Of a stretch of 64,000 bases of DNA, positions 1-64,000 are shown piece by piece (the first letter of the stretch is position 1; every line of letters begins with the position of its first letter). Made by a program: the position numbers and the translations under genes. This stretch comes from an uncultured Thermoplasmata archaeon. GTDB taxonomy: Archaea; Thermoplasmatota; Thermoplasmata; RBG-16-68-12. The stretch is taken from contig CAVYJM010000006.1 in assembly GCA_963768855.1 (NCBI GenBank), positions 832,001-896,000 on the forward strand, in the 5' to 3' direction. The notes beneath the pieces are model-generated. The model saw only the letters and a program-made list of their open reading frames with translations, was not told the DNA's origin and did not search any database.

Positions 1-2
1 TC

Positions 3-380
3 CAGTGGGGCGCCGGCGGCGAGACGAGCGTCGAGGAACTCGAGGAGGCCGGGGTCCGCGATCCGGCACGCGCCATCCACGCCGCGAAGCGATTCCTCGA
101 GGCGGGGGCCTACCTCATCATGATCGAGTCCGAAGGGATCACCGAGAACGTGAAGGCATGGCGAACCGACGTCGTGTCCCAGATCACGGATGCCCTCGGC
201 ACGGAGAAGGTCATGTTCGAGGCCGCGGACCCCCAGGTCTTCACGTGGTATGTCCAGAACTACGGGGCGGACGTGAACCTCTTCGTGGACCACAGCCAGA
301 TCGTCCAGCTCGAGATCGTGCGGCGCGGAATCTGGGGCATGGCGGCAAACTGGGGCCGTATCGTCACGTACAAGCCATGA
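3..380 (+). CDS. comA: Phosphosulfolactate synthase (ComA) family, 5'-truncated at window edge
   Basis: Frame open from base 3: QWGAGGETS...GAYLIMIESEGITENV...VMFEAADP...NLFVDHSQIVQLE..R.GIWG, matching the ComA C-terminal half as I recall it. Confidence 0.8.
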   Translation, partial: QWGAGGETSVEELEEAGVRDPARAIHAAKRFLEAGAYLIMIESEGITENVKAWRTDVVSQITDALGTEKVMFEAADPQVFTWYVQNYGADVNLFVDHSQIVQLEIVRRGIWGMAANWGRIVTYKP

Positions 381-397
381 GCCCAGGAGACGAGAGC

Positions 398-1636
398 ATG
401 GACCGCGCGAAGTACGTCATCGTGGGCGGGGGCCTTGCGGGCTTCAACGCGATCCCCGCAATCCGCGAGCGGGACCCGGAGGGCCGCATCGTCCTCGTCA
501 CCGATGAGAAGGAGCGGCCCTACGACCGCGTGCCCCTTTCCAAGAAGTACCTGCAGGGCACTCTCTCCCGCGAAGGCGTGTTCCTCCGTCCGAAGGAGTT
601 CTTCGACGAGAACCAGGTCGAACTGACAACGAGCCGAAGAGCCACGGCACTCGACGTGCAGGCGAAGACGATTTCACTGGACGACGGCCGGGGACTGCGC
701 TACGAGAAGCTGCTGCTGGCCACGGGCGGTCAACCGCGTCACCTGCCCCTTCCTGGCTCGGAGCTGCCCGGGATTCGCTACCTCCGGACCCTCGAGGACA
801 GCGACGTCCTCAAGGAGGATATGGCGGGAGCCAAGCGGCTCGTCGTGGTCGGTGGCGGATTCATCGGATGCGAGGTCGCAGCTGCGGGCGTCGTGAAAGG
901 CCTCGACGCCACGATTATTGAGGTGGGTCCCTACCTGCTGAACATGGCCTTCGATGAGCCCACCGGCCGCTGGGTGACGGACTACCTCACCGCCAAGGGG
1001 ATGAAGGTCCGATGTGGGGAACGGGCTTCCCGGTTCCTGTCGCGGGACGGCCGCCTGACGGGTGTCGAGACCTCGGGCGGAGCGGCGATTCCCGCGGACC
1101 TCGTCGTCGTCGGCGTGGGCCTCCTGCCGAACACGGATCTCGCAAAGGCTGCCGGACTCCAGGTGGACAACGGGATCGTGGTCAACGAGCGGCTGGAGAC
1201 CAGCGCCCCGGACGTGTATGCCGCGGGTGACGTGGCCCGGTTCTACTCGACCGTCTTCGAGCGGCGGCTGCGAGTCGAGCACTACGACGTCGCGGTGCGG
1301 CACGGGAAAGTCGCGGGCGCGAACATGGCTGGCGCGGGCGTGGCCTTCACGGAGCTTCCCTACTTCTTCTCGGACATGTTCGAGCTCCGGATTCACGTGC
1401 ATGGCACGCTGAGCGACCACGACCGAGTCGTCCTGCGCGGGGAGCGGAAGCTGACGGACCAGGGGGGATTCATCCAGTTCTATCTCAAAGGCCATCGCAT
1501 CATGGCGTACCTCGGCGTCAACCGGAAGCTCAAGGAGGAGCGTGCGGCCCAGAAACTCATCGCGTCGCGCCGCCCTTTCGAAGATACACGTCCTCTGGAG
1601 GATCCGAGCGTCGATCTCGCCGCGCTGGCCGGTTAG
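398..1636 (+). CDS. FAD-dependent pyridine nucleotide-disulfide oxidoreductase (ferredoxin/rubredoxin reductase-like)
   Basis: GGGLAG and GGGFIG Rossmann motifs, PYDRVPLSK, TSAPDVYAAGD, PYFFSD; GGAGA SD before ATG 398 (alternative ATG 377 overlaps the comA stop). Confidence 0.85.
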   Translation: MDRAKYVIVGGGLAGFNAIPAIRERDPEGRIVLVTDEKERPYDRVPLSKKYLQGTLSREGVFLRPKEFFDENQVELTTSRRATALDVQAKTISLDDGRGLRYEKLLLATGGQPRHLPLPGSELPGIRYLRTLEDSDVLKEDMAGAKRLVVVGGGFIGCEVAAAGVVKGLDATIIEVGPYLLNMAFDEPTGRWVTDYLTAKGMKVRCGERASRFLSRDGRLTGVETSGGAAIPADLVVVGVGLLPNTDLAKAAGLQVDNGIVVNERLETSAPDVYAAGDVARFYSTVFERRLRVEHYDVAVRHGKVAGANMAGAGVAFTELPYFFSDMFELRIHVHGTLSDHDRVVLRGERKLTDQGGFIQFYLKGHRIMAYLGVNRKLKEERAAQKLIASRRPFEDTRPLEDPSVDLAALAG

Positions 1637-1694
1637 GTCTCGCGCCGGCCTCATAACGCTTATACGGAAGCCTCCCTTACGCGAAGCCGCCTCC

Positions 1695-1769
1695 GGGTCC
1701 GTGGGGTAGCTTGGTCTATCCTTGGTGGTTCGGGACCACTAGACTCCGGTTCAAATCCGGACGGACCCA
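1695..1769 (+). tRNA. tRNA-Pro (anticodon CGG)
   Basis: Acceptor GGGTCCG/CGGACCC-A, anticodon arm GGTGG-TTCGGGA-CCACT, T-arm CCGG-TTCAAAT-CCGG; TTATA at 1660; CCA not encoded. Confidence 0.95.
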
Positions 1770-1847
1770 TCCCTATCTGCCCGCCCGAGCACGCTGATAT
1801 CGATTTGATGGAATTGGCAAACCGCAATAAAGAAGCGGGCCGTTGTT

Positions 1848-1861
1848 TTGAATCGATTCAA
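1848..1861. promoter_or_regulatory. Perfect 14-bp palindrome TTGAATCGATTCAA abutting the start codon (candidate operator)
   Basis: AT-rich self-complementary sequence overlapping ATG 1861 in a GC-rich background. Confidence 0.5.
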
Positions 1862-2505
1862 TGAAGATTGGCATCCTCGGCAGTGGCGACGTGGGACAGA
1901 CCCTGGGCCTCGGCTTCGCGAAGCGGGGTCACCAGGTGACGATCGGCTCGCGGACGCCGGGCTCGGGGAAACTGAAGACTTGGACCCGCAAAGCCGGACC
2001 GTCGGCGAACGCGGCGAGCTTCGCAGAGGCCGCGATGGGAGAGGTCCTCGTGCTCGCTTGCCTCGGCAGCGCCGTGGATGACGTGATCAAGGCGGTCGGT
2101 CCGAAGAGCTTCGCGGGGAAGATCCTGATCGACGCGACGAACCCACTGGACTTCTCGAAGGGCATGCCTCCCGGGTTGTCCTTCGGCCTGACGGACTCCC
2201 TGGGGGAGCGGGTGCAGGAGCGCCTGCCTAAGGCGAAGGTCGTGAAGTGCTTCAACACGGTTCCGAGCCTCCTCATGGTGGACCCGAAGCTTCGGAGTGG
2301 GCAAGCCGAGATGCTCATCTGCGGAAACGATGCAGATGCGAAGGCGCGGGTGACCAAGATCCTGAAGGAGCTCGGATGGACGGGTGCCATCGACGTGGGC
2401 AAGATCGATGGATCGCGATGGATGGAAGCCCTCGTCCCGCTGTGGGTCCGCGTCAGCAACAGCCTCGGCACCTGGAACCAATGCTTTCAGATCGCCCGCG
2501 CATGA
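1861..2505 (+). CDS. NADPH-dependent F420 reductase family (F420_oxidored) protein
   Basis: MKIGILGSGDVG, IGSRTP, DATNPL, VVKCFNT, ICGND motifs. Confidence 0.8.
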   Translation: MKIGILGSGDVGQTLGLGFAKRGHQVTIGSRTPGSGKLKTWTRKAGPSANAASFAEAAMGEVLVLACLGSAVDDVIKAVGPKSFAGKILIDATNPLDFSKGMPPGLSFGLTDSLGERVQERLPKAKVVKCFNTVPSLLMVDPKLRSGQAEMLICGNDADAKARVTKILKELGWTGAIDVGKIDGSRWMEALVPLWVRVSNSLGTWNQCFQIARA

Positions 2506-2651
2506 GAGGGGCGCCTCTCGCTTAGGTCATCGGACCCCGGGGAGACGGCGAGCCTGGCTTCGGCTGACCGAAGGGGGAAGACTCAAAAGGAAGGAAGACC
2601 GACCACCGCCTTGGGCGGCCAGTCAATGCTCACGGGACGGGGTCGGAACGA

Positions 2652-3089
2652 TCAGTCCGTTTCCGTCTCGTTGTCGTGGTCAATCTCGGGGGTCTGACCC
2701 GACTTCTCCTGGGCCCAGGCGGGCATGTCGCCCGTCCGGAGCGTGATCCACGAGCCTCCGTTGATGGAGACGGACCAGGCTTCCAGGTCGGTCGTGCTGT
2801 TGTCGTCGAAGACGCCCTTGACGCTCGCGGTGTCGTTCACCTTGATCGCCGGGTAGTTGTGCTCGGCCCAGTACCAAGGCGGCGCCAGGTCGACATGGAT
2901 CGTCGACGTCCCGTTCGTCAGGTTGAACCCGACGCTCGCGTTGAAGTGCGGGTTCCAGTCGACGGAACTGACCGTCCCTGAGACCGTCACGAGGCTCGGG
3001 GATGCGTCCATCGTGTGGAGGGCGAACCCCGCGGCGCCCGCGCTCCCGACGAGCGCCAGCGCGACGAGGACCAATGCGGCGTGTGCCAT
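2652..3089 (-). CDS. Secreted/anchored small beta-rich (OB-fold-like) hypothetical protein
   Basis: Signal-like N-terminus MAHAALVLVALALVGSAGA, several NxS/T sequons, VDLAPPWYW motif, acidic tail. Confidence 0.7.
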   Translation of the reverse strand: MAHAALVLVALALVGSAGAAGFALHTMDASPSLVTVSGTVSSVDWNPHFNASVGFNLTNGTSTIHVDLAPPWYWAEHNYPAIKVNDTASVKGVFDDNSTTDLEAWSVSINGGSWITLRTGDMPAWAQEKSGQTPEIDHDNETETD

Positions 3090-3292
3090 GTTTCGTTCTG
3101 CCTCCTTACGCCGGCCGAGCACGGCCGGGGAGTTAAGGGTTCTTTGACGCTCCTCGAACGGAGAATGACGCCGCGGAACGAGCGAGCGCCTCACGCTCCC
3201 CTTTGGTTCGCTGGCAGAATCGTTATTAGCTCATCCTGCCATGGCCGGGCAGTTCCCCCCAAACGGAACTCGTCTTAGGAGGAGAGGAGAGC

Positions 3293-4954
3293 ATGGCGAC
3301 CCCTGCGTCCGATGTGTCTCCCGAGCCTGCCCGTGCGCCGACACCGCCGCCGGCGCCCCGGCGTCGCCCGTGGAAGTTGATTGCGGTCATCGTGGTGGTG
3401 ATCGTAGCCCTATCCGCCATCGCGGTCTATGTGGTCCTGTACAGCCCCAAGCCCGCAAGTGTGGTGGTCTACGACACGAACTCGGAGATGGTCACGTTGG
3501 ACCCGAGTTCGGAGTTCTCGAACTCGATCCTGATCCTGCCGAACGTGTATGAGACGCTGACCCACTGGAATCCGGCAACGAATTCCGCGGATCCGCTTCT
3601 CGCTTTGAGCTGGAACCATGCCTCAGACGGCATGACGTGGAATTTCACGCTCCGTCAGGGCGTCACCTTCCACGATGGCACCCCGTTCAACGCGACCGCG
3701 GTGAAGTACTCCCTCCTGCGCACGATTGGCTTCGCGCAGGGGGCGGCCTACATCTGGAGCGCACTCGGCGACTTGACGCAGGCTGAACAGAACATCGAAC
3801 TGACGGGGACCTACGCAGTCGAGTTCCACCTGCTCTACCCCGCGGCGATGGACAAGATCGCCTCCTCCGGATACGGAGCGTACATCTTCTCACCGAACAC
3901 GCCGGGCGCGAACTACACGCTCCAGCAAGCCTGGTTCAATGCGGGGCATGACTCGGGATCGGGCCCGTACTCGATCAACACGGCCCAGTACACGAGCACG
4001 TACTCGGTCCTGGACAAGTACGCCAACTACTGGGGCGGCTGGCAGGCCGGTCAGTTTGACCACGCCATCATCAAGCGCGTCGCCGATGCCATCCAACGCG
4101 AAAAGGATGTGACGAGCGGGGCGGCTGACATTACCGAGGACGTGCCCCTGAGCGATCTTCCGACCCTCCAGAACAACTCGGCCGTGAGCGTCCTGGAGAC
4201 CCCGAGCTATCGCGCCCTCTACGCCTTCTTCAACATGCAGAAGGATCCGACAAGCAACCTGTCCTTCCGCTTGGCACTTGCGTACTCGCTTCCGTACGAT
4301 TACGTGGCCGGGACCGTCACCGAAGGCCTGGGAACACAGTCGGTCGGAGTGATCCCCGCCACGATGTGGGGGCATGACAGCACCCTGCCCCACTACAGCT
4401 TCAACATGGCCCAGGCCGCGCAGTACCTCGCCCAGTCCCCCCACCCGACGGGCCACGTCACGCTGACGTACACCTATGTGACCGGAGACCCGTACGAGCA
4501 GAAGATGGCCGAGGCCTGGAAGACGCAGCTCGCGACTCTGAACATCACGCTGAACCTTCAGCCCATGGAATGGACGGCGCAGTGGGCGCTGGCGCAGGGG
4601 CCCCCATCCGCGGCGCAGGACATCTTCGTGATGTACTGGTGGCCCACGTACGTGACCCCGTACGACTTCCTGTTCAACATGTTCAGCTACGCCAGCTACC
4701 AGGTCTACAACCTCGGCTACTACAACAACTCCGCGTTCGACGACTCGATCAACACAGCCTTCACGGAGGAAGCCACGAGTCCGTCGACGGCGCTGCAAGA
4801 CTACCGGACGGCTCAGCTGATGCTGTACACCGACCTGCCGGGGATGGGAGTCGTGGACCTGAAGAACCTCTACCTTGAACGGGCGAACCTGAAGGGCTTC
4901 ACGGACAATCCGGCGTATCCGCTGGTGGTCTTCTTCTACCAGCTGTCGCGCTAG
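3293..4954 (+). CDS. Peptide/nickel ABC transporter substrate-binding protein (family 5), N-terminal membrane anchor
   Basis: TLDP, VYETL, WNFTLRQGVTFHDGTPFNATAVKYS, GSGPY; GGAGA SD. Confidence 0.92.
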   Translation: MATPASDVSPEPARAPTPPPAPRRRPWKLIAVIVVVIVALSAIAVYVVLYSPKPASVVVYDTNSEMVTLDPSSEFSNSILILPNVYETLTHWNPATNSADPLLALSWNHASDGMTWNFTLRQGVTFHDGTPFNATAVKYSLLRTIGFAQGAAYIWSALGDLTQAEQNIELTGTYAVEFHLLYPAAMDKIASSGYGAYIFSPNTPGANYTLQQAWFNAGHDSGSGPYSINTAQYTSTYSVLDKYANYWGGWQAGQFDHAIIKRVADAIQREKDVTSGAADITEDVPLSDLPTLQNNSAVSVLETPSYRALYAFFNMQKDPTSNLSFRLALAYSLPYDYVAGTVTEGLGTQSVGVIPATMWGHDSTLPHYSFNMAQAAQYLAQSPHPTGHVTLTYTYVTGDPYEQKMAEAWKTQLATLNITLNLQPMEWTAQWALAQGPPSAAQDIFVMYWWPTYVTPYDFLFNMFSYASYQVYNLGYYNNSAFDDSINTAFTEEATSPSTALQDYRTAQLMLYTDLPGMGVVDLKNLYLERANLKGFTDNPAYPLVVFFYQLSR

Positions 4955-4989
4955 CGGCGCGGGCCTTCGGGCCCGCCAGGAGGAGGACG

Positions 4990-6063
4990 GTGGTCGAGGG
5001 GGCCCGGACGTCCGGCACCGCAGGGGGAGCGTTCCTCCGGTTCCTGATACGCCGAGCGATCCTCGCCCTCGTGGTGGTCCTCGGGGTCATCGTGATCACC
5101 TTCTTCCTGTCCCGAGTCGTGCCCGCGAACGTCGCAGGTCTTTGGGCCGGAGGCACGCATGCGACGGCCGCGGAGTTGGCCCAAGCCCGCACTGAACTCC
5201 ACCTCGATGACTCCCTTCCGGTCCAGTTCTGGTATTACCTCTCCGGGCTCGTACAAGGCAATCTGGGCACGGACCTGGTCACGAAGCACCCGGTCAGCCA
5301 AGATATCGCCGCCTACCTACCCGCAACGCTGGAGCTCATTTCATCCGCTATCCTCTTAGCCCTCCTCATTGGAATCCCTCTCGGGGTGTTTGCAGGGGTC
5401 AAGCGAGGCCGGTGGCCCGACCACCTGACCCGGTTCCTTGCCGTTGGGGGGGTGGCTCTTCCATCCTTCTGGTTCGCTATCGTGTTACAAGTGATCTTCG
5501 TTGAAGGACTCCACGTCCTTCCGTCGAGCGGTCGGTTCACCGACTCGCTGGCCATTACCTCGCCGATCCGGACCATTACCGGCTTCATGACGATCGATTC
5601 GTTGCTGCAGGCGAACCTGCCGCGCTTTGTCGATGCGATCGGGCACTTGATTCTGCCCTCGCTCACCCTCGCGCTGTATCCCATCGGGCTGGTTGCCCGG
5701 ATGGTCCGCACGATGATGGTCGAGGTGCTCGGCGAGAACTACATCCGGACGGCGAAGGCTTACGGCTTGCCGGCCCGCCTCATCCACTACCGCTACGCGT
5801 TGAAGAACGCGATTTCACCCGCCATCGTGGCCGTGGGCTTGTCGTTCGCCTACGAGCTGACGGGAGCCTTCCTCGTGGAGAACATTTTCTCGTGGAACGG
5901 GATTGGCCAGTATGCGTTCCTTGCCGTGGAGAACTTCGACTATCCCGCGGTCGTGGGTACTGCGATCGTGGTCGCAATCTTCTACGTCATCGTGAACTTG
6001 GTCGTCGACATGATCCAATCGTTCCTGGATCCACGAGTGGTCCTGACGAAGTCGGAGGGCTGA
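4990..6063 (+). CDS. Peptide ABC transporter permease (DppB/OppB-like)
   Basis: HLILP.LTL, R.MM.EVL...YIRTAKAYGL EAA-like loop, multiple TM segments. Confidence 0.92.
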   Translation: MVEGARTSGTAGGAFLRFLIRRAILALVVVLGVIVITFFLSRVVPANVAGLWAGGTHATAAELAQARTELHLDDSLPVQFWYYLSGLVQGNLGTDLVTKHPVSQDIAAYLPATLELISSAILLALLIGIPLGVFAGVKRGRWPDHLTRFLAVGGVALPSFWFAIVLQVIFVEGLHVLPSSGRFTDSLAITSPIRTITGFMTIDSLLQANLPRFVDAIGHLILPSLTLALYPIGLVARMVRTMMVEVLGENYIRTAKAYGLPARLIHYRYALKNAISPAIVAVGLSFAYELTGAFLVENIFSWNGIGQYAFLAVENFDYPAVVGTAIVVAIFYVIVNLVVDMIQSFLDPRVVLTKSEG

Positions 6064-6066
6064 GCG

Positions 6067-7023
6067 ATGGCCGCGGAGTCGCCGCTTCATTCAGGTGCCG
6101 ACGCGTTCTCTCCGGCACTCCGTCGAACTGTCGACGCAGCCCTCGCGGGAATCCGCTCCCTGTGGCGGATTGTGAGGAGGGATCCGCTAGCGCTCGTCGG
6201 ACTGGCAATCCTGACGGTTTTCGTGGTGGCCTCACTTCTGGCCGGGTTCCTTCCCTCTCTGATACCTTACTCGGCGCAAGGGCAGGGCGCTGTGAACCTG
6301 AACTCCGCGGACAAGTTGCTTGCCCCAAGTGGGACGCACTGGCTCGGCACAGATGAAGCCGGCAGAGACCTCTTCGCACGACTCTGGTTCGGCGCGGGTC
6401 TCGCCCTTTGGGTGGGGCTCGCCACGGTCCTGATCTCCTTCCCCGTGGGAGTGCTCCTCGGCGTGGTCGCGGGCTATATGCGGGGCGCCGTCGAGGAGGT
6501 GATCATGCGGGTCACCGACATGTTCCTCGCGTTCCCGACGATTCTGCTCGCCATCGTCATCGCCGCGACCCTGAACCGCGGAACGACCGCGGAGATCATC
6601 GCGATGGCCGTCAGCTTCTGGCCCTGGTACACCCGCCTCGTGCATTCGCAGGTCCAACACGTGCGGTCCCAGCCATTCGTCGAATCCGCAGTGGTCCTCG
6701 GGCTCCCGCGCCGCCGGATCATCCTTCGCCATCTCCTCCCGAACTCACTGACGTCGGCCTCGATCCAGGCGACGATGGACATCGGGTCCGCCATCCTGAT
6801 TGCCGCCGCTCTGAGCTGGATTGGACTCGGTCCACAGCCCGGCGCGCCTGACTGGGGCGTCATGCTCCAGTCCGCTTACTCGGAGGGAAGCTTCATCACC
6901 TTCTGGTGGTACTCGACCTTTGTCGGGCTCGCCCTCTTTCTCGTTGTACTCGCGTTCAACCTTTTGGGCGACAGCTTCCGCGACGCGCTCGATCCCAAGC
7001 TCCGCAGGAGGCGCATGTTCTGA
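6067..7023 (+). CDS. Peptide ABC transporter permease (DppC/OppC-like)
   Basis: HWLGTDEAGRDLFAR, FVESAVVLG, HLLPN, FNLLGDSFRDALDP. Confidence 0.92.
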   Translation: MAAESPLHSGADAFSPALRRTVDAALAGIRSLWRIVRRDPLALVGLAILTVFVVASLLAGFLPSLIPYSAQGQGAVNLNSADKLLAPSGTHWLGTDEAGRDLFARLWFGAGLALWVGLATVLISFPVGVLLGVVAGYMRGAVEEVIMRVTDMFLAFPTILLAIVIAATLNRGTTAEIIAMAVSFWPWYTRLVHSQVQHVRSQPFVESAVVLGLPRRRIILRHLLPNSLTSASIQATMDIGSAILIAAALSWIGLGPQPGAPDWGVMLQSAYSEGSFITFWWYSTFVGLALFLVVLAFNLLGDSFRDALDPKLRRRRMF

Positions 7024-7994
7024 ACGCCCTGCTTGACGTGAAGGATCTCAGCTTGGATTTCGAGACGGAGATGGGAACCGCCAAGGTACTCGATCGCGTG
7101 ACCTTCTCCATCGGGGAAGGAGAGGTCTTCGGGCTCGTCGGCGAGACGGGCTGTGGCAAGACGGTCACCGCGCTCACGGTTCTACGACTTCTCCCGTCCA
7201 ATGCCCGGATCCGGACCGGCACGGTGAAGTTCCTGGGAGAGGAGTTGCTCTCCAAGACCGACGCCGAGATGGAGCAACTCCGCGGCTCGAAGATCTCCAT
7301 GGTGTTCCAGGATCCCGCGACGAGTCTCAACCCGGTGTTCAGCGTGGGCGAGCAGGTCACCCGGGTCGTAAGGATTCACGAGGACGTCGAGAAGGACGTC
7401 GCGGAGAAGCGGGCGCTCGGCCTGTTCAAGCGGGTGGGTCTTCCCGACCCTGAAAACGTCCTCCACAGTTACCCGCACGAACTCAGCGGCGGGATGCAGC
7501 AGCGCGTCATGATCTCGATGGCCCTTGCGTGCCGTCCGAAACTATTGATCGCAGATGAGCCGACCACCGCCGTGGACGTGACCATTCAAGCTCAGATCCT
7601 CGACTTGCTGCTCGAGCTTCAACGGGAGTTCCGGCTCTCGGTTCTCTTGATCACCCACAATCTGGGGATAGTCGCAGAGACCTGTCAACGGGTCGGCGTA
7701 ATGTACGCGGGGACGCTCGCGGAGGTCGCCGCGACGAAGGATCTGTTCCGTGAGCCTCTGCATCCATACACCCAGCGGCTCCTCAAGTCGCTCCCGCGGC
7801 CCGATGCCCGAGGCGAGCCCCTCGCCTCAATCCCGGGCACCGTGCCGAGCCTGATCAACCCTCCGTCCGGCTGCCGATACCACCCGCGTTGCGAGTTCGC
7901 GATGAAAAGCTGCTCCGTCCGGAGACCCGCGATCCTCGAGCACCGCCCGAACCATCGCGCTGCCTGTCTCCTGTATGAGGGGGTGAAGGAGTGA
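7020..7994 (+). CDS. Peptide ABC transporter ATP-binding protein (DppD-like); start probably CTG overlapping the upstream TGA
   Basis: GETGCGKT Walker A, LSGGMQQR signature, IADEPT, HPYT, C-terminal Cys-rich GCRYHPRC. Confidence 0.9.
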
Positions 7995-8980
7995 GTCTCG
8001 TGCGCGTCGAAGGCCTTCAGAAGCTCTTCCCTGTGCGGATTGGTTTTGCGGGTCAGGCGCGGGTCCACGCCGTCGACGGGGTCGACCTCGAAATCGAGGA
8101 AGGCGAGACCTTCGGGCTCGTGGGCGAGAGCGGCTCCGGCAAGAGCACCCTGGGGCGCTGCATCCTGCGGCTCGTCAATCCGACCGCCGGACGCATCTGG
8201 TTCGAGGAGCTGGACCTGACCGCGCTGCGCGGAGAATCCCTGAGGAAGACACGCCTCCGGTTGCAGATTGTCTTCCAGAACCCGATGGCCTCCCTCGACC
8301 CGAGGATGCGGGTCGGACAGACGATCGCCGAACCGCTGCGCGTGCATCGTGGGGCGAGTCCCTCTGAGGCGCGGGTGAAGGTCGAGGAGCTCCTTCGTCG
8401 TGTGGGCCTACACTCCGAAGTCGCGGGTAAGTACCCGCACGAGCTGAGCGGGGGCCAGTGCCAGCGCATCGCGGTGGCGCGGGCTCTCGCGCTCGAACCG
8501 AAGTTCATCGTCCTCGACGAACCGACCTCCTCCCTCGATGTCTCCGTGCAAGCCCAGATCGTGAACCTCCTCAAGGAGTTGCAGCGGGACCTCGGGCTGA
8601 CCTACCTCTTCATCACGCATGATCTTGCCCTCGTGGGCTACCTCGCAGACCGCGTGGGTGTGATGTATCTTGGGAAGCTCGTCGAAGTCGGAGGAGCGGT
8701 CGACGTCCTGCAGCACGGGCAGCATCCGTACACCCTCGCCCTGCGGAACGCGGTCCCCCTGCCGGATCCTGAGCGGGAACGGAAGCACATCCCTCTGAAG
8801 GGCGAGATTCCGTCTGCGCTCGAGCCGCCCTCCGGTTGCCGTTTCCGCACCCGGTGTCCGTGGGCCCAGAAACGGTGCGCGGACGAGGAGCCGCCCCTCC
8901 GCGAGGTCGGCCCGACCCGCGTGGCGTGTCACTTCGTTGAAGAGATTCAGACGCAATTGGGGAAGGGGAGTGCGACATGA
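7991..8980 (+). CDS. Peptide ABC transporter ATP-binding protein (DppF-like)
   Basis: GESGSGKS, LSGGQCQR, VLDEPT, HPYT, GCRFRTRC. Confidence 0.92.
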   Translation: MSLVRVEGLQKLFPVRIGFAGQARVHAVDGVDLEIEEGETFGLVGESGSGKSTLGRCILRLVNPTAGRIWFEELDLTALRGESLRKTRLRLQIVFQNPMASLDPRMRVGQTIAEPLRVHRGASPSEARVKVEELLRRVGLHSEVAGKYPHELSGGQCQRIAVARALALEPKFIVLDEPTSSLDVSVQAQIVNLLKELQRDLGLTYLFITHDLALVGYLADRVGVMYLGKLVEVGGAVDVLQHGQHPYTLALRNAVPLPDPERERKHIPLKGEIPSALEPPSGCRFRTRCPWAQKRCADEEPPLREVGPTRVACHFVEEIQTQLGKGSAT

Positions 8981-10086
8981 GGACTTTGGACTTGGAGAAC
9001 TTGCAGGACATCTTGGTGGGCGCGGCGTTCCTCGGAACGGGCGGCGGAGGATCGCTGGATAGGGGCATCCAGACCGTGTCGGCGGACCTGAAGGCGGGTC
9101 GCTCGATCCGTCTTGCCGACCCCGACGAACTGGCATCCGAGACCTGGGCGTGCACGCCCTACTACTGCGGGAGCCTCGCTCCGACCGGAAAGACCGCGTT
9201 CAAGACGAAGGACACTCCCTACGACGGGACAGAGTGCCTCCTCGCCGCGAAGGCCCTCGAGCGCCACCTGGGCGTCAGCTTCGGCACGACCGTGGCCACC
9301 GAGCTGGGCGGCGGCAACACCGCGGCCGCGCTCTCCGTCGCCGCGCAACTGGGCCTCCCGGCGCTCGACGCGGACGGAGCGGGACGATCCGTCCCGGACC
9401 TCCAGCACTCCACGTACTTCGTTGCCGGCATTCCGATCGCGCCGATGGGCGTGGCGAACAAGTACGGGGACGAGGTCGTCGTCCAGCATGTCGCGGACGA
9501 CTTCCACGCGGAGGCCCTCGTCCGGGCCATGGCGGTCGCCAGCGGCGGACACGTCGGCGTGGCGGACCATCCGGGACGCGTCGGGGATCTGCGGAAGGGG
9601 CTCGTCCTGCGGTCCATCTCGTTCTCGGAGAAGGTGGGCCACGCGATCCGCCGCAAGGGAGGCGACGCGATCGACGCGATCCTCGCGGCCACGGACGGGT
9701 ACCTCCTGTTCCGGGGCGTCGCCCCCTCGAACTGCAAGTACGAGGATAAGGAGGGCTTCACCTTCGGGACCATCGACGTCCGCGGGACGGACGAGGACCG
9801 CGGCGCGCGATATCGCATCTGGTTCAAGAACGAGAACATCATGGCATGGCGGAACGGAAAGGTGGACGTGACGGCCCCCGACCTCGTGTGCCTCCTGGAC
9901 CTGGATCGGCGCGAGCCGATCCTGAACCCCTGGGTGAAGAAGGGCCAGAGGATCGCCGCCTTTGGGCTGCCCGCGCCCGCGATCTGGCGCACCCCGCGCG
10001 GGGTGGAGGGCTTCGGCCCCGGCTACTTCGGCTACAAGACGAAGTTCGTTCCAATCGAGAAGAAGCACAGGAAAGGACGGCGGTGA
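8977..10086 (+). CDS. DUF917 family protein
   Basis: GAAFLGTGGGG, ELGGGNT, DADGAGRSVP.LQ, FKNENIMAW, V.APDL.CL.D motifs. Confidence 0.85.
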   Translation: MRTLDLENLQDILVGAAFLGTGGGGSLDRGIQTVSADLKAGRSIRLADPDELASETWACTPYYCGSLAPTGKTAFKTKDTPYDGTECLLAAKALERHLGVSFGTTVATELGGGNTAAALSVAAQLGLPALDADGAGRSVPDLQHSTYFVAGIPIAPMGVANKYGDEVVVQHVADDFHAEALVRAMAVASGGHVGVADHPGRVGDLRKGLVLRSISFSEKVGHAIRRKGGDAIDAILAATDGYLLFRGVAPSNCKYEDKEGFTFGTIDVRGTDEDRGARYRIWFKNENIMAWRNGKVDVTAPDLVCLLDLDRREPILNPWVKKGQRIAAFGLPAPAIWRTPRGVEGFGPGYFGYKTKFVPIEKKHRKGRR

Positions 10087-10088
10087 AG

Positions 10089-11114
10089 ATGACGGACATC
10101 CGGAGGGCCGCGACGGTCCTCGCGCGGGACATGCTGAAGGTCAAGAAGGGCGAGACGGTCATCGTCTACGGGGACCCCGCCACGGACCCGAGCGTCGTCC
10201 GGGCGACGGTCGACGCGGTCGAGGCCCGCGGCGGCGTGCCCCTCGAGGCGTGGTATCGGATCAAGGGTCCGCCCGGCACGGAGCCCCCCGCCCCGTTCGC
10301 GGAGGCGATGCGGAAGGCGGACGTCCTCGTGGAGTTCGCGCGAACCTACCTCATCACGACGCGAGCGTTCCAGCGTGCGATGGACGCCGGAGCGAGGGCG
10401 ATGTGCCTGACGGGCATGGACGCGGACATGATGGTCCGCTGCATCGGGAACGTCTCCCTGCCCGCCCTGAAGGCGTTCGGCGGGACGCTCCAGAAGATGA
10501 CCCAGCGCGCGAAGAAGGCCCACGTCACATCGCCCGGAGGGACGGACCTGTGTTTCGACCTCGGGAAGCGACCGATCATCCTCGACACGGGGGAGTGCGT
10601 TACGCCCGGGCGGGACTCCTACCTCGGCGGCCAGATTTCCTGGGCCGCGGTCGAGGGGTCGATCGAAGGCAGTCTCGTCCTCGACGGGACCGTCTGGCCT
10701 CCCGATCCGCTCGCTCCCCTGCGGGAGCCGATTCGGCTCGAGCTGGATCGCGGTCGGATCGCGTCGATAGGCGGGGGCGAGGCCGCGAAGATCCTGCGGG
10801 ACTGGATCGAGCACTTCCGCGACCGCAAGATGTACAACGTGGCCCACTTCTGCTTCGGGTTCAATCCGGGCGCGAGCATCTCTGGGAAGATCCTGGAGGA
10901 CGAGCGCGCGTTCGGTGTCTTCGTGACCGGGTTCGGTTCCCAGATGGCGTCCTTCAAGGGTGGGTTCACCCTCGCGAAGAGCCACATCGACGGGGTGACG
11001 AGACGCCCGACGATCACCTTCGACGGGGAGACGATTCAGCGCGATGGTGCGTTCGTGCACCCGAAACTCGTTCCTCTCGAAAAGCGCCTCCTGGCCGAAC
11101 GGCCACCTGACTGA
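10089..11114 (+). CDS. Aminopeptidase-like (thermophilic metalloprotease M29 / leucyl-aminopeptidase-like) hydrolase
   Basis: HVTSPGGTDL, GSLVLDGTV, VAHFCFGFNPGA, EDER.FG, HIDGV...PTITFDG. Confidence 0.7.
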   Translation: MTDIRRAATVLARDMLKVKKGETVIVYGDPATDPSVVRATVDAVEARGGVPLEAWYRIKGPPGTEPPAPFAEAMRKADVLVEFARTYLITTRAFQRAMDAGARAMCLTGMDADMMVRCIGNVSLPALKAFGGTLQKMTQRAKKAHVTSPGGTDLCFDLGKRPIILDTGECVTPGRDSYLGGQISWAAVEGSIEGSLVLDGTVWPPDPLAPLREPIRLELDRGRIASIGGGEAAKILRDWIEHFRDRKMYNVAHFCFGFNPGASISGKILEDERAFGVFVTGFGSQMASFKGGFTLAKSHIDGVTRRPTITFDGETIQRDGAFVHPKLVPLEKRLLAERPPD

Positions 11115-11244
11115 GGGGCGCCGCAGGTCTAGAGTCGGTCGTGGTCTTCGCGCGCCGGCAACGGCCGACCTCAAAGATGGCCCCTGGGTAATGGCGTAAG
11201 TTATATCCCCGCGCATCCGGATGGGGAGGCATCCGAGGGGTGCT

Positions 11245-14079
11245 GTGAGCCTACTTCGGTACGCCGGCTCGGGAATCCTGCGAAACCGGAGGCGGACCTT
11301 CTCCTCCATCCTCGGCGTCCTCCTCGCGGTCACGTTCGTCGCGGGCACCTTCATCGCGATTGACTCCTCGACCCGGGCCACGCTAGACGCCTCGCTCCAG
11401 TCCATCCAGGGAGATTTCAGCTACTATGCCTATCCGCTCAGCACGGGACCACAGTACACCCCGGGTCAGAGCAATGGCACGGATCTCCGGGACGCCATGG
11501 CGGCCGTGCCCGGAGTCGAAGACGCGTCCGTCTATCGGCAAGTCAACAGCTACTCAGGAGGTCTGCTCCTCTCGAACCCGACGGACCCGGTGAACACAAC
11601 CGCGTACATCGGTTCGATGCTTGCGGTCGATCCCTACCATCTCCCGTACCAGCTGCGCCAGGCCACGGTCTCCGGGTCCACCCTGCTCCCGAACGGCACG
11701 CTCCTGCTGGACACCCAGACGGCGAACCAGATTCGGGCGAAGCTGGGCGACTCCTTGAACCTGACTTACCAACAGTGGAACGGGACGGGCGTGACGAACA
11801 TCTCGATGCTGTTCACGCTCGGCGGGATCGCCACCCTCTCGTCCACGTACGGATACGGCGGCCCCGTGTACGGACCGTACCCGCCGTACTATGGGAGCCT
11901 GGTTGCCTTCAACCTGCGGGACTTGGACTGGGTCGTCAACCGTCTGAATCTGACCAACGCCTACTCTTCCCAGATCCAGGGCGAGGTGTGGATCGACCGG
12001 GCCCGCTTCGTCGATCCGTATGATCTCTCCGCCACGACGTTCCGGCTGACCCGCCTCGATCGCCAACTGACCCAGGCCATGATCGCGGCTGGATACACAG
12101 GGAGCGTGAACGACAACATCTCCCCCGCGATCCAGACGTTCTCCTCCCTGATCCTGTTCCAGCGCATCGAGTATCTGCTCCTCTCGTTCCCTGTGATTCT
12201 CCTAGGTCTCTATCTGGGGGCCGTGGGCGTCGATCTCGGCCACGCGGAGCGCCGTCGGGAGCTCGGCGTCCTCAAGACGCGGGGCGCGAGCCGACGGCAG
12301 GTCGCCCTGCTTCTCATCCTCGAATCGCTCCTCGGCGGGTTCGTCGCGACGGTCCTCGGACTGCTTTTCGGCGTCGCCTTGAGCCGCGTCCTCATCGGCG
12401 TAGTCACCCCCTTCGGCGCCTCCGCGGCGTACGGCGTCGTGACCCTGACCCCGGACACGATCATCATCGTGGCCATCCTGAGCACGCTCTTCATGGGAAT
12501 CGTCAGCTATCGGTCGGCGAGGCGGACCGCGAGCCTGCCGATCATCGAGACCCTCCGCTACTACGCTCCGGGCGAGACCCGCATCCAGTACTCCCCGACC
12601 CTGGACATCCTCATGATTGGGTACAGCGTGTTCGTTTACATCCTGTACTTCTACATCACCTCCAACGCCTCGAACTTCTTCATCTTCATGATTGGGAGCC
12701 TGTTCCTCATCACCCTCCCGGTCACTCCCATCCTCCTGATCGTCGGGTCCGTACGTCTCATGACTCGGTCCACCGGGCGGGTGTACGAGTGGACGACCCG
12801 GCTCATCCGGCCGTTCGCGAAGAACCTCGAGTACGTGGTCAGCCGCAACCTCTCTCGGAATCCGCGGCGTTCCTCGAACATCGCGATCATCATCGCCCTT
12901 GGGCTGGCCTTCGGCGTCTTCATCATGTCTTCCCTGGGGTCACAGCAGGCGGTGCAACAGGCGAGCCTCCGCGCCAGCATCGGCGCCGACATGTCCGTGA
13001 GCATCCCGTTCACATCCAACGGATCCGCGGACCTGGGCTTCCCGTCCAACCTCAGCAAGGTGTCCGGTGTCGCGGCCATCGCGCACGTCCTCCCCCTGAA
13101 CGTGTTAGTCTCGCCAGGCGTCATGTACGGTTCCGCATCCGTCTTCTCGTTGGATCCGACCACCTACTTCTCCGTGGCGCAGCCGGCGCCCTACTTCTTC
13201 GAGGACCCTGCGAGTGAGGCGGGGGCGCAGGCCGTGCTCGCGACGCCGGGTCAGGTCCTGATCACGGGTCAGTTCGCCAGGGATGCAGCGCTCCAAGTCG
13301 GAGATTCGCTCTACCTGAGCGCGACGACGTATCCGAACGGCACGCCTCAGACCGTATCCCTCACGGCCACGATCGGCGGGATCGTCCGGTTCCTGCCCGG
13401 CACCTACAACGGCTTCTTCTACGGGTCCGCCACCGCGCCCGACGAGGTCTACGGGAGCAACCAGACCTTCGCGAAGCTCATCGCGGCGACCGAGGGCGCA
13501 GGCTTCTACTACTCGAGCTCGGACCGCTTCCTGGTCTCCCTCCAGCCGGGCGCCGACTGGAAGACCGTCAAAGCGGACGTGCTAGCGCTTGGTTCCGCAG
13601 ACGTCCTGGTGTACCAGGAGCAGCTCGACCAGATCAACAACAACGCGTTCACCGGATCCTTCCTCGGTTTCATCCGCATGGAGATCGCGTTCATCGTGGT
13701 CATCCTGACGGCGGGCCTGGGTCTCATCATCTACGCCGCAAGCCTGGAACGGACGGTCGAGTTCGCGGGCATTACCGCACGCGGCTCAAGCGGGTGGCAG
13801 ACCGCGGGTCTTCTGGTCGGCGAGGCCTTCGTCATCATGCTCCTCGGGGTCCTCATGGGGCTCGTCGTCGGTCTGATCACGGGATACCTCTCCGTCTCGA
13901 TTACCACGCCTAGTTTCACTGGGGCCGAACCCATCGTCCCGAACCTGTTCGTGTTCCCGTTGGAAGCCCTCCTCCTCGTCATCCTCGCCCCCGCGGCGAT
14001 GCTCGGGACCACAATCCTGGTCGCGTGGAGGATTGCGAAGATGAATGTCGCACGTGTGCTCAAGATGCGAGGCGGATGA
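11245..14079 (+). CDS. Large FtsX/MacB-like ABC permease
   Basis: Two FtsX-type modules (ERRRELGVLKTRGAS; ERTVEFAGITARGSS), large extracytoplasmic loops with many sequons; GTG start after GAGGGG. Confidence 0.85.
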   Translation: MSLLRYAGSGILRNRRRTFSSILGVLLAVTFVAGTFIAIDSSTRATLDASLQSIQGDFSYYAYPLSTGPQYTPGQSNGTDLRDAMAAVPGVEDASVYRQVNSYSGGLLLSNPTDPVNTTAYIGSMLAVDPYHLPYQLRQATVSGSTLLPNGTLLLDTQTANQIRAKLGDSLNLTYQQWNGTGVTNISMLFTLGGIATLSSTYGYGGPVYGPYPPYYGSLVAFNLRDLDWVVNRLNLTNAYSSQIQGEVWIDRARFVDPYDLSATTFRLTRLDRQLTQAMIAAGYTGSVNDNISPAIQTFSSLILFQRIEYLLLSFPVILLGLYLGAVGVDLGHAERRRELGVLKTRGASRRQVALLLILESLLGGFVATVLGLLFGVALSRVLIGVVTPFGASAAYGVVTLTPDTIIIVAILSTLFMGIVSYRSARRTASLPIIETLRYYAPGETRIQYSPTLDILMIGYSVFVYILYFYITSNASNFFIFMIGSLFLITLPVTPILLIVGSVRLMTRSTGRVYEWTTRLIRPFAKNLEYVVSRNLSRNPRRSSNIAIIIALGLAFGVFIMSSLGSQQAVQQASLRASIGADMSVSIPFTSNGSADLGFPSNLSKVSGVAAIAHVLPLNVLVSPGVMYGSASVFSLDPTTYFSVAQPAPYFFEDPASEAGAQAVLATPGQVLITGQFARDAALQVGDSLYLSATTYPNGTPQTVSLTATIGGIVRFLPGTYNGFFYGSATAPDEVYGSNQTFAKLIAATEGAGFYYSSSDRFLVSLQPGADWKTVKADVLALGSADVLVYQEQLDQINNNAFTGSFLGFIRMEIAFIVVILTAGLGLIIYAASLERTVEFAGITARGSSGWQTAGLLVGEAFVIMLLGVLMGLVVGLITGYLSVSITTPSFTGAEPIVPNLFVFPLEALLLVILAPAAMLGTTILVAWRIAKMNVARVLKMRGG

Positions 14080-14080
14080 G

Positions 14081-14767
14081 ATGCCCGAAGTCGTGATGAA
14101 GGACTTGATGAAAGTGTACCGTACAGGGAAGTCGGAGGTCATCGCATTGCGCGGCCTCGATATGACCGTCGGCAACGGGGAACTCGTTGCGGTCCAGGGG
14201 CCGAGTGGATGCGGGAAGACCACCTTGCTCAACCTGGTCGGCGGCATCGATCGCCCGACGGCCGGTCGCGTCGAAGTCGACGGGACGAACGTCCCCGACC
14301 TGAGTGACGCGGACCTCGTGAAGTACCGGCGGAACCGGGTGGGCTTCGTGTTCCAGTTCTTCAACCTGGTGCCGACGTTGACCGCCGAGGAGAATATCCA
14401 GCTCCCGATGCGGCTTGCCGGCAAAGCCGCGAAGGATCGCGAGGCACGCACGCACGAACTGCTGAAGCTCATCGACTTGGAGAAGAGGGCAATCCATCGG
14501 CCTGACGAACTGAGCGGCGGCGAACAGCAGCGCATCGCCCTAGCCACGGCGCTCGCGAACGATCCCCCGCTCATCCTGGCGGATGAACCGACCGGCGAGC
14601 TGGACACGAAGACGGGCCATGAGATCCTCGAGCTCTTCGGGCGGCTGAACCAGGAATTCAAGAAGACGATCCTCGTGGTCACCCACGACCAGCGCGTCGC
14701 GAACATCGCCCATCGCGTGCTACAGATCGAGGACGGTAAAATCACCGGTGAGACCACCCGGTCCTGA
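14081..14767 (+). CDS. ABC transporter ATP-binding protein (LolD/MacB-type)
   Basis: GPSGCGKT, FVFQFFNL, LSGGEQQR, LADEPTGELD, VVTHD. Confidence 0.92.
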   Translation: MPEVVMKDLMKVYRTGKSEVIALRGLDMTVGNGELVAVQGPSGCGKTTLLNLVGGIDRPTAGRVEVDGTNVPDLSDADLVKYRRNRVGFVFQFFNLVPTLTAEENIQLPMRLAGKAAKDREARTHELLKLIDLEKRAIHRPDELSGGEQQRIALATALANDPPLILADEPTGELDTKTGHEILELFGRLNQEFKKTILVVTHDQRVANIAHRVLQIEDGKITGETTRS

Positions 14768-14878
14768 CGGCGACCTCGGAACTCGTCGCGCCGGAACCCG
14801 TCACTGGCTCCGAACGGTAACGACGTCGAATCCATCGCCTCGCTCCCCGTTGCCGGAGACGGAGGAAGGGGAGGACCC

Positions 14879-16081
14879 ATGCGTCGGGTCATGACGGTTG
14901 CAGCGGGCTTGCTGGTGGGGATTGTGATTGCCCTCGCGGCATTCCAAGGGGTGAGTGCGAAGTCGCCGAAAGCCTCGTGGACCGTGATGGTCTACCTGGA
15001 CGGTGACAATAACCTCGACCCGGACGCCCATGTCGACATGGGCGAGATGGCTGTGGTGGGCTCCACCTCGGCGGTCAACGTCGTCGTCCTGCTGGACGAG
15101 TTCGACGGCCCCGCGAACCTGCTCAAGGTGACCGCGGGAGGCAGCCAGCTCGTTTCCGGATTCCCGCTGAATGGCATCGAGGCGGACATGGGCGACGGGA
15201 ACACGCTGGCCGTCTTCGTCGACTTCGTCGTGGCCAAGTTCCCAGCGGATCACTATCTCCTGGACCTCTGGGACCATGGGGACGACTTCCGCGGGTTCGC
15301 GTGGGATGACCATCCGAACCTGGACAACTCCCCCGGCGACGACTTCATGACGCACACGGAGATCGTGAACGCCCTCTCGGGCCATCACCTCGACATCCTG
15401 GCGTTCGACGGGTGCGTGATGAGCAACCTCGAGGTGTCGTACGAGTATGCCGCCCGCGGACTCGCGATCGACTACCTCGTGGCCTCCGAGATCTACATCC
15501 CCAACCAGGGCTTCGCCTACGACGGGCTCCTCGCGCCGCTCATCGCGAAACCCTCTATGGACGCGCTCACGCTCTCGAAGACGATCGTGGACTCCTACCT
15601 GGCGTACTACGGCGACGGCGGCTGGCAGGTCGGGCTGTCCGTGCTCAAGATGTCCAGCGTTCCGGGCTTGGTGTCCGCGGTTGGCGACCTCACGAGCGCC
15701 CTCCAGGCGGACATGCCGGTCTACCGCGACTGCATCGGCGACGCCCGAGGCAAGGCGCATCTCGGGTGGTCCATGACGGGCTGGGAGTCTTTCGTCGACT
15801 TCCCGACTTGGGTCACGACCCTGGAGCGGTGTCTCGGTCCGAACGCGGACCTGGCCCCCTTGTTCGCTGGAGTGAACGCCCAGCTGGCCGCGACGCTCCT
15901 GTACGTGCGCAACGCACACGCGCTCGACGTGAAGGGAGCGGGCGGCATGGGCGTCTTCTTCCCCGGTTCCGCCGGCTCGTTCGAGAACAACGCCTTCTGG
16001 CACGGGGAGTACTTCCTGGCGACCCAGTTCGCGTCCCAGGGATGGTACGACTTCCTCTGCGCCTACTGGGGCACCACATAG
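14879..16081 (+). CDS. Secreted clostripain-related cysteine peptidase (family C11)
   Basis: Signal peptide, WTVMVYLDGDNNL, LWDHG (catalytic His), FDGCVM (catalytic Cys), LVASE. Confidence 0.85.
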   Translation: MRRVMTVAAGLLVGIVIALAAFQGVSAKSPKASWTVMVYLDGDNNLDPDAHVDMGEMAVVGSTSAVNVVVLLDEFDGPANLLKVTAGGSQLVSGFPLNGIEADMGDGNTLAVFVDFVVAKFPADHYLLDLWDHGDDFRGFAWDDHPNLDNSPGDDFMTHTEIVNALSGHHLDILAFDGCVMSNLEVSYEYAARGLAIDYLVASEIYIPNQGFAYDGLLAPLIAKPSMDALTLSKTIVDSYLAYYGDGGWQVGLSVLKMSSVPGLVSAVGDLTSALQADMPVYRDCIGDARGKAHLGWSMTGWESFVDFPTWVTTLERCLGPNADLAPLFAGVNAQLAATLLYVRNAHALDVKGAGGMGVFFPGSAGSFENNAFWHGEYFLATQFASQGWYDFLCAYWGTT

Positions 16082-16129
16082 GAGTTCGAGCGTCGCGTGC
16101 CTACGCAGGGAGGCCACAGGCCGACGCGC

Positions 16130-17080
16130 TCAGAGAGCAATCTCCGTCCCGAACCCCTGCTCCCGGGCGCGCTCGTAGACCAGGGAGCCGACCGCCACGT
16201 CTTCGATCGCGAGTCCGAGCGACTTGAAAAGAGTCGTGTCGCCGGCCATCCGGCGTCCTTTCGATTTCCCTGCGACCACCTCGGCCAGCTCGAGGATCTG
16301 GTCCCACCGTAGGAGCCCTCGTGAGATCGGGTCCAGCAGGTCCCCCGCCTCCAGGCGCGCCTGTTCGATGGAGTCCGCCGTGATGAGCGTGCAGCGCTGG
16401 ATGGCCGCGTCGTCCAGCTCCCGCGCATCGATGTGGTTTCCTCCGATCGCGTTCAGGTGGACTCCGGGTTCCAGCCACTCCCCGCGAACGACGGGGTTCT
16501 TCGAGTTGGTCGCGGTAATCACGATCTCCGCTCGCCGCACGGCCGCCTCCGGCGACTCCGCGGCTGCCACGTCGACGCCCAGGGATTTCGTCACTCTTTC
16601 CGCGAACGCCTTGCATTGCGGTCCGTCTCGGCTGTAGCAGCGGACGCCCGTGATGGGGCGGACGGCGCACAGAGCTTCGAGCTGGCTCTCGGCCTGCCAG
16701 CCCGTCCCAAGGAGGGCTGCCTTCGACGCCTTGTCGCGAGCGAGGAACTTCGTCGCGATCCCGCTGGCCGCTCCGGTGCGTTGCTGTCCGAGCCGGTTCG
16801 CCTGCATGACAGCAAGCAGCTCGCCGCTCTTCGCGTCGAACAGGTGGAACCAGAAGTGCACGGACTCGCGGGAGATTGAGTAGTACTTGAAACCATAGTA
16901 GCCGCGGGAGGGCCAGGAGGCCGGCATGACGTTCAGGAGGGCGTGCGGGCCGCGCACCCGTTGCCGGGGTCGGTTCTCCGCCTTCCCTTCCCCTAGGTCC
17001 CGCAGCGCCGCCTCGACCTCGCGCAGCGCGTCTTTCATCGTCAGGAGCTGGGCGACGTCCTCCTCCGTGAGGTGCAGCAT
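16130..17080 (-). CDS. Ornithine cyclodeaminase / mu-crystallin / alanine dehydrogenase family
   Basis: RTGAASGIAT, GTGWQA, ITATNS, HLNAIG, FKSLGLAIEDVA. Confidence 0.88.
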   Translation of the reverse strand: MLHLTEEDVAQLLTMKDALREVEAALRDLGEGKAENRPRQRVRGPHALLNVMPASWPSRGYYGFKYYSISRESVHFWFHLFDAKSGELLAVMQANRLGQQRTGAASGIATKFLARDKASKAALLGTGWQAESQLEALCAVRPITGVRCYSRDGPQCKAFAERVTKSLGVDVAAAESPEAAVRRAEIVITATNSKNPVVRGEWLEPGVHLNAIGGNHIDARELDDAAIQRCTLITADSIEQARLEAGDLLDPISRGLLRWDQILELAEVVAGKSKGRRMAGDTTLFKSLGLAIEDVAVGSLVYERAREQGFGTEIAL

Positions 17081-17132
17081 CACGTACCCCGAAGCCACTC
17101 CGCCTCTTGAAGCCGCCGTGCGCGGTCCCAGG

Positions 17133-19157
17133 TCACGTGGCCGCAGGCCGCAGCAATTCCTCAGGCTTCAGCGGTGTCCGCGTGAGCCGGCGGCCGATCT
17201 GGCGCTCGACCGCGCGCATGAGGGCCGGGGGAACCCCGATTGTCGGGCTCTCCCCCACGCCCTTCGCGCCGTGGGGCGTGTTCGAGCGGGTCTTCGCGGT
17301 CTTCACCGTGAACGCGGGCATCTCCGTGGCGGAGAGCAACCCTGCGTCCCCGATCGTTCCGACGAGGGATTGTCCGTCCGCGTCGTAGAAGGCGCCCTCG
17401 GAGAGGACCTGACCGATTCCCTGCGCGGATCCGCCAATCACCTGGCTCTCGAGCATCGGGCGGTTCAGGACCTCGCCCGCGTCGTAATACGCGACGACCT
17501 CTCGCACCCGGACGAGGCCCGTCTCGTCCAGGTCGGCGGACACGAGGTTCGCCCCGAGCGAATTGAAGTTCCCCTCGGGTTTGAAGAACACCTTCACATC
17601 GTAGGTCCCCGCCAGGAGCTTCTTGGCGGAGTACGTCCCCGCCCGCTTCACCCGTGCTTTGAGCTTGCGCGCGGCCTCGATGGCGGCGCCCCCGCCGACG
17701 ATTGCCGTGCGGCTCCCCCAACTGCCGACCCCCTTCGGGACTGCATCCGTGTCGCTCTTCTCGAGGTCGATCAGCTCAGGCGGGACACCGAGTTCCTCGG
17801 AGACGAGCCGGCGCACGAAGACCTCGTGACCCTGGCCGTGCGGGTTTCCGCCGAGCCACACCTGGACGCGGCCGTCCCGCACGGAGATCCGCGCGCCCTC
17901 GCCGCTGTTCGCCGCAGGGAGGAGGATGAACGAGGAGAAGCCCGTCTTTCCGTCCGCCGCGCGGTCGCGGTAACCCGTCTCGCGGATCGCGTCCTCCAGG
18001 AACGCGCGGAACGGCGGAACCTGCATTCCCGTTGGGGACTTCCACGGCCCATCGGCCGCGTTCCGCAGCCGGAGATCCACGGGATCCATGGAAAGCTCAT
18101 CCGCGAGGAAGTCGAGCATGCGCTCGATGAAGAACGCCGCCTCCGGGCGACCCGCGCCCCGATAGGGCCCAAGGGGCACCTTGTTCGTGAAAACCGCCTT
18201 GCCGGTGACGAAGGCCTTCGGAATCGAGTAGGGCCCCGTCATCTGCATCCCGATCCAGCGGGGCGCCCATTCCGCCATCCCCGCGGAGTACGCCCCTCCG
18301 TCGATGAGGACGTCGCCGCGCATTCCCCGAACGAGGCCGTCCCGGTCCGCAGAGAGCGTGACCCGGGCGCGGGCTCCGCGGCCCTGCTCCGTGGCCTGGA
18401 GGTGCTCGTAGCGGGTCTCGATCCACCGCACGGGCCGCTTCTCCTTCATCGCCACATGGGCCGCCACGATGTACTCCGGGTAGATGCCCCCCTTGCTGCC
18501 GAACGCTCCGCCTGTGTCCATCTGGATCACCCGCACGGATCGCTTCGGAAGTCCGAGGCTCTGGCAGAATCCCTCCTGAAAACTCCCAACGGACTGCGTC
18601 GAGGCGTAGACGGTGAGGCGGCCGCCCTCCCACCGCGCGAGGACGCCGCGCGGCTCGAGTGGGTTCGGCACGACGCGCTCGCAGCGCAGGGTCTCCTCAA
18701 GGACCACGGGGGCGTCCGGGTCCGTGAACTTCACTCCGACCTGGCCGGAACCCATGATGTTGGACTTCGTCCCGGGGTGGATGGGCTCGGCGGTGAGGGC
18801 CGCCTCGGGATCCGGGACGGCCTGGAGCGGCTCGTAGTCGATCTCGACCGAGTCGAGGAGATCCTCGGCCTCCGCAGCGGTCCGGCCGACCACCGCGGCC
18901 ACCGGTTGCCCGACGTAGTTCACGCGGTCGCGGGCGAGGACCGGGTACGCGACGGATCCCATGCCTCCCTCCGCGCCCTCCCCGACTGCGCTCATGAGCG
19001 ACTTGACGTCGGCGGATGTGAGTCCGCCGCGAACGGAGCGGATGATCGCGCGGGCGTACCCGCTCCGCGCAATCTTCAGGTGGAGCGTGCCGGGGAGCTC
19101 GAGGTCCGCCACGTAGCTGCCCTTCCCGGTGAGGAAGCGGTCGAAGGTGTCGGTCAT
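17133..19157 (-). CDS. Xanthine dehydrogenase family molybdopterin-binding (large) subunit, CoxL-like but not form I CODH
   Basis: GGAFGSKG, PYRGAGRPEA, GNPHGQGHE, GSWGSR, GGSAQGIGQ, GAKGVGE. Confidence 0.88.
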   Translation of the reverse strand: MTDTFDRFLTGKGSYVADLELPGTLHLKIARSGYARAIIRSVRGGLTSADVKSLMSAVGEGAEGGMGSVAYPVLARDRVNYVGQPVAAVVGRTAAEAEDLLDSVEIDYEPLQAVPDPEAALTAEPIHPGTKSNIMGSGQVGVKFTDPDAPVVLEETLRCERVVPNPLEPRGVLARWEGGRLTVYASTQSVGSFQEGFCQSLGLPKRSVRVIQMDTGGAFGSKGGIYPEYIVAAHVAMKEKRPVRWIETRYEHLQATEQGRGARARVTLSADRDGLVRGMRGDVLIDGGAYSAGMAEWAPRWIGMQMTGPYSIPKAFVTGKAVFTNKVPLGPYRGAGRPEAAFFIERMLDFLADELSMDPVDLRLRNAADGPWKSPTGMQVPPFRAFLEDAIRETGYRDRAADGKTGFSSFILLPAANSGEGARISVRDGRVQVWLGGNPHGQGHEVFVRRLVSEELGVPPELIDLEKSDTDAVPKGVGSWGSRTAIVGGGAAIEAARKLKARVKRAGTYSAKKLLAGTYDVKVFFKPEGNFNSLGANLVSADLDETGLVRVREVVAYYDAGEVLNRPMLESQVIGGSAQGIGQVLSEGAFYDADGQSLVGTIGDAGLLSATEMPAFTVKTAKTRSNTPHGAKGVGESPTIGVPPALMRAVERQIGRRLTRTPLKPEELLRPAAT

Positions 19158-19297
19158 CTGCAGTCCTCCGAGCTCGGTCCGCCCTCGAAAGCCGCCCGCG
19201 CGATAAGCCTTTGCTCTCGTTGGATTCCCTGCGGCCGCGCGCCGCGCTTGCGCGGGAGCCATTCCCTTTTATCCGTCAACGGGATTCCGCGTCTCGG

Positions 19298-19942
19298 ATG
19301 ATTGAGGCTGCCCTCCGCGTGACCCTGCCGTGCAGCTGGGTGACGGAGGTCACGAGTGCGCACGGCGCGACAGTCAACCTGGTCGAGCAGAAGCCCGCCG
19401 GGGGCACGATCCTCCAGAGCCTCGTGGAGATCGACCCCGGAGGGGCCGAGCCTCAGGCCGTGGTCGACACGCTGCGCCGGAACCGTTTCGTCCACAGCGT
19501 CGAGGCGATCGTGCCGCCGAAGGGGAAGATCCTTGCGACTCTCCTCGTGGACAACTGCCACGCCTGCCACGAGCTCGCCCAGTCCGAATGCTTCCTGACG
19601 GACGCCACCGCCACGGAGGGCGGCGGTCTGGAGTGGCACCTCCTCGCGCCCCAGCGCTCGGCCGTCGAGGCCCTGGTCAAGACGCTGAGCGCGCGAGGCA
19701 TCGCGGTCGAGTTGATAGCGATCAAGAATGTCAGAGGGTCCGGGAGCCTCACGGACCGCCAAGAGCGCGTCCTGAGCCTCGCGTTCCAGCTCGGCTACTT
19801 CGAGTTCCCCAAGAAGATCGGCCTCACGGAGCTCGCGAAGAAGCTCGGTGTGTCAAAGGCCGCGCTGTCCGAGACCCTGCGGACCGGCGAGGAGAAGATT
19901 CTCCACTCCTACTTCCAGGGTCTCATGAAGCGGACCCGCTGA
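19298..19942 (+). CDS. Bacterio-opsin activator-type HTH-10 transcription regulator with Cys-rich N-terminal domain
   Basis: C-terminal LTDRQERVLSLAFQLGYFEFPKKIGLTELAKKLGVSKAALSETLRTGE; N-terminal C..., CHAC, SEC. Confidence 0.88.
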   Translation: MIEAALRVTLPCSWVTEVTSAHGATVNLVEQKPAGGTILQSLVEIDPGGAEPQAVVDTLRRNRFVHSVEAIVPPKGKILATLLVDNCHACHELAQSECFLTDATATEGGGLEWHLLAPQRSAVEALVKTLSARGIAVELIAIKNVRGSGSLTDRQERVLSLAFQLGYFEFPKKIGLTELAKKLGVSKAALSETLRTGEEKILHSYFQGLMKRTR

Positions 19943-19945
19943 ACT

Positions 19946-19961
19946 CCCGAACAGGTTCGGG
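19946..19961. promoter_or_regulatory. Inverted repeat CCCGAAC-AG-GTTCGGG (CGAA-N4-TTCG core) upstream of nirK
   Basis: Perfect 7-bp arms, about 50 bp upstream of the nirK start. Confidence 0.65.
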
Positions 19962-20012
19962 GAGACGGCTTACCGTGCGGGGTCCTCGCAGGTCCGTCCG
20001 AGGTGGTGTACG

Positions 20013-21476
20013 ATGACGGACGGGCAACTGGATTCCGTGGAGCGCGAGAATCTCCGACGGCGAACGATGAAAGCCCCGCGGCCGATGGGCCGCGGCCTGT
20101 TGGCGGTGGTGGTCGCGGTGCCCCTCCTGCTGGGGGTCATGGCGGGCGCGATCGGGGGCTACGTCCTGAAGTCGCCCTCCGCTGCCGCGGGCGCGGGGAA
20201 GACGGATTCGTTCAACCTAGACGTGTTCGATTTCTACTTCGAAGGCATGGGAGGGACGATCGACAGCGTGAAGAACCCCACGCTGAACGTGTCGATCGGC
20301 GATCAGGTGGTCATCGGGATCACGGACAAGGTGAGCACGGGGCACAACCTGTACGTCGAGGGCTACGATGCGCAGTCGGCCGACATCATGTCTGTCGGCG
20401 CGACCGCGACGGTTAGCTTCGTCGCGAACCAGGAGGGTACGTTCGCTTACTACTGCGCCATGCCGGGCCACCGGGCGCTCGGGATGGAGGGGAAGCTCGT
20501 CGTCGGCACGGGCGCCGGTGGGCCCGCATCGCTCCCGCCGATCGGCCCTGAGGTCCTGCCGGTGAACGACATCATCCGGAACGCGACGGACCTCCCGCCG
20601 CCGATCACGCGCACGACGCCCGCGACCGTCGACATCTGGCTCAACGCGACCGAGGTGAACGGCGAGATTGAGCCCGGGGTCTCATACACCTTCTGGACGT
20701 ACAATGGGAAGGTGCCGGGGCCGTTCTTCCGCGTCCGGGTGAATGACACGGTCGTCGTGCACTTCCACAACGATGCGTCGAGCATGATGAACCACTCCGT
20801 GGACTTCCATGCGGTTACGGGACCGGGAGGCGGCATGTACGCTTCCATGGCGGGCCCGGGTCAGACGAACGTGTTCACGTTCAAGGCCCTGGTCCCCGGC
20901 CTGTTCCTGTACCACTGCGGGACGCCCGACGTCCCGACCCACATCGCGAACGGGATGTTCGGGGAGATCCTGGTGCAGCCCGACATACCCCTGCCCCCTG
21001 TGGACAAGGAGTTCTACGTGGGACAGAGCGAGCTCTACACGAAGTGGCCCATCCACACGCTCGGCAACCAGGTGTTCGACGGGCAGAAGCTCTGGGACGA
21101 GCAGCCCACATACTTCGTGTTCAACGGAGCGTTCAAGGCCCTGACGGGGGCGCACGAGCTGACCGCCCAGGTGAACCAGACAATCCGCATCTACTTCGCC
21201 GACGGCGGCCCGGACTTCATCTCCTCGTTCCACGTCATCGGGGAGATCTTCACCCGCGTCTGGCAGTACGGCGACCTGATTGACCCGCCGCTCCACGGGG
21301 TGCAGACCGTCCTCGTCCCGCCCGGCGCCTGCGTGGTCGTGGACCTAACGCTCGAGTATCCGGGAAACTACACCCTCGTGGACCATGCGCTCCTGCACGC
21401 GGTGGACATGGGGGCCGTCGGCGTCCTCGACGTCACGGGTGCCGCCAACTCGACGATCTTCAACCCCGGCATGTGA
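20013..21476 (+). CDS. nirK: Copper-containing nitrite reductase with N-terminal TM anchor and an extra cupredoxin domain
   Basis: HSVDFH, YHC...H...GM, SSFHVIGE, YTLVDH (T1/T2 Cu ligands, catalytic Asp/His); extra HN...YYCAMPGHRALGM T1 site. Confidence 0.92.
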   Translation: MTDGQLDSVERENLRRRTMKAPRPMGRGLLAVVVAVPLLLGVMAGAIGGYVLKSPSAAAGAGKTDSFNLDVFDFYFEGMGGTIDSVKNPTLNVSIGDQVVIGITDKVSTGHNLYVEGYDAQSADIMSVGATATVSFVANQEGTFAYYCAMPGHRALGMEGKLVVGTGAGGPASLPPIGPEVLPVNDIIRNATDLPPPITRTTPATVDIWLNATEVNGEIEPGVSYTFWTYNGKVPGPFFRVRVNDTVVVHFHNDASSMMNHSVDFHAVTGPGGGMYASMAGPGQTNVFTFKALVPGLFLYHCGTPDVPTHIANGMFGEILVQPDIPLPPVDKEFYVGQSELYTKWPIHTLGNQVFDGQKLWDEQPTYFVFNGAFKALTGAHELTAQVNQTIRIYFADGGPDFISSFHVIGEIFTRVWQYGDLIDPPLHGVQTVLVPPGACVVVDLTLEYPGNYTLVDHALLHAVDMGAVGVLDVTGAANSTIFNPGM

Positions 21477-21561
21477 TCCGAATGCCCGGGATCGCGGATG
21501 TCCCGCCTCCGAGGCACCTCCTTGTGGCGGGACGATCCCCCTTTTTCGGGGAGGGATGCAC

Positions 21562-22074
21562 ATGACGACGAGACGATCCCGCGGCCTCGAGCCGCCGCCC
21601 GCGGAGCTCGCCCCCACGGGCTTTTCCCACTCGGATCCGTTCCAGATTCTCTCCGCAGAGCACGCGCTCCTCCGGCGGGATCTGGCCCGTATTCTCGAGG
21701 GCCCGCGCGACTCCGAGGCAGGTACTGTTGCCGGAGAGCGTTTGGCCTCCCTTTCCGAGCGGCTCCAGCGACATCTGATGAGCGAGGAGCGGGTGCTTTA
21801 CCCGGTGTGCGAGCGGCTCTTCGGACGGAAGGACGGTCCTGCGCCTGTCCTTCGGGGAGACCACCAGGCGATCCGCGAACGGCTCGTCGCGTTGGTGGAC
21901 GAGGCGGATCGCCTCGAACGGATTCCCCGCGGCCGATTGGACCTGCTGCGCCTCGAGCTGGACGACCATTTCGGGAGGGAGGAGCAAGTCCTCTTTCCCC
22001 TGACTCGTGCTCTCCTTACGGGGACCGAGAGCGGCTCCCTCGCCCGCAGGTTGCGCGCGCCACCCGTGCGGTGA
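21562..22074 (+). CDS. Hemerythrin-like (HHE) domain protein
   Basis: EH, HLMSEE..LYP, DH, HFGREE..LFP di-iron ligand pattern. Confidence 0.85.
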   Translation: MTTRRSRGLEPPPAELAPTGFSHSDPFQILSAEHALLRRDLARILEGPRDSEAGTVAGERLASLSERLQRHLMSEERVLYPVCERLFGRKDGPAPVLRGDHQAIRERLVALVDEADRLERIPRGRLDLLRLELDDHFGREEQVLFPLTRALLTGTESGSLARRLRAPPVR

Positions 22075-22121
22075 AGCGAGCCTCTAAGCCGAGAGGGACC
22101 TATCCAAGGCCGGGGAACGCC

Positions 22122-23492
22122 GTGCCGGCAACGCGCCTCACGTTCTACGGGGGCATCAACGAGATCGGGGGGAACAAGTTCCTCCTCGAGGACGGAAGCG
22201 CCCGCGTCTTCCTCGACTTCGGCAAGAACTTCGGCCGGGAGAAGCAGTACTTTGACGAACCCTGGATCCGCCCGCAGAAGGAGGAGCACCTGGTCGCCCT
22301 CGGCATCCTGCCGAACCTGCCGGGGATGTACAAGAAGGACTCCAAGGCGGAACGGAATCTCGACGCGGTCCTGCTCACCCACCCGCACACGGACCACTAC
22401 GATGCGATCCGCTGGCTCCGGGACGACATCCCCTCCTATGCGACTGCGACGACGAACGCGGTGATTCTCGCTCGCGAGTACGCGGGGCGCATGGGCCCGT
22501 CGAAGGACTACTACATCGCGAACTGGACGAAGGACGGCGGGAAGGAGGACTTCCGCACGCTGGAGACGATTGAGCCTGGGAAGCCCCGCGACGTCGCCGG
22601 GCTGCCCACGACCGCGTTCGGGGTGGACCACTCCGTCCTGGGCAGCGTCGGCTACGTAGTCGAGACTGCCGCGGGGAACGTGGCGTACACGGGGGACTTC
22701 CGCCTCCATGGCGCGCGCGCCGCACAGAGCCGCGCGTTCCTCGAGAAGGCGAAGGCCCACGAGCCGGTGGCCCTCCTGATCGAAGGCACCCATGTGGGCG
22801 AATCGAAGATCGAGTCCGAGGACGAGGTAGAGCAGAAGCTGACGACCGTGGTCGATCAGACCAACGGGCTCGTGCTCGCGGGGTTCGCGCCCGCGGACGT
22901 CGATCGGCTCAACACGTTCCACAAGGTCGCCAAGGCCACGAACCGCACGCTCATCGTCACCGCGAAGCAAGCCTTCCTCTTGGATCAGCTGAATGAGAAG
23001 GGTCTCTTCGACGAATTCGACCTTACCTCGACGAACGTGCGCATCTTCCGGAAGGAGAAGAAGACCACGGTCGAGTTCGAGAAGCATCTCGAGGAGAAGT
23101 TCGGGGACCGGATCGTGGACGCGGAGCACGTCAAGGCGATGCAGTCCGAGGCGATCCTCGTGGCCTCGCTCACGGACATGCTCGCCCTCCCGACGATCGA
23201 GCCGGTGGCGGGCAGCGTCTACATCCTGTCGAGCAGCGAGCCGTTCAACGAGGAGATGGAGATCTCGTTCGACAAGCTGATGGGCTGGCTCACCCGGTAC
23301 GGCCTGCCCCTCTTCCAGGTGCACGCGTCGGGCCACGCGACCGCCCACGACCTTCGCGCGGCCGTGGAGACGATCCGGCCGAAGAAGGTTTACCTCGTGC
23401 ACACGGAGAACCCGGCCCTGTACGCCCGGTTCCTGGGGAAGCTGGGTTTCGAGACGGTCCAGCCCATCGAGGGCCAGCCGTATGAGCTGTGA
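22122..23492 (+). CDS. MBL-fold beta-CASP metallo-hydrolase (RNase J-like)
   Basis: GGINEIGGNK, THPHTDHY, VDHS, YTGDFR, HASGHA. Confidence 0.85.
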   Translation: MPATRLTFYGGINEIGGNKFLLEDGSARVFLDFGKNFGREKQYFDEPWIRPQKEEHLVALGILPNLPGMYKKDSKAERNLDAVLLTHPHTDHYDAIRWLRDDIPSYATATTNAVILAREYAGRMGPSKDYYIANWTKDGGKEDFRTLETIEPGKPRDVAGLPTTAFGVDHSVLGSVGYVVETAAGNVAYTGDFRLHGARAAQSRAFLEKAKAHEPVALLIEGTHVGESKIESEDEVEQKLTTVVDQTNGLVLAGFAPADVDRLNTFHKVAKATNRTLIVTAKQAFLLDQLNEKGLFDEFDLTSTNVRIFRKEKKTTVEFEKHLEEKFGDRIVDAEHVKAMQSEAILVASLTDMLALPTIEPVAGSVYILSSSEPFNEEMEISFDKLMGWLTRYGLPLFQVHASGHATAHDLRAAVETIRPKKVYLVHTENPALYARFLGKLGFETVQPIEGQPYEL

Positions 23493-23518
23493 TGCCTGCG
23501 GCCCATGGCCAGTTCGAA

Positions 23519-24295
23519 TCAGCCCGGGGTGATTTCCAGCCGAGCACGACCTTCGAGGTCTTCGGTCCGCGCGACCAGGACATAATTCCCCGGTCGGATG
23601 TCGCTCGGCAGGGTGAGCCGTGTCTCGAGGGAATCCTCGCCGGTTAGGTCTACCTCGTGCAAGTCGCGTTCCTGGTCATTCGGGCCCGCGAGTAGGAGCC
23701 GGACGTGCCGTCCCCCCGGAGCAGCCAGCTCTGCGTGGACGGTGATGGCGTCCCCCGGCCGCACCTCAGCCGGGGTGGCCGCGACGATGATCCCGGGCCG
23801 CCGCGCGATCTTCTCTCCGAGGCGGTGGGAGCCGTGGTGGAGGATCAGGGGCCGCTTCCCCGCATCCACGGAGAACGCGAGGACCTCTCCGATGAATGCG
23901 GTGTGGTCCCCGAGCGGGAAGTGCTGGACGAGGCGGCACTCCGCGTTTAGGAGCGCGCCACGGATCATCGGGGCCTTGATGCGCCCGGCCGCGTATGTCT
24001 CGAAGACTTCGCTCGACAGCTTGTCCGTCTCGGCCTTGGAGAAGTGACCCGCGAAGCGGATCTGCGCTCCCTGATTCTCGGACACCAGGTTGACACCGAA
24101 CTCGCCCGCGGCGAGGATCTCGTCGTGAGTCACGTTGGCCTTGTCCACGTGGACCGCGATGAGGAAGGGATGGTACGACACATTGAAGGTCCACTCCGCG
24201 GCCATGATGTTCGGTCCGCGGGGTCCATTCACCGTGATAAGCGCGCACGTCGTCGTGAACGCACGAAACGCGTCGCGCAGCGACTCGGGAGACAT
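23519..24295 (-). CDS. Flavin reductase-like (DIM6/NTAB) protein with extra C-terminal beta-rich domain
   Basis: EFGVN, APMI, ECR....LGDHTAFIGEV; about 90-aa C-terminal extension. Confidence 0.85.
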   Translation of the reverse strand: MSPESLRDAFRAFTTTCALITVNGPRGPNIMAAEWTFNVSYHPFLIAVHVDKANVTHDEILAAGEFGVNLVSENQGAQIRFAGHFSKAETDKLSSEVFETYAAGRIKAPMIRGALLNAECRLVQHFPLGDHTAFIGEVLAFSVDAGKRPLILHHGSHRLGEKIARRPGIIVAATPAEVRPGDAITVHAELAAPGGRHVRLLLAGPNDQERDLHEVDLTGEDSLETRLTLPSDIRPGNYVLVARTEDLEGRARLEITPG

Positions 24296-24414
24296 GGGAT
24301 GCACCTTGGCGTCTTTCAGAGGTCGGTCGATTATAGTGATTGGGGTTTACGAATTCGCGTAACGGCCCGCCCCACGGGGAACGTTATATGGTTTTCGTGC
24401 GTCCCGATTCCAGC

Positions 24415-25752
24415 ATGGTGGAGGAGCGCGACGTGGTCATCATCGGCGCGGGCATGGCCGGGCTCGCCTGCGCCCAGCGTCTCCAGGAGACGGGGGTCGA
24501 CTTCCTCGTCCTCGAGGCCGCAGACCGGATCGGCGGCCGGGTCCAGACGAACTACACCCTCGGTGGCGGACGCCCGTTCGAGATTGGCGCGCTGATGATC
24601 CACGGGAAGCGCGTCATCACGCACTCCTGGCTGCGCGAGTTCGGAATGCACGCCCGACCTCTGCCGACCGTGAGGCGTGCGCGGTTCTGGTGGAACGGCC
24701 GCGTGGAGCGGCTCCCGCTTCCGGGGAACCTCCTCCATCGGACGATCGGCATCCGCGCGTTCTACCAGGGGGCCTTCACCCTCCCGAAGCGGCTCGTTGC
24801 ATACGACGGCCCGGACCTCTCTCTCGCCGAATGGCTCGAGCGCCAGACCGCGCTCCCGGGAGCGAAGCTCCTCGTCAACCTGCTCTACGCCCACGCCTCG
24901 GCCGCAGACGTCGATGCGCTGGGCGTGCGGGGACCGGCCGAGGAATCCGCCTTGGCCGACGAGGAGTTCGGGTACACGAACTTTCAGGTGGTCGAGGGAT
25001 ACGACGCCCTCGTCTCCCGTAGGGCGGCGTCCCTCTTGGACCGCATCCGCCTGAAGACCCGCGTGACGGCAATCCGGAGCTCTGGCCGCGGCGCGCGCAT
25101 CGAGACGATGGACGACCAGGGGCAGGAGGGGGAGGTGCGCGCGAAGTGCGTGGTCGTCACGCTCCCCCTGGGGGTGCTCCAGTCGGACGCGGTGACCTTC
25201 GACCCGCCCCTGCCTGAACGCAAGCGCGCCGCGATTCGTGCGATTGCCTTCGGGGACGCGATGATCATCCTCCTGCGCCTGCGGCACAGCGACCTCGCCC
25301 GCCGCCTCGGCGACTTTGGCCTCCTGTGGGGCGAGGGTCCCACGAGCTTCCATCGCCCCTATGTCGCGACCCGTGACCCGCCGGACATCCTCGACGGGTT
25401 TCTCGTCGGCCGCGAGGCCCGCAGGCGAGCGGCGCTCCCCGATGAGGAGGTCCTCGAGCTCACGATGGAGGACCTGCGGGCCATCCTGCCTCCCTCTGTC
25501 CACCCGGGCGAGGTCGAGGCGTTCACCTGCAGCCGCTGGCCCGTCCACCCGTTCACGCGCGGCGGCTACTCCTTCCTCCCTCCCGGCGGCACCGTGCAGC
25601 ACCGGAGGGACCTGGCCGCGCCCGTGGACGGCGTGCTGTTCTTCGCGGGCGAGGCGACCCACACGCATGGGGAACCCGCCACGATCCACGGCGCCATCGA
25701 GACGGGGTACCGCGCGGCCGCGGAAGTGATGCACAGCCTCCGGTCTGGATGA
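24415..25752 (+). CDS. Flavin monoamine oxidase family (amine oxidase)
   Basis: IIGAGMAGL, EAADRIGGR, VTLPLGVL, GGYS, LFFAGEAT, TIHGAIETG. Confidence 0.9.
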   Translation: MVEERDVVIIGAGMAGLACAQRLQETGVDFLVLEAADRIGGRVQTNYTLGGGRPFEIGALMIHGKRVITHSWLREFGMHARPLPTVRRARFWWNGRVERLPLPGNLLHRTIGIRAFYQGAFTLPKRLVAYDGPDLSLAEWLERQTALPGAKLLVNLLYAHASAADVDALGVRGPAEESALADEEFGYTNFQVVEGYDALVSRRAASLLDRIRLKTRVTAIRSSGRGARIETMDDQGQEGEVRAKCVVVTLPLGVLQSDAVTFDPPLPERKRAAIRAIAFGDAMIILLRLRHSDLARRLGDFGLLWGEGPTSFHRPYVATRDPPDILDGFLVGREARRRAALPDEEVLELTMEDLRAILPPSVHPGEVEAFTCSRWPVHPFTRGGYSFLPPGGTVQHRRDLAAPVDGVLFFAGEATHTHGEPATIHGAIETGYRAAAEVMHSLRSG

Positions 25753-25762
25753 GCCGCCGAGC

Positions 25763-26095
25763 TTACTTGCCTTTGGACAGGTAGCGCGTCGTCTCGAGCT
25801 GGATGGTCTCCTTCCGCGCGCGGTCCACTTCGGAAATTAGGTCCACGGCATGGCGCAGGTTGCGGTGGCTCGAGGAGATTCCCCAGAGGCCGATGAGGAC
25901 GAGGGCCACGGAGGCCGCGACGAGGACCGTCTTCCAGGCGGTGGTCGACACGGACGCCTGCTGCACGAGGCTCGCCAGGTCCGGGACGAGAAGGAGGACC
26001 GCGAGGGCGAGGCCCACGACGAAGATGACCGTCCAGAGGACGGTGAGCAGGATGCGCCGGCCCACGTGCGCCTGGGAACTGGCGGAGGAGGCCAT
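25763..26095 (-). CDS. Small two-TM membrane protein, unknown function
   Basis: Two hydrophobic helices followed by a charged C-terminal helix; start chosen at MASSASS. Confidence 0.65.
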   Translation of the reverse strand: MASSASSQAHVGRRILLTVLWTVIFVVGLALAVLLLVPDLASLVQQASVSTTAWKTVLVAASVALVLIGLWGISSSHRNLRHAVDLISEVDRARKETIQLETTRYLSKGK

Positions 26096-26225
26096 CGGAC
26101 CGACCAGAACGAGCTTCGTGATTCTACTTAAATCATTCCACCTCATAGTCGCGGCGGACATTCAGCCCTCCGGACCCCGTGGGAATGGGGCAAACGTTGA
26201 AAGGCCGCGAGTCCGTCGGCACAAC

Positions 26226-27779
26226 GTGGCCTCGAGGCTCGGCGGGATCGGGGCGCGCCTCCGCGGTCTACCGTGGAACCGGTTCTTTGCGGGGATTGCC
26301 GCCGGAGGAGCCGCGCTCCTCGTGACGCTCATCATGCGGGTCCTGGGCCTCGGCGTGTTCCTGCCCGAGGCGGCCCTCGAGTTCGTGATCACGCGCATCC
26401 CCGGACCGATCGAATCGTTCTTCATCGGCTCCCTGGGCGAGGGCGCGAAAGGGCTCGGGTTCGTCAGCGCGTTGGTCGCGGTGGAGGTCGCGTACGGGCT
26501 CGGTGCGCTCGCCTTCCGCCGGCTCGAGTCGTTCGTGCACGCGCGCGCGGCCCTGATCGCGGTCTACACGATCGGGAGCGCAGCGATCGTCCTGTTCGTC
26601 GCCCTCCCGCTCCTCGGCGCGGGCGTCGCGGGTTCCGAGACGGATGCCGGAGCGACCTTCGCTATCCTCAGCCAGCTGATCGGCGGGTGGATCTACGGCG
26701 CCTTCCTGGACTACTTCCTCATCGAGGTCGCAAGCCGTCACCCCGAGGGATTCAGCCCTTCCAGGAGGCAGTTCGTCATGGGGGCCGCGGCGGGCCTCGG
26801 GGCCCTCGCGTTCGCCTACGTCGCATTCAGCGAGGCGGTCGTGCAACCGGCGCGGCTGGCCTTCGCCTCCCTTGCGGAGCTGATCGCGAAGGAGGTCACC
26901 CCGACCTCCGACTTCTACGTCGTCACAAAGAACCTGATCGATCCGGTCGTCGACCCCGCGACCTGGAACCTGACCGTGGACGGACTGGTTTCGTCCCCGC
27001 TCGCCCTCGACTACGCATCCTTGCAGTCGAAGATCCAGACCGGGGCCCTCCCTGCCACGGAGGAGTACGCTACAATGGAGTGCGTGAGCAACGAGGTCGG
27101 GGGGAACCTGATCGGGACCGCGAAGTGGAGCGGCGTCCGCCTCGCGGACCTGCTCCAGATGGCGGGACTCGATACGGCGGCGGACTGGATCGAGTTCACC
27201 TGCGCCGACGGGTACACCGTGGCGATCTCGCTCGCCCAGGCGTCCGACCCGGCGACCCTGTTCGTCCTCCATATGAACGGCGCTGACCTGGAGGCGCGGC
27301 ACGGTGGGCCGGCCCGCATCCTCGTTCCCGGGAAGTACGGCATGTTTTCCGCGAAGTGGGTCAACCGGATCACGGCGATCCAAGGGGAGTATCTCGGGTT
27401 CTGGCAGCAGAAAGGGTGGACGAACGACGGACACATTGCGACGGAGGCCCTGATCGCGACGCCGGGCGATGGCACGGTCTTCTCCGGATCCGTGACGATC
27501 GGCGGTTTCGCCATCTCCGCCGCCGAAGGCATCTCCAAGGTCGAGGTCAGCACGGACGGCGGGTCCACCTGGTCCGTTGCCCAGCTCCGGACCCCCAAGG
27601 ACCCCAAACTGACTTGGGTCCTCTGGACGTTCCCATGGGCTCCCCCTTCGGGAGGAGCCTACCGGATCGTCGCACGCGCGTACGACGGGAATGGCGTCGT
27701 CCAGAGTGGGTCAGTCGCCCCGCCCTTCCCAAACGGCGCCTCCGGCTACGACAGCGTGACGCTCCTCGCGTCCGCGTGA
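26226..27779 (+). CDS. Membrane-bound molybdopterin oxidoreductase, sulfite oxidase family
   Basis: TPTSDFYV, MECVSN (Mo-Cys), AKWSGV, HGGPAR...PGKYG..SAKW, Ig-like dimerisation C-terminus; N-terminal TM helices and an internal SRRQFV. Confidence 0.88.
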   Translation: MASRLGGIGARLRGLPWNRFFAGIAAGGAALLVTLIMRVLGLGVFLPEAALEFVITRIPGPIESFFIGSLGEGAKGLGFVSALVAVEVAYGLGALAFRRLESFVHARAALIAVYTIGSAAIVLFVALPLLGAGVAGSETDAGATFAILSQLIGGWIYGAFLDYFLIEVASRHPEGFSPSRRQFVMGAAAGLGALAFAYVAFSEAVVQPARLAFASLAELIAKEVTPTSDFYVVTKNLIDPVVDPATWNLTVDGLVSSPLALDYASLQSKIQTGALPATEEYATMECVSNEVGGNLIGTAKWSGVRLADLLQMAGLDTAADWIEFTCADGYTVAISLAQASDPATLFVLHMNGADLEARHGGPARILVPGKYGMFSAKWVNRITAIQGEYLGFWQQKGWTNDGHIATEALIATPGDGTVFSGSVTIGGFAISAAEGISKVEVSTDGGSTWSVAQLRTPKDPKLTWVLWTFPWAPPSGGAYRIVARAYDGNGVVQSGSVAPPFPNGASGYDSVTLLASA

Positions 27780-27786
27780 CCGGGGA

Positions 27787-27987
27787 TCAGGCGGCTTTCT
27801 TCGCGCCGGGCGAGCGCGCGCCCGTGACGAGCAGACCGAGGCCGACGACGAGGAGGACGACTCCGACGGCGAGCCAGAAGGAGCTCCCGGACATCACGGA
27901 ACCCATGATCACATCCGCGCCCTGGAGGGTCCAGACCAGACCGACGAGGAGCGCGATCACACCGATGCCGACGAACAGGGTTCGCAT
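27787..27987 (-). CDS. Small two-TM membrane protein
   Basis: LIALLVGLVWTLQG...GS.MSGSSFW hairpin. Confidence 0.75.
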   Translation of the reverse strand: MRTLFVGIGVIALLVGLVWTLQGADVIMGSVMSGSSFWLAVGVVLLVVGLGLLVTGARSPGAKKAA

Positions 27988-28043
27988 GCGCGCGACGAGC
28001 CGCGATTCACGCTTAAGGCTTCACCCAACTCCCCGCGCCGCGG

Positions 28044-28670
28044 TCACCGGAGCCGGGTCGATTCCAGCGTCGTCTCCAGGCCCCAATCATACAGCAGGTA
28101 GAAGTGCTCCCTCCCAGAGGGTGCGGCGACCACGCCGATGAGCCACGGGTCCGCCATGCCGACCGCCTGCCACACCTCGAGGCGTTCGAAGTGCTGCAAC
28201 ATGTGCCTCGCGCGATGCACGGCCTCCGCGGGGAGGGCCCTCGCCCGGCTCAGGGGATGGCGCTTGAAGTTCCATACGCTCCAGTCCGCCCATAGCACGG
28301 ACTTCTTCGGGATCGCCGAGGCGAGCTCCGGGGAGAGGAGGGTCAGGTACTCTTTCCTCACGGAAGCGAACAGGTGGTCCTTGGAGACCACCGGGATCTC
28401 AATCAGGCCGCGGAGGTTGTCCCGGGCCCAGGCCTCGAACGCGATCTCCGCGCGGCGGCTCAGGATCCGCTGGGGGAGGCTCTGAAGCACGGTCTCCGTG
28501 TGCTCCAAGTCCGCCTCGAAGGTGCGTGCCATCTCCGAGTCGGAGCGATAGAGCCCGATCTTCTCCTGGGCCTCGCGCAGCTCGTCCTGCCACAGGCGGA
28601 CCAGGTTGTCGTCGCTTTCCACTTCGTCGGACACACGTATCTGTGCAGCCGCCTCGACGAGCTGCTCCAT
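28044..28670 (-). CDS. Hypothetical protein (coiled-coil N-terminus; DPWLIG...YLLYDW C-terminus)
   Basis: Clean ORF with natural composition; no family recognised. Confidence 0.7.
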   Translation of the reverse strand: MEQLVEAAAQIRVSDEVESDDNLVRLWQDELREAQEKIGLYRSDSEMARTFEADLEHTETVLQSLPQRILSRRAEIAFEAWARDNLRGLIEIPVVSKDHLFASVRKEYLTLLSPELASAIPKKSVLWADWSVWNFKRHPLSRARALPAEAVHRARHMLQHFERLEVWQAVGMADPWLIGVVAAPSGREHFYLLYDWGLETTLESTRLR

Positions 28671-28944
28671 CAACCGTGCGCTCAAGATCTCGCCCCCGAG
28701 AATGGCTCAGGGGCTCCGGTGCGGGGAACGGCCTTCGGTGCGCTTCCCCTTCCAGACGTGAGTCTCGCTTCCCCCTGAGGTATCGACCTCGGCCAAAGGA
28801 TTAGAACCATAGTATCCGAGGAGGGGGTTTAAAACTTGAGGTTGCCCGAACGACCCCGGGGCGGCGTCCCTCCGGAGAAGGATTCCTCCTCCGCCCTCAG
28901 GTATCTGTACGCGGGCGACCATGCCCAGGCCGGGTGTGACGACC

Positions 28945-29145
28945 ATGGTGCAGAAGGTCAGCGAGATCGTGGGCGTGTCCGCGCAGAGCTTCGCGAAGGC
29001 CGCGGAGGATGCGATCAAGGAAGCGGGCAAGACCGTGAGGGGGATGAAGTGGGCGCGGGTCTCCGAGTTCGAGATGGAGCTCGACGGGTCCAAGATCAAG
29101 TCGTATCGGGCCACGGTCCGGATTTACTTCGAGGTCGAGCGCTGA
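28945..29145 (+). CDS. Dodecin family flavin-binding protein
   Basis: KVSEIVGVS.QSF..AAEDAI..A.KTVRGMKWARV...YRATVRIYF. Confidence 0.88.
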   Translation: MVQKVSEIVGVSAQSFAKAAEDAIKEAGKTVRGMKWARVSEFEMELDGSKIKSYRATVRIYFEVER

Positions 29146-29190
29146 CCCTCTCGGATAGGACGTTCCGCGGAAGGAGCCGCCGATCCGCGT

Positions 29191-29586
29191 TCAGCCGCCC
29201 GTTGTGACGAACTCTTCCTCCCGCCAGTGCCGGTACAGCTCCTCGATCTCGTACGGCGGAGCGTGGCAGGACAGGTACACGAGCTTCGTCCGGCCCGTGT
29301 TCCGGATCCCATGGACGCTCCCCGCCGGGAAGTACACCGCGGTATGGGCCCCGACGGCCTTCCCTCGGCCGCTTTTTCCGGAGGGGACCTCTCCGCGCCC
29401 CTCGAGGATGAAATACATCGATTCGACCGTGCGGTGCTCGTGGGGCGGCGTGCTGCCTCCGGGGCGGACCTCGACGAGGGTGATCATGAAGCGCCTCGAC
29501 CCGACGTTGTCAGGGTTGATGAGTTGGTACGACCGGCTCTTGTCTCCCTTTAGCGCCTTGGCCTTCCTCAGCTCGACGACCTTCAC
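29191..29586 (-). CDS. Cupin domain protein
   Basis: PGGSTPPHEH...ESMYFILEG.G, YFPAGSVHGIRNTG. Confidence 0.85.
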   Translation of the reverse strand: MKVVELRKAKALKGDKSRSYQLINPDNVGSRRFMITLVEVRPGGSTPPHEHRTVESMYFILEGRGEVPSGKSGRGKAVGAHTAVYFPAGSVHGIRNTGRTKLVYLSCHAPPYEIEELYRHWREEEFVTTGG

Positions 29587-29687
29587 GCAGCCACCGCCGA
29601 CGACAACCCGGAGGAGCCATTTTGAACTTTCTGTATTGTCGCGTCGTCCCGGAACCATTATATCGCCTCCGAATCGTGGTCGCGCGG

Positions 29688-30653
29688 ATGGCACGGGTCG
29701 AGGTCATCGCCTATTCTCCGACGGATTTCCTCGAGGAGACCGACGTAACGGTCGGTCACTGCCGCGAGCTCGTGGAGCGGTTCCCCGTCACCTGGGTCAA
29801 CATCGTCGACCCGGACGGTCGAACCCTCGCCGAGCTCGAGACCCTCTTCGGCTTCCATCCGCTGGCCCTCGAGGATTCCTCGAACACGGACCTCCCGCCC
29901 AAGGTCGAGACGTACGACGACGTGGTCTTCATCGTGGCCCGGACGATCGTCTGGGCGGAGGAGATCGAGACCGACCAGCTCTCCCTGTTCGTCGGGCCGC
30001 GGTTCGTCGTCACGATCCACGACAAGGCCTTCCCGCAGCTCGAGGACGTCCGCATCCGCCTCCGGAAGAAGAACCCCCGCCTCATCAAGGCGGCCGCCGA
30101 TTTCCTCGCGTACACGATTCTCGACGTGGTCGTCGACTCGTACTTCCCCCACCTCGACCGGTTCCAGGACATCCTGGACCGGCTGGAGGACCAGATCATC
30201 AAGAGCCCGAACGCCACCGCCATCGGCAAGATCCACGACATCCGCGTCGACCTGACCCTGATCCGCAACGCGCTGCGGCCGCAACGTGACATGTACGGGA
30301 CCCTGTACCGGACCGAGACGCCAACGTTCAAACGGGAGACGCGGAACTACCTCCGCGACGTCCAGGACCATATGATCCGCGTGCTGGACACCCTCGACAC
30401 GTACCGCGAGGTGTCGACGAGCCTCATGGAAGTCGGGGCGACCCTGCAGGCGAACCAGATGAACCAGGTGATCAAGGTCCTCACGGTCCTCTTCACGATC
30501 ACGATCCCGCTCACGATCGTCACGAGCGCGTTTGGCATGAACGTCGGGTTCCCGGGGTTCAACGCCCCGGAGGGGCTGTACTTCGCCCTCGGGCTCATGT
30601 TCGTCCCGACGATCGTCCTCACGTACTGGATGTGGCACAAGCGCTGGCTCTGA
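29688..30653 (+). CDS. corA: Magnesium/cobalt transporter CorA
   Basis: FHPLALED, PKVE, MNQVIKVLT, FGMN signature, two C-terminal TM helices. Confidence 0.92.
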   Translation: MARVEVIAYSPTDFLEETDVTVGHCRELVERFPVTWVNIVDPDGRTLAELETLFGFHPLALEDSSNTDLPPKVETYDDVVFIVARTIVWAEEIETDQLSLFVGPRFVVTIHDKAFPQLEDVRIRLRKKNPRLIKAAADFLAYTILDVVVDSYFPHLDRFQDILDRLEDQIIKSPNATAIGKIHDIRVDLTLIRNALRPQRDMYGTLYRTETPTFKRETRNYLRDVQDHMIRVLDTLDTYREVSTSLMEVGATLQANQMNQVIKVLTVLFTITIPLTIVTSAFGMNVGFPGFNAPEGLYFALGLMFVPTIVLTYWMWHKRWL

Positions 30654-30690
30654 ATTTCGGTAAGCCGAAATACTGCCGACTCGTTGTCCC

Positions 30691-31542
30691 GTGCGAGGGG
30701 ATCCGACGCCCTGGAAGTACACGGACGACTACTACCGTGAGTACACGCGGACGACCTGGAACGAGACCGCGGAACAGTGGACCCGCGTCATGCGGTTCCT
30801 CGAGCCGTACAGCTTCGACCTGATGAACAAGGCGGACGCCAAGGTCCGCGAGCGGATCCTGGATCTGGCCACGGGACCCGGAGAACCTGCGATGTCCCTC
30901 GCCCGCCTGGTCGGACCCGACGGGCACGTCACGGGCGTGGATCTCTCGGAAAAGATGATCGAGCTGGCCACACAGGTCGCGCGGGAGCGCCGTCTCGACA
31001 ACGCCGAGTTCCGCGTGATGGACGCGGAACATCTCGCGTTCCCGGATGAGAGCTTCGATGCGGTCGTGAGCCGGTTCGGATTCCAGATCTTCACGCAGCC
31101 CGAGGCCGTGGCGAAGGAGGCCTACCGGGTGCTGAAGCCGAACGGTCGGATCGCCCTGGCGGTGTGGAGCACGGCAGAGAGGGCCCCCGCCCTCCACGCC
31201 CTCATCGGCCCGATGCTCGAGCATGCCGAGCCGGACGAGACAGGCTACATCCCCACGCCCTACGAGCTGGGCGGCCCGGGAGAGATGGTTACGATGTTGA
31301 CCTCCGTCGGATTCCACGACCTCAAGGAGGAGCGCCGAAATCACCAGTGGGTCCTGGCGGACGAGAAGGAGTACCTGGACGCGATGCTGCACGGGACGCC
31401 GATGGGGCACTCGATCCGCGAGGAGGACCCGGCCACCCAGGAGAAGATCATCGCGAAGACCGTGCGGAACCTCCAGCCATGGCGCACGCGGCGAGGCTTC
31501 GAGATCCCCTGCGAGTGCGTCCTCGTGACGGGCCGGAAGTGA
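30691..31542 (+). CDS. Class I SAM-dependent methyltransferase (UbiE-like)
   Basis: ILDLATGPG, GVDLSEKM, DAEHLAFPDESFDAV. Confidence 0.85.
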   Translation: MRGDPTPWKYTDDYYREYTRTTWNETAEQWTRVMRFLEPYSFDLMNKADAKVRERILDLATGPGEPAMSLARLVGPDGHVTGVDLSEKMIELATQVARERRLDNAEFRVMDAEHLAFPDESFDAVVSRFGFQIFTQPEAVAKEAYRVLKPNGRIALAVWSTAERAPALHALIGPMLEHAEPDETGYIPTPYELGGPGEMVTMLTSVGFHDLKEERRNHQWVLADEKEYLDAMLHGTPMGHSIREEDPATQEKIIAKTVRNLQPWRTRRGFEIPCECVLVTGRK

Positions 31543-31551
31543 ACGACGGCC

Positions 31552-33276
31552 CTACTGGGCGACGACCAGGTTCGGGACGCCCTCCGAGGACCAGCCGCGG
31601 TACCGGTAGAACTCATCCCGCAGGTGGTGCCACGTGTCCCAGCCGACCTGGACCTGCTTCCCGTTCACGGTGACCTCCTCCTCGATCAGGCGGACCGGGA
31701 GGGTGTCCTTCTCCTTCGTGTGCCCGCGCTCGATGTCAAGCCAGCGCTCGAGGTCCGTGATGCCGCGCCCGATGCGACGCATTTCTTCCTCGGTGATTTC
31801 CTTCTCGAGGACCGCCTTGTACGCCGCCGGGGATTCCGTGAACACCATCGGCGTCACAAGGGTGCAGATGCCCGTCGAGTCGATGACCGCCGTCTCGTCG
31901 ATGAGGTCGGAGACCATCTTCGCCTTCCCCTGGGGGCCGACTCGCGCCTCGAGGCTCATCCCCAGTTCGACGTACACGGTCCAGCCCTTGTTGTGGCATC
32001 CGTGCCGGGGCCCGAAGACGTAGCAAAGGAACATGCCCCATGAGCCACGCGGGTCGTATGCGGGGAGCTCCATCCCGCACTGCTGGATCGCGAAGTCCGA
32101 GGAGCCGCCGTTGAACACTTGGCTCGCCCGGAGGGTGCCCTCTCCGAGGATCTCGCCGACTCCGCGGCGGTGCGCGATCGCCTCGATGAGCTCGAAGATC
32201 TTCTCGTTCGTCGTCCAGGTGTCCTTCGCGAGCCCGCGCTCGATGCACTCCCGGTAGAAGCCGAGGACGCTCCCCGTGGAGATCGTGTCGAGTCCGTACA
32301 GATCGCAGAGCTTGTTGGCGTGGACGATCAGCTCGGGGTCGTCGTTGAGAATCTGGGGACCGAAGGCCCACGCCGTCTCGTACTCGGGCCCGCGGCCCTT
32401 GTCCCCGTAGCGGGAGCTGTTCGTCCGGGTGCACCGGATCGCGCAGTCGAAGCAGGTCGTGTATCCGGTGAGGATGTTCTTCCACTTCGGGAAGTACAGG
32501 CTCTCGCCCTTCGACCACGTGACCTCCTGCCAGTTGTGGGTCGGCCACAGGTTCCCGTCGTTCACCTTGGGCGGGATCTCCATCGTGCCCTGCTCGTGGA
32601 AGTACCCGCTCCGCTCCTTGTTCCAGGCCTGGGTCTGCTTGTGGAATGCCTTCGTCGCGTCGGAGTCCAGGTTCGGGAGCTCCGCGGTCCCGAACACGGT
32701 CACGGCCTTCAGCTGCTTCGAGCCGAGGACCGCCCCGAGCCCGCCCCGGGCGGCCATCCGGTCCTCGAGCGCGACGCCCGCGAGCCGCACGCGGTTCTCG
32801 CCGGCCGGGCCGATGCACAAGGTCCGTCCGTGGTCCTTGAGGGCCTCCCGGGTCTCCTCCGTGTTCCGACCCCAGAGGTTCGACGCATCGAGGAGCTGCG
32901 CCTTGCCGTTCCGGATCTCGAGGAACGCCGGCTTGTCGCTCCTTCCGACGAGACGCACGACATCGAACGACGCCTTGCGCAGGGTGATGCCCCAGAATCC
33001 GCCCGCCGCGGCGCAGGAGTAGTAGCCGGTCAGCGGGGAGATGCTAACGACCCAGGTGCGGTTGCACGAGGCGATCGTCCCCTCGAAGGGCGACGTCACG
33101 AGGAACACGGGCGTCCGGGGATCGTACGGATCGTGGCGGAAGTCTTCCTCGCTGAGCAGCTTCGCACCCACGCCCCGCCCGCCGATGTAGCGTTCCCAGT
33201 ACTCGGGTCCCCGCTCCTCGCTCTCGATCTCGCCAGAGGCCAGGTCGACGCTGAGCATCCTCAGGTTCGGCTCCAC
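31552..33276 (-). CDS. aor: Aldehyde:ferredoxin oxidoreductase family (tungstopterin)
   Basis: YIGGRG, SPLTG, IGPAGEN, ARGGLGAVLGSK.LKA, CFDCAIRC, GPEYET, DLYGLDTIS, DSTGIC. Confidence 0.9.
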   Translation of the reverse strand: MEPNLRMLSVDLASGEIESEERGPEYWERYIGGRGVGAKLLSEEDFRHDPYDPRTPVFLVTSPFEGTIASCNRTWVVSISPLTGYYSCAAAGGFWGITLRKASFDVVRLVGRSDKPAFLEIRNGKAQLLDASNLWGRNTEETREALKDHGRTLCIGPAGENRVRLAGVALEDRMAARGGLGAVLGSKQLKAVTVFGTAELPNLDSDATKAFHKQTQAWNKERSGYFHEQGTMEIPPKVNDGNLWPTHNWQEVTWSKGESLYFPKWKNILTGYTTCFDCAIRCTRTNSSRYGDKGRGPEYETAWAFGPQILNDDPELIVHANKLCDLYGLDTISTGSVLGFYRECIERGLAKDTWTTNEKIFELIEAIAHRRGVGEILGEGTLRASQVFNGGSSDFAIQQCGMELPAYDPRGSWGMFLCYVFGPRHGCHNKGWTVYVELGMSLEARVGPQGKAKMVSDLIDETAVIDSTGICTLVTPMVFTESPAAYKAVLEKEITEEEMRRIGRGITDLERWLDIERGHTKEKDTLPVRLIEEEVTVNGKQVQVGWDTWHHLRDEFYRYRGWSSEGVPNLVVAQ

Positions 33277-33373
33277 GATACCGTTCCTCCCCTCCAGGAT
33301 GGCCGCGACCTTACATTACGATTTGGTACCTGCTTCCGGATGGTTTTTATGCCCCAGCGGGCTTCGAGCGGAC

Positions 33374-33652
33374 GTGCGCGTGTTCGTCCGGCTCATGGGC
33401 CCGTACAAACGTGCCGCGGGCGGGGTGGACGAGATCGCCCTGGATGTCGTCCGATCGGACCTGGGCGGGGTCCTGACCGCGATCCGCGCGCGTTTCCCCG
33501 AAGCGGGCCGGAAACTGGAGCCCAGCCCGGGCAAGATCGAGCCTGCGGTTCGCGTCGTGTTGAACGACGTGGTGCTCCAGGGGGCCACGACCTCCCAGGA
33601 GGTCCGCGAGGGCGACCGGGTCGCGTTCGTCCCCATCGTGGGCGGCGGCTGA
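33374..33652 (+). CDS. MoaD/ThiS (SAMP-like) ubiquitin-like sulfur carrier
   Basis: beta-grasp pattern ending GDRVAFVPIVGGG; divergent from aor. Confidence 0.88.
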   Translation: MRVFVRLMGPYKRAAGGVDEIALDVVRSDLGGVLTAIRARFPEAGRKLEPSPGKIEPAVRVVLNDVVLQGATTSQEVREGDRVAFVPIVGGG

Positions 33653-33706
33653 CCCGTTCCTCCCGTTCTCGCGGCTCGCGGGATTATGGGAAAGCTTCAA
33701 GTCAAA

Positions 33707-33726
33707 GTTACTATCTAAATAGTAAC
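33707..33726. promoter_or_regulatory. Inverted repeat GTTACTAT-CTAA-ATAGTAAC immediately before the cupredoxin ATG
   Basis: Perfect 8-bp arms with 4-nt spacer, AT-rich. Confidence 0.6.
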
Positions 33727-34248
33727 ATGACCACCGCAACCAAAGTCGCGCTGGCGTTCGTGATCGGGGCGATGGCCCTGGGACTGGTGTCCCTGACCGC
33801 CGTCCCCGCGAAGGCCGCGAGCGTCCCGTACGACCTCTATGGATCGTTGACCAGCGGCTGGGGCCTCACCAGCACCTCCGAGACAAACCCGGGTCCCATG
33901 CTCTCCGCGAACGCAGGCGACACGGTGACGATCACCCTCCACTCCACGGACGGGTTCGCGCACAAGCTCCTCATCGACTACAACGGGAACGGCGTCGCCG
34001 ACCCCGGGGAGCCGTTGTCCTCGGAGTTCACGACGACGACCACGCTGACCTTCGTCGCGAACCAGGCCGGGACGTTCCAGTACCTCTGCACGATCCACGG
34101 CAGCGCCATGGTGGGCAGCTTCACGGTTCAGGGAACCGGAACTCCGGCCCCGTCCGGCAACTCCGGCACCCTGCTGATCGTCGGGATCGTCCTGGGAGTC
34201 GTCGTGGTCGCTGGGGTGTCGGTCCTCGTGCTGCGCTCCCGCAACTGA
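33727..34248 (+). CDS. Membrane-anchored blue-copper (cupredoxin/plastocyanin-like) protein
   Basis: Signal peptide, H...YLCTIHGSAM type-1 Cu ligands, C-terminal TM anchor. Confidence 0.85.
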   Translation: MTTATKVALAFVIGAMALGLVSLTAVPAKAASVPYDLYGSLTSGWGLTSTSETNPGPMLSANAGDTVTITLHSTDGFAHKLLIDYNGNGVADPGEPLSSEFTTTTTLTFVANQAGTFQYLCTIHGSAMVGSFTVQGTGTPAPSGNSGTLLIVGIVLGVVVVAGVSVLVLRSRN

Positions 34249-34344
34249 TCCGGTTTCGCCCCCTTTGGCTGCGGGTCCAGACCCCGCGGCTCCCCTTTTT
34301 CCCTCCGGATCAGGTTCGGGGCCGCTGTCGAGTCCTCGGCGGGT

Positions 34345-35061
34345 TCAGCTTCGGTCCCTCACCTGGATCACGATCTCGCGGATGTCCGAGTTCGCGCCCT
34401 GATCGACGACGCTCTCCACGGCCTTCGCCACGTCGTCTGAGGTGAGAGCCCATTCCGCCTCGGGGGCTTTGAGGTCTTCCTCCCGCCCGCCGAACTCCGT
34501 GATCACGTAGCCGGGGGCGATGTACGCCACCTTGATCCCGAACGGATAGAGCTCCTCGCGCCAGCACTCGTTCATCCCCCGCAGGGCCCACTTCGTGCCG
34601 ACGTAGGCGGTGCCGCGGGCCACCCCCACCAGGCCGACCACGGACCCGATGTTCACGATCTGCCCCGACCTCTGCTTCTTCATCTGCGGGACGGCCGCCT
34701 TCGTGAACAGGAACGGCGCGAAGACGTTCGTGTCGAACTGCTCCTTGAACGAGTCCTCCGGGAACTCGTCCACCGGCGCGTACTTCCCGATTCCGGCGTT
34801 GTTCACGAGGACGTCCAGTCGATGCCAGGATGCCACGACCCCGTGCACCGCAGCGGATGAGAGCTTCGGGTCGCGGACGTCTCCGGCGAAGGTCATCGTC
34901 TCCCCGCCCTTCTCCTGGACTGCCTTGGCTACTTCCTCCAGCCGATCCGTTCGGCGCGCGACCAGACCGACTCGCATACCCTTCGCGCCAAGGCGCAGCG
35001 CGATCGCCCGTCCGATGCCGCTCGAAGCCCCCGTCACGAGCGCCGTGCGCGGTTCCGTCAT
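34345..35061 (-). CDS. Short-chain dehydrogenase/reductase
   Basis: TGASSGIG, NNAG, S...Y.GTK. Confidence 0.9.
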   Translation of the reverse strand: MTEPRTALVTGASSGIGRAIALRLGAKGMRVGLVARRTDRLEEVAKAVQEKGGETMTFAGDVRDPKLSSAAVHGVVASWHRLDVLVNNAGIGKYAPVDEFPEDSFKEQFDTNVFAPFLFTKAAVPQMKKQRSGQIVNIGSVVGLVGVARGTAYVGTKWALRGMNECWREELYPFGIKVAYIAPGYVITEFGGREEDLKAPEAEWALTSDDVAKAVESVVDQGANSDIREIVIQVRDRS

Positions 35062-35147
35062 CGAGGCGGGCAAGGCGTTCCCGCTTTATTGACTCTCGGC
35101 CGGCGGAAAGCGAAAGGGGTAAGTTCGACCGGAAGATGGAGTGGGGG

Positions 35148-36158
35148 ATGCGCGTCGCAGTCCTCGGCGCGGGTGCTATCGGCGGCGCGGTCGGCGCCCT
35201 CCTTGCCGAGAACGGGCATGACGTGACCCTCGTCGGGAGGTCCGAGCAGGTTCGCGCGATCCGGACCTCCGGTCTCCAGATCGAAGGTTGCCTCGGATCC
35301 TTCGGGGCGAAGGTCCGCGCCACGGAGGCGCTGGACACGCGTCCCGATCTCGCCCTGCTCGCGGTCAAGACGCAGGACGTGGAGGCCGCCGTGATGCAGA
35401 GCGCTCCGTTCCTGCGCGGCGTGCCGCTCGTCACCCTCCAGAACGGCGTGCGGAGCGACGAGATCGTGGCCCGTCTCCTCCCGCCCGACTCCCTCCTGAG
35501 CGCCGTGGTCCTGGTGACCGCCACGTACCTCGCGCCGGGCCGCGTGACCCTCGTCGAACGAGGGCATCTCCTCCTCGGTCGCCCTCGCGCCCCACATGAT
35601 GCGCTGGTCGACGAGATCGCCCCGATCCTGAGCGCGGCCGTGCCGACCTCGATCTCGGACAACCTCGTCGGGGCGCACTGGCTCAAACTCATCATGAACC
35701 TGAACAACGCCCTGCCCGCGTTGACGAACCGGCCGCTTCGGGAGCTGTCCGCGGATCCGTTCCTGCGGACGCTCGCGGTGCGCCTCATGCGTGAGGGAGT
35801 CCGCGTCGCGGATCGCGGCGGCGTCGCGTTGGAGCCCCTCGACGGCGTCTCGATTAGGGCGGTACGCCTGCTCACGCGCCTCCCCGCGCCTTGGGCCGGG
35901 CGGATGTTCGGCTCGAGGGTGGCTCGGCTCGGAGGCGAGTGGCCCATCCTGGGCTCAACCCTCCAGAGCCTCCGGCGCGGCCGGCCCACGGAGATCGACT
36001 ACCTCAACGGGGAGGTCGTGCGTCTAGGCGCCCAGCTCGGGGTCCCGACTCCGAACAACGCGCTCGTGGTGGAGCTCGTGCACGAGACGGAGCGCAGCGG
36101 ACGCTTCCCGACGGCGGACCGCCTTCGCGAGGTGCTCGGGGGAGCGCCCGCGGGCTGA
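35148..36158 (+). CDS. panE: Ketopantoate reductase (PanE/ApbA) family
   Basis: VLGAGAIG, AVKT, LQNG, W.KL.MN, S..QS..RGRPTEIDYLNG. Confidence 0.82.
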   Translation: MRVAVLGAGAIGGAVGALLAENGHDVTLVGRSEQVRAIRTSGLQIEGCLGSFGAKVRATEALDTRPDLALLAVKTQDVEAAVMQSAPFLRGVPLVTLQNGVRSDEIVARLLPPDSLLSAVVLVTATYLAPGRVTLVERGHLLLGRPRAPHDALVDEIAPILSAAVPTSISDNLVGAHWLKLIMNLNNALPALTNRPLRELSADPFLRTLAVRLMREGVRVADRGGVALEPLDGVSIRAVRLLTRLPAPWAGRMFGSRVARLGGEWPILGSTLQSLRRGRPTEIDYLNGEVVRLGAQLGVPTPNNALVVELVHETERSGRFPTADRLREVLGGAPAG

Positions 36159-36182
36159 TCCACCCCTGCCGGAGTGGCCCGT

Positions 36183-37607
36183 TCAGCTAGGTGTCTCGTG
36201 CCTCGCGATCGCCCAGACCTCTTTTCGGACGTCGCGGTCCAGAGGCGTCGGCTCGTGCTGGGTCAAGATCTCCCGTACCCGGGCCCGTGCGCGCTCCCGG
36301 ACGCGTTCCTCGGCCGGGTGGCCTTCGACGAATCCATCCCGCAGGAGGATGTTCGAGGACCACAGCGCCTCGCGGAAATGGAGGAGCGTGTGCTTCTCCT
36401 TCAGGTAGTTGCCCGCGGGGCCCACGCGTTCGAGCATATCCAGATGAATGGAGTCCGCGTCCACGCGGAAGGCGCGCATCACGCGCTGGATGTAGTCCAC
36501 GATCTCCGCGTCGAGGACGAGCTGCTCCACGCTCATCGTGTTGTCCGTGTCGAGCCCGCCGATTCCAGACACCGTGTCAGGACCCGCGAGAAGGGAGGCC
36601 ATGCCCGTGCCCATCTTCTCCACGCCGGCCTGGAAGCCGGGAGTGTCCGCGTCGCAGCCCAGCGAGGCGATGAGGGATGGGAGGTGATAGTGCCGGGCGA
36701 GCTCCGTGCCCGCCGCGCTGAGGACCGCCATCTCGGGCGAGCCCGCTCCGAACGATCCCGAGCGCATGTCGATTGGACCCGAGGCGATGCTCCAGAACAT
36801 CGGTGCCCCCGGGTTCGCGACCTCGGCGACGACCACGGAGGCGAGGATCTCTGCGTTGCTGACAACCAGGGCGCTCGCCAGGTCGACCGGGCTGCTCCCG
36901 CCAAGGAGGACCATGGACATCGGGGCGACCGGCACGCCGGCGTGGCCGAAGCGCATCATCGCCTCCGTCGAGCCCTCTTCGAGGACGAGCGGGCTGACGG
37001 GGCACTGGATCGACGAGATGATCGGACGGCGATGCAGCTCCTCGCGCCCGCCCACGATCTCCGCGGCCATGGAAATCATTCCCTCCGCCTCTTGCGCGGA
37101 GAGGGCCTCGTGCTGGATGTGCTTCGTCGTGTTCTCGAGGGCGGTGGCGGCCTCGACGAGGCCGTGGATTTCATTTGGGACGTCCCCGGCGACGGACATG
37201 GGCCACTGGTAGTCCAAGGGCTCGAGCGCGTCGCCCACGCGGGTGAGGTCCGCGAGGTCCCTCGTCGTGCTCGCGCGCCGCTCGCCCGTCTCGAAGTCCA
37301 GGACGTTCACGCCGCACCCGTCCGTCGAGACGTACGTGTGACCATCGGGCACGCGGATGTCCCGCTTTCCGTCGCGGGAGGCGAGGAGGATCTCGCGTGG
37401 AGCCTTCCGCAGGCTCTCGGCTAGAACGGCCTCGGGGATGCGGACCCGAGCGGTGTTCCCGACCGCGTGGGCGCCCGCCATCTGAAGGACCTTCCGTGCG
37501 GCTGTGCTATGGACGTCGACGCCGGTCTGAGCGAGCAGCGTTCGGGTTGCCCCGTTGATGGCATCGATGTCCGCCGCGTCCAGGACGCGCAGGCGTGGGA
37601 AGGCGAT
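36183..37607 (-). CDS. Trimethylamine methyltransferase (MttB) superfamily protein, no pyrrolysine; frame stays open upstream to 37775
   Basis: SPL, G.S.PV.LA.ALV..NAEIL, QAG.EK, GIGGL, S.EQLVLDAE, VGPAGNYL..KHT. Confidence 0.85.
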   Translation of the reverse strand: MAFPRLRVLDAADIDAINGATRTLLAQTGVDVHSTAARKVLQMAGAHAVGNTARVRIPEAVLAESLRKAPREILLASRDGKRDIRVPDGHTYVSTDGCGVNVLDFETGERRASTTRDLADLTRVGDALEPLDYQWPMSVAGDVPNEIHGLVEAATALENTTKHIQHEALSAQEAEGMISMAAEIVGGREELHRRPIISSIQCPVSPLVLEEGSTEAMMRFGHAGVPVAPMSMVLLGGSSPVDLASALVVSNAEILASVVVAEVANPGAPMFWSIASGPIDMRSGSFGAGSPEMAVLSAAGTELARHYHLPSLIASLGCDADTPGFQAGVEKMGTGMASLLAGPDTVSGIGGLDTDNTMSVEQLVLDAEIVDYIQRVMRAFRVDADSIHLDMLERVGPAGNYLKEKHTLLHFREALWSSNILLRDGFVEGHPAEERVRERARARVREILTQHEPTPLDRDVRKEVWAIARHETPS

Positions 37608-37856
37608 GAGATCACCCCGGACGGGAAGCCTTCGAGGGGGTTTCTCTTTTTCCGATATACCTCTCGGCGGAACGCAGGTCGGAACCGGGTCGTTAACCTG
37701 CCTATTCGCTCGATCGCCCGCCGGTTCAAGGTCGGCTGCCATGTCCCTGATCAGGATCGGGCCCAACGAGCTCAACGGGATTCCCGAGATGGATTGGTGG
37801 GACCGTCACTTTGAAAGAAGACACCGTCATCTGGGAGCGAGACGGTGGGGGACAAG

Positions 37857-38285
37857 ATGGCCAGCGCCAAGCGGACGACCGAATTGCTACGACTGTTCAG
37901 AGAGCGAGCGCCCATCGCTCGGTTGTTCGGAATGCAGCTCTCCTACAACGAGGATGGAGGCGCGGTTGTCGATCTTCCGTACAATCCGAACCTCGACCAT
38001 GCGCTCGGAGGCATCCACGGTGGCGTGTACGCGACGATGCTGGATACGGCCGGGTGGTTCACGGTGGCCGCGACGACGGACCGCTCCTGCTGGGTCGCCA
38101 CCTCTGAGTTCTCGGTCCATTTGCTCCAGCCCGTTCGGCGCAGCTCCCTCCGTTCCGTGGGTCGCCTCGTGAAGGTCGGAAAGCGACAGGCCATCGCAGA
38201 GATGCGCCTCGAAGACGGTGAAGGTCGCTTGGTCGGGCACGGGGTGGGCACGTTCATCATCCTACCGAACGTGCCGACGGCGTAG
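37857..38285 (+). CDS. PaaI family thioesterase (hotdog fold)
   Basis: GGIHGGVYATMLDTAG. Confidence 0.88.
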   Translation: MASAKRTTELLRLFRERAPIARLFGMQLSYNEDGGAVVDLPYNPNLDHALGGIHGGVYATMLDTAGWFTVAATTDRSCWVATSEFSVHLLQPVRRSSLRSVGRLVKVGKRQAIAEMRLEDGEGRLVGHGVGTFIILPNVPTA

Positions 38286-38459
38286 ACCCCCGCGCCCAGC
38301 AGCTCGGGGTCAAGGAGATGTTCGCCTCTCGGGCGATCATCACCGGAAGGCGTACTTTCGACATCGCCAGCGGCTCGCGCGGGCTGCAGGGTGGTCACGG
38401 GAGTTTCGGCCGACCGAGTCCGCACACCGTCGGGAGAAGGGAGAAACGACTGGCGCGGT

Positions 38460-39121
38460 CTAGCGCCCGCGTTTCACGGCAATGACGACGCTTCCGTCCG
38501 CAGCCGTTTCGATCGAAAGCACCTCGTGACCCAGGAGGCGTGCGAGAGCGGGTAGGTCCTCCTTGGCCGAGGGATCTCGCGCCACGACTTCCAGCACGTG
38601 ACCAACGGGAATGGCACTGACCTGGCGGCGGAACTCCTGGGGCAATCCGCTTCCGCAGCCCAAGTCTCCAGCATCGTAGTGGTGCTGGGGAAGTTCGCCA
38701 ACAGCACCACCCCTTGCTTCAGGGAGGAGAGCTTCGGAGCAGACGAGATCCATCGACTCGATTAACCCGTCACGAACATCGCAGAACGCGTGTTGCTCGA
38801 TGACCTCCGTCTCGCCGTCGGAATAGTGTTCCCGAAAGCGGTAGCTGATATGGACGCGGTCTGCCACGAGATAGATTTCCTTTTGGAGGAGCTGCATTCG
38901 GGTCGGCTCCGAGAACCAGACTTGTAGCTGGGCTGTGGCGGCTGCCGCTTCGTTGCGCTCCTTTATCCCGGATGGCACCAGGGCGCGAAACCGCACCTGA
39001 GGGTGAAAGCGGGCCTCGACGTGCTCAAAGTCACGATTCGCCAGCGCGGCAACGAAGGTCTCGCCGGCTGATTTCGCGTCTCTTCCGTCGCTGTCACGGG
39101 AGTGTCTTGCCTGGCCTCCAT
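38460..39121 (-). CDS. SnoaL/NTF2-like domain fused to a TusA/SirA-like domain; apparent 1-nt frameshift near the 5' end
   Basis: FVAALANRDFEHVEARFHPQVRFRAL upstream of the first in-frame GTG; C-terminal DAGDLGCG..L...LEVVARDPSAKEDLPALAR..GH; SD GAGGAGG precedes an out-of-frame ATG at 39121. Confidence 0.7.
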
Positions 39122-39138
39122 GTTCCCGTCCCTCCTCT

Positions 39139-39504
39139 CTATCCCAGGTTCACCGAGCTGGCTCCCGCCGCGAGTTCCTCGACGAGCTTGGCCGCGCCGA
39201 CGATCGTTGCGCCCTCCGCCAACAGTTCGTCCGTGATGCCTCGGGGCTTCGTGCAGGCCCCGCAGAGCCACACCTTGCCTCCAGCCGCGACGAAGTCAGA
39301 ATAGATCTTGGACAGGGGCGCCAGTCCGTGGGATTCGATTCCCTGCTTTCCGTCCTTCGTCCCGAGCCACACTCCCTCAATCGTGCAAAACACGATCGCT
39401 TCCTTGCCCGCGGTGGCAGCGACGTTGGCTGCGACGAAGGGAAGCGACGCGCGTTCCGGGTTGTCCTTTCCGTGGTTGCACATAAAGATCAGTTTGCTGG
39501 TCAT
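39139..39504 (-). CDS. DsrE/DsrF-like family protein
   Basis: NPERASLPFVAA..A, IEGV, WLCGAC.KPRGI. Confidence 0.85.
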   Translation of the reverse strand: MTSKLIFMCNHGKDNPERASLPFVAANVAATAGKEAIVFCTIEGVWLGTKDGKQGIESHGLAPLSKIYSDFVAAGGKVWLCGACTKPRGITDELLAEGATIVGAAKLVEELAAGASSVNLG

Positions 39505-39568
39505 GCTCCTTGACACCTATTCGCGCCCATCCTCCGCTCGTGCTTAAGTCCTCGGACAACGGAGTGCA

Positions 39569-39588
39569 GGTTTCGGGTGGCCGAAACC
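39569..39588. promoter_or_regulatory. Inverted repeat GGTTTCGG-GTGG-CCGAAACC between divergent TATA-like boxes
   Basis: Perfect 8-bp arms; CTTAAG at 39543 and TTAAAAA at 39590 flank it. Confidence 0.55.
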
Positions 39589-39641
39589 CTTAAAAATCAC
39601 CGTTTCCGCTAAGCCATCACGGTTTTGGGGAGAAGGAGACC

Positions 39642-40574
39642 TTGGACCAGCTTGACTTCAGGATATTCAAATCCCTCGGCTACCAACCCTTCGGTCCAGA
39701 TGCCGGCGACCTATCGAGGCTGAACCCGTGGGTCATCGCCAAGAAGCTAGGAGCCGACGGAAACACGGTCAAGCTACGCCTGAACAAGATGAAGAAGAGC
39801 GGCTTCATCAAGTACTTCCAAATCTACCCTAACTACCGTGTGCTGGGGACCAACGGGGCTGCCTACCTCTTTCACGTGAGCGATGTCCTGGAGAAATACG
39901 ACACAATCGACAAGTGCGCGCTCGTCGACGGCGTCATGGAGATTCACAACTTCATCGGAACGGACATCTGCATCGACTTCACCTACGAGGACGGTAGGGA
40001 CGAGGAGCGAAGGCTGGAGCTGCTGCGCAGGCTGACCCGCTGCGATTCTCCGGAGAAGTTCTACGATCGCTTCATGCCACAAGTAGACGTGGAGCTGTCG
40101 AACGCGGACTGGCGGATCATCAAGGCCCTGAGGTACGATGCCTTCAAGCCATTGTCCAAGGTGGCCGAGGAGCTTGGGCTGACCGCACAGACCGTCCGCA
40201 AGCGATTCGAGAGGATGACTCAGCACAACGCGGTGTTCATCGTGCCCCTGGTGAACCCGGCCGAGATCGCTGACACAATCACCTACGTGATGTTGATGTA
40301 TCCATCGCCAGCCAAGCGCAAGGAGGCGATGGGTACGGCACTGAGGGAATTCGGGGACGCTTCCTTCCTGGTCAACGCGTCCTCGGAGGGGAACGCTATG
40401 CTGGCGCTCGCGGGGCGGACTCTTGCCGAGACGGAGGACAATCTGATCAAGGCAAGAAAGATCGAGGGCATGGACGACGTGAAGCTCCTCGTCCTCAGGG
40501 AGACGCGCGAGTACACGCAATGGATGGACTCCGCAATCGGCAAGAAAATCGCGGAGACTGCGAAAGCCCCGTAG
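39642..40574 (+). CDS. Lrp/AsnC-type regulator with tandem wHTH-RAM modules
   Basis: MDQLDFRIFKSL...IAKKLG..GNTVKLRLNKM and DWRIIKALRYDAFKPLSKVAEELGLTAQTVRKR. Confidence 0.82.
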   Translation: MDQLDFRIFKSLGYQPFGPDAGDLSRLNPWVIAKKLGADGNTVKLRLNKMKKSGFIKYFQIYPNYRVLGTNGAAYLFHVSDVLEKYDTIDKCALVDGVMEIHNFIGTDICIDFTYEDGRDEERRLELLRRLTRCDSPEKFYDRFMPQVDVELSNADWRIIKALRYDAFKPLSKVAEELGLTAQTVRKRFERMTQHNAVFIVPLVNPAEIADTITYVMLMYPSPAKRKEAMGTALREFGDASFLVNASSEGNAMLALAGRTLAETEDNLIKARKIEGMDDVKLLVLRETREYTQWMDSAIGKKIAETAKAP

Positions 40575-40967
40575 CAACCCGGCGTGGAAGGACGCCGAGA
40601 CAGCAGACACCGCGCAAAAACGCCCCTGAAGGTCGATGTTCGGTAGACCATGCCTTGCGTCGATTCCCCGGACCTCTCGATGGTTCGTGGCGCTCAGTCC
40701 GAGTTCTGCCGCACTGCTGCGGTTGACGTAGGTGGTCCCGGCCCCTGGGACTAAGGTGAACCGCAAGGCGCGAGGCCCATTCACGCGCACGGAGACGAAA
40801 ATGAGGTGGTCCTGCACATCCGGCGGGACTTCCGCCCGTTGCTTAGACTCGAACCGATCGCGCGTTGGCGTCGAGGACACGCCGCGGGGCTCCGGGGGCT
40901 CCAGGCATGCAGGCTCCAAGCCGCCTTGCCCGACCACGCCAAGGGCAGGCCCAGTCCTCGGCCGTGG

Positions 40968-41132
40968 CTAGCGTCCGAGCACGAGCGACCCGGAATGACA
41001 GCTGCAGTCGCAGGGCTGCATGACGCCGTTCTGCAGCACAAATCCGGAGCACTGGCGCGGGGATGTGGCCGTGTATCTCAACGAGGTCTCTTCGATGTCC
41101 TTGTGACCGCCCGCGCACCACGATGACATCAT
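40968..41132 (-). CDS. 54-aa Cys/His-rich micro-protein (below the ORF-track cutoff)
   Basis: MMSSWCAGGHKDIEETSLRYTATSPRQCSGFVLQNGVMQPCDCSCHSGSLVLGR. Confidence 0.6.
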   Translation of the reverse strand: MMSSWCAGGHKDIEETSLRYTATSPRQCSGFVLQNGVMQPCDCSCHSGSLVLGR

Positions 41133-41181
41133 AGAGGGCCACCCTTATAACTGGACTCGACCTTGAAAGCTCTCATCCTTG

Positions 41182-41337
41182 GGAACGGACGGGGCGGGAG
41201 CCGCCATCCCGATGCCGTGCCAGAATTCAAGATGGGATCCGAAACCCAGGTCACGCCGCAGAGTGGCTTCTCAAGCAAGTATATCAAGGATGGCGAGACC
41301 GTTAGCGGATGGCCAAGGGGAGAGCGCCCTCGGTCCC
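41182..41337 (+). repeat. att-like repeat copy C
   Basis: Gapless alignment to copy B; 77 of 102 identical over 41231-41332 vs 50102-50203; starts ACGGACGGGGCGGGA (12/15 to the tRNA end). Confidence 0.85.
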
Positions 41338-41613
41338 GGCCGGCGGCAGCTCTCGCAGTGGGGCGGGCATCTTACTCCTCTTCCTCCGGTCGCTGGGCCG
41401 CGCCTCGCTCCCGGCCTCACAGGTCAGCCCGGCCGTCGAACCCAGCAGACTGCCATCAACATGCCACTGCCACGGAAAAGTCCGGATGTGGCCTGGAAGG
41501 TGCTGCCCGTTCGCGGCAATCGTCACGCTGAACATGTCCCTCTCCTTAGGCCCCAGCGATTGCGTTGCGAGAGCCCTCGCGGTCTGTGCGCTCCTCGTTC
41601 TTGCGTGACGCAA

Positions 41614-42953
41614 CTACTGAGTCTCGTGTCGACGTCGGTGACGAGGATCCGCCAAGACCCATACCACAACCCCGACAAGAATGAACTCTCCGAGCACATA
41701 CAGCATCGCCATGCCGAACACGTCGGCAATGTTCCACGATCCCCACGCGCTCCCCACAACCCGAAGAGAATACTGCGTTGATGAAGAGCCAATGCCCACG
41801 ACTTGTCCGTAGGCAATGACGACGCCTCCCGCAGGCTGAAGCCCTATCGAGGTGCCCGCGTCGAGGGATGCTTGCGTTGCGACGGCGCGTCGCGACCATG
41901 ACCCCCCGGCGTTCGTCGCATACATGACGAGTCCGCTCTGGTAGTCGATGTAACTGAGATGGACGTTCCCGCTTGTATCAAGGACCAGGGAACAGGCAAT
42001 AGCCCCCCCACCTGGGCCACGAGCTCCTGTGTCCAGGTTCCGCTCACGTTCGTGGCATGAACGACGTAGGTTGTGTTAGTGGACTCATTGTAGGAGGTAT
42101 GGGCCGTGTGGACGCGACCGCGGGAATCGAGTGCTATCGGTGCAGGACTGTACATCCCGCCGGAGGAAGGGATGTAGGACAACCACGAAGCGGTCCAGGT
42201 TCCGCCCGAATTCGTAATGTAACGGATGAAATACAGGCCGAACGCCAGCGAGATGTGGACGCCACCTGAGGGCGACGCCGCAATCGCTAGATAACTGCCA
42301 CCCGTCAGATCCCCGTTCGTGGAGAACACGGTCGTATTCATCCAGGCTCCCTGCGCGTTGGTTGCATATCGAACGTCCGTGACGGACCCGTTCGTCCAGA
42401 GGTATGCCACGTGGACATGATCGGACCTGTCGACGGTTATCGCGGGATCGAGCGCGTGGTCATCGAGGGTTGTCGCAGACCAGGATCCTCCTGCGTTGGT
42501 CAGGTACCGGATCAATGCGAGCTCGCCGATATCCCTGCGGGGCGGAACCGCAGCTTCCACAACATGGAGATGGTCTTTCGAATCCTTTGCGAGACCCGCC
42601 TGCGTGACCCAGTTGACTTGATCGAGCGGAGTTAGGGTCCAAGTTCCGCGCGAGTTGGTTGCGTACAGGACCGAACCATTCGTGATCACCATGTGGAAAT
42701 TACCACTCGAGTCTACGACCAAGTCTGTCGCCCGGGTCCACTGGCTGAACACGGTACTGCCGGGCCAAGATCCCGCGATGCCGAAGACTCCCAGCGTGCC
42801 GGCGAAGACCAAAACCACCGCAATTGCGAATGCGCCAAACGGGTGACGCCGGATGAACCGCAGAGTCCGCGTGCCCGCGCCCGTGCGGGGTTCTTTCGCC
42901 GGAATGGGTCTTGCTGCCTCCGACGTTGAAACCCCTACAGTGGCGAGAGCCAC
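41614..42953 (-). CDS. Membrane-anchored beta-propeller-like repeat surface protein, frameshifted in a G7 run
   Basis: Repeats of (L/V)D..G..H.....Y(A/L)TN..G.W; frame changes at 42003-42009; N- and C-terminal TM helices; start uncertain. Confidence 0.75.
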
Positions 42954-43080
42954 CGGTCGTCTGCTTAACCTTTCGTATGTATCGCAGCGGGAGGGAGGAC
43001 CACGTTCACCCCAAACGGTGAATGACAAGTACGCCCCCTTCTGTTCGGCGTATGTTGTTCTACCTCGTTCCCCAACGCAT

Positions 43081-43106
43081 GAGACCCCCGCGGCCGCGGG
43101 GGTCTC
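43081..43106. repeat. Perfect 26-bp palindrome GAGACCCCCGCGGCCGCGGGGGTCTC
   Basis: Self-complementary over its full length; intergenic. Confidence 0.8.
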
Positions 43107-43226
43107 CCCTTACCACAGAGTCCTGCCGGTGTGATCGCGCCGCCGGCCGGCCGTGCGCCTCCCCGTTCTGACAGGCTGCCCGAATCACCTGATTCTGGCG
43201 CGTTCGCGCTCCATGATTTCGGGCTT

Positions 43227-43418
43227 CTACAGGCCGAAGAAGACGAAAACTGCAGCACAAAGACCGATGATGCTCCCGACGAGGATATCCATGGTTGTAG
43301 CAGCCGGGCTGGTCGGCCCAGATTTGGGGAGGACGACGTATCCGAGAATCATGCCTCCCCATATCCCAATAGCCATCGTGATGAGCAACAGCCTTTGTTC
43401 GTGCGGGGTGAGTATCAT
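43227..43418 (-). CDS. Small two-TM membrane protein
   Basis: LLLITMAIGIWGGMILGYVVL ... ILVGSIIGLCAAVFVFFGL. Confidence 0.7.
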   Translation of the reverse strand: MILTPHEQRLLLITMAIGIWGGMILGYVVLPKSGPTSPAATTMDILVGSIIGLCAAVFVFFGL

Positions 43419-43522
43419 GCCGAAACCCCGCATCCCCTCGTCCCGGCGTAGCCGTTCCGGCCGACTCGGGAACGACGGGGCGAGGCACCCCGCTCCGCTC
43501 TGGGGAGGCGTTTGCAGCCGTC

Positions 43523-43645
43523 TCACTTCACGCGCCGTTCAGTCGACCGAGCTCGATCCCGGCGTAGCCGTCCGCGCTTCCACTTTCGGCTCTTTTGTTG
43601 GCCACGCTCGGGGTTTCTGGAGCCTTTCCTTCCCTTTCCCGTCAT
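43523..43645 (-). CDS. Candidate 40-aa highly basic peptide
   Basis: MTGKGRKGSRNPERGQQKSRKWKRGRLRRDRARSTERRVK; TTAAG about 30 nt upstream. Confidence 0.35.
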   Translation of the reverse strand: MTGKGRKGSRNPERGQQKSRKWKRGRLRRDRARSTERRVK

Positions 43646-43730
43646 CGTTGGGTCAGCAGGTGACCTCGTCACTTAAGGGTATGGACGAGATCTTCGGGAC
43701 GAATCCAGTAATCGACGCGGCTTTCGCCGC

Positions 43731-44066
43731 TCACCAAAGGACCCCGCGCAGCCTCAGTCGCTCCACGAGATCCCGGAACCTCGCGCGATTGAACCGACGA
43801 TATCGCTCGCCCTCGTTGAACAGGACGGCCTTCACCTGCTCCGGGCTATGCGAGTCCAGGATCGTCCGCACCGATGTGTCGGCGTCCTGGCGACCTTGCA
43901 GGTACGCGACGACGGCCTCGTTCAAATGCCGATACGACCCCTCGAGCGGTGCTGGCTGTCGCGTCACAATCTCCCCGTTCCTGCCAGCGATTTGTGCCGA
44001 TAAGGCACCGTCCGGGAGGGGTGGGCGAAAGTGCACGAGCGCGAGCACCTTTCTCGCGATGGTCAT
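43731..44066 (-). CDS. Hypothetical protein, 111 aa
   Basis: Starts 3 nt after the upstream stop; natural composition. Confidence 0.65.
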   Translation of the reverse strand: MTIARKVLALVHFRPPLPDGALSAQIAGRNGEIVTRQPAPLEGSYRHLNEAVVAYLQGRQDADTSVRTILDSHSPEQVKAVLFNEGERYRRFNRARFRDLVERLRLRGVLW

Positions 44067-44069
44067 GTG

Positions 44070-44711
44070 CTACCGCGAGGCCATCACTTTCGTAATTGCC
44101 TCGACGACATCGGTCGGGCGGGCAACGGCTCCGCAGTATTGACACTTGGTGAGGGCCTCCGGAGACATCGTTCCCGTGATCGCGGAAGGACTACGACAGA
44201 CGGGGCATGTGTAGCTCGCCGATACGCCCATGGTCCTGAGCTGCTCCAGAAGGTCGTTTACGTTGACATGGACCTGCGTACTGACTTGGCGACGTCCCGC
44301 CCGTCGGACCTCGCCAGCTTCCTTGTGCATCCCCAGGCTCTCGTAGATCTTGGCTGCGTCCTCGTGTCGCTCCGCGCTGATGTAGTTGATCGCAGAGGCG
44401 AGAGCCCACTTGCGTTTGTGGTCCGAGATCATCCGGCCGACCCGGTCCAGGAAGGCCGGTCCGAGCGCCACTCCTTCGAACATCCACGTCGAACCCCATG
44501 CGACGACCTGTGCGCCGCTCGAGACGCGGTATGATGCCCAGGCGTCGAAACATCCCGTTGAACAGCTCGCCCAGGGCTCCCACTTGCCCGTAGGCTGCAT
44601 GGTGTGACCGACGACGAGGAGGCAGTTCTTGCAGGCTGTCCTACCGCAGGTCCTGCATTGCTGGGGGCCGAGGAGGAGACCCGAAGCACCGCAACTGGGA
44701 CATGTCCCCAA
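44070..44711 (-). CDS. Multi-zinc-ribbon protein with a TPR-like helical segment
   Basis: Six CxxC/CxxxC pairs (CPSC, CRTC, CKNC, CSTGC, CPVC, CQYC); EDAAKIYESLGMHKEAGEVRR. Confidence 0.75.
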   Translation of the reverse strand: MGTCPSCGASGLLLGPQQCRTCGRTACKNCLLVVGHTMQPTGKWEPWASCSTGCFDAWASYRVSSGAQVVAWGSTWMFEGVALGPAFLDRVGRMISDHKRKWALASAINYISAERHEDAAKIYESLGMHKEAGEVRRAGRRQVSTQVHVNVNDLLEQLRTMGVSASYTCPVCRSPSAITGTMSPEALTKCQYCGAVARPTDVVEAITKVMASR

Positions 44712-44946
44712 GCCCTTGTTCCCTCCAGAGAGTGAGACACCTGTGGGGATTCAATGGTTTCGGTTGAGTTCCCACCGAGGACGACCCAAAACCCCAAGCT
44801 TGCGACCAGGGGAACGGGCCGTCGCACCGCTCTCGCGCGGCGGGCGCATTGCGATGCCCACATCGGGCATGATCGACTCTCGCCGCGCGAGCGTCACAAT
44901 TCGGTGAACCGAAAGGATGAAAGCGCAAGGCGCAGTCCTAGCGGCG

Positions 44947-45921
44947 ATGCCTAGAGACAAAGTCCTCGATTGGCTCCTCGAACCGGACCAGCCGTCTGTT
45001 CGCTATCACACACTGATTGACCTACTGGGGCGCAAGCAAGACGACCCGGAAGTGAAAGCAGCGTACTCGACGATCCCTCGAGTTGGTTGGGCTCATGACC
45101 TTCTGAGAACCCAGAAGCCCAAGGGGTACTGGGAGGCCCATGAGCCGAGGACGGTCCGGGAGTGGGTCCGGTTCCTCCGCTTCCCCCTGTACGACTCGTC
45201 GATTTGGAAAGGGATCGTCCTCTCCGACCTCGGCCTCACGGCGACCGACCCGCGGATTCGAAGGCTCGCCGACCTCGTCTTCGAGTACAAGCTGCACCTC
45301 AGCTCAGAGGTGAACCTCTTCACGGAGGAGGTCTGCATCGTCGGGAACGTCGCGCGCATGCTGACACGGTTCGGGTACGGCGACGATCGCCGGGTCCGGA
45401 AGCTCTACGACTGGATGATCGAGGACCAGCGGGAGGACGGGGGCTGGAACTGCGCCGCCAGTAAGCCCGGGACCCTTGACTGCTGGGAGGCGTTGGCCGC
45501 GTTCGCGACGATTCCGAAGGCGAATCGGACCGCCGCGATGGAGCGGGCGATCTCGAGAGGGGCGGACTTCTATCTCGAGCGGAAGCTCTTCGAGGAGGGG
45601 CGACGGTACGCTCCTTGGTTCCGGTTCCATTACCCAACGCATTACTACTACGACGTCCTGGTAGGGCTCGACGTCCTCACGGGGCTCGGATACGCCAGGG
45701 ATCGTCGCCTCAAGCCCGCCCTCCAGATCCTTCGCGAGAAGCGACGGAGCGACGGGACCTGGGTCCTCGACCGGGTTCATCCCGACGAAGGGCCGGGAAG
45801 CGGTCACGGGGCCGCCGCGAGGAAAGTAAAACCGCTCGCGCTGGAGCGGGCGGGGGAACCGAGCAAGTGGATCACGCTCACGGCCCTTCGGGTCTTTAAG
45901 CGGGTGGAGGACGCGAGGTGA
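44947..45921 (+). CDS. Prenyltransferase/squalene-cyclase-repeat (alpha-alpha toroid) hypothetical protein
   Basis: DQREDGGWNC, KRRSDGTW QW-like motifs, F.YPTHYYYDVL..L. Confidence 0.7.
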   Translation: MPRDKVLDWLLEPDQPSVRYHTLIDLLGRKQDDPEVKAAYSTIPRVGWAHDLLRTQKPKGYWEAHEPRTVREWVRFLRFPLYDSSIWKGIVLSDLGLTATDPRIRRLADLVFEYKLHLSSEVNLFTEEVCIVGNVARMLTRFGYGDDRRVRKLYDWMIEDQREDGGWNCAASKPGTLDCWEALAAFATIPKANRTAAMERAISRGADFYLERKLFEEGRRYAPWFRFHYPTHYYYDVLVGLDVLTGLGYARDRRLKPALQILREKRRSDGTWVLDRVHPDEGPGSGHGAAARKVKPLALERAGEPSKWITLTALRVFKRVEDAR

Positions 45922-45942
45922 CGCGATGTCCCGCGGAAAGCT

Positions 45943-46647
45943 TCAGTCCGAGGAGAGGGCCATGAGATCCTTGGCCAGCTCGTCCGGCTTCGTGATCATC
46001 GGCCAGTGACCCGTGTCGATGACCTTGTGCGGACCTTCGAGCTTCCCCCACTTCCCCGCGATAATCTCGTCGACGGGATCCCCGCTGAGGCTGCAGAAGA
46101 TGTACGCCTCCTTCACGCCGTCGTAGTTCTTGGACAGCGTGATCGGGTCCGTTGCGAGTTTGAGCGGCCAAGGCGTCGCCAGGGACATCATCCGCTTCAG
46201 GTTCGTTCCCTGGACGTCGCTCCCGATGCGGGCCACAATCTCCTCGGTGAGGGGGATCCCGTAGGCGCCTGGAGGTGGCGGTCCGAACTCGCCGGAGGGG
46301 TCGAACCCGCCTTGTGGGGTCCTCACCCTCTCCGGGCGGAAGGCGTCCACGTAAATCACCTTGCGGACCTTGTCGTGCGCGCGATCCGCCATGGCCGCGG
46401 CCACCTTGCCCGCGAAGCTGTGTCCGACCAACACGAAGTCATCGAGCTCCTCGTAGTTGACCGCGTTCAGGACATCCTGGATCGCGATCTCAATGCCGAC
46501 GTCCCTCGAGGCCAGGTGCACCCGGTCGCCCATTCCGGTCAAGGTGATAGGATATACGGAGTGCCCCTTCTTCTCGAGGAAGGGTGTCACCTGCCGCCAC
46601 GCCCAAGCCCCCAACCATGCACCCGGAACCAAGACGAACCGCGCCAT
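45943..46647 (-). CDS. Alpha/beta hydrolase (methylesterase/salicylate esterase-like)
   Basis: FVLVPGAWLGAWAW, LVGHSFAG nucleophile elbow, DTGHWPM. Confidence 0.88.
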   Translation of the reverse strand: MARFVLVPGAWLGAWAWRQVTPFLEKKGHSVYPITLTGMGDRVHLASRDVGIEIAIQDVLNAVNYEELDDFVLVGHSFAGKVAAAMADRAHDKVRKVIYVDAFRPERVRTPQGGFDPSGEFGPPPPGAYGIPLTEEIVARIGSDVQGTNLKRMMSLATPWPLKLATDPITLSKNYDGVKEAYIFCSLSGDPVDEIIAGKWGKLEGPHKVIDTGHWPMITKPDELAKDLMALSSD

Positions 46648-46816
46648 ACGGGAGTGTCACCGCGGTTCTCTATTTAAGGCCGCCCTAGAGGAGGCAAAAC
46701 GCGGCCGAGGCTGATTCCCGACCTGGCCACCGAGTGCTGCGAGGGCCACGCCCGCGCGCGAAGAACGGGTGGATGTTAAGTACGGAATCCGTTTTCGCGG
46801 GCGTGAGGGCGTGACC

Positions 46817-47287
46817 ATGAAACCTTCGAAGAAGGACACGCAGAAGCCTGCCAAGAGTACCACCGGGACCGGCAACAAGTCCAAGGGATTCACGGAAGAG
46901 GAACGAGCCGCGATGCGGGAGCGCGCCCGAGAGCTGAAGGCGGGCGCGGGCGAGGTGGACGGGGAAAGCGCCGTGCTCGCGAAGATCGCCGCGATGCCGG
47001 CACCGGATCGCGCCCTGGGCGAGCGGCTCCATGCCATCGTCAGATCCAACGCACCCGTCCTCGTGCCGAGACTCTGGTACGGGATGCCCGCGTATGCCAA
47101 GGACGGCAAGGTCGTTTGCCACTACCAGAACGCGGCGAAGTTCAAGACGCGGTACGGGACGCTCGGCTTCAGCGACAAGGCGCACCTCGACGAGGGCCCC
47201 GTCTGGCCGGTGGCCTTCGCGTTGACGGAGTTGACGCCCGCCGACGAGGCGAGGATTGCCGCGCTCGTGAAGAAAGCGGTGAGCTGA
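46817..47287 (+). CDS. DUF1801 (YdhG-like) protein
   Basis: [39 protein letters not shown]. Confidence 0.82.
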
Positions 47288-47289
47288 GG

Positions 47290-47715
47290 ATGAAGGTAAG
47301 TACGAGTCGTCACCAGAGTGGCGAGTCTGCCTCCCACTTGACAGACGACAGAATCAGGGGGACGAGTGACTGGCGGGGCAAGACCCTATCGCATCTGCGA
47401 GATGTGATCCAGCGAGCAGACCCTGCCGTGGTCGAAGAAGTGAAGTGGAGGAAACCCAGCAACCCGGCGGGAGTCCCCGTCTGGTCCCACGACGGAATAA
47501 TCTGTATCGGAGACACGCTCAAGAAATCCGTGAGGCTGACGTTCCCAAAAGGCGCTCAGATTGAGGATCCAAAGACGCTTTTCAACGCGAGACTGGAAGG
47601 CAACACGGTTCGCGCCATCGACGTCCACGAAGGCGATACTATAGACGAGGCCGCGTTGGAGGCGCTCATTCTCGAAGCTGTTGGTCTGAACACATCGGAA
47701 GTTCGCGAGCGATAG
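47290..47715 (+). CDS. DUF1801 (YdhG-like) protein, second family member
   Basis: DWRGKTL, EEVKWRKP...GVPVWSHDGIIC, LTFPKGA...DP..LFN. Confidence 0.82.
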   Translation: MKVSTSRHQSGESASHLTDDRIRGTSDWRGKTLSHLRDVIQRADPAVVEEVKWRKPSNPAGVPVWSHDGIICIGDTLKKSVRLTFPKGAQIEDPKTLFNARLEGNTVRAIDVHEGDTIDEAALEALILEAVGLNTSEVRER

Positions 47716-47962
47716 GCTCACGTCGAGGCAGACTGTGCGGGAGCGCTCAGCTCTCTGGCCCGCCCGATGGTGCCTTTCACGGGTGTCCACATAAACTCCA
47801 TCTGCGAGTGGCGGGATCCCTCCCCGCGGCGCCACGGCTGAGCCGGCAATCCCTTCCTCCTTCGAAGATGAGAGCGCTCTGCGGCCCCAGGGCGTTTCTC
47901 CCGTAGATACGCGTTGACCTTTGAGCGCTGGATTCATCTGCACGCCCCGATCTTCCTCCAGT

Positions 47963-48025
47963 GGAACGGACCCGGTGGGAGCCGGTGCCCAAATGCCGTG
48001 TTGATCTCTCAAATGGGATTCGAAA
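47963..48025 (+). repeat. att-like repeat copy A
   Basis: ACGGACCCGGTGGGA at 47966-47980 is identical to 54913-54927 (tRNA 3' end); gapless to copies B and C through ATGGGATTCGAAA; weak similarity continues to about 48080. Confidence 0.85.
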
Positions 48026-48304
48026 GGCCTTCTCGGGAGAATGAGACTACTTGAGGACCTCCTTAAAGGAGGCGCGACGGACTGCCATTTTCGTATCACG
48101 CAGGGCATCACTCGCTTCCGTCACCTCACGGATCGGGCGCATTATCCAAACATCACAAATCGCACCGGTACGAACAGCCCGACGGCCCTCAGTTCCCGGT
48201 GAGAGAGCGCCCTTTTATATGCGAACAGTCTAGTCCCGTCTGGTGTCTGCGCGGGGGAGACCCCTGCCGGGAACCGCGCAGATCGTGCGCCGCGGTGATG
48301 TGTT

Positions 48305-49225
48305 TTGATTGAGACTGAATCCCTCACCAAGAAGTTCGACGGCCTGACTGCCGTGGACGGTTTGACCTTCCGGGTCCAAGATGGTGAGGTCTTCGGCCTC
48401 CTGGGGCCCAATGGAGCCGGCAAAACGACCACGGTCAGAATGCTCTGCTGCCTCATCTCGAAAACGAGCGGCGAGGCGAGGATTGGGGACTATGTCGTCG
48501 GGAGCGACGTCGACTCACCGAAGATCCGGAAGATGATCGGGCTCGTGCCCGACAACGTCGGCCTCTACGAGAACATGACAGCTTACGACAACCTGGATTT
48601 CTACGGCCAGCTGTACGACCTCGCGGAGGCGGATCGGAGAGCGAACATCCGGCGGTTCCTCACCATGCTCGGACTGTGGGAGAAGAGGGACGTCGCGGCT
48701 GGGACATTCTCAAAAGGGATGAAACAGAAGCTTGCAATCGCCCGTGCCTTAATCCATGAGCCCGAAGTGCTGTTCTTGGATGAGCCGACCGTCAACCTGG
48801 ACCCGGAGTCGGCGAAGACAGTCCGGGACTTCCTCCTGGAACTGAAGAAGCAGAAGAAGACCATCTTTCTGAACACGCACAACCTCGACGAGGCCCAGAG
48901 GGTCTGCGACCGGATCGCGATCCTGAACACGCGGCTCATGGCCCTGGGTTCTCCCGCGGAGCTCGAGCGGTCCGTGGGGGGCCGGAAGACGGTCGTCCAA
49001 CTGACACAGGTGACCGACGCGATTTTGGGCGCATTAAGGAAGCTATCGGTCGTGAATCTGGCCGTGGACGGCAGTCGTCTAGTCATCGACGTGGTGGATC
49101 CGGAGAAGGAGAACCCGGCAATCCTCCGCGCCATATTTGAGGCGGGGGGCGTCGTCCAGTCTGCATCTGTGTCGTCCTCAACCCTGGAGGACGCGTATCT
49201 GAAACTGGTGAGGGAGAAGACGTGA
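48305..49225 (+). CDS. ABC-2 type transporter ATP-binding protein
   Basis: GPNGAGKT, FSKGMKQK, FLDEPT, NTH; TTTTATAT promoter near 48213. Confidence 0.9.
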   Translation: MIETESLTKKFDGLTAVDGLTFRVQDGEVFGLLGPNGAGKTTTVRMLCCLISKTSGEARIGDYVVGSDVDSPKIRKMIGLVPDNVGLYENMTAYDNLDFYGQLYDLAEADRRANIRRFLTMLGLWEKRDVAAGTFSKGMKQKLAIARALIHEPEVLFLDEPTVNLDPESAKTVRDFLLELKKQKKTIFLNTHNLDEAQRVCDRIAILNTRLMALGSPAELERSVGGRKTVVQLTQVTDAILGALRKLSVVNLAVDGSRLVIDVVDPEKENPAILRAIFEAGGVVQSASVSSSTLEDAYLKLVREKT

Positions 49226-49959
49226 GCCTGAGGCATGCGTGGATCATCGCAAAGAAGGACCTTAAGTCAATCCTCCGGAGGAGGACGGTCCTCTACACGA
49301 CGGTGGCGTTTCCGCTCATCATCGCCGTCCTCCTTCCCCTGGTCATCGAGTTTAGCGGGAGGAGGTCAGGCGGCTTCCCCGCCGCAGCCTTGCCGGGGTA
49401 TTTGGACGCGTTCGCATTCTTATTTGTGATCATACCCGCGATTATCCCCACACCCATCGCGTCGTACAGCATCGTCGGCGAGAAGGTCGAGAAAAGCCTC
49501 GAACCACTTCTTGCGACCCCCGTAGCCGATGGAGATATCCTACTCGGGAAGAGCATCGCTGCGTTCCTCCCGGCGATGCTTGGCACGTTCGCAGGTGCGG
49601 CCGTCTTCATGACGCTCATGGACCTCGTTACCGCGGACAAGTTAGGCTACCTCTACTTCCCGAATTGGAGGATAGGCGTCATCCTGCTGATTCTTGCCCC
49701 GCTCGCTGCACTGCTCAGCATCGAGGTCAGCGTCCTCGCCTCGTCGAAGGTCAGCGACGTTCGGGCGGCCGCCCAGCTGGGCGGCCTAGCCTTCCTCCCT
49801 TTCATTGGTATCTACATCGCCGGCGAGATCGGTGCTATCACACTCGACACGAACGGTCTCCTGACCATTGCTGCCGTGATGGCGCCCCTGGGCTTAGTGC
49901 TCTTCTTCGTCAGCAAGGCCACGTTCCAGCGTGAGCAGATCCTCACGAGGTGGAAATGA
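49222..49959 (+). CDS. ABC-2 type permease
   Basis: GEKVEKSLEPLLATPV...ILLGK, six TM helices. Confidence 0.88.
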   Translation: MSLRHAWIIAKKDLKSILRRRTVLYTTVAFPLIIAVLLPLVIEFSGRRSGGFPAAALPGYLDAFAFLFVIIPAIIPTPIASYSIVGEKVEKSLEPLLATPVADGDILLGKSIAAFLPAMLGTFAGAAVFMTLMDLVTADKLGYLYFPNWRIGVILLILAPLAALLSIEVSVLASSKVSDVRAAAQLGGLAFLPFIGIYIAGEIGAITLDTNGLLTIAAVMAPLGLVLFFVSKATFQREQILTRWK

Positions 49960-50054
49960 GAAGGGTCGGCGTGGGCCACGACCGGTGGATCAGAAATCCG
50001 CAGTGCCGTCTTTGAACTCCGTCTCCCCTGGCCGGGCCACGACGAGTTTCAATT

Positions 50055-50207
50055 CTCGGGACCGGTGGGAGCTGATACCAGGAACCAGTGCCTGAACTCA
50101 GGATGGGATTCTAAATCCATGTCACACCGCAACGTAGGTTCTTAGGGCGGTACATCAAGGCTCGAGAGACCCTTAGCGGATAGCCAACTGGGCACCGCCC
50201 TCGTCCC
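50055..50207 (+). repeat. att-like repeat copy B
   Basis: Starts CGGGACCGGTGGGA (12/14 to the tRNA end); gapless homology to copy C over about 147 nt. Confidence 0.85.
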
Positions 50208-50284
50208 CTGCTCACCGCCGCTTCGGAAGGCGTTGAAAGATTCAATATTCGAGGTCGGATGGGTGCCGCCCTGGTGGCAGCTCT

Positions 50285-50818
50285 TTGCACGCCCAAGTAA
50301 ACTTGCACAGTCCCGATGTCGGCAGGATGTTCGACTATTTCACGGACAGCCTCGGCTTTGCGCCGGAATTCCGGGTGCGCGGACCCGATGGCAGAGTGGT
50401 GTTCGCGGGCGCGTGGTGGGGCGCGGTGGGAAAAGGCACGCGGGTCGTCCTCGGGGACATCGAGGAAGCCCTGCACGACCATTACGACCATGGGGCGTTT
50501 GGCCAGCAGATGGAGGAGCATCCGCTCGGGACGGGCGTCGTCGTGTACTTCTACACCCAAGATGTCGACAGATTGTACGCGCGCATCACGAAGCACGGAG
50601 CCACCATCGACGAACCGCCCACAGACCAGTTCTGGGGCGAGCGGACCATCAGCGTGGTGACTCCTGACAGGTACTATCTGACCTTCGCTCAGCCCATCAA
50701 GGGCTTCCGCTTCTCACCCGCGTTCGCGGAGCGCATGGAATCCTTCCCCAAACCGGCGTCGCTAGCGCCGCGCGCGGGATCGAAGCGACGGCGACGGGAC
50801 GCGAGTCGATCCAGATAG
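50285..50818 (+). CDS. VOC/glyoxalase-bleomycin resistance family protein
   Basis: DYFTDSLGF, YFYTQDVD..YAR, PPTDQFWGER...V.TPD.Y.LTF. Confidence 0.85.
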   Translation: MHAQVNLHSPDVGRMFDYFTDSLGFAPEFRVRGPDGRVVFAGAWWGAVGKGTRVVLGDIEEALHDHYDHGAFGQQMEEHPLGTGVVVYFYTQDVDRLYARITKHGATIDEPPTDQFWGERTISVVTPDRYYLTFAQPIKGFRFSPAFAERMESFPKPASLAPRAGSKRRRRDASRSR

Positions 50819-50868
50819 CCCCTTTGCCGAGGGCGAAGACGCAATCACCCCCTCCGGCGCGGTGTCTC

Positions 50869-51123
50869 TCACCCAGTCGGTTTTCTCCCAAGGAACCCCA
50901 CGATTAGCCCAATAACGATTAGAGCGACACCGACGACGAGGAACAGATCCTGAAGGAAGACTGCGGTCGCGGCTGGTATCTCGGCGCCTCCGATTTCAAT
51001 TATGGCCGCCTGGGAGTCTGCGGAGCGGAGCGCATTCAACGAGAGCGTGAAGTCAATCGCCACGGTGAAGAAGGCCACACCAGCCAGCACGATCGGTGCA
51101 CCGAGCAAACGGGTCGTCCTCAC
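50869..51123 (-). CDS. Small two-TM membrane protein
   Basis: Two hydrophobic helices, 84 aa. Confidence 0.7.
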   Translation of the reverse strand: MRTTRLLGAPIVLAGVAFFTVAIDFTLSLNALRSADSQAAIIEIGGAEIPAATAVFLQDLFLVVGVALIVIGLIVGFLGRKPTG

Positions 51124-51403
51124 GGCAAGGAATTCAAGACGGTTGCCTTACTTAACGATGGCGAGGGGACTCCCGTAGCCAGGGCGGTTCGACCGTACCC
51201 CCTCGCACTCCTGGATCGGTTCTCGCACGCGGCAAGGAGTGGTGAAAGGATATACGCGACGCCCGCGTCACCATCAACACAAGCATCCCTTCACAACAGC
51301 CGCTCGGGCTTGTCAGCGGCGACTGCCTCTGCCGGTGGCCTCCACTATTTCTCACTGGTAACTAGGCCAGCAAGATTGTTCCAAATGGCGTGGACGAGTT
51401 CTC

Positions 51404-52393
51404 TTAGGCTCGGGCTTTCCGCACTTCCATGAGCTTCAGCAACTTCGTCCCATGATTGAGCAGTTCGGTGTAGGTGAGGATTTCCACGCGCGTCAGATGA
51501 CTCATCAGAAGTCTCCTTTCACGAGGATTGTCGGTCCGCTTGTTGCCGATGACGATAATAGCCTTCGGCTTGAACAGCCGCAATGAAGGACGCCGGTCGC
51601 ACTCGCTGAGGTATGTGAGAACTTGTCCCAGAGCCGTAGAGAGGGCGACGTTGAGTTTCGAGCGTCTTCTTGTTCTTCGGTCGAAAAGCGATTCGTCGGG
51701 ACCCTTGAGTTCGACAAGGTCCATGTAGCCATCCAGCCGTCGCAGCATGAAGTCAAACTCGAATTCCTTCGTATTGGGCGGGAATGCAACCTTACTCTCT
51801 AGGTCAACATACTCCAGTCCAAACAGCCAGAACGGCTTCTTCTCCTCGATGAAATGGTGGACAGTTGTCTCGTTGGCATCAGGGTCGTCTATCGCGGCTT
51901 GGAACTCGCGGAGTATCTTACGGTACGTCCCTACGTGGCGCTTCATGTCTCGGAGCCGTTGCTCCGCCCGGCGTCTCGCGGCCTTGTGATGCTTCTCGGC
52001 AGCGCGCGCTTCAAGCGCCTCGCCTTCAAGCCGCTCAATCTCCACATCGGGAACTCCTTCGTCGCCGAGGGTTGCTTCCAGCCGTACAAAGTCCGGGTCG
52101 GACAGCGAACTCTCCTCTTGGAAGTGCGCGTCTACGAGCGCGGATGCGCTCGCCCACTGCTCCGCTGACCGGATGTTGTAATTGCGGAATCTTTGCCAAT
52201 ATTTCGCGTTCGCCGCTTCCCTATCGACGCGCGCCCGCCACCGCACGAGTTGGACAAGCCGCTTCCCCGTCTCGTTCTCGGTAGCCACATCGACGGTGTA
52301 GAGCCACGCGCGGTTGGATGTGAGACCGGCCAGCGACCGGCTTACTACCTCATAACGTGGGCTCTCACGGAACTCGCGCTCGGCGTATCGCAT
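51404..52393 (-). CDS. Shedu-like (DUF4263) PD-(D/E)xK anti-phage nuclease with N-terminal accessory domain
   Basis: E..VH.FI....WLFG, FDF...DG..DLVELKGP, GQVLTY (QxxxY), KAIIVIG, VEILTY.EL. Confidence 0.82.
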   Translation of the reverse strand: MRYAEREFRESPRYEVVSRSLAGLTSNRAWLYTVDVATENETGKRLVQLVRWRARVDREAANAKYWQRFRNYNIRSAEQWASASALVDAHFQEESSLSDPDFVRLEATLGDEGVPDVEIERLEGEALEARAAEKHHKAARRRAEQRLRDMKRHVGTYRKILREFQAAIDDPDANETTVHHFIEEKKPFWLFGLEYVDLESKVAFPPNTKEFEFDFMLRRLDGYMDLVELKGPDESLFDRRTRRRSKLNVALSTALGQVLTYLSECDRRPSLRLFKPKAIIVIGNKRTDNPRERRLLMSHLTRVEILTYTELLNHGTKLLKLMEVRKARA

Positions 52394-52399
52394 CCCAGA

Positions 52400-52579
52400 C
52401 TAACCCCCGCCATGCCCGGATAGCAGCGAGGCAAAGGAGATTATCTCGTCGAGCACTCCAGCCGCCCCAAAGAATAGGCTGACCAATGGGTCTGCGACTG
52501 TCACAACAAGCGCGACGTAGATGGATACAGCACCCAACGGGATGCTCACTATCTCGAATGACAAGCCGTCCCTACTCAC
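52400..52579 (-). CDS. 59-aa membrane micro-protein directly upstream of the Shedu-like gene
   Basis: GTG start; MSRDGLSFEIVSIPLGAVSIYVALVVTVADPLVSLFFGAAGVLDEIISFASLLSGHGGG; TTAAG about 25-29 nt upstream; 6 nt from the next start. Confidence 0.6.
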   Translation of the reverse strand: MSRDGLSFEIVSIPLGAVSIYVALVVTVADPLVSLFFGAAGVLDEIISFASLLSGHGGG

Positions 52580-52746
52580 GAGGAAGACGTTAGCCCTAGA
52601 CTACTTAAGACTTGCAGGGGGGTCCGCAATGCCCAGATGAAACGGAAAAATGGGCCGAGGCGGTGCCGCCCGCCTCAGGAATGGCCCTAGAATCGATTTC
52701 CAATATAGATTTCGCACGTTGACCGCTTGGGCGTGGATGTGGGCGG

Positions 52747-53535
52747 TCAGTCCTTCGCTTCCCCGACCGGTCTTCGTACCCTCCGCACTCGTGTTCTCCG
52801 TGTCGACCTTGACTGGCTCTCAACAAAGGAGAGGATGGCACCCGTCGCTATCGCGCCAACGCCTAGATAGACCCCAACGAAGGTGAGTGCGTACAGGGGA
52901 TACGCGGTTACCTGCACGCACAGCCCGTCAGCGCAGGTTGCCGGAGACGGAATCGGGATAAGGCCGGTCAGGGCAACTGCCCAGAGCACACCCCCCGCCA
53001 GTGTGACCTTCTTGGACAGAGAGTGGCCCAAATCAAGAGGCGGGCGCGGCTTTGCGTTCTGAAGCGGCTCCGGCCGCCCGAGAATCGGCCGGAGGATTCG
53101 ATAGAGATTCGTTGCATTCATGCCGACCAGACTTCCGACGACCCACGAGACTGGTACACCCTGAATGGTGATTGCGCCCGTTCCACCCGCGAACTCAAGG
53201 CTGGGAGGCGTCGTCATGAAGACGATGACCCAGTAGACCGCCACCCCAAAAGAGACCACAGACACGACATCGAACGAGGTTTGCAACGTTGGTCGCCGAC
53301 CCATCAGAACGAGCAGGGAGACGAAGAGCAACGCGGATACCAAGATGACATCGACTATGGGGGTAAGGTCGCTCCCCTGCGCCCAAAGTACTACCCCGAG
53401 GAGGATGCTGACCGTGGTGACCTTGACGGTCCATCCGCCCCACGGCATGACCCGGAATAGCGCACGGAACTCGAGCACGAGAATCGGTGCGAATGCCACG
53501 AGAAAGAGCCCCGCCGTCTGGAGTTGCGAGTCCAT
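52747..53535 (-). CDS. Polytopic membrane protein, unknown function
   Basis: About seven hydrophobic segments. Confidence 0.7.
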   Translation of the reverse strand: MDSQLQTAGLFLVAFAPILVLEFRALFRVMPWGGWTVKVTTVSILLGVVLWAQGSDLTPIVDVILVSALLFVSLLVLMGRRPTLQTSFDVVSVVSFGVAVYWVIVFMTTPPSLEFAGGTGAITIQGVPVSWVVGSLVGMNATNLYRILRPILGRPEPLQNAKPRPPLDLGHSLSKKVTLAGGVLWAVALTGLIPIPSPATCADGLCVQVTAYPLYALTFVGVYLGVGAIATGAILSFVESQSRSTRRTRVRRVRRPVGEAKD

Positions 53536-53668
53536 TCACTTCGCCTCAGAAGTAGAAGGGGTACCACCTCCATTAGCGAGACGGGGGAGATAGGCGAAAG
53601 TGGCATTCCTCACGTCTCCCTGCTCCATCGCCGAAGAAAGGCCGGAAGGGCTATCCTCCAGGTGACGG

Positions 53669-54109
53669 ATGCGGCTGAGAGACCGCTCGATGACAGGAAG
53701 CTCCCAGCCCCGCCGAGAAAGTCAACTGCGGAGGATTCTGGGAAGCCGATGGCTGATAGTCGCGGTCATCGTGATTGTAGTCATCGCAATTGTCATCGCA
53801 GGAGAAGTGCGGCCTGGACCCGTCTTCTCCCTTAGCGGTCTCGGTTACAAGCGGAACTGCTTCTACAACACGACCCAGGGCAACTACTCCTTCTGGAGTG
53901 TGTACTTCAACATTACGAATCGCGGTGCCAGTGCGTCCGCAGCGGTCGCCATCTCGGTGGACGAGACAGTGGTTTCCTACCAGCAGGTCTACGTCGCGTC
54001 GAGTGCGACGGCGCTTGTTCATGAAAACGTTACAGATTCGGCCATCTCCACCGACCCAGGTTGCCAGCAGAACAACGTCACGGTCGGTATTTGGGGATGG
54101 GTCTTCTAG
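53669..54109 (+). CDS. Membrane-anchored extracellular protein, unknown function
   Basis: One TM helix, NxS/T sequons, one Cys pair. Confidence 0.7.
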   Translation: MRLRDRSMTGSSQPRRESQLRRILGSRWLIVAVIVIVVIAIVIAGEVRPGPVFSLSGLGYKRNCFYNTTQGNYSFWSVYFNITNRGASASAAVAISVDETVVSYQQVYVASSATALVHENVTDSAISTDPGCQQNNVTVGIWGWVF

Positions 54110-54153
54110 CTAGTCTGCCTGAGCCCTTCGCCCCCGACTCGGCCGGAAGGGCT

Positions 54154-54705
54154 ATGCCGGGACTGGTCGATGTAGGTGTTGGGAGTGGAGAGATGCAACC
54201 GAATGTGTCGCCGTCACCGACGCCTGTGCCGACGCCTGAAACTAGAAGCCGTGGTTGGGGCTATTGGGTCGTCATCTTAGGCGGACTCGCCGTGGCCCTC
54301 GGGACGGTTGTTACGCAGCAGACCTCTTTTGACATCCTAAACTTGTCCGGCGCCCCGCCCAGCCTTCCGTTGGGGACCTATCAAGAATGGGCGATTCTCT
54401 CAGGCACCGGAACCTTGCTGTCTGCGGTAGGCTTTCTGTTGGTCTTCGTCGGGGCCTCCGTGGCGTTCCGGGGTTCACGGTCGGTTCCGGTTGGACCGAC
54501 CCGCCGGACGTTCGTGACCCTCCTTCTCGGCGGTTCGCTCGTAGCTGTTGGGCTCGTGGCATTGAGCGTGCTCGGGTTCTACTCCTACACGCCGTTCCCT
54601 CCCGGTCTCACCGTGTACTATTCCATCGACCTAGGTGGACGGATTGTCGAAGCCGTCGGGTTCTTCGTCGCGTTTGTCGGGGTCGCCGGCGCTCTTCGCC
54701 GTTGA
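54154..54705 (+). CDS. Four-TM membrane protein, unknown function
   Basis: Internal two-fold repeat of TM hairpins (..LSAVGFLLVFVG / ..VEAVGFFVAFVG). Confidence 0.7.
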   Translation: MPGLVDVGVGSGEMQPNVSPSPTPVPTPETRSRGWGYWVVILGGLAVALGTVVTQQTSFDILNLSGAPPSLPLGTYQEWAILSGTGTLLSAVGFLLVFVGASVAFRGSRSVPVGPTRRTFVTLLLGGSLVAVGLVALSVLGFYSYTPFPPGLTVYYSIDLGGRIVEAVGFFVAFVGVAGALRR

Positions 54706-54913
54706 CCTCGGAAAGGGAGAGTGCCCCCGCCTCGTCGCCCCCGAGCGGCCGGAAAACGGAAAGGGAGGGCGGTACGACCGCCCTCGTGGGTGGGGACGAG
54801 GCAGCGTCGAAGAAAGTAGAGCGTTGTCAACAAACCGCTATCCGGCCCATCGTTCCGCTAAAGCGACAACATTCAATCCGAGTTGATTTAGGCTTTCCTA
54901 CTCCATAGGGGTA

Positions 54914-54988
54914 CGGACCCGGTGGGATTCGAACCCACGAGAGCCGGATTAGAAATCCGGAGCCCTATCCGTGCTAGGCGACGGGTCC
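54914..54988 (-). tRNA. tRNA-Arg (anticodon TCT)
   Basis: GGACCCG/CGGGTCC-G acceptor, CCGGA-TTTCTAA-TCCGG anticodon arm, GTGGG-TTCGAAT-CCCAC T-arm; CTTAT about 25 nt upstream. Confidence 0.95.
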
Positions 54989-55295
54989 GTAACGCGGGAC
55001 GGTCGGGGTCTCATAAGTATCCATCGTCGTCGTGCGTCACCGGTGTCCCGGAGGCCATGCGCCTCCCCACCTGGGAAGTCTCCACGATACGACCCGTTTC
55101 TTTAAGATGTGCTCGAAGCCTGCCGTTGGCTGAGGGGCGAGCCCTGAGGCCGAGGCGATGAAGGCCCAGCCAAGGAACATCGCGAACGCCCGGCGCGAAC
55201 CGCGCCTCGGGCGCCGGGTGCGAAAGCCCGCTCGCCCCACACCCAGCCAGGTCCCGGACCAGATTCGCATCACTTCCGTCGCCGGCGGGGCGGTG

Positions 55296-56907
55296 ATGGG
55301 GCGGGGCTCCCAGCTCCGTCCGCCCAGGAGACTCTCCTCGCCGCGATCGCGGAGGCCGTCGAGAAGGAAGCGCTCACCGAGGAACGGATGGCGGAGTCTC
55401 GCCCGCGCGCACCGCGCGCCTCTTGTCCACCGTACTGAGCCTCTACACGTTTACTTCCCCCCGGACAGCTGGAAGACGGTGAAGCGTCTGCAACGGCCTT
55501 CCGTGCGCCCTTCGGGCCGACGGGGCTATCCATGGGCAATTCGGCGCCACCGAGTCCGACGTGGGCACCGCGTCCTGCCTCGGGTACTGCGCGAGCGCGC
55601 CGGTGGCCTGGAAGGAGGGCCGTTACTACACCACCGCGTCCGGTCGTCCCAAGGAGATTCAGGAGAGCACTGCGGCGTGGGTCGATGCACACACGCAGGG
55701 ATTGCGGGCCTATCGAACCACCGGCGGGTACACGGCCTTCAAACGGGTGCTCGACGCGAAGGACCGGGACTCCCTCCTGGGCGTGATTGAGACTGCCGTC
55801 CTACGGGGGATGGGCGGTGCCGGGTTCCCCGTGTACCTCAAGTGGAAGGCGGTGATGGGCAGCACCCGGACGGATCGCGTCGTTGTCGTGAACGCGCACG
55901 AGGGGGAGCCCGGGACGTTCAAGGACCGGCTCATCCTGGAGAGGGAACCTCACCGGCTCGTCGAGGGGGTCCTCATCGCCGCGTCCGTCGTCGGAGCGGC
56001 GGTCGTGGTCATCGCTCTCAAGGCGGAATACGCGAACGCCCGCCGCGTGCTGGAGCGCAGCCTCCGCGAGCTCGCGCAGGCCGCCGGAGACATGGGCTTC
56101 GAAGGGCGGCTCCCTAACCTGGAGCTCCGCTCGCTCGTCGGATCCTACGTCACAGGCGAGGAGACCGCGCTTCTTGAGGCCCTCGAAGGGCGGCGGAGCG
56201 AGCCCCGCTCGCGCCCTCCATTCCCCGCCGAGGCCGGCCTGTACGGGAGGCCGACGCTTGTGCAGAACGTGGAGACGCTTGCCGCGATCCCTCCCTTGCT
56301 CCTGCCTTCGTCCGACGAGGCGGATCGGCAAAAGATCGCGAAGTTCTTCTGCCTGACCGGCGACGTGCGCACGCCCGGAGCCTACCGTGAACCCCTTGGC
56401 ATCCGGGCGGACTCACTGGTCGAGAAGGATGGAGGGTCTTCCGCCGGGGAACTGAAGGCCTTCTTCCCCGGCGGGCTGTCCGGCGGCCTCCTCCCCACGT
56501 CCAAGCTGGACGTGGAGCTGAACTTCGAGGCGGTCCGGAAGCACGGCTGCGGTCTGGGCACCGGCGCGGTCGTGGCGATCAGGGACGGACCGGTGCATCG
56601 TGGACGTCCTCTCGACCGCTCGGCGAGTTCTTCCGGTCGGAGTCGTGCGGGAAGTGCGTCCCCTGCCGGCTCGGGACCACCCAGCTCTCCGCGCTCTATG
56701 GGTCGCCTGCGCGACGGGACGGCGACGGAGGCGGACCTGCAGGAAGGCGGAGCCGTCGCGAGGCTCATGCAGGAGACCTCCCTCTGCGCCCTCGGCCAGG
56801 TGGCGGGCAAGCCCTTCCTCGATGCGATGAGCGGCCTGCGGGACGAGATGCTCGCCCACGCCCGCGGTGAGTGTCCCGCGCACGTTGGTCGTCACGGCGG
56901 TGGTTGA
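55296..56907 (+). CDS. NuoE-NuoF (FdsG-FdsB-like) fused diaphorase subunit, several frameshifts
   Basis: CNGLPC...CLGYC 2Fe-2S motif in frame with LRGMGGAGFP, NAHEGEPGTFKDR, YVTGEETAL; ESCGKCVPCR lies in another frame near 56640. Confidence 0.8.
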
Positions 56908-56908
56908 T

Positions 56909-59602
56909 GTGTCCGCCCGCCTCACCCTGAACGGCGCCGAGCTGACGGTGGACGGGACTCCGACGATCTTGGAGATCGCGAGGGCGCAGGGTGCGGACAT
57001 CCCGACGCTGTGCGAGCTACGACGGTCGCGCGAACGGGGTGTGCCGGCTCTGCATGGTGGAGCTCGAGGGGAGCGGCCGCGTCGTCCCCGCCTGTTCGAC
57101 GCCCGTGCGGGATGGAATGTCCATCCGAACCGATTCGCCGCACCTCCGGGAGATGCGTCGAGGCCTCGTCTCCCTCCTCCTGGCCGAGCATGCCCACCAC
57201 GCAGGGAGCCATCGCTGCTCCCTAGAGCGGCTTGCGGGCGATCTGGGGGTCCGTTCGAACGGATGTAACGGTGGAACCGTCACCGCGGACGTCTCGCATC
57301 CCGCAATCCGGTTCGACGCTTCACTCTGCATCTTGTGCCGGCGGTGCCTCCTCGCCTGCGACGAGGACCAGCTGAACGAGGTCATCGCGCTCGCGGGGCG
57401 AGGCCATGAGACCCGGGTTGCGTTCGACCTCGGCGCCCCGCTCGGCGAGTCCACCTGCGCGAGCTGCGGCGCATGCGTCGACGTCTGCCCGACGGGCGCC
57501 CTCCAGGAGATCGGGTGGCAGCCCGCCGACCGCACGGTGGTCACGACCTGCCCGTACTGCGCGGTCGGCTGCCGCGTCGAGTACGGCCTCGCCGGCGACA
57601 CGGTCGTGTGGGCGAGGGGTGCGAAGGACGGCGTGAACCGCGGCAAGCTCTGCGTCAAGGGCAAGTTCGCGTTCCAGCACGAGGCGAGCCGGGACCGGCT
57701 CCTCACGCCGTTGGTCCGCAAGGAGGGCGTCTCGCGCGGTCCGCTCGGGGATCGGGATCCGCGGGACGTGTTCCGGACGGCGACCTGGGAGGAGGCGCTC
57801 GACCTTGTGGCGGAGAGGATCCGGAGGACGCGCGACGACCATGGGCCCGAGGCCATCGGCGGCATCGCGAGCGACCGGTCGACGAACGAGGACATCTTCG
57901 CCTTCCAGAAGTTCATGCGGGTCGCCGTCGGCACGGACAACGTCGACCAGAGCGCCACCCTGTGCCACTCCCCCTCCGCCGCGATGCTCTCCTGGGCGCT
58001 GGGGGCCGGCGCCGCGACGAACCCCATCGCGGACCTCGAGAACGCGAGGACGATCCTCCTCGTCGGCTCGAGCACGGAGGCGGCGCACCCCGTCCTGGCC
58101 GGGCGGATCAAGAGAGCCGCGAAGGACGGCGCGCACCTCCTCCTCGTGGACCCGCGGACGCTCGGGATGTCCCGGTTCGCGGAGCTCAACCTGAACCTGC
58201 GGCCCGGGACCGACGTCGCGCTCTTCTCCGCGATGGCGAGGTACATCCTCGACCAGGGCTGGGAGGATCGGCCCTTCATCGAGGCACGGACGGAGGGCTT
58301 CGAGGCATGGAGGAACAGCCTCGGGCCCTTCACGATCGAATTCGCCGTCAAGGTCACGGGCCTGTCCGCGGAGACGATCCGGACGGCGGCGAGGGTGTAC
58401 GCCACGCAGACGCCCTCCGTGATCCTGTGGACGCTCGGGATCACCGAGCACGCGAATGGCTCCGACAACGTCTCCTCGCTCGTCAACCTCGCCTTGCTCA
58501 CGGGAAACGTGGGCAAACCGGGGTCGGGCCTGAACCCGATCCGGGGCCAGAACAACGTGCAGGGAGGCGCGGACATGGGGAGCACCCCCGGCTCTCTCCC
58601 CGGGTATCAGGACCTCTTCGATCCCGCAATTAGGGCGCGGTTCGAAAGCAAGTGGGATGCGAAGCTGCCGGAGACGAAGGGCTGGAAGAGCACGGAGATG
58701 ATCCAGCTCGCCCGCGGCGGCGTCCTCCGTCTCCTGTACATCTCCGGGGAGAACTCGGTCCGGTCGCATCCCGACTCCCAGAGCGTCGCCGAGGCATTCC
58801 AGAAGCTTGACTTCCTCGTCGTCCAGGACCTCTTCCTCACGGAAACCGCCGAGTTCGCCGACGTCGTCCTCCCCGCGGCCTCTTCGTTCGAGAAGGCGGG
58901 GACCTTCACGAACACGGAGCGCCGGGTCCAGCCCGTCCGCCCGCTTTCCCATCCCACGGGGCAGGCGAGCCGACTGGGAGGTCTACACGGCATTGGCCGC
59001 GAAGCTCGGGTGCCCGATGGATTACGAGGACAGCGATGAGATCTTGGAGGAGATCTCCGGGCTGGTTCCGTCGTACGCGGGCGTCTCCCACTCCTCGCTC
59101 GCGCGCGGCGGCGTCCAGTGGCCCGTCGCGGCAGGGTCGAGCGAGGGTACGCCCATCCTTCACGTGGGCGCAGTTTTCTCGGGGCAAGGGACGGTTCAGA
59201 CCCCTCGAATGGAGAGACCGTACAACGCTCGAGGAGGGCGATTTCCCTTATGCGCTCATCACGGGACGGCAGAGGGAACAGTATCACACGGGAACGATGA
59301 CGCGTCGCTCGCCGGTGGTGAACGCGATCACACGAGGCCCCGAGATCGAGATGAACGGGGAGGACATGGAGAGGGAGGGCCTCGTGGACGGTGCCCGCGT
59401 GACGGCTCGTCTCGAGGCAAGGCTCGGTGGAGGCGAAGGTCCGCGCGAGCCCGACCCTGCCACGCGGCGTCCTCTTCACCACGTTCCACTACGCGGAGCT
59501 CCCCGTCAACGTGCTGACGCCCCCGACCCTGGACCCGACAGACGCGCACCCCCGCGTACAAGGATACGGGTGAGGGTCCGGCTCGGAGGCACGGCCCGAT
59601 GA
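56909..59602 (+). CDS. fdhA: NAD-linked formate dehydrogenase alpha subunit (Cys-type), several frameshifts
   Basis: IPTLC, CRLCMV, CILCRRC, CASCGACVDVCP, CPYCAVGC..LC.KG, LCHSPS, RGQNNVQG, GTFTNTERRVQ; C-terminal domain split across frames. Confidence 0.85.
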
Positions 59603-59623
59603 CCCAACGGAGGTCGGACCTGA

Positions 59624-60250
59624 TTGGCGACGGACACGGGACTCATCCTGGCCGGTGCGGAGTCATCGCGCTTCGGCTCCTGGAAAGCAGGCCTCGCGCG
59701 GTTCCGGGGACGGCCCATGGTGCGATGGGTCGCGGATGTCGCTGTTATCCGTGTCCGACGAGCTCCTCGTGTCCGCGCGGTCCCGCGAGCAGGCGGCACG
59801 CCTCCGGGACGTCCTCCCCGAGGCTCGCGCGGTCCCCGACGATCGCCATGACCGTGGCCCCATCGAGGGCTTCGCCCGGGGGTTCGAGGCGGCCCGCGGA
59901 GACATCGTCCTCGTGGCGCCCTGCGACGCACCGCTCCTGGGGCCCGCGCTGTACCGTCTCCTCCTCGAGGTCCTGGAGTCCCACGAGGCAGCCGTGCCCC
60001 GTCTCGGTGCCATCGACCCCCTCCGGGCCGTGTACCGCACGGGCGCGGCCCGGCGCGGCATGGCGGAGCGGGCCCCGAGGTGCCCCGCGTCCCTGGTCGA
60101 CGCGCTCCGGCCGATCCTCGTCGAAGCGGACGAGCTCCGAGAAGCGGACCCCAGCCTTGTCGTCGTTCCTCGACGCGAATCGCGTGGAGGACCTCCGCCG
60201 GGCGGTTCGGGCGTCCGTCGCGTGGGAGGCCAAGGGGTCCGGACGGGGGG
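59624..60250 (+). CDS. mobA: Molybdenum cofactor guanylyltransferase, frameshifted; 3' end approximate
   Basis: GLILAG.ESSRFG, RGPIEG, VAPCDAP, FLDAN..EDL spread over three frames. Confidence 0.72.
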
Positions 60251-60340
60251 TCAAAACCCCTACGGGGGCCTCCCCTACATACTGTCGCAACGGAGCCCTA
60301 TTGACCCCTCTTCCGGATGGGGCTTCCGAGGAGCCACAGA

Positions 60341-61576
60341 ATGAAGGTCATGGTCCTGGGAGCGGGTGCCATCGGTTCGCTGACCGCCACCCTGCTCGCG
60401 AGGAGCGAGCAGGTCGACGAGCTCGTCGTCGCGTCGCGGCGTCTGCCGCAGGCGCGCGGCCTCGCCAAGAAGATCGGGAAGAAGCACGTGAGGGGGAAGC
60501 AGCTCGACTGCGACAAGGTCGGGGACATGACGAAGGCGTTCAAGGGCTTCGACATGGTCGTCAACCTCGTCCTCCCGCGGTTCAACCTGAAGATCATGGA
60601 CGCGTGCGTCAAGGCCGGCGCCCACTACCTTGACACCGCGACGGACCTCGTCCTGACGAAGGACAAGAAGGGCGACGTGATCACGCGCACGCCGGAGCAG
60701 ATCCAGCTCGACCTAGACGACAAGTGGAAGGACCACGACCTGACCGCGATGCTCGGGTGGGGCTGCGACCCCGGCCTGTCGAACATCTTCGCCCGCCTTG
60801 GGGCGGACCGCCTCGACCGCGTGGACGAGATCCTCGTGCGGGATGGGGACAACTCGACGATCGAAGGGTACGAGTTCGCCACGCTCTGGTCCGCGGACAC
60901 CCTCATCGAGGAGGTTCAGATGGACGCGCTCGCTTTCTACAACAAGCGGTTCGTGCGCGTCGGCACGGCGGAGGGCGAAGAGGTCTTCAACTTCCCCGAG
61001 CCCGTGGGACCGCAGACCGTGTACAACGTCGACCATGAGGAGTCCAACACGCTTCCCCTCTTCATCACGAAGGGCCTGCGGAACCAGGACTTCAAGCTCT
61101 CCCTGCCGAAGGAGCTCGCGGAGTTCATCCGCCTCGCGAAGAAGTGGGGCATGACGAAGGCGGAGCCGATCCCGGTGCGGAGCAAGTTCTACAACACGAC
61201 GACGAAGGTCGCGCCCCGTGACGTGATGACGGCCCTGCTGCCCACGCCTGTGGACATGACGGCGAACGTCCACGGGTCCACCTGCGTCGGGAGCGTGGTC
61301 AAGGGCGAGAAGAACGGCCACCCGGCCGGCTGGTTCATCTACACGTTGATGAGCCACGACTACTGCTACAAGAAGTACGGGTACAACGCTGTGTCGTACA
61401 CGACCGGCGCGCCGCCCGTCGTTGGGCTCGAGATGTTCGCCCGCAAGGAGATCGCCCGCCGCGGCGTGTTCCCGCCCGAGGTCCTCGACCCGGTGCCGAT
61501 CGTGAAGCACCTGCCCGACTGGGACATCCCGTACGGGGAGCGACCCGAGGTCCACGAGGTCGAGCTCGCCGCATAG
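60341..61576 (+). CDS. Saccharopine dehydrogenase / carboxynorspermidine dehydrogenase family, paralogue 1
   Basis: VLGAGAIG, HYLDTA, GCDPG.SN, HEES.TL, VSYTTGAP, GVFPPE. Confidence 0.85.
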   Translation: MKVMVLGAGAIGSLTATLLARSEQVDELVVASRRLPQARGLAKKIGKKHVRGKQLDCDKVGDMTKAFKGFDMVVNLVLPRFNLKIMDACVKAGAHYLDTATDLVLTKDKKGDVITRTPEQIQLDLDDKWKDHDLTAMLGWGCDPGLSNIFARLGADRLDRVDEILVRDGDNSTIEGYEFATLWSADTLIEEVQMDALAFYNKRFVRVGTAEGEEVFNFPEPVGPQTVYNVDHEESNTLPLFITKGLRNQDFKLSLPKELAEFIRLAKKWGMTKAEPIPVRSKFYNTTTKVAPRDVMTALLPTPVDMTANVHGSTCVGSVVKGEKNGHPAGWFIYTLMSHDYCYKKYGYNAVSYTTGAPPVVGLEMFARKEIARRGVFPPEVLDPVPIVKHLPDWDIPYGERPEVHEVELAA

Positions 61577-61590
61577 ATTCGAGAAACCCG

Positions 61591-61637
61591 CGGTCCCAGG
61601 AGGGCACAGTTACTCCTTTCCCGGGGCCGCGGGAACC
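61591..61637 (+). repeat. Direct repeat copy 1 (47 bp) flanking an inserted membrane-protein gene
   Basis: 40/47 identical to 62401-62446, last 18 bp identical. Confidence 0.85.
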
Positions 61638-61679
61638 TCTACTTTCGACGTTGGATCAACCGGGTGGACGTGAGAATCA

Positions 61680-62381
61680 GTGATCTCTGTGCAAGACAAT
61701 CAGCAAGTTCAAACCATGCAAGGGAGATGCGGAGTCGTGGTGGAGTCCCTCACTCGCGAGGCGGTCCGAGAAGCGCGCCCTGGGAGATCATCTCCACCCT
61801 CCTGGGGCTTGGCTGTTGCTTGCGCGGTGGCCATGACGCCAGGTATCCTTGTCATGATCGCAGCTTTCGGTGCGTTCGCGCGGATCTATCAGTACGTGCC
61901 CGTCGTGGACGTGTCAGCACTGCTTGCCTTCTCGGTCTTCTTTGCAGCAACCCTTTTCATGGCGTCGCGGACGGATTCGCGTGGCAGAGGACCCGAGTTC
62001 CTGCTAGTTGCAATCTTCGCGGGGTTCGGTCTTGGCTATTTCGGCATGGGCGCCTGGAATCTTGCCTCCATGGGGTTTCTCATCTTCACGCCGGCATGCC
62101 TCCTTGCGTATCTTGGGGTCGTGAGGACAGCCGATGCCACTCTGCCCACGAAGAAGTGGTGGGCCGTCACTTCTGCCAGCTTGGCGGTGGGGCTTGGTCT
62201 CCTGCCGGCCGTCCTCGTAGCGTTGAGCCTCTCTGCGACGACAATCTACCTTCCTGAACTCAGGAGGCAGATCGTGGTTGCTAGTTTTCTTGCTCTCGTG
62301 AGTTCTGTCACCCTTCTTGGCCTGGTGCGCGCTGTGTGGCCCATGCGAGGCGTTTCGGCCCGGGGGGCGGCGACCTCCTAG
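61680..62381 (+). CDS. Polytopic membrane protein with A/T-richer codon usage
   Basis: About six TM helices; start uncertain (61680 or 61716). Confidence 0.7.
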   Translation: MISVQDNQQVQTMQGRCGVVVESLTREAVREARPGRSSPPSWGLAVACAVAMTPGILVMIAAFGAFARIYQYVPVVDVSALLAFSVFFAATLFMASRTDSRGRGPEFLLVAIFAGFGLGYFGMGAWNLASMGFLIFTPACLLAYLGVVRTADATLPTKKWWAVTSASLAVGLGLLPAVLVALSLSATTIYLPELRRQIVVASFLALVSSVTLLGLVRAVWPMRGVSARGAATS

Positions 62382-62400
62382 TTCGAGACGGTCGGTGTTG

Positions 62401-62446
62401 CGGCCCCGGAGGGCATAAGTACCCCTTCCCCGGGGCCGCGGGAACC
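62401..62446 (+). repeat. Direct repeat copy 2
   Basis: Matches 61591-61637; contains ATAAGTA, a TATA-like element. Confidence 0.85.
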
Positions 62447-62500
62447 GTTATTACCCCCGTCTGGCTCGGGACGGCCCAAGGAACGAGAGGTTCCGAGCTG

Positions 62501-63716
62501 ATGAAAGTTGTCGTCTTGGGAGCGGGAGCCATTGGCTCCGTCTCCGCCACCCTGCTGTCGAAGAGCCCGGTCGTCGAACGCCTCGTCATCGCGGACCGCA
62601 GCCTCGAGGCCGCGAAGACCCTCGCCGAGAAGCTGGACCGCGGGCGGGTCGAGGCGATGCGGGTCGACGCGAACAAGGTCGAGTCGATGGTCGAGGCCTT
62701 CAAGGGCTTCGACGTCGTCCTGAACCTCGTCCTCCCGCGCTTCAACCTGAAGATCATGGACGCGTGCCTCAAGGCAGGCGTGCACTACATGGACGCGGCC
62801 ACGGACCTCGCCCTGGCCAAGGAGAAGCCGGGCGAGTTCGTGAAGGCGCCGCCCGAGGCCCTCCAGCTCGCGTACGACGATGCGTTCAAGCAGGCCGGCC
62901 TGACGGCCCTCCTCGGGATGGGCCAGGACCCCGGGATCTCGAACATCCTCGCCCGGCTCGGGGCCGACCGGCTGGACGAGGTCCAGAAGATCGAGGTCCG
63001 CGACGGGGACGCCGGAACGGTCGACGGCTACGAGTTCGCCTCGCTGTGGTCCGTCGACACGCTCATCGAGGAGGTGCTGATGCCCGCCCTCGCGTTCCGC
63101 GACGGGAAGCTCGATCCGCCTCGGCTCGCTCGAGGGGGAGGAGATCTTCGACTTCCCCGCGCCGGTGGGCCCGCTCACCGTGTACAACGTGGACCACGAG
63201 GAGACGAACACGCTCCCGCTGACGATCGGCAAGGGTCTCCAGGCGATGGACTTCAAGATCGCGATCCCGGAAGACCTGGCGCACGCGCTGAAGGTGTTCC
63301 AGCGGTTCGGCCTGCATCGCGGCCACCCGATCGAGGTCGAGGTCAAGTCGACCGGGGAGAAGGTCAAGGTCGCGCCCCGCGACATGCTCGCGGCCCTCAT
63401 GCCCGACCCGAAGACGCTCTCGGACAAGGCGAAGGGATGGGCCAGCCTCGCGGTGGTTGTCCGGGGCCTGAAGGATGCGGAGAAGGCGGGCTGGATGTTC
63501 TGGATGATCCTGGACCACCAGGAGTGCTATCGGAAGTACGGATTCAACGCGACGAGCTATCCGGTCGGCGCGCCGATGGCCATGGCGGCCGAGATGATCG
63601 GCCGTGGCGAGATCACCCGCCGCGGCGCATTTCCCCTCGAGATGCTCGACCCCGCTCCGTTCCTGAAGCACTTCCCGGAGTATGGGATCATCATCCAGGA
63701 GAAGCGGCTGACCTGA
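62501..63716 (+). CDS. Saccharopine/carboxynorspermidine dehydrogenase family, paralogue 2, one frameshift near 63110-63130
   Basis: Near-identical N-terminus to paralogue 1 (VNLVLPRFNLKIMDAC); C-terminal half continues in the 63165 ORF (YNVDHEE.NTLP). Confidence 0.82.
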
Positions 63717-63722
63717 TCCGGG

Positions 63723-63998
63723 TCAGCGCGGGTCGGCGAGGCCCGCGTAGCCGCCGAGGCCCGTCGCGGCGCGCACGGCGTTGACCGCGGCGCGGGCCAC
63801 CTCCCGCACGGCGAGGTGATGCAAGGCGTCGAAGGCGCGGTAGTCGATCCGCTTGGCTCGCCTTCTCCCGGTGCAGAAGCCCAGGATCGTGTCTCCGTCC
63901 GTCGACATATGCGCGGGTCGAATGGCCAGAGCGAGCCCATCGTGGGCCAGTTCGACGAGGCGGGCGAGCTGTTCATGGTCGAGCGGCGCATCCGTGCC
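63723..63998 (-). CDS. P1/DmpA family (peptidase S58) protein, C-terminal part only
   Basis: GTDAPL....ARL...AHDGLALAIRPAHM..DGDT..FCTG. Confidence 0.8.
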   Translation of the reverse strand, partial: GTDAPLDHEQLARLVELAHDGLALAIRPAHMSTDGDTILGFCTGRRRAKRIDYRAFDALHHLAVREVARAAVNAVRAATGLGGYAGLADPR

Positions 63999-64000
63999 GA

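Follow-up and report, generated by a model that had tools for sequence, protein, structure and literature searches.

Candidate tRNA-derived attachment sites divide an integrase-free gene island at tRNA-Arg(TCT) of a soil Thermoplasmata archaeon

The window, the whole stretch of 64,000 nucleotides analysed here, belongs to the MAG of an uncultured soil Thermoplasmata archaeon (genome 2.87 Mb, 7.7% contamination) and contains an island that abuts an intact tRNA-Arg(TCT) gene. Three homologous repeats in the same orientation, which we call the element, and the gene modules around them make up the island:

38290-41177, unstranded: module outside the range initially annotated (GC drop, end of synteny, Pfam)
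38460-38996, minus: TusA-domain protein (Pfam)
39139-39516, minus: DsrE-like protein (Pfam)
39642-40574, plus: AsnC-type HTH protein (Pfam)
40968-41132, minus: 54-aa Cys-rich ORF
41178-41345, plus: element copy at 41185 (copy 1), with degenerate acceptor-like part, core, T-arm-derived hairpin, second hairpin, T-loop-like box and long conserved arm
41346-47958, unstranded: composite module 1
41844-43028, minus: BNR-like protein (Pfam)
43153-44142, plus: unknown protein
44917-45921, plus: prenyltransferase/terpene-cyclase-like protein (Pfam)
45943-46647, minus: alpha/beta hydrolase (Pfam)
within 46769-47715, plus: two DUF1801 genes (Pfam)
47959-48095, plus: element copy at 47966 (copy 2), with a perfect displaced tRNA 3' end and about 18 nt of tRNA trailer on the left, and a shortened arm variant on the right
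48096-50044, plus: module 2, ABC ATPase and ABC-2 permease
48305-49225, plus: ABC ATPase (Pfam)
49222-49959, plus: ABC-2 permease (Pfam)
49960-50005, plus: tentative remnant of a decayed tRNA-Arg 3' part, running from the acceptor to the anticodon arm with the T-loop deleted, immediately to the left of copy 3
50045-50215, plus: element copy at 50056 (copy 3), with degenerate acceptor part, intact GGTGGGA core and long arm
50216-54912, unstranded: module 3, adjoining the tRNA (Pfam, translations)
50285-50818, plus: VOC/glyoxalase (Pfam)
51404-52393, minus: Shedu nuclease, SduA_C (Pfam)
52747-53535, minus: membrane protein
53669-54109, plus: membrane protein
54061-54705, plus: membrane protein
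54913-54989, minus: intact tRNA-Arg(TCT), anchor of the array (ARAGORN; Rfam tRNA, 58.5 bits)

The cargo named in the initial annotation, from the two DUF1801 proteins and the alpha/beta hydrolase to the ABC pair, the VOC/glyoxalase, Shedu and the membrane proteins, is borne out by Pfam and the translations. The GC content of the island is 0.57-0.64, as against 0.65-0.71 outside; because GC drops and synteny with the relatives G009 and G013 stops at the end of a thioesterase gene (37845-38285), the left edge probably lies near 38.3 kb rather than 41.2 kb, and 38290-41177 is probably the oldest module. No boundary repeat was found near 38.3 kb in the window. The 6.8-kb module 1 combines units found as separate cassettes in other genomes: the block 44960-47715 forms a separate unit in MAG L116, with an element copy ahead of it, and in G049 the genes of module 1 are reordered between element copies. 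The repeats stand as junctions, as first proposed; the three-module layout proposed with them oversimplifies an island that is longer and whose module 1 is composite.

The last 15 nt of the tRNA (54913-54927 on the plus strand) constitute the shared core region and comprise a trailer base, the discriminator, the 3' strands of the acceptor and the T-stem, and one T-loop base. This 15-mer, ACGGACCCGGTGGGA, does recur exactly at 47966, as first noted; there are two exact copies, at 47966 and 54913, and none arose in 100 shuffles. Matches with up to three mismatches are not significant (11 observed vs. 6 expected), and the copies at 41185 and 50056 have no significance when judged as 15-mers alone; their homology follows from the alignment of the arm, not from the 15-mer. 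Positions 41185-41331 and 50056-50202 align without gaps at 104/147 identical nucleotides, and the repeat is 71% identical over 159 nt. The gap-free homology over about 147 nt and the shared arm described initially thus hold, with corrected details: the third copy is placed at 50056 (initially 50057), and a recount of the distal 102 nt gives 76 identities (not 77) with mismatches of 8/10/8 by codon position (not 7/10/8). The copy at 47966 shares its first ~75 nt well with the others, and its arm is shortened, more diverged and ends at about 48095; the copy at 41185, its left flank included, is 74% identical to a copy in G009.

The element family is about 90-165 nt long: an acceptor-like stretch precedes the core GGTGGGA, which is common to the T-stem/acceptor end of tRNA-Arg(TCT), and a conserved element-specific arm of 75-150 nt lies 3' of it. 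The arm is itself a diverged tRNA 3' part. The first hairpin of the element descends from the T arm: a half-element in G005 is homologous to a displaced tRNA fragment in G042, with two loop bases differing. In agreement with the initial annotation, we regard the element as non-coding because substitutions across copies are spread evenly over codon positions (383/367/338) and several copies contain stops. A protein-coding repeat or an int(N) remnant was considered and rejected, as one frame is open in several copies but lacks codon periodicity and is interrupted by stops elsewhere; no Pfam family matches the ORF at 41179-41781. ARAGORN and the Rfam tRNA model reveal no hidden tRNA, intron-bearing tRNA or tmRNA inside the repeats. 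The local alignment score of the tRNA-like candidate at 49960-50005 ties for second place among non-self matches in the window and is not decisive.

Scanning this and related genomes with a model of the repeats, as the initial annotation suggested, returned further copies, restricted to the genus and three metagenome contigs. All three copies of the 2.87-Mb genome lie at the tRNA-Arg locus, and a strain-variant contig, 96% identical, covers copy 1. Of 37 other genomes of the genus, 4 contain clear elements and two more have weak partial matches only; the element model R1 found none in 41 genomes of other genera in the order. Full or near-full copies in independent assemblies (other species, metagenomes) score 20-77 bits; a possible decayed copy, below the model threshold, lies in G009 about 70 nt past the conserved thioesterase gene. 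Seven sequences (the window and six contigs) hold at least two copies, 17 in total including partial and low-scoring ones, all co-oriented within each sequence; on metagenome contig L067, three copies are spaced 1.1-1.3 kb around single genes. On the contigs of relatives that carry both features (G005, G009 and G013), the element is found downstream of tRNA-Arg(TCT), and the two keep the same orientation relative to each other. Viral contigs, phages and plasmids yielded no element, and neither they nor the genomes yielded an integrase-bearing relative of it; a second motif scan over genome contigs for a wider distribution gave chance bacterial matches only.

Three independent comparisons place the cassette boundaries at the core: contig C218 of G009 matches window positions 48057-50083 at 93.4% over 2027 nt, homology stops inside copy 3, and the tRNA follows 31 nt further on; the tRNA-Arg end and trailer of G013 match window positions 47948-47980 at 94% and diverge right after the core; and a unit of arm plus DUF1801 gene is common to contig C121 of G009 and to L067 (83% in the arm, 93% in the gene), with homology beginning just right of the core and different left neighbours. 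In G009 C218 the ABC module thus lies directly beside the tRNA, and the VOC/Shedu module 3 is absent between the two cores, which keep a 48-nt stub between them and do not form a clean site. The arrays of G005, G013, G049 and L116 also differ. The ABC cassette is 93.4% identical between G000 and G009, and the core DNA flanking it is less so (87.5% and 71%). The modules therefore behave as the independent units first envisaged, differing among relatives in presence and order with breakpoints at the shared core, and not as one fixed, co-inherited block. The sequences compared contained neither a circular junction nor a truly empty site.

The initial annotation recognised no recombinase and no int(N) or int(C) fragment in the island, and our searches agree: neither the island nor any contig that bears the element has a match to PF00589 (Phage_integrase), and tblastn with 16 integrases of the genus returned noise only, with no degraded integrase in any module. 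The ORFs adjoining the tRNA encode membrane proteins, not integrase halves. The proposed search for a tyrosine recombinase elsewhere in the genome recovered classical integrases adjoining tRNA-Asn, tRNA-Ser and tRNA-Asp. The Asn and Val islands of this genome use the same tRNA sublocation (T-stem/acceptor), and one of two displaced tRNA-Asn fragments starts at that sublocation, on the T-stem 3' strand. All-against-all comparison of the 16 integrases gave no subfamily common to the element-bearing genomes, which are incomplete MAGs; because most contigs of the relatives are short, an integrase could sit just past a contig end.

We consider it probable that a tRNA gave rise to a non-coding attachment site, of which the repeats are copies, and that cassettes have been inserted, replaced and lost site-specifically at the tRNA 3' end, either by an enzyme acting in trans or in an array that is now a relic. 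What we observe directly is that the sites are homologous, confined to a single locus and oriented alike, that the breakpoints are fixed, that cassette content differs among relatives and that integrase genes are lacking. Element copies would mark the junctions of cassette insertion, replacement or loss; crossover would take place at GGTGGGA; the arm would travel with the cassette on its tRNA-proximal side; and left of the core would stand either the older, distal cassette or, as at 47966, the tRNA end that was displaced. None of the cassettes has a recombinase of its own, so they may be moved in trans by a tyrosine integrase that targets tRNAs and is encoded at another place in the genome or by a visiting element, or the array may be inactive; the enzyme class, circular intermediates and present-day activity are what we infer. 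At 50056, closest to the tRNA, the acceptor part of the copy is more degenerate than at 47966, the next copy; simple serial insertion at the tRNA is insufficient to explain this order, which calls for replacement at an internal core.

Ordinary accretion and decay is the rival that survives best, and we judge it unlikely though far from negligible. The modules would then be stumps of separate integrative elements (a provirus, a plasmid, a cryptic element) whose own integrases at tRNA-Arg were later deleted, leaving immobile, att-flanked, CIME-like remnants. The CIME concept is established (PMC5704250), and the tRNA islands of Prochlorococcus are full of degenerate integrase-less fragments (10.1101/2020.12.28.424599); yet more than 15 cassettes on about 12 contigs contain no integrase fragment, and one-gene cassettes of 1.1-1.3 kb would require exact loss of the integrase every time, with the ~165-nt arm retained. 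Displaced tRNA 3' ends in direct orientation are a classical scar of such decay, this genome has classical tRNA-integrase islands, and in both G042 and G049 a displaced piece of tRNA-Arg, 24 nt long and of the usual T-loop type, lies 650-750 nt away from the tRNA. Decay accounts poorly, however, for one and the same integrase-less unit (arm plus DUF1801) beside different neighbours in two arrays, and for an ABC cassette that is closer between species than its core flanks.

We find it improbable that the repeat works as a promoter, leader or small RNA module, copied along with the genes beside it and recombining homologously, with no site-specific system. The arm does contain conserved AT-rich boxes such as TTCTTAAGG in a genome of 66% GC, one of them about 40 nt ahead of a gene start in one MAG, but a tally of the genes beside the element gives mixed orientations. 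Likewise, an RNA might be suggested by two to three short hairpins with some compensatory change and by the G-T excess of one strand, the covariation being modest, with few independent events counted on a structure derived from the same sequences; but Rfam at the gathering threshold and at E<=5 matches tRNA only, folding energies resemble those of shuffled sequence (z -2.1 to +1.6; no long hairpin), and alifold on four and on eight copies gives short hairpins with no global consensus structure. Moreover, all three mapped breakpoints fall at the same core instead of being spread along 165 nt, and that core is the tRNA end itself. Chance resemblance or a MAG assembly artefact is very hard to credit: contamination of 7.7% and the chance level of three-mismatch matches speak for it, but the exact 15-mer is unexpected by chance, and recurrence of the 159-nt repeat in independent assemblies of other species and metagenomes contradicts an artefact.

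Site-specific exchange at the tRNA end could, more tentatively, reflect a dedicated archaeal cassette system, in which integrase-less cassettes of one to several genes with a ~165-nt tRNA-derived site are inserted, swapped and excised at the T-stem/acceptor core of tRNA-Arg(TCT) by a recombinase from elsewhere; such a system would parallel the integron in function, with a tRNA gene in place of attI/IntI. The integron-like platform of the initial annotation is upheld as regards core-based exchange at a tRNA end, and not as regards integron membership. Like integrons and CALINs, including archaeal integrons, the locus is a promoter-poor array of accessory-gene cassettes with one cassette-borne site each, crossover falls at a short core common to a fixed chromosomal site, and content and order vary between relatives (10.1101/2022.02.06.479319); with three breakpoints at GGTGGGA, this is a likeness of working, not membership. 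Unlike integrons, the locus has no IntI and no attI beside intI, the 3' end of a tRNA serves as its fixed site, the genes lie in mixed orientations and some units are multi-gene. PF00589 and tblastn detected no integron integrase beside the array, and the Rfam and folding analyses detected no attC hairpin with paired R''/L'' and L'/R' boxes; the site is tRNA-derived and folds no better than shuffled sequence.

CIMEs of Firmicutes, for example those related to ICESt1, are regarded as decayed ICEs or IMEs, few per locus (PMC5704250). Like them, the units here have att sites on both sides and no integrase or transfer genes, are stacked at the 3' end of the target gene, and are proposed to rely on the integrase of another element (PMC5704250); unlike them, they are many and small, down to one gene, each with a dedicated ~165-nt arm and no mobility-gene remnant, in an archaeal host. 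Islands built by Prochlorococcus tycheposons are similarly hypervariable, lie beside tRNA genes, grow by repeated integration that pushes older material inwards, and contain scattered partial tRNAs with defence and niche-gene cargo; tycheposons, however, encode an integrase themselves, often together with replication genes, and leave remnants among which are fragmented integrases (10.1101/2020.12.28.424599), whereas no integrase gene or fragment was found here. As in the tRNA islands outlined for Islander (PMC4383910), where the insert regenerates an intact tRNA and a displaced 3' fragment marks the far end, tRNA and fragment are in direct orientation, the 47966 copy matches on its left side the tRNA end and trailer of a relative, and presence among relatives is sporadic. 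Pfam, PF00589, the translations and tblastn show no island-encoded integrase. She et al. reportedly described in 2001 how SSV-type integrases, splitting into int(N) and int(C), bring about 'gene capture' in archaea; unlike in such capture and in Islander islands, no whole or split integrase gene borders any unit here, and the frame that is open in some copies has no codon periodicity.

In conclusion, the family is small and well delimited by core, arm and anchor, so that recombination is directly testable with a handful of candidate integrases, and its activity, if true, would explain why MAG assemblies break just downstream of tRNA-Arg(TCT). Cargo across the arrays includes defence (Shedu, Fic, nucleotidyltransferase), detoxification, transport and surface proteins, some of it close in sequence to bacterial proteins (such as DUF1801, 73-76% identical). 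If the cassettes move without an integrase of their own, soil Thermoplasmata would possess a cheap, site-specific route to collect and exchange single accessory genes, and this would amount to integron-like gene flow in archaea, built from different parts.

The array is anchored on an intact tRNA gene, identified by both ARAGORN and Rfam, in a 2.87-Mb MAG of 66% GC (G000), in which the window is contig C6:832001-896000:

54913-54989, minus strand: tRNA-Arg(TCT)

Read on the plus strand, the first 15 bases of this gene comprise a trailer base, the discriminator, the acceptor 3' strand, the T-stem 3' strand and one T-loop base. The initial annotation described an exact copy of this tRNA 3' end and two diverged copies followed by a common arm, and our analysis confirms the observation of tRNA-anchored repeats: the window has two exact matches to the 15-mer (47966 and 54913), and 100 shuffles gave none; the copies at 41185 and 50056 form a gap-free alignment (104/147 identical); and their distal 102 nt share 76 positions, with mismatches of 8/10/8 by codon position, very near the 77/102 and 7/10/8 first reported. 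The 15-mers at 41185 and 50056, matched with three mismatches allowed, are not significant on their own, and these two copies are taken as homologous because their arms align. The copy at 47966 has the first ~75 nt in common with the others, plus a shortened arm. The genes originally assigned to the modules were also correct. A blastn search of the whole G000 genome found no element copy beyond these three except on contig C1 (8129 nt), which is 96% identical to C6:866847-874987 (window 34847-42987), was assembled separately and does not differ in arrangement across the first element copy; this second version indicates strain heterogeneity within the MAG (contamination estimate 7.7%).

The layout of the element was derived from an alignment of about 17 copies, oriented as the window plus strand: a variable or acceptor-like stretch; the almost invariant GGTGGGAGCCG; a hairpin with a 4-bp stem and 8-nt loop; a second, longer hairpin; a T-loop-like box; and, in most copies, ~90 nt of further conserved sequence with AT-rich boxes. 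Two copies carry a second type of arm. The first hairpin is a diverged T arm; in homologous flanks, the position taken by a half-element in the relative G005 is that of a displaced tRNA fragment in G042, and the two differ at two loop bases. The short hairpins pair in 78% of cells, compared with 27-45% when the partners are slid, with some compensatory change, and G-T pairs outnumber A-C pairs on the plus strand; as few independent events lie behind the covariation, we treat these hairpins as possible, not established. No convincing global fold was found for the element, its folding as single-stranded DNA was no better than that of shuffled sequence, and no Rfam family matched it. The element is non-coding: one reading frame is open in some copies, with an internal stop in four of eight aligned copies, and substitution counts are even across the three codon positions (383/367/338). 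The arm also contains a conserved AT-rich box, TTCTTA(A/T)(A/G)G (window 41266-41280 and 50139-50147; 8050-8062 in L116, another MAG). In L116 a terpene-cyclase-like gene starts ~40 nt downstream of this box, which suits the spacing of an archaeal TATA box, and from this position the arm may also supply a promoter.

A sequence-only model built on the first 90 nt of the element (R1) found clear copies in four relatives (G005, G009, G013 and G049), weak partial matches in two further genomes, and no copy in the genus's 31 remaining genomes or in 41 genomes of the order's other genera. A motif scan of metagenomes added three contigs with real copies. All contigs holding both (the window, G005, G009 C218 and G013 C46) have the element on the downstream side of tRNA-Arg(TCT) and agree in its orientation relative to the tRNA, and within the window and each of the six contigs with at least two copies, all copies point the same way. 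The assembly of many MAGs is interrupted shortly downstream of this tRNA-Arg, as expected for a strain-variable region. The tRNA itself varies among relatives: on G042 C15 and G049 C256 (loci L040 and L041) the resident tRNA-Arg carries the T-stem variant GGAGGG/CCCTCC, and a displaced 24-nt fragment 650-750 nt downstream carries the GGTGGG variant of element-bearing genomes. This T variant is present in all four tRNA-Arg genes with an adjacent element (G000, G005, G009 and G013), and also in G041 and G008, in which no element was detected.

Three comparisons place the crossover at the core (GGTGGGA), with the arm travelling with the tRNA-proximal cassette. First, G009 C218 and window 48057-50083 are 93.4% identical over 2027 nt; the match weakens inside copy 3, just after the core, and 31 unmatched bases are followed by the tRNA and its upstream region. 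Therefore, the ABC module lies directly beside the tRNA in G009, and the 4.8-kb VOC/Shedu/membrane module is missing. Second, the tRNA 3' end and trailer of G013 match window 47948-47980 at 94%, and beyond the core the G013 sequence runs on into the tRNA and the window sequence into the arm, which identifies the left part of the 47966 copy as a displaced tRNA end. Third, a type-2 arm and DUF1801 gene of G009 C121 recur on metagenome contig L067 (83% for the arm, 93% for the gene), with homology beginning just right of GGTGGGA and unrelated left neighbours. Fixed breakpoints, a core identical to the tRNA end, common orientation and restriction to one locus argue for site-specific recombination, not homologous recombination between regulatory repeats.

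The cassettes can be small. L067 holds three copies 1.1-1.3 kb apart, with a single gene per spacing:

membrane protein
alpha/beta hydrolase
sulfide-quinone-reductase-like flavoprotein

Element copies separate the hydrolase, the terpene-cyclase-like gene and DUF1801 in G049, where the gene order is also different. In L116, the block corresponding to 44960-47715 directly follows core genes with a short element copy ahead of it; in a further MAG, for which gene calls were used, the same block is followed by ~270 nt and then by the saccharopine-dehydrogenase genes located, in G013 and G005, upstream of the tRNA. These arrangements show module 1 of the window (6.8 kb) to be a composite. Some units are "empty": a further core comes right after the element copy, and the interval (95 nt in G005, 48 nt in G009) contains no gene:

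L028 (G005 C56), 10034-10130: empty unit
L062 (G009 C218), 1988-2062: empty unit

The DUF1801 (YdhG-like) proteins at 46769-47715 share 73-80% identity with thousands of proteins in the databases, among them some attributed to bacteria of the Chloroflexi and Dormibacteraeota, which suggests cross-domain transfer of this cargo.

The island is lower in GC (0.57-0.64 over ~39-55 kb, 0.65-0.71 outside), and synteny with G009 and G013 stops at the stop codon of a thioesterase gene (37845-38285), together placing its left edge near 38.3 kb. A Cys-rich 54-aa ORF on the minus strand (40968-41132), with six Cys, one His and no Pfam match, begins 46 nt away from the first element copy and has 81-85% protein identity in G009 and G049; its open frame runs on through the element in G009, and it could be a small zinc-binding protein. 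The 5' side of the tRNA is also variable: a NuoF-like and formate-dehydrogenase operon (55100-60270) is present in G000, and in G009 at only ~71% identity, and G005, G013 and G031 have the saccharopine-dehydrogenase genes (window 60.3-63.8 kb) directly in its place. No bounding repeat was found for this operon.

The report of no recognizable recombinase or fragment of one was borne out. G000 has six or seven Pfam Phage_integrase genes, none within the island; none lies on the element-bearing contigs of G005, G009, G013 and G049 or on the tRNA-Arg contigs of five other relatives; and a tblastn search of all arrays with 16 integrases from the genus gave noise only. The ORFs beside tRNA-Arg encode membrane proteins. 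No integrase subfamily is common to all element-bearing genomes, in MAGs that are 82-98% complete. Classical arrangements exist elsewhere in G000, with integrases directly beside tRNA-Asn (C6:1041571), tRNA-Ser(CGA) (C12:105892) and tRNA-Asp (C18:112748); displaced 3' fragments of tRNA-Asn and tRNA-Val lie 21-29 kb away, and one Asn fragment starts at the T-stem 3' strand, as in the tRNA-Arg array:

C6:1041397-1070700: tRNA-Asn(GTT) island, adjacent 416-aa integrase, two displaced 3' fragments ~28-29 kb off
C11:236481-257520: tRNA-Val(GAC) island, displaced 24-nt fragment 21 kb off, no integrase match nearby

Two readings are left: the cassettes lacked an integrase from the start, or the modules are stumps of classical elements. 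More than 15 cassettes lack an integrase remnant, some units are a single gene, one integrase-less unit is present in two different arrays, and two species are more alike in the ABC cassette (93.4%) than in the flanking core DNA (87.5% and 71%); the evidence thus leans towards cassettes without integrase from the start, with stumps of classical elements as the less likely reading. Simple serial insertion at the tRNA leaves some features unaccounted for: given the more degenerate acceptor part of the copy nearest the tRNA and the 48-nt G009 stub between cores, replacement at internal cores must also occur.

In its working, the array is like tandem accretion with cis-mobilizable elements (PMC5704250), and it resembles tycheposon-built tRNA islands (10.1101/2020.12.28.424599). 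In a limited literature search, we found no account of cassette arrays that lack an integrase and are anchored on archaeal tRNA genes. The proposed integron-like capture platform stands as regards non-coding att-like junctions, absence of an integrase and a cassette organization like that of integrons (10.1101/2022.02.06.479319), but not as an integron, since IntI, an attI next to intI and a folded site of attC type are all absent from the array. Overall, the initial interpretation is partly supported, and the array is best read as a case of tRNA-targeted site-specific accretion, with an integron-like cassette organization and a distinctive tRNA-derived cassette site.
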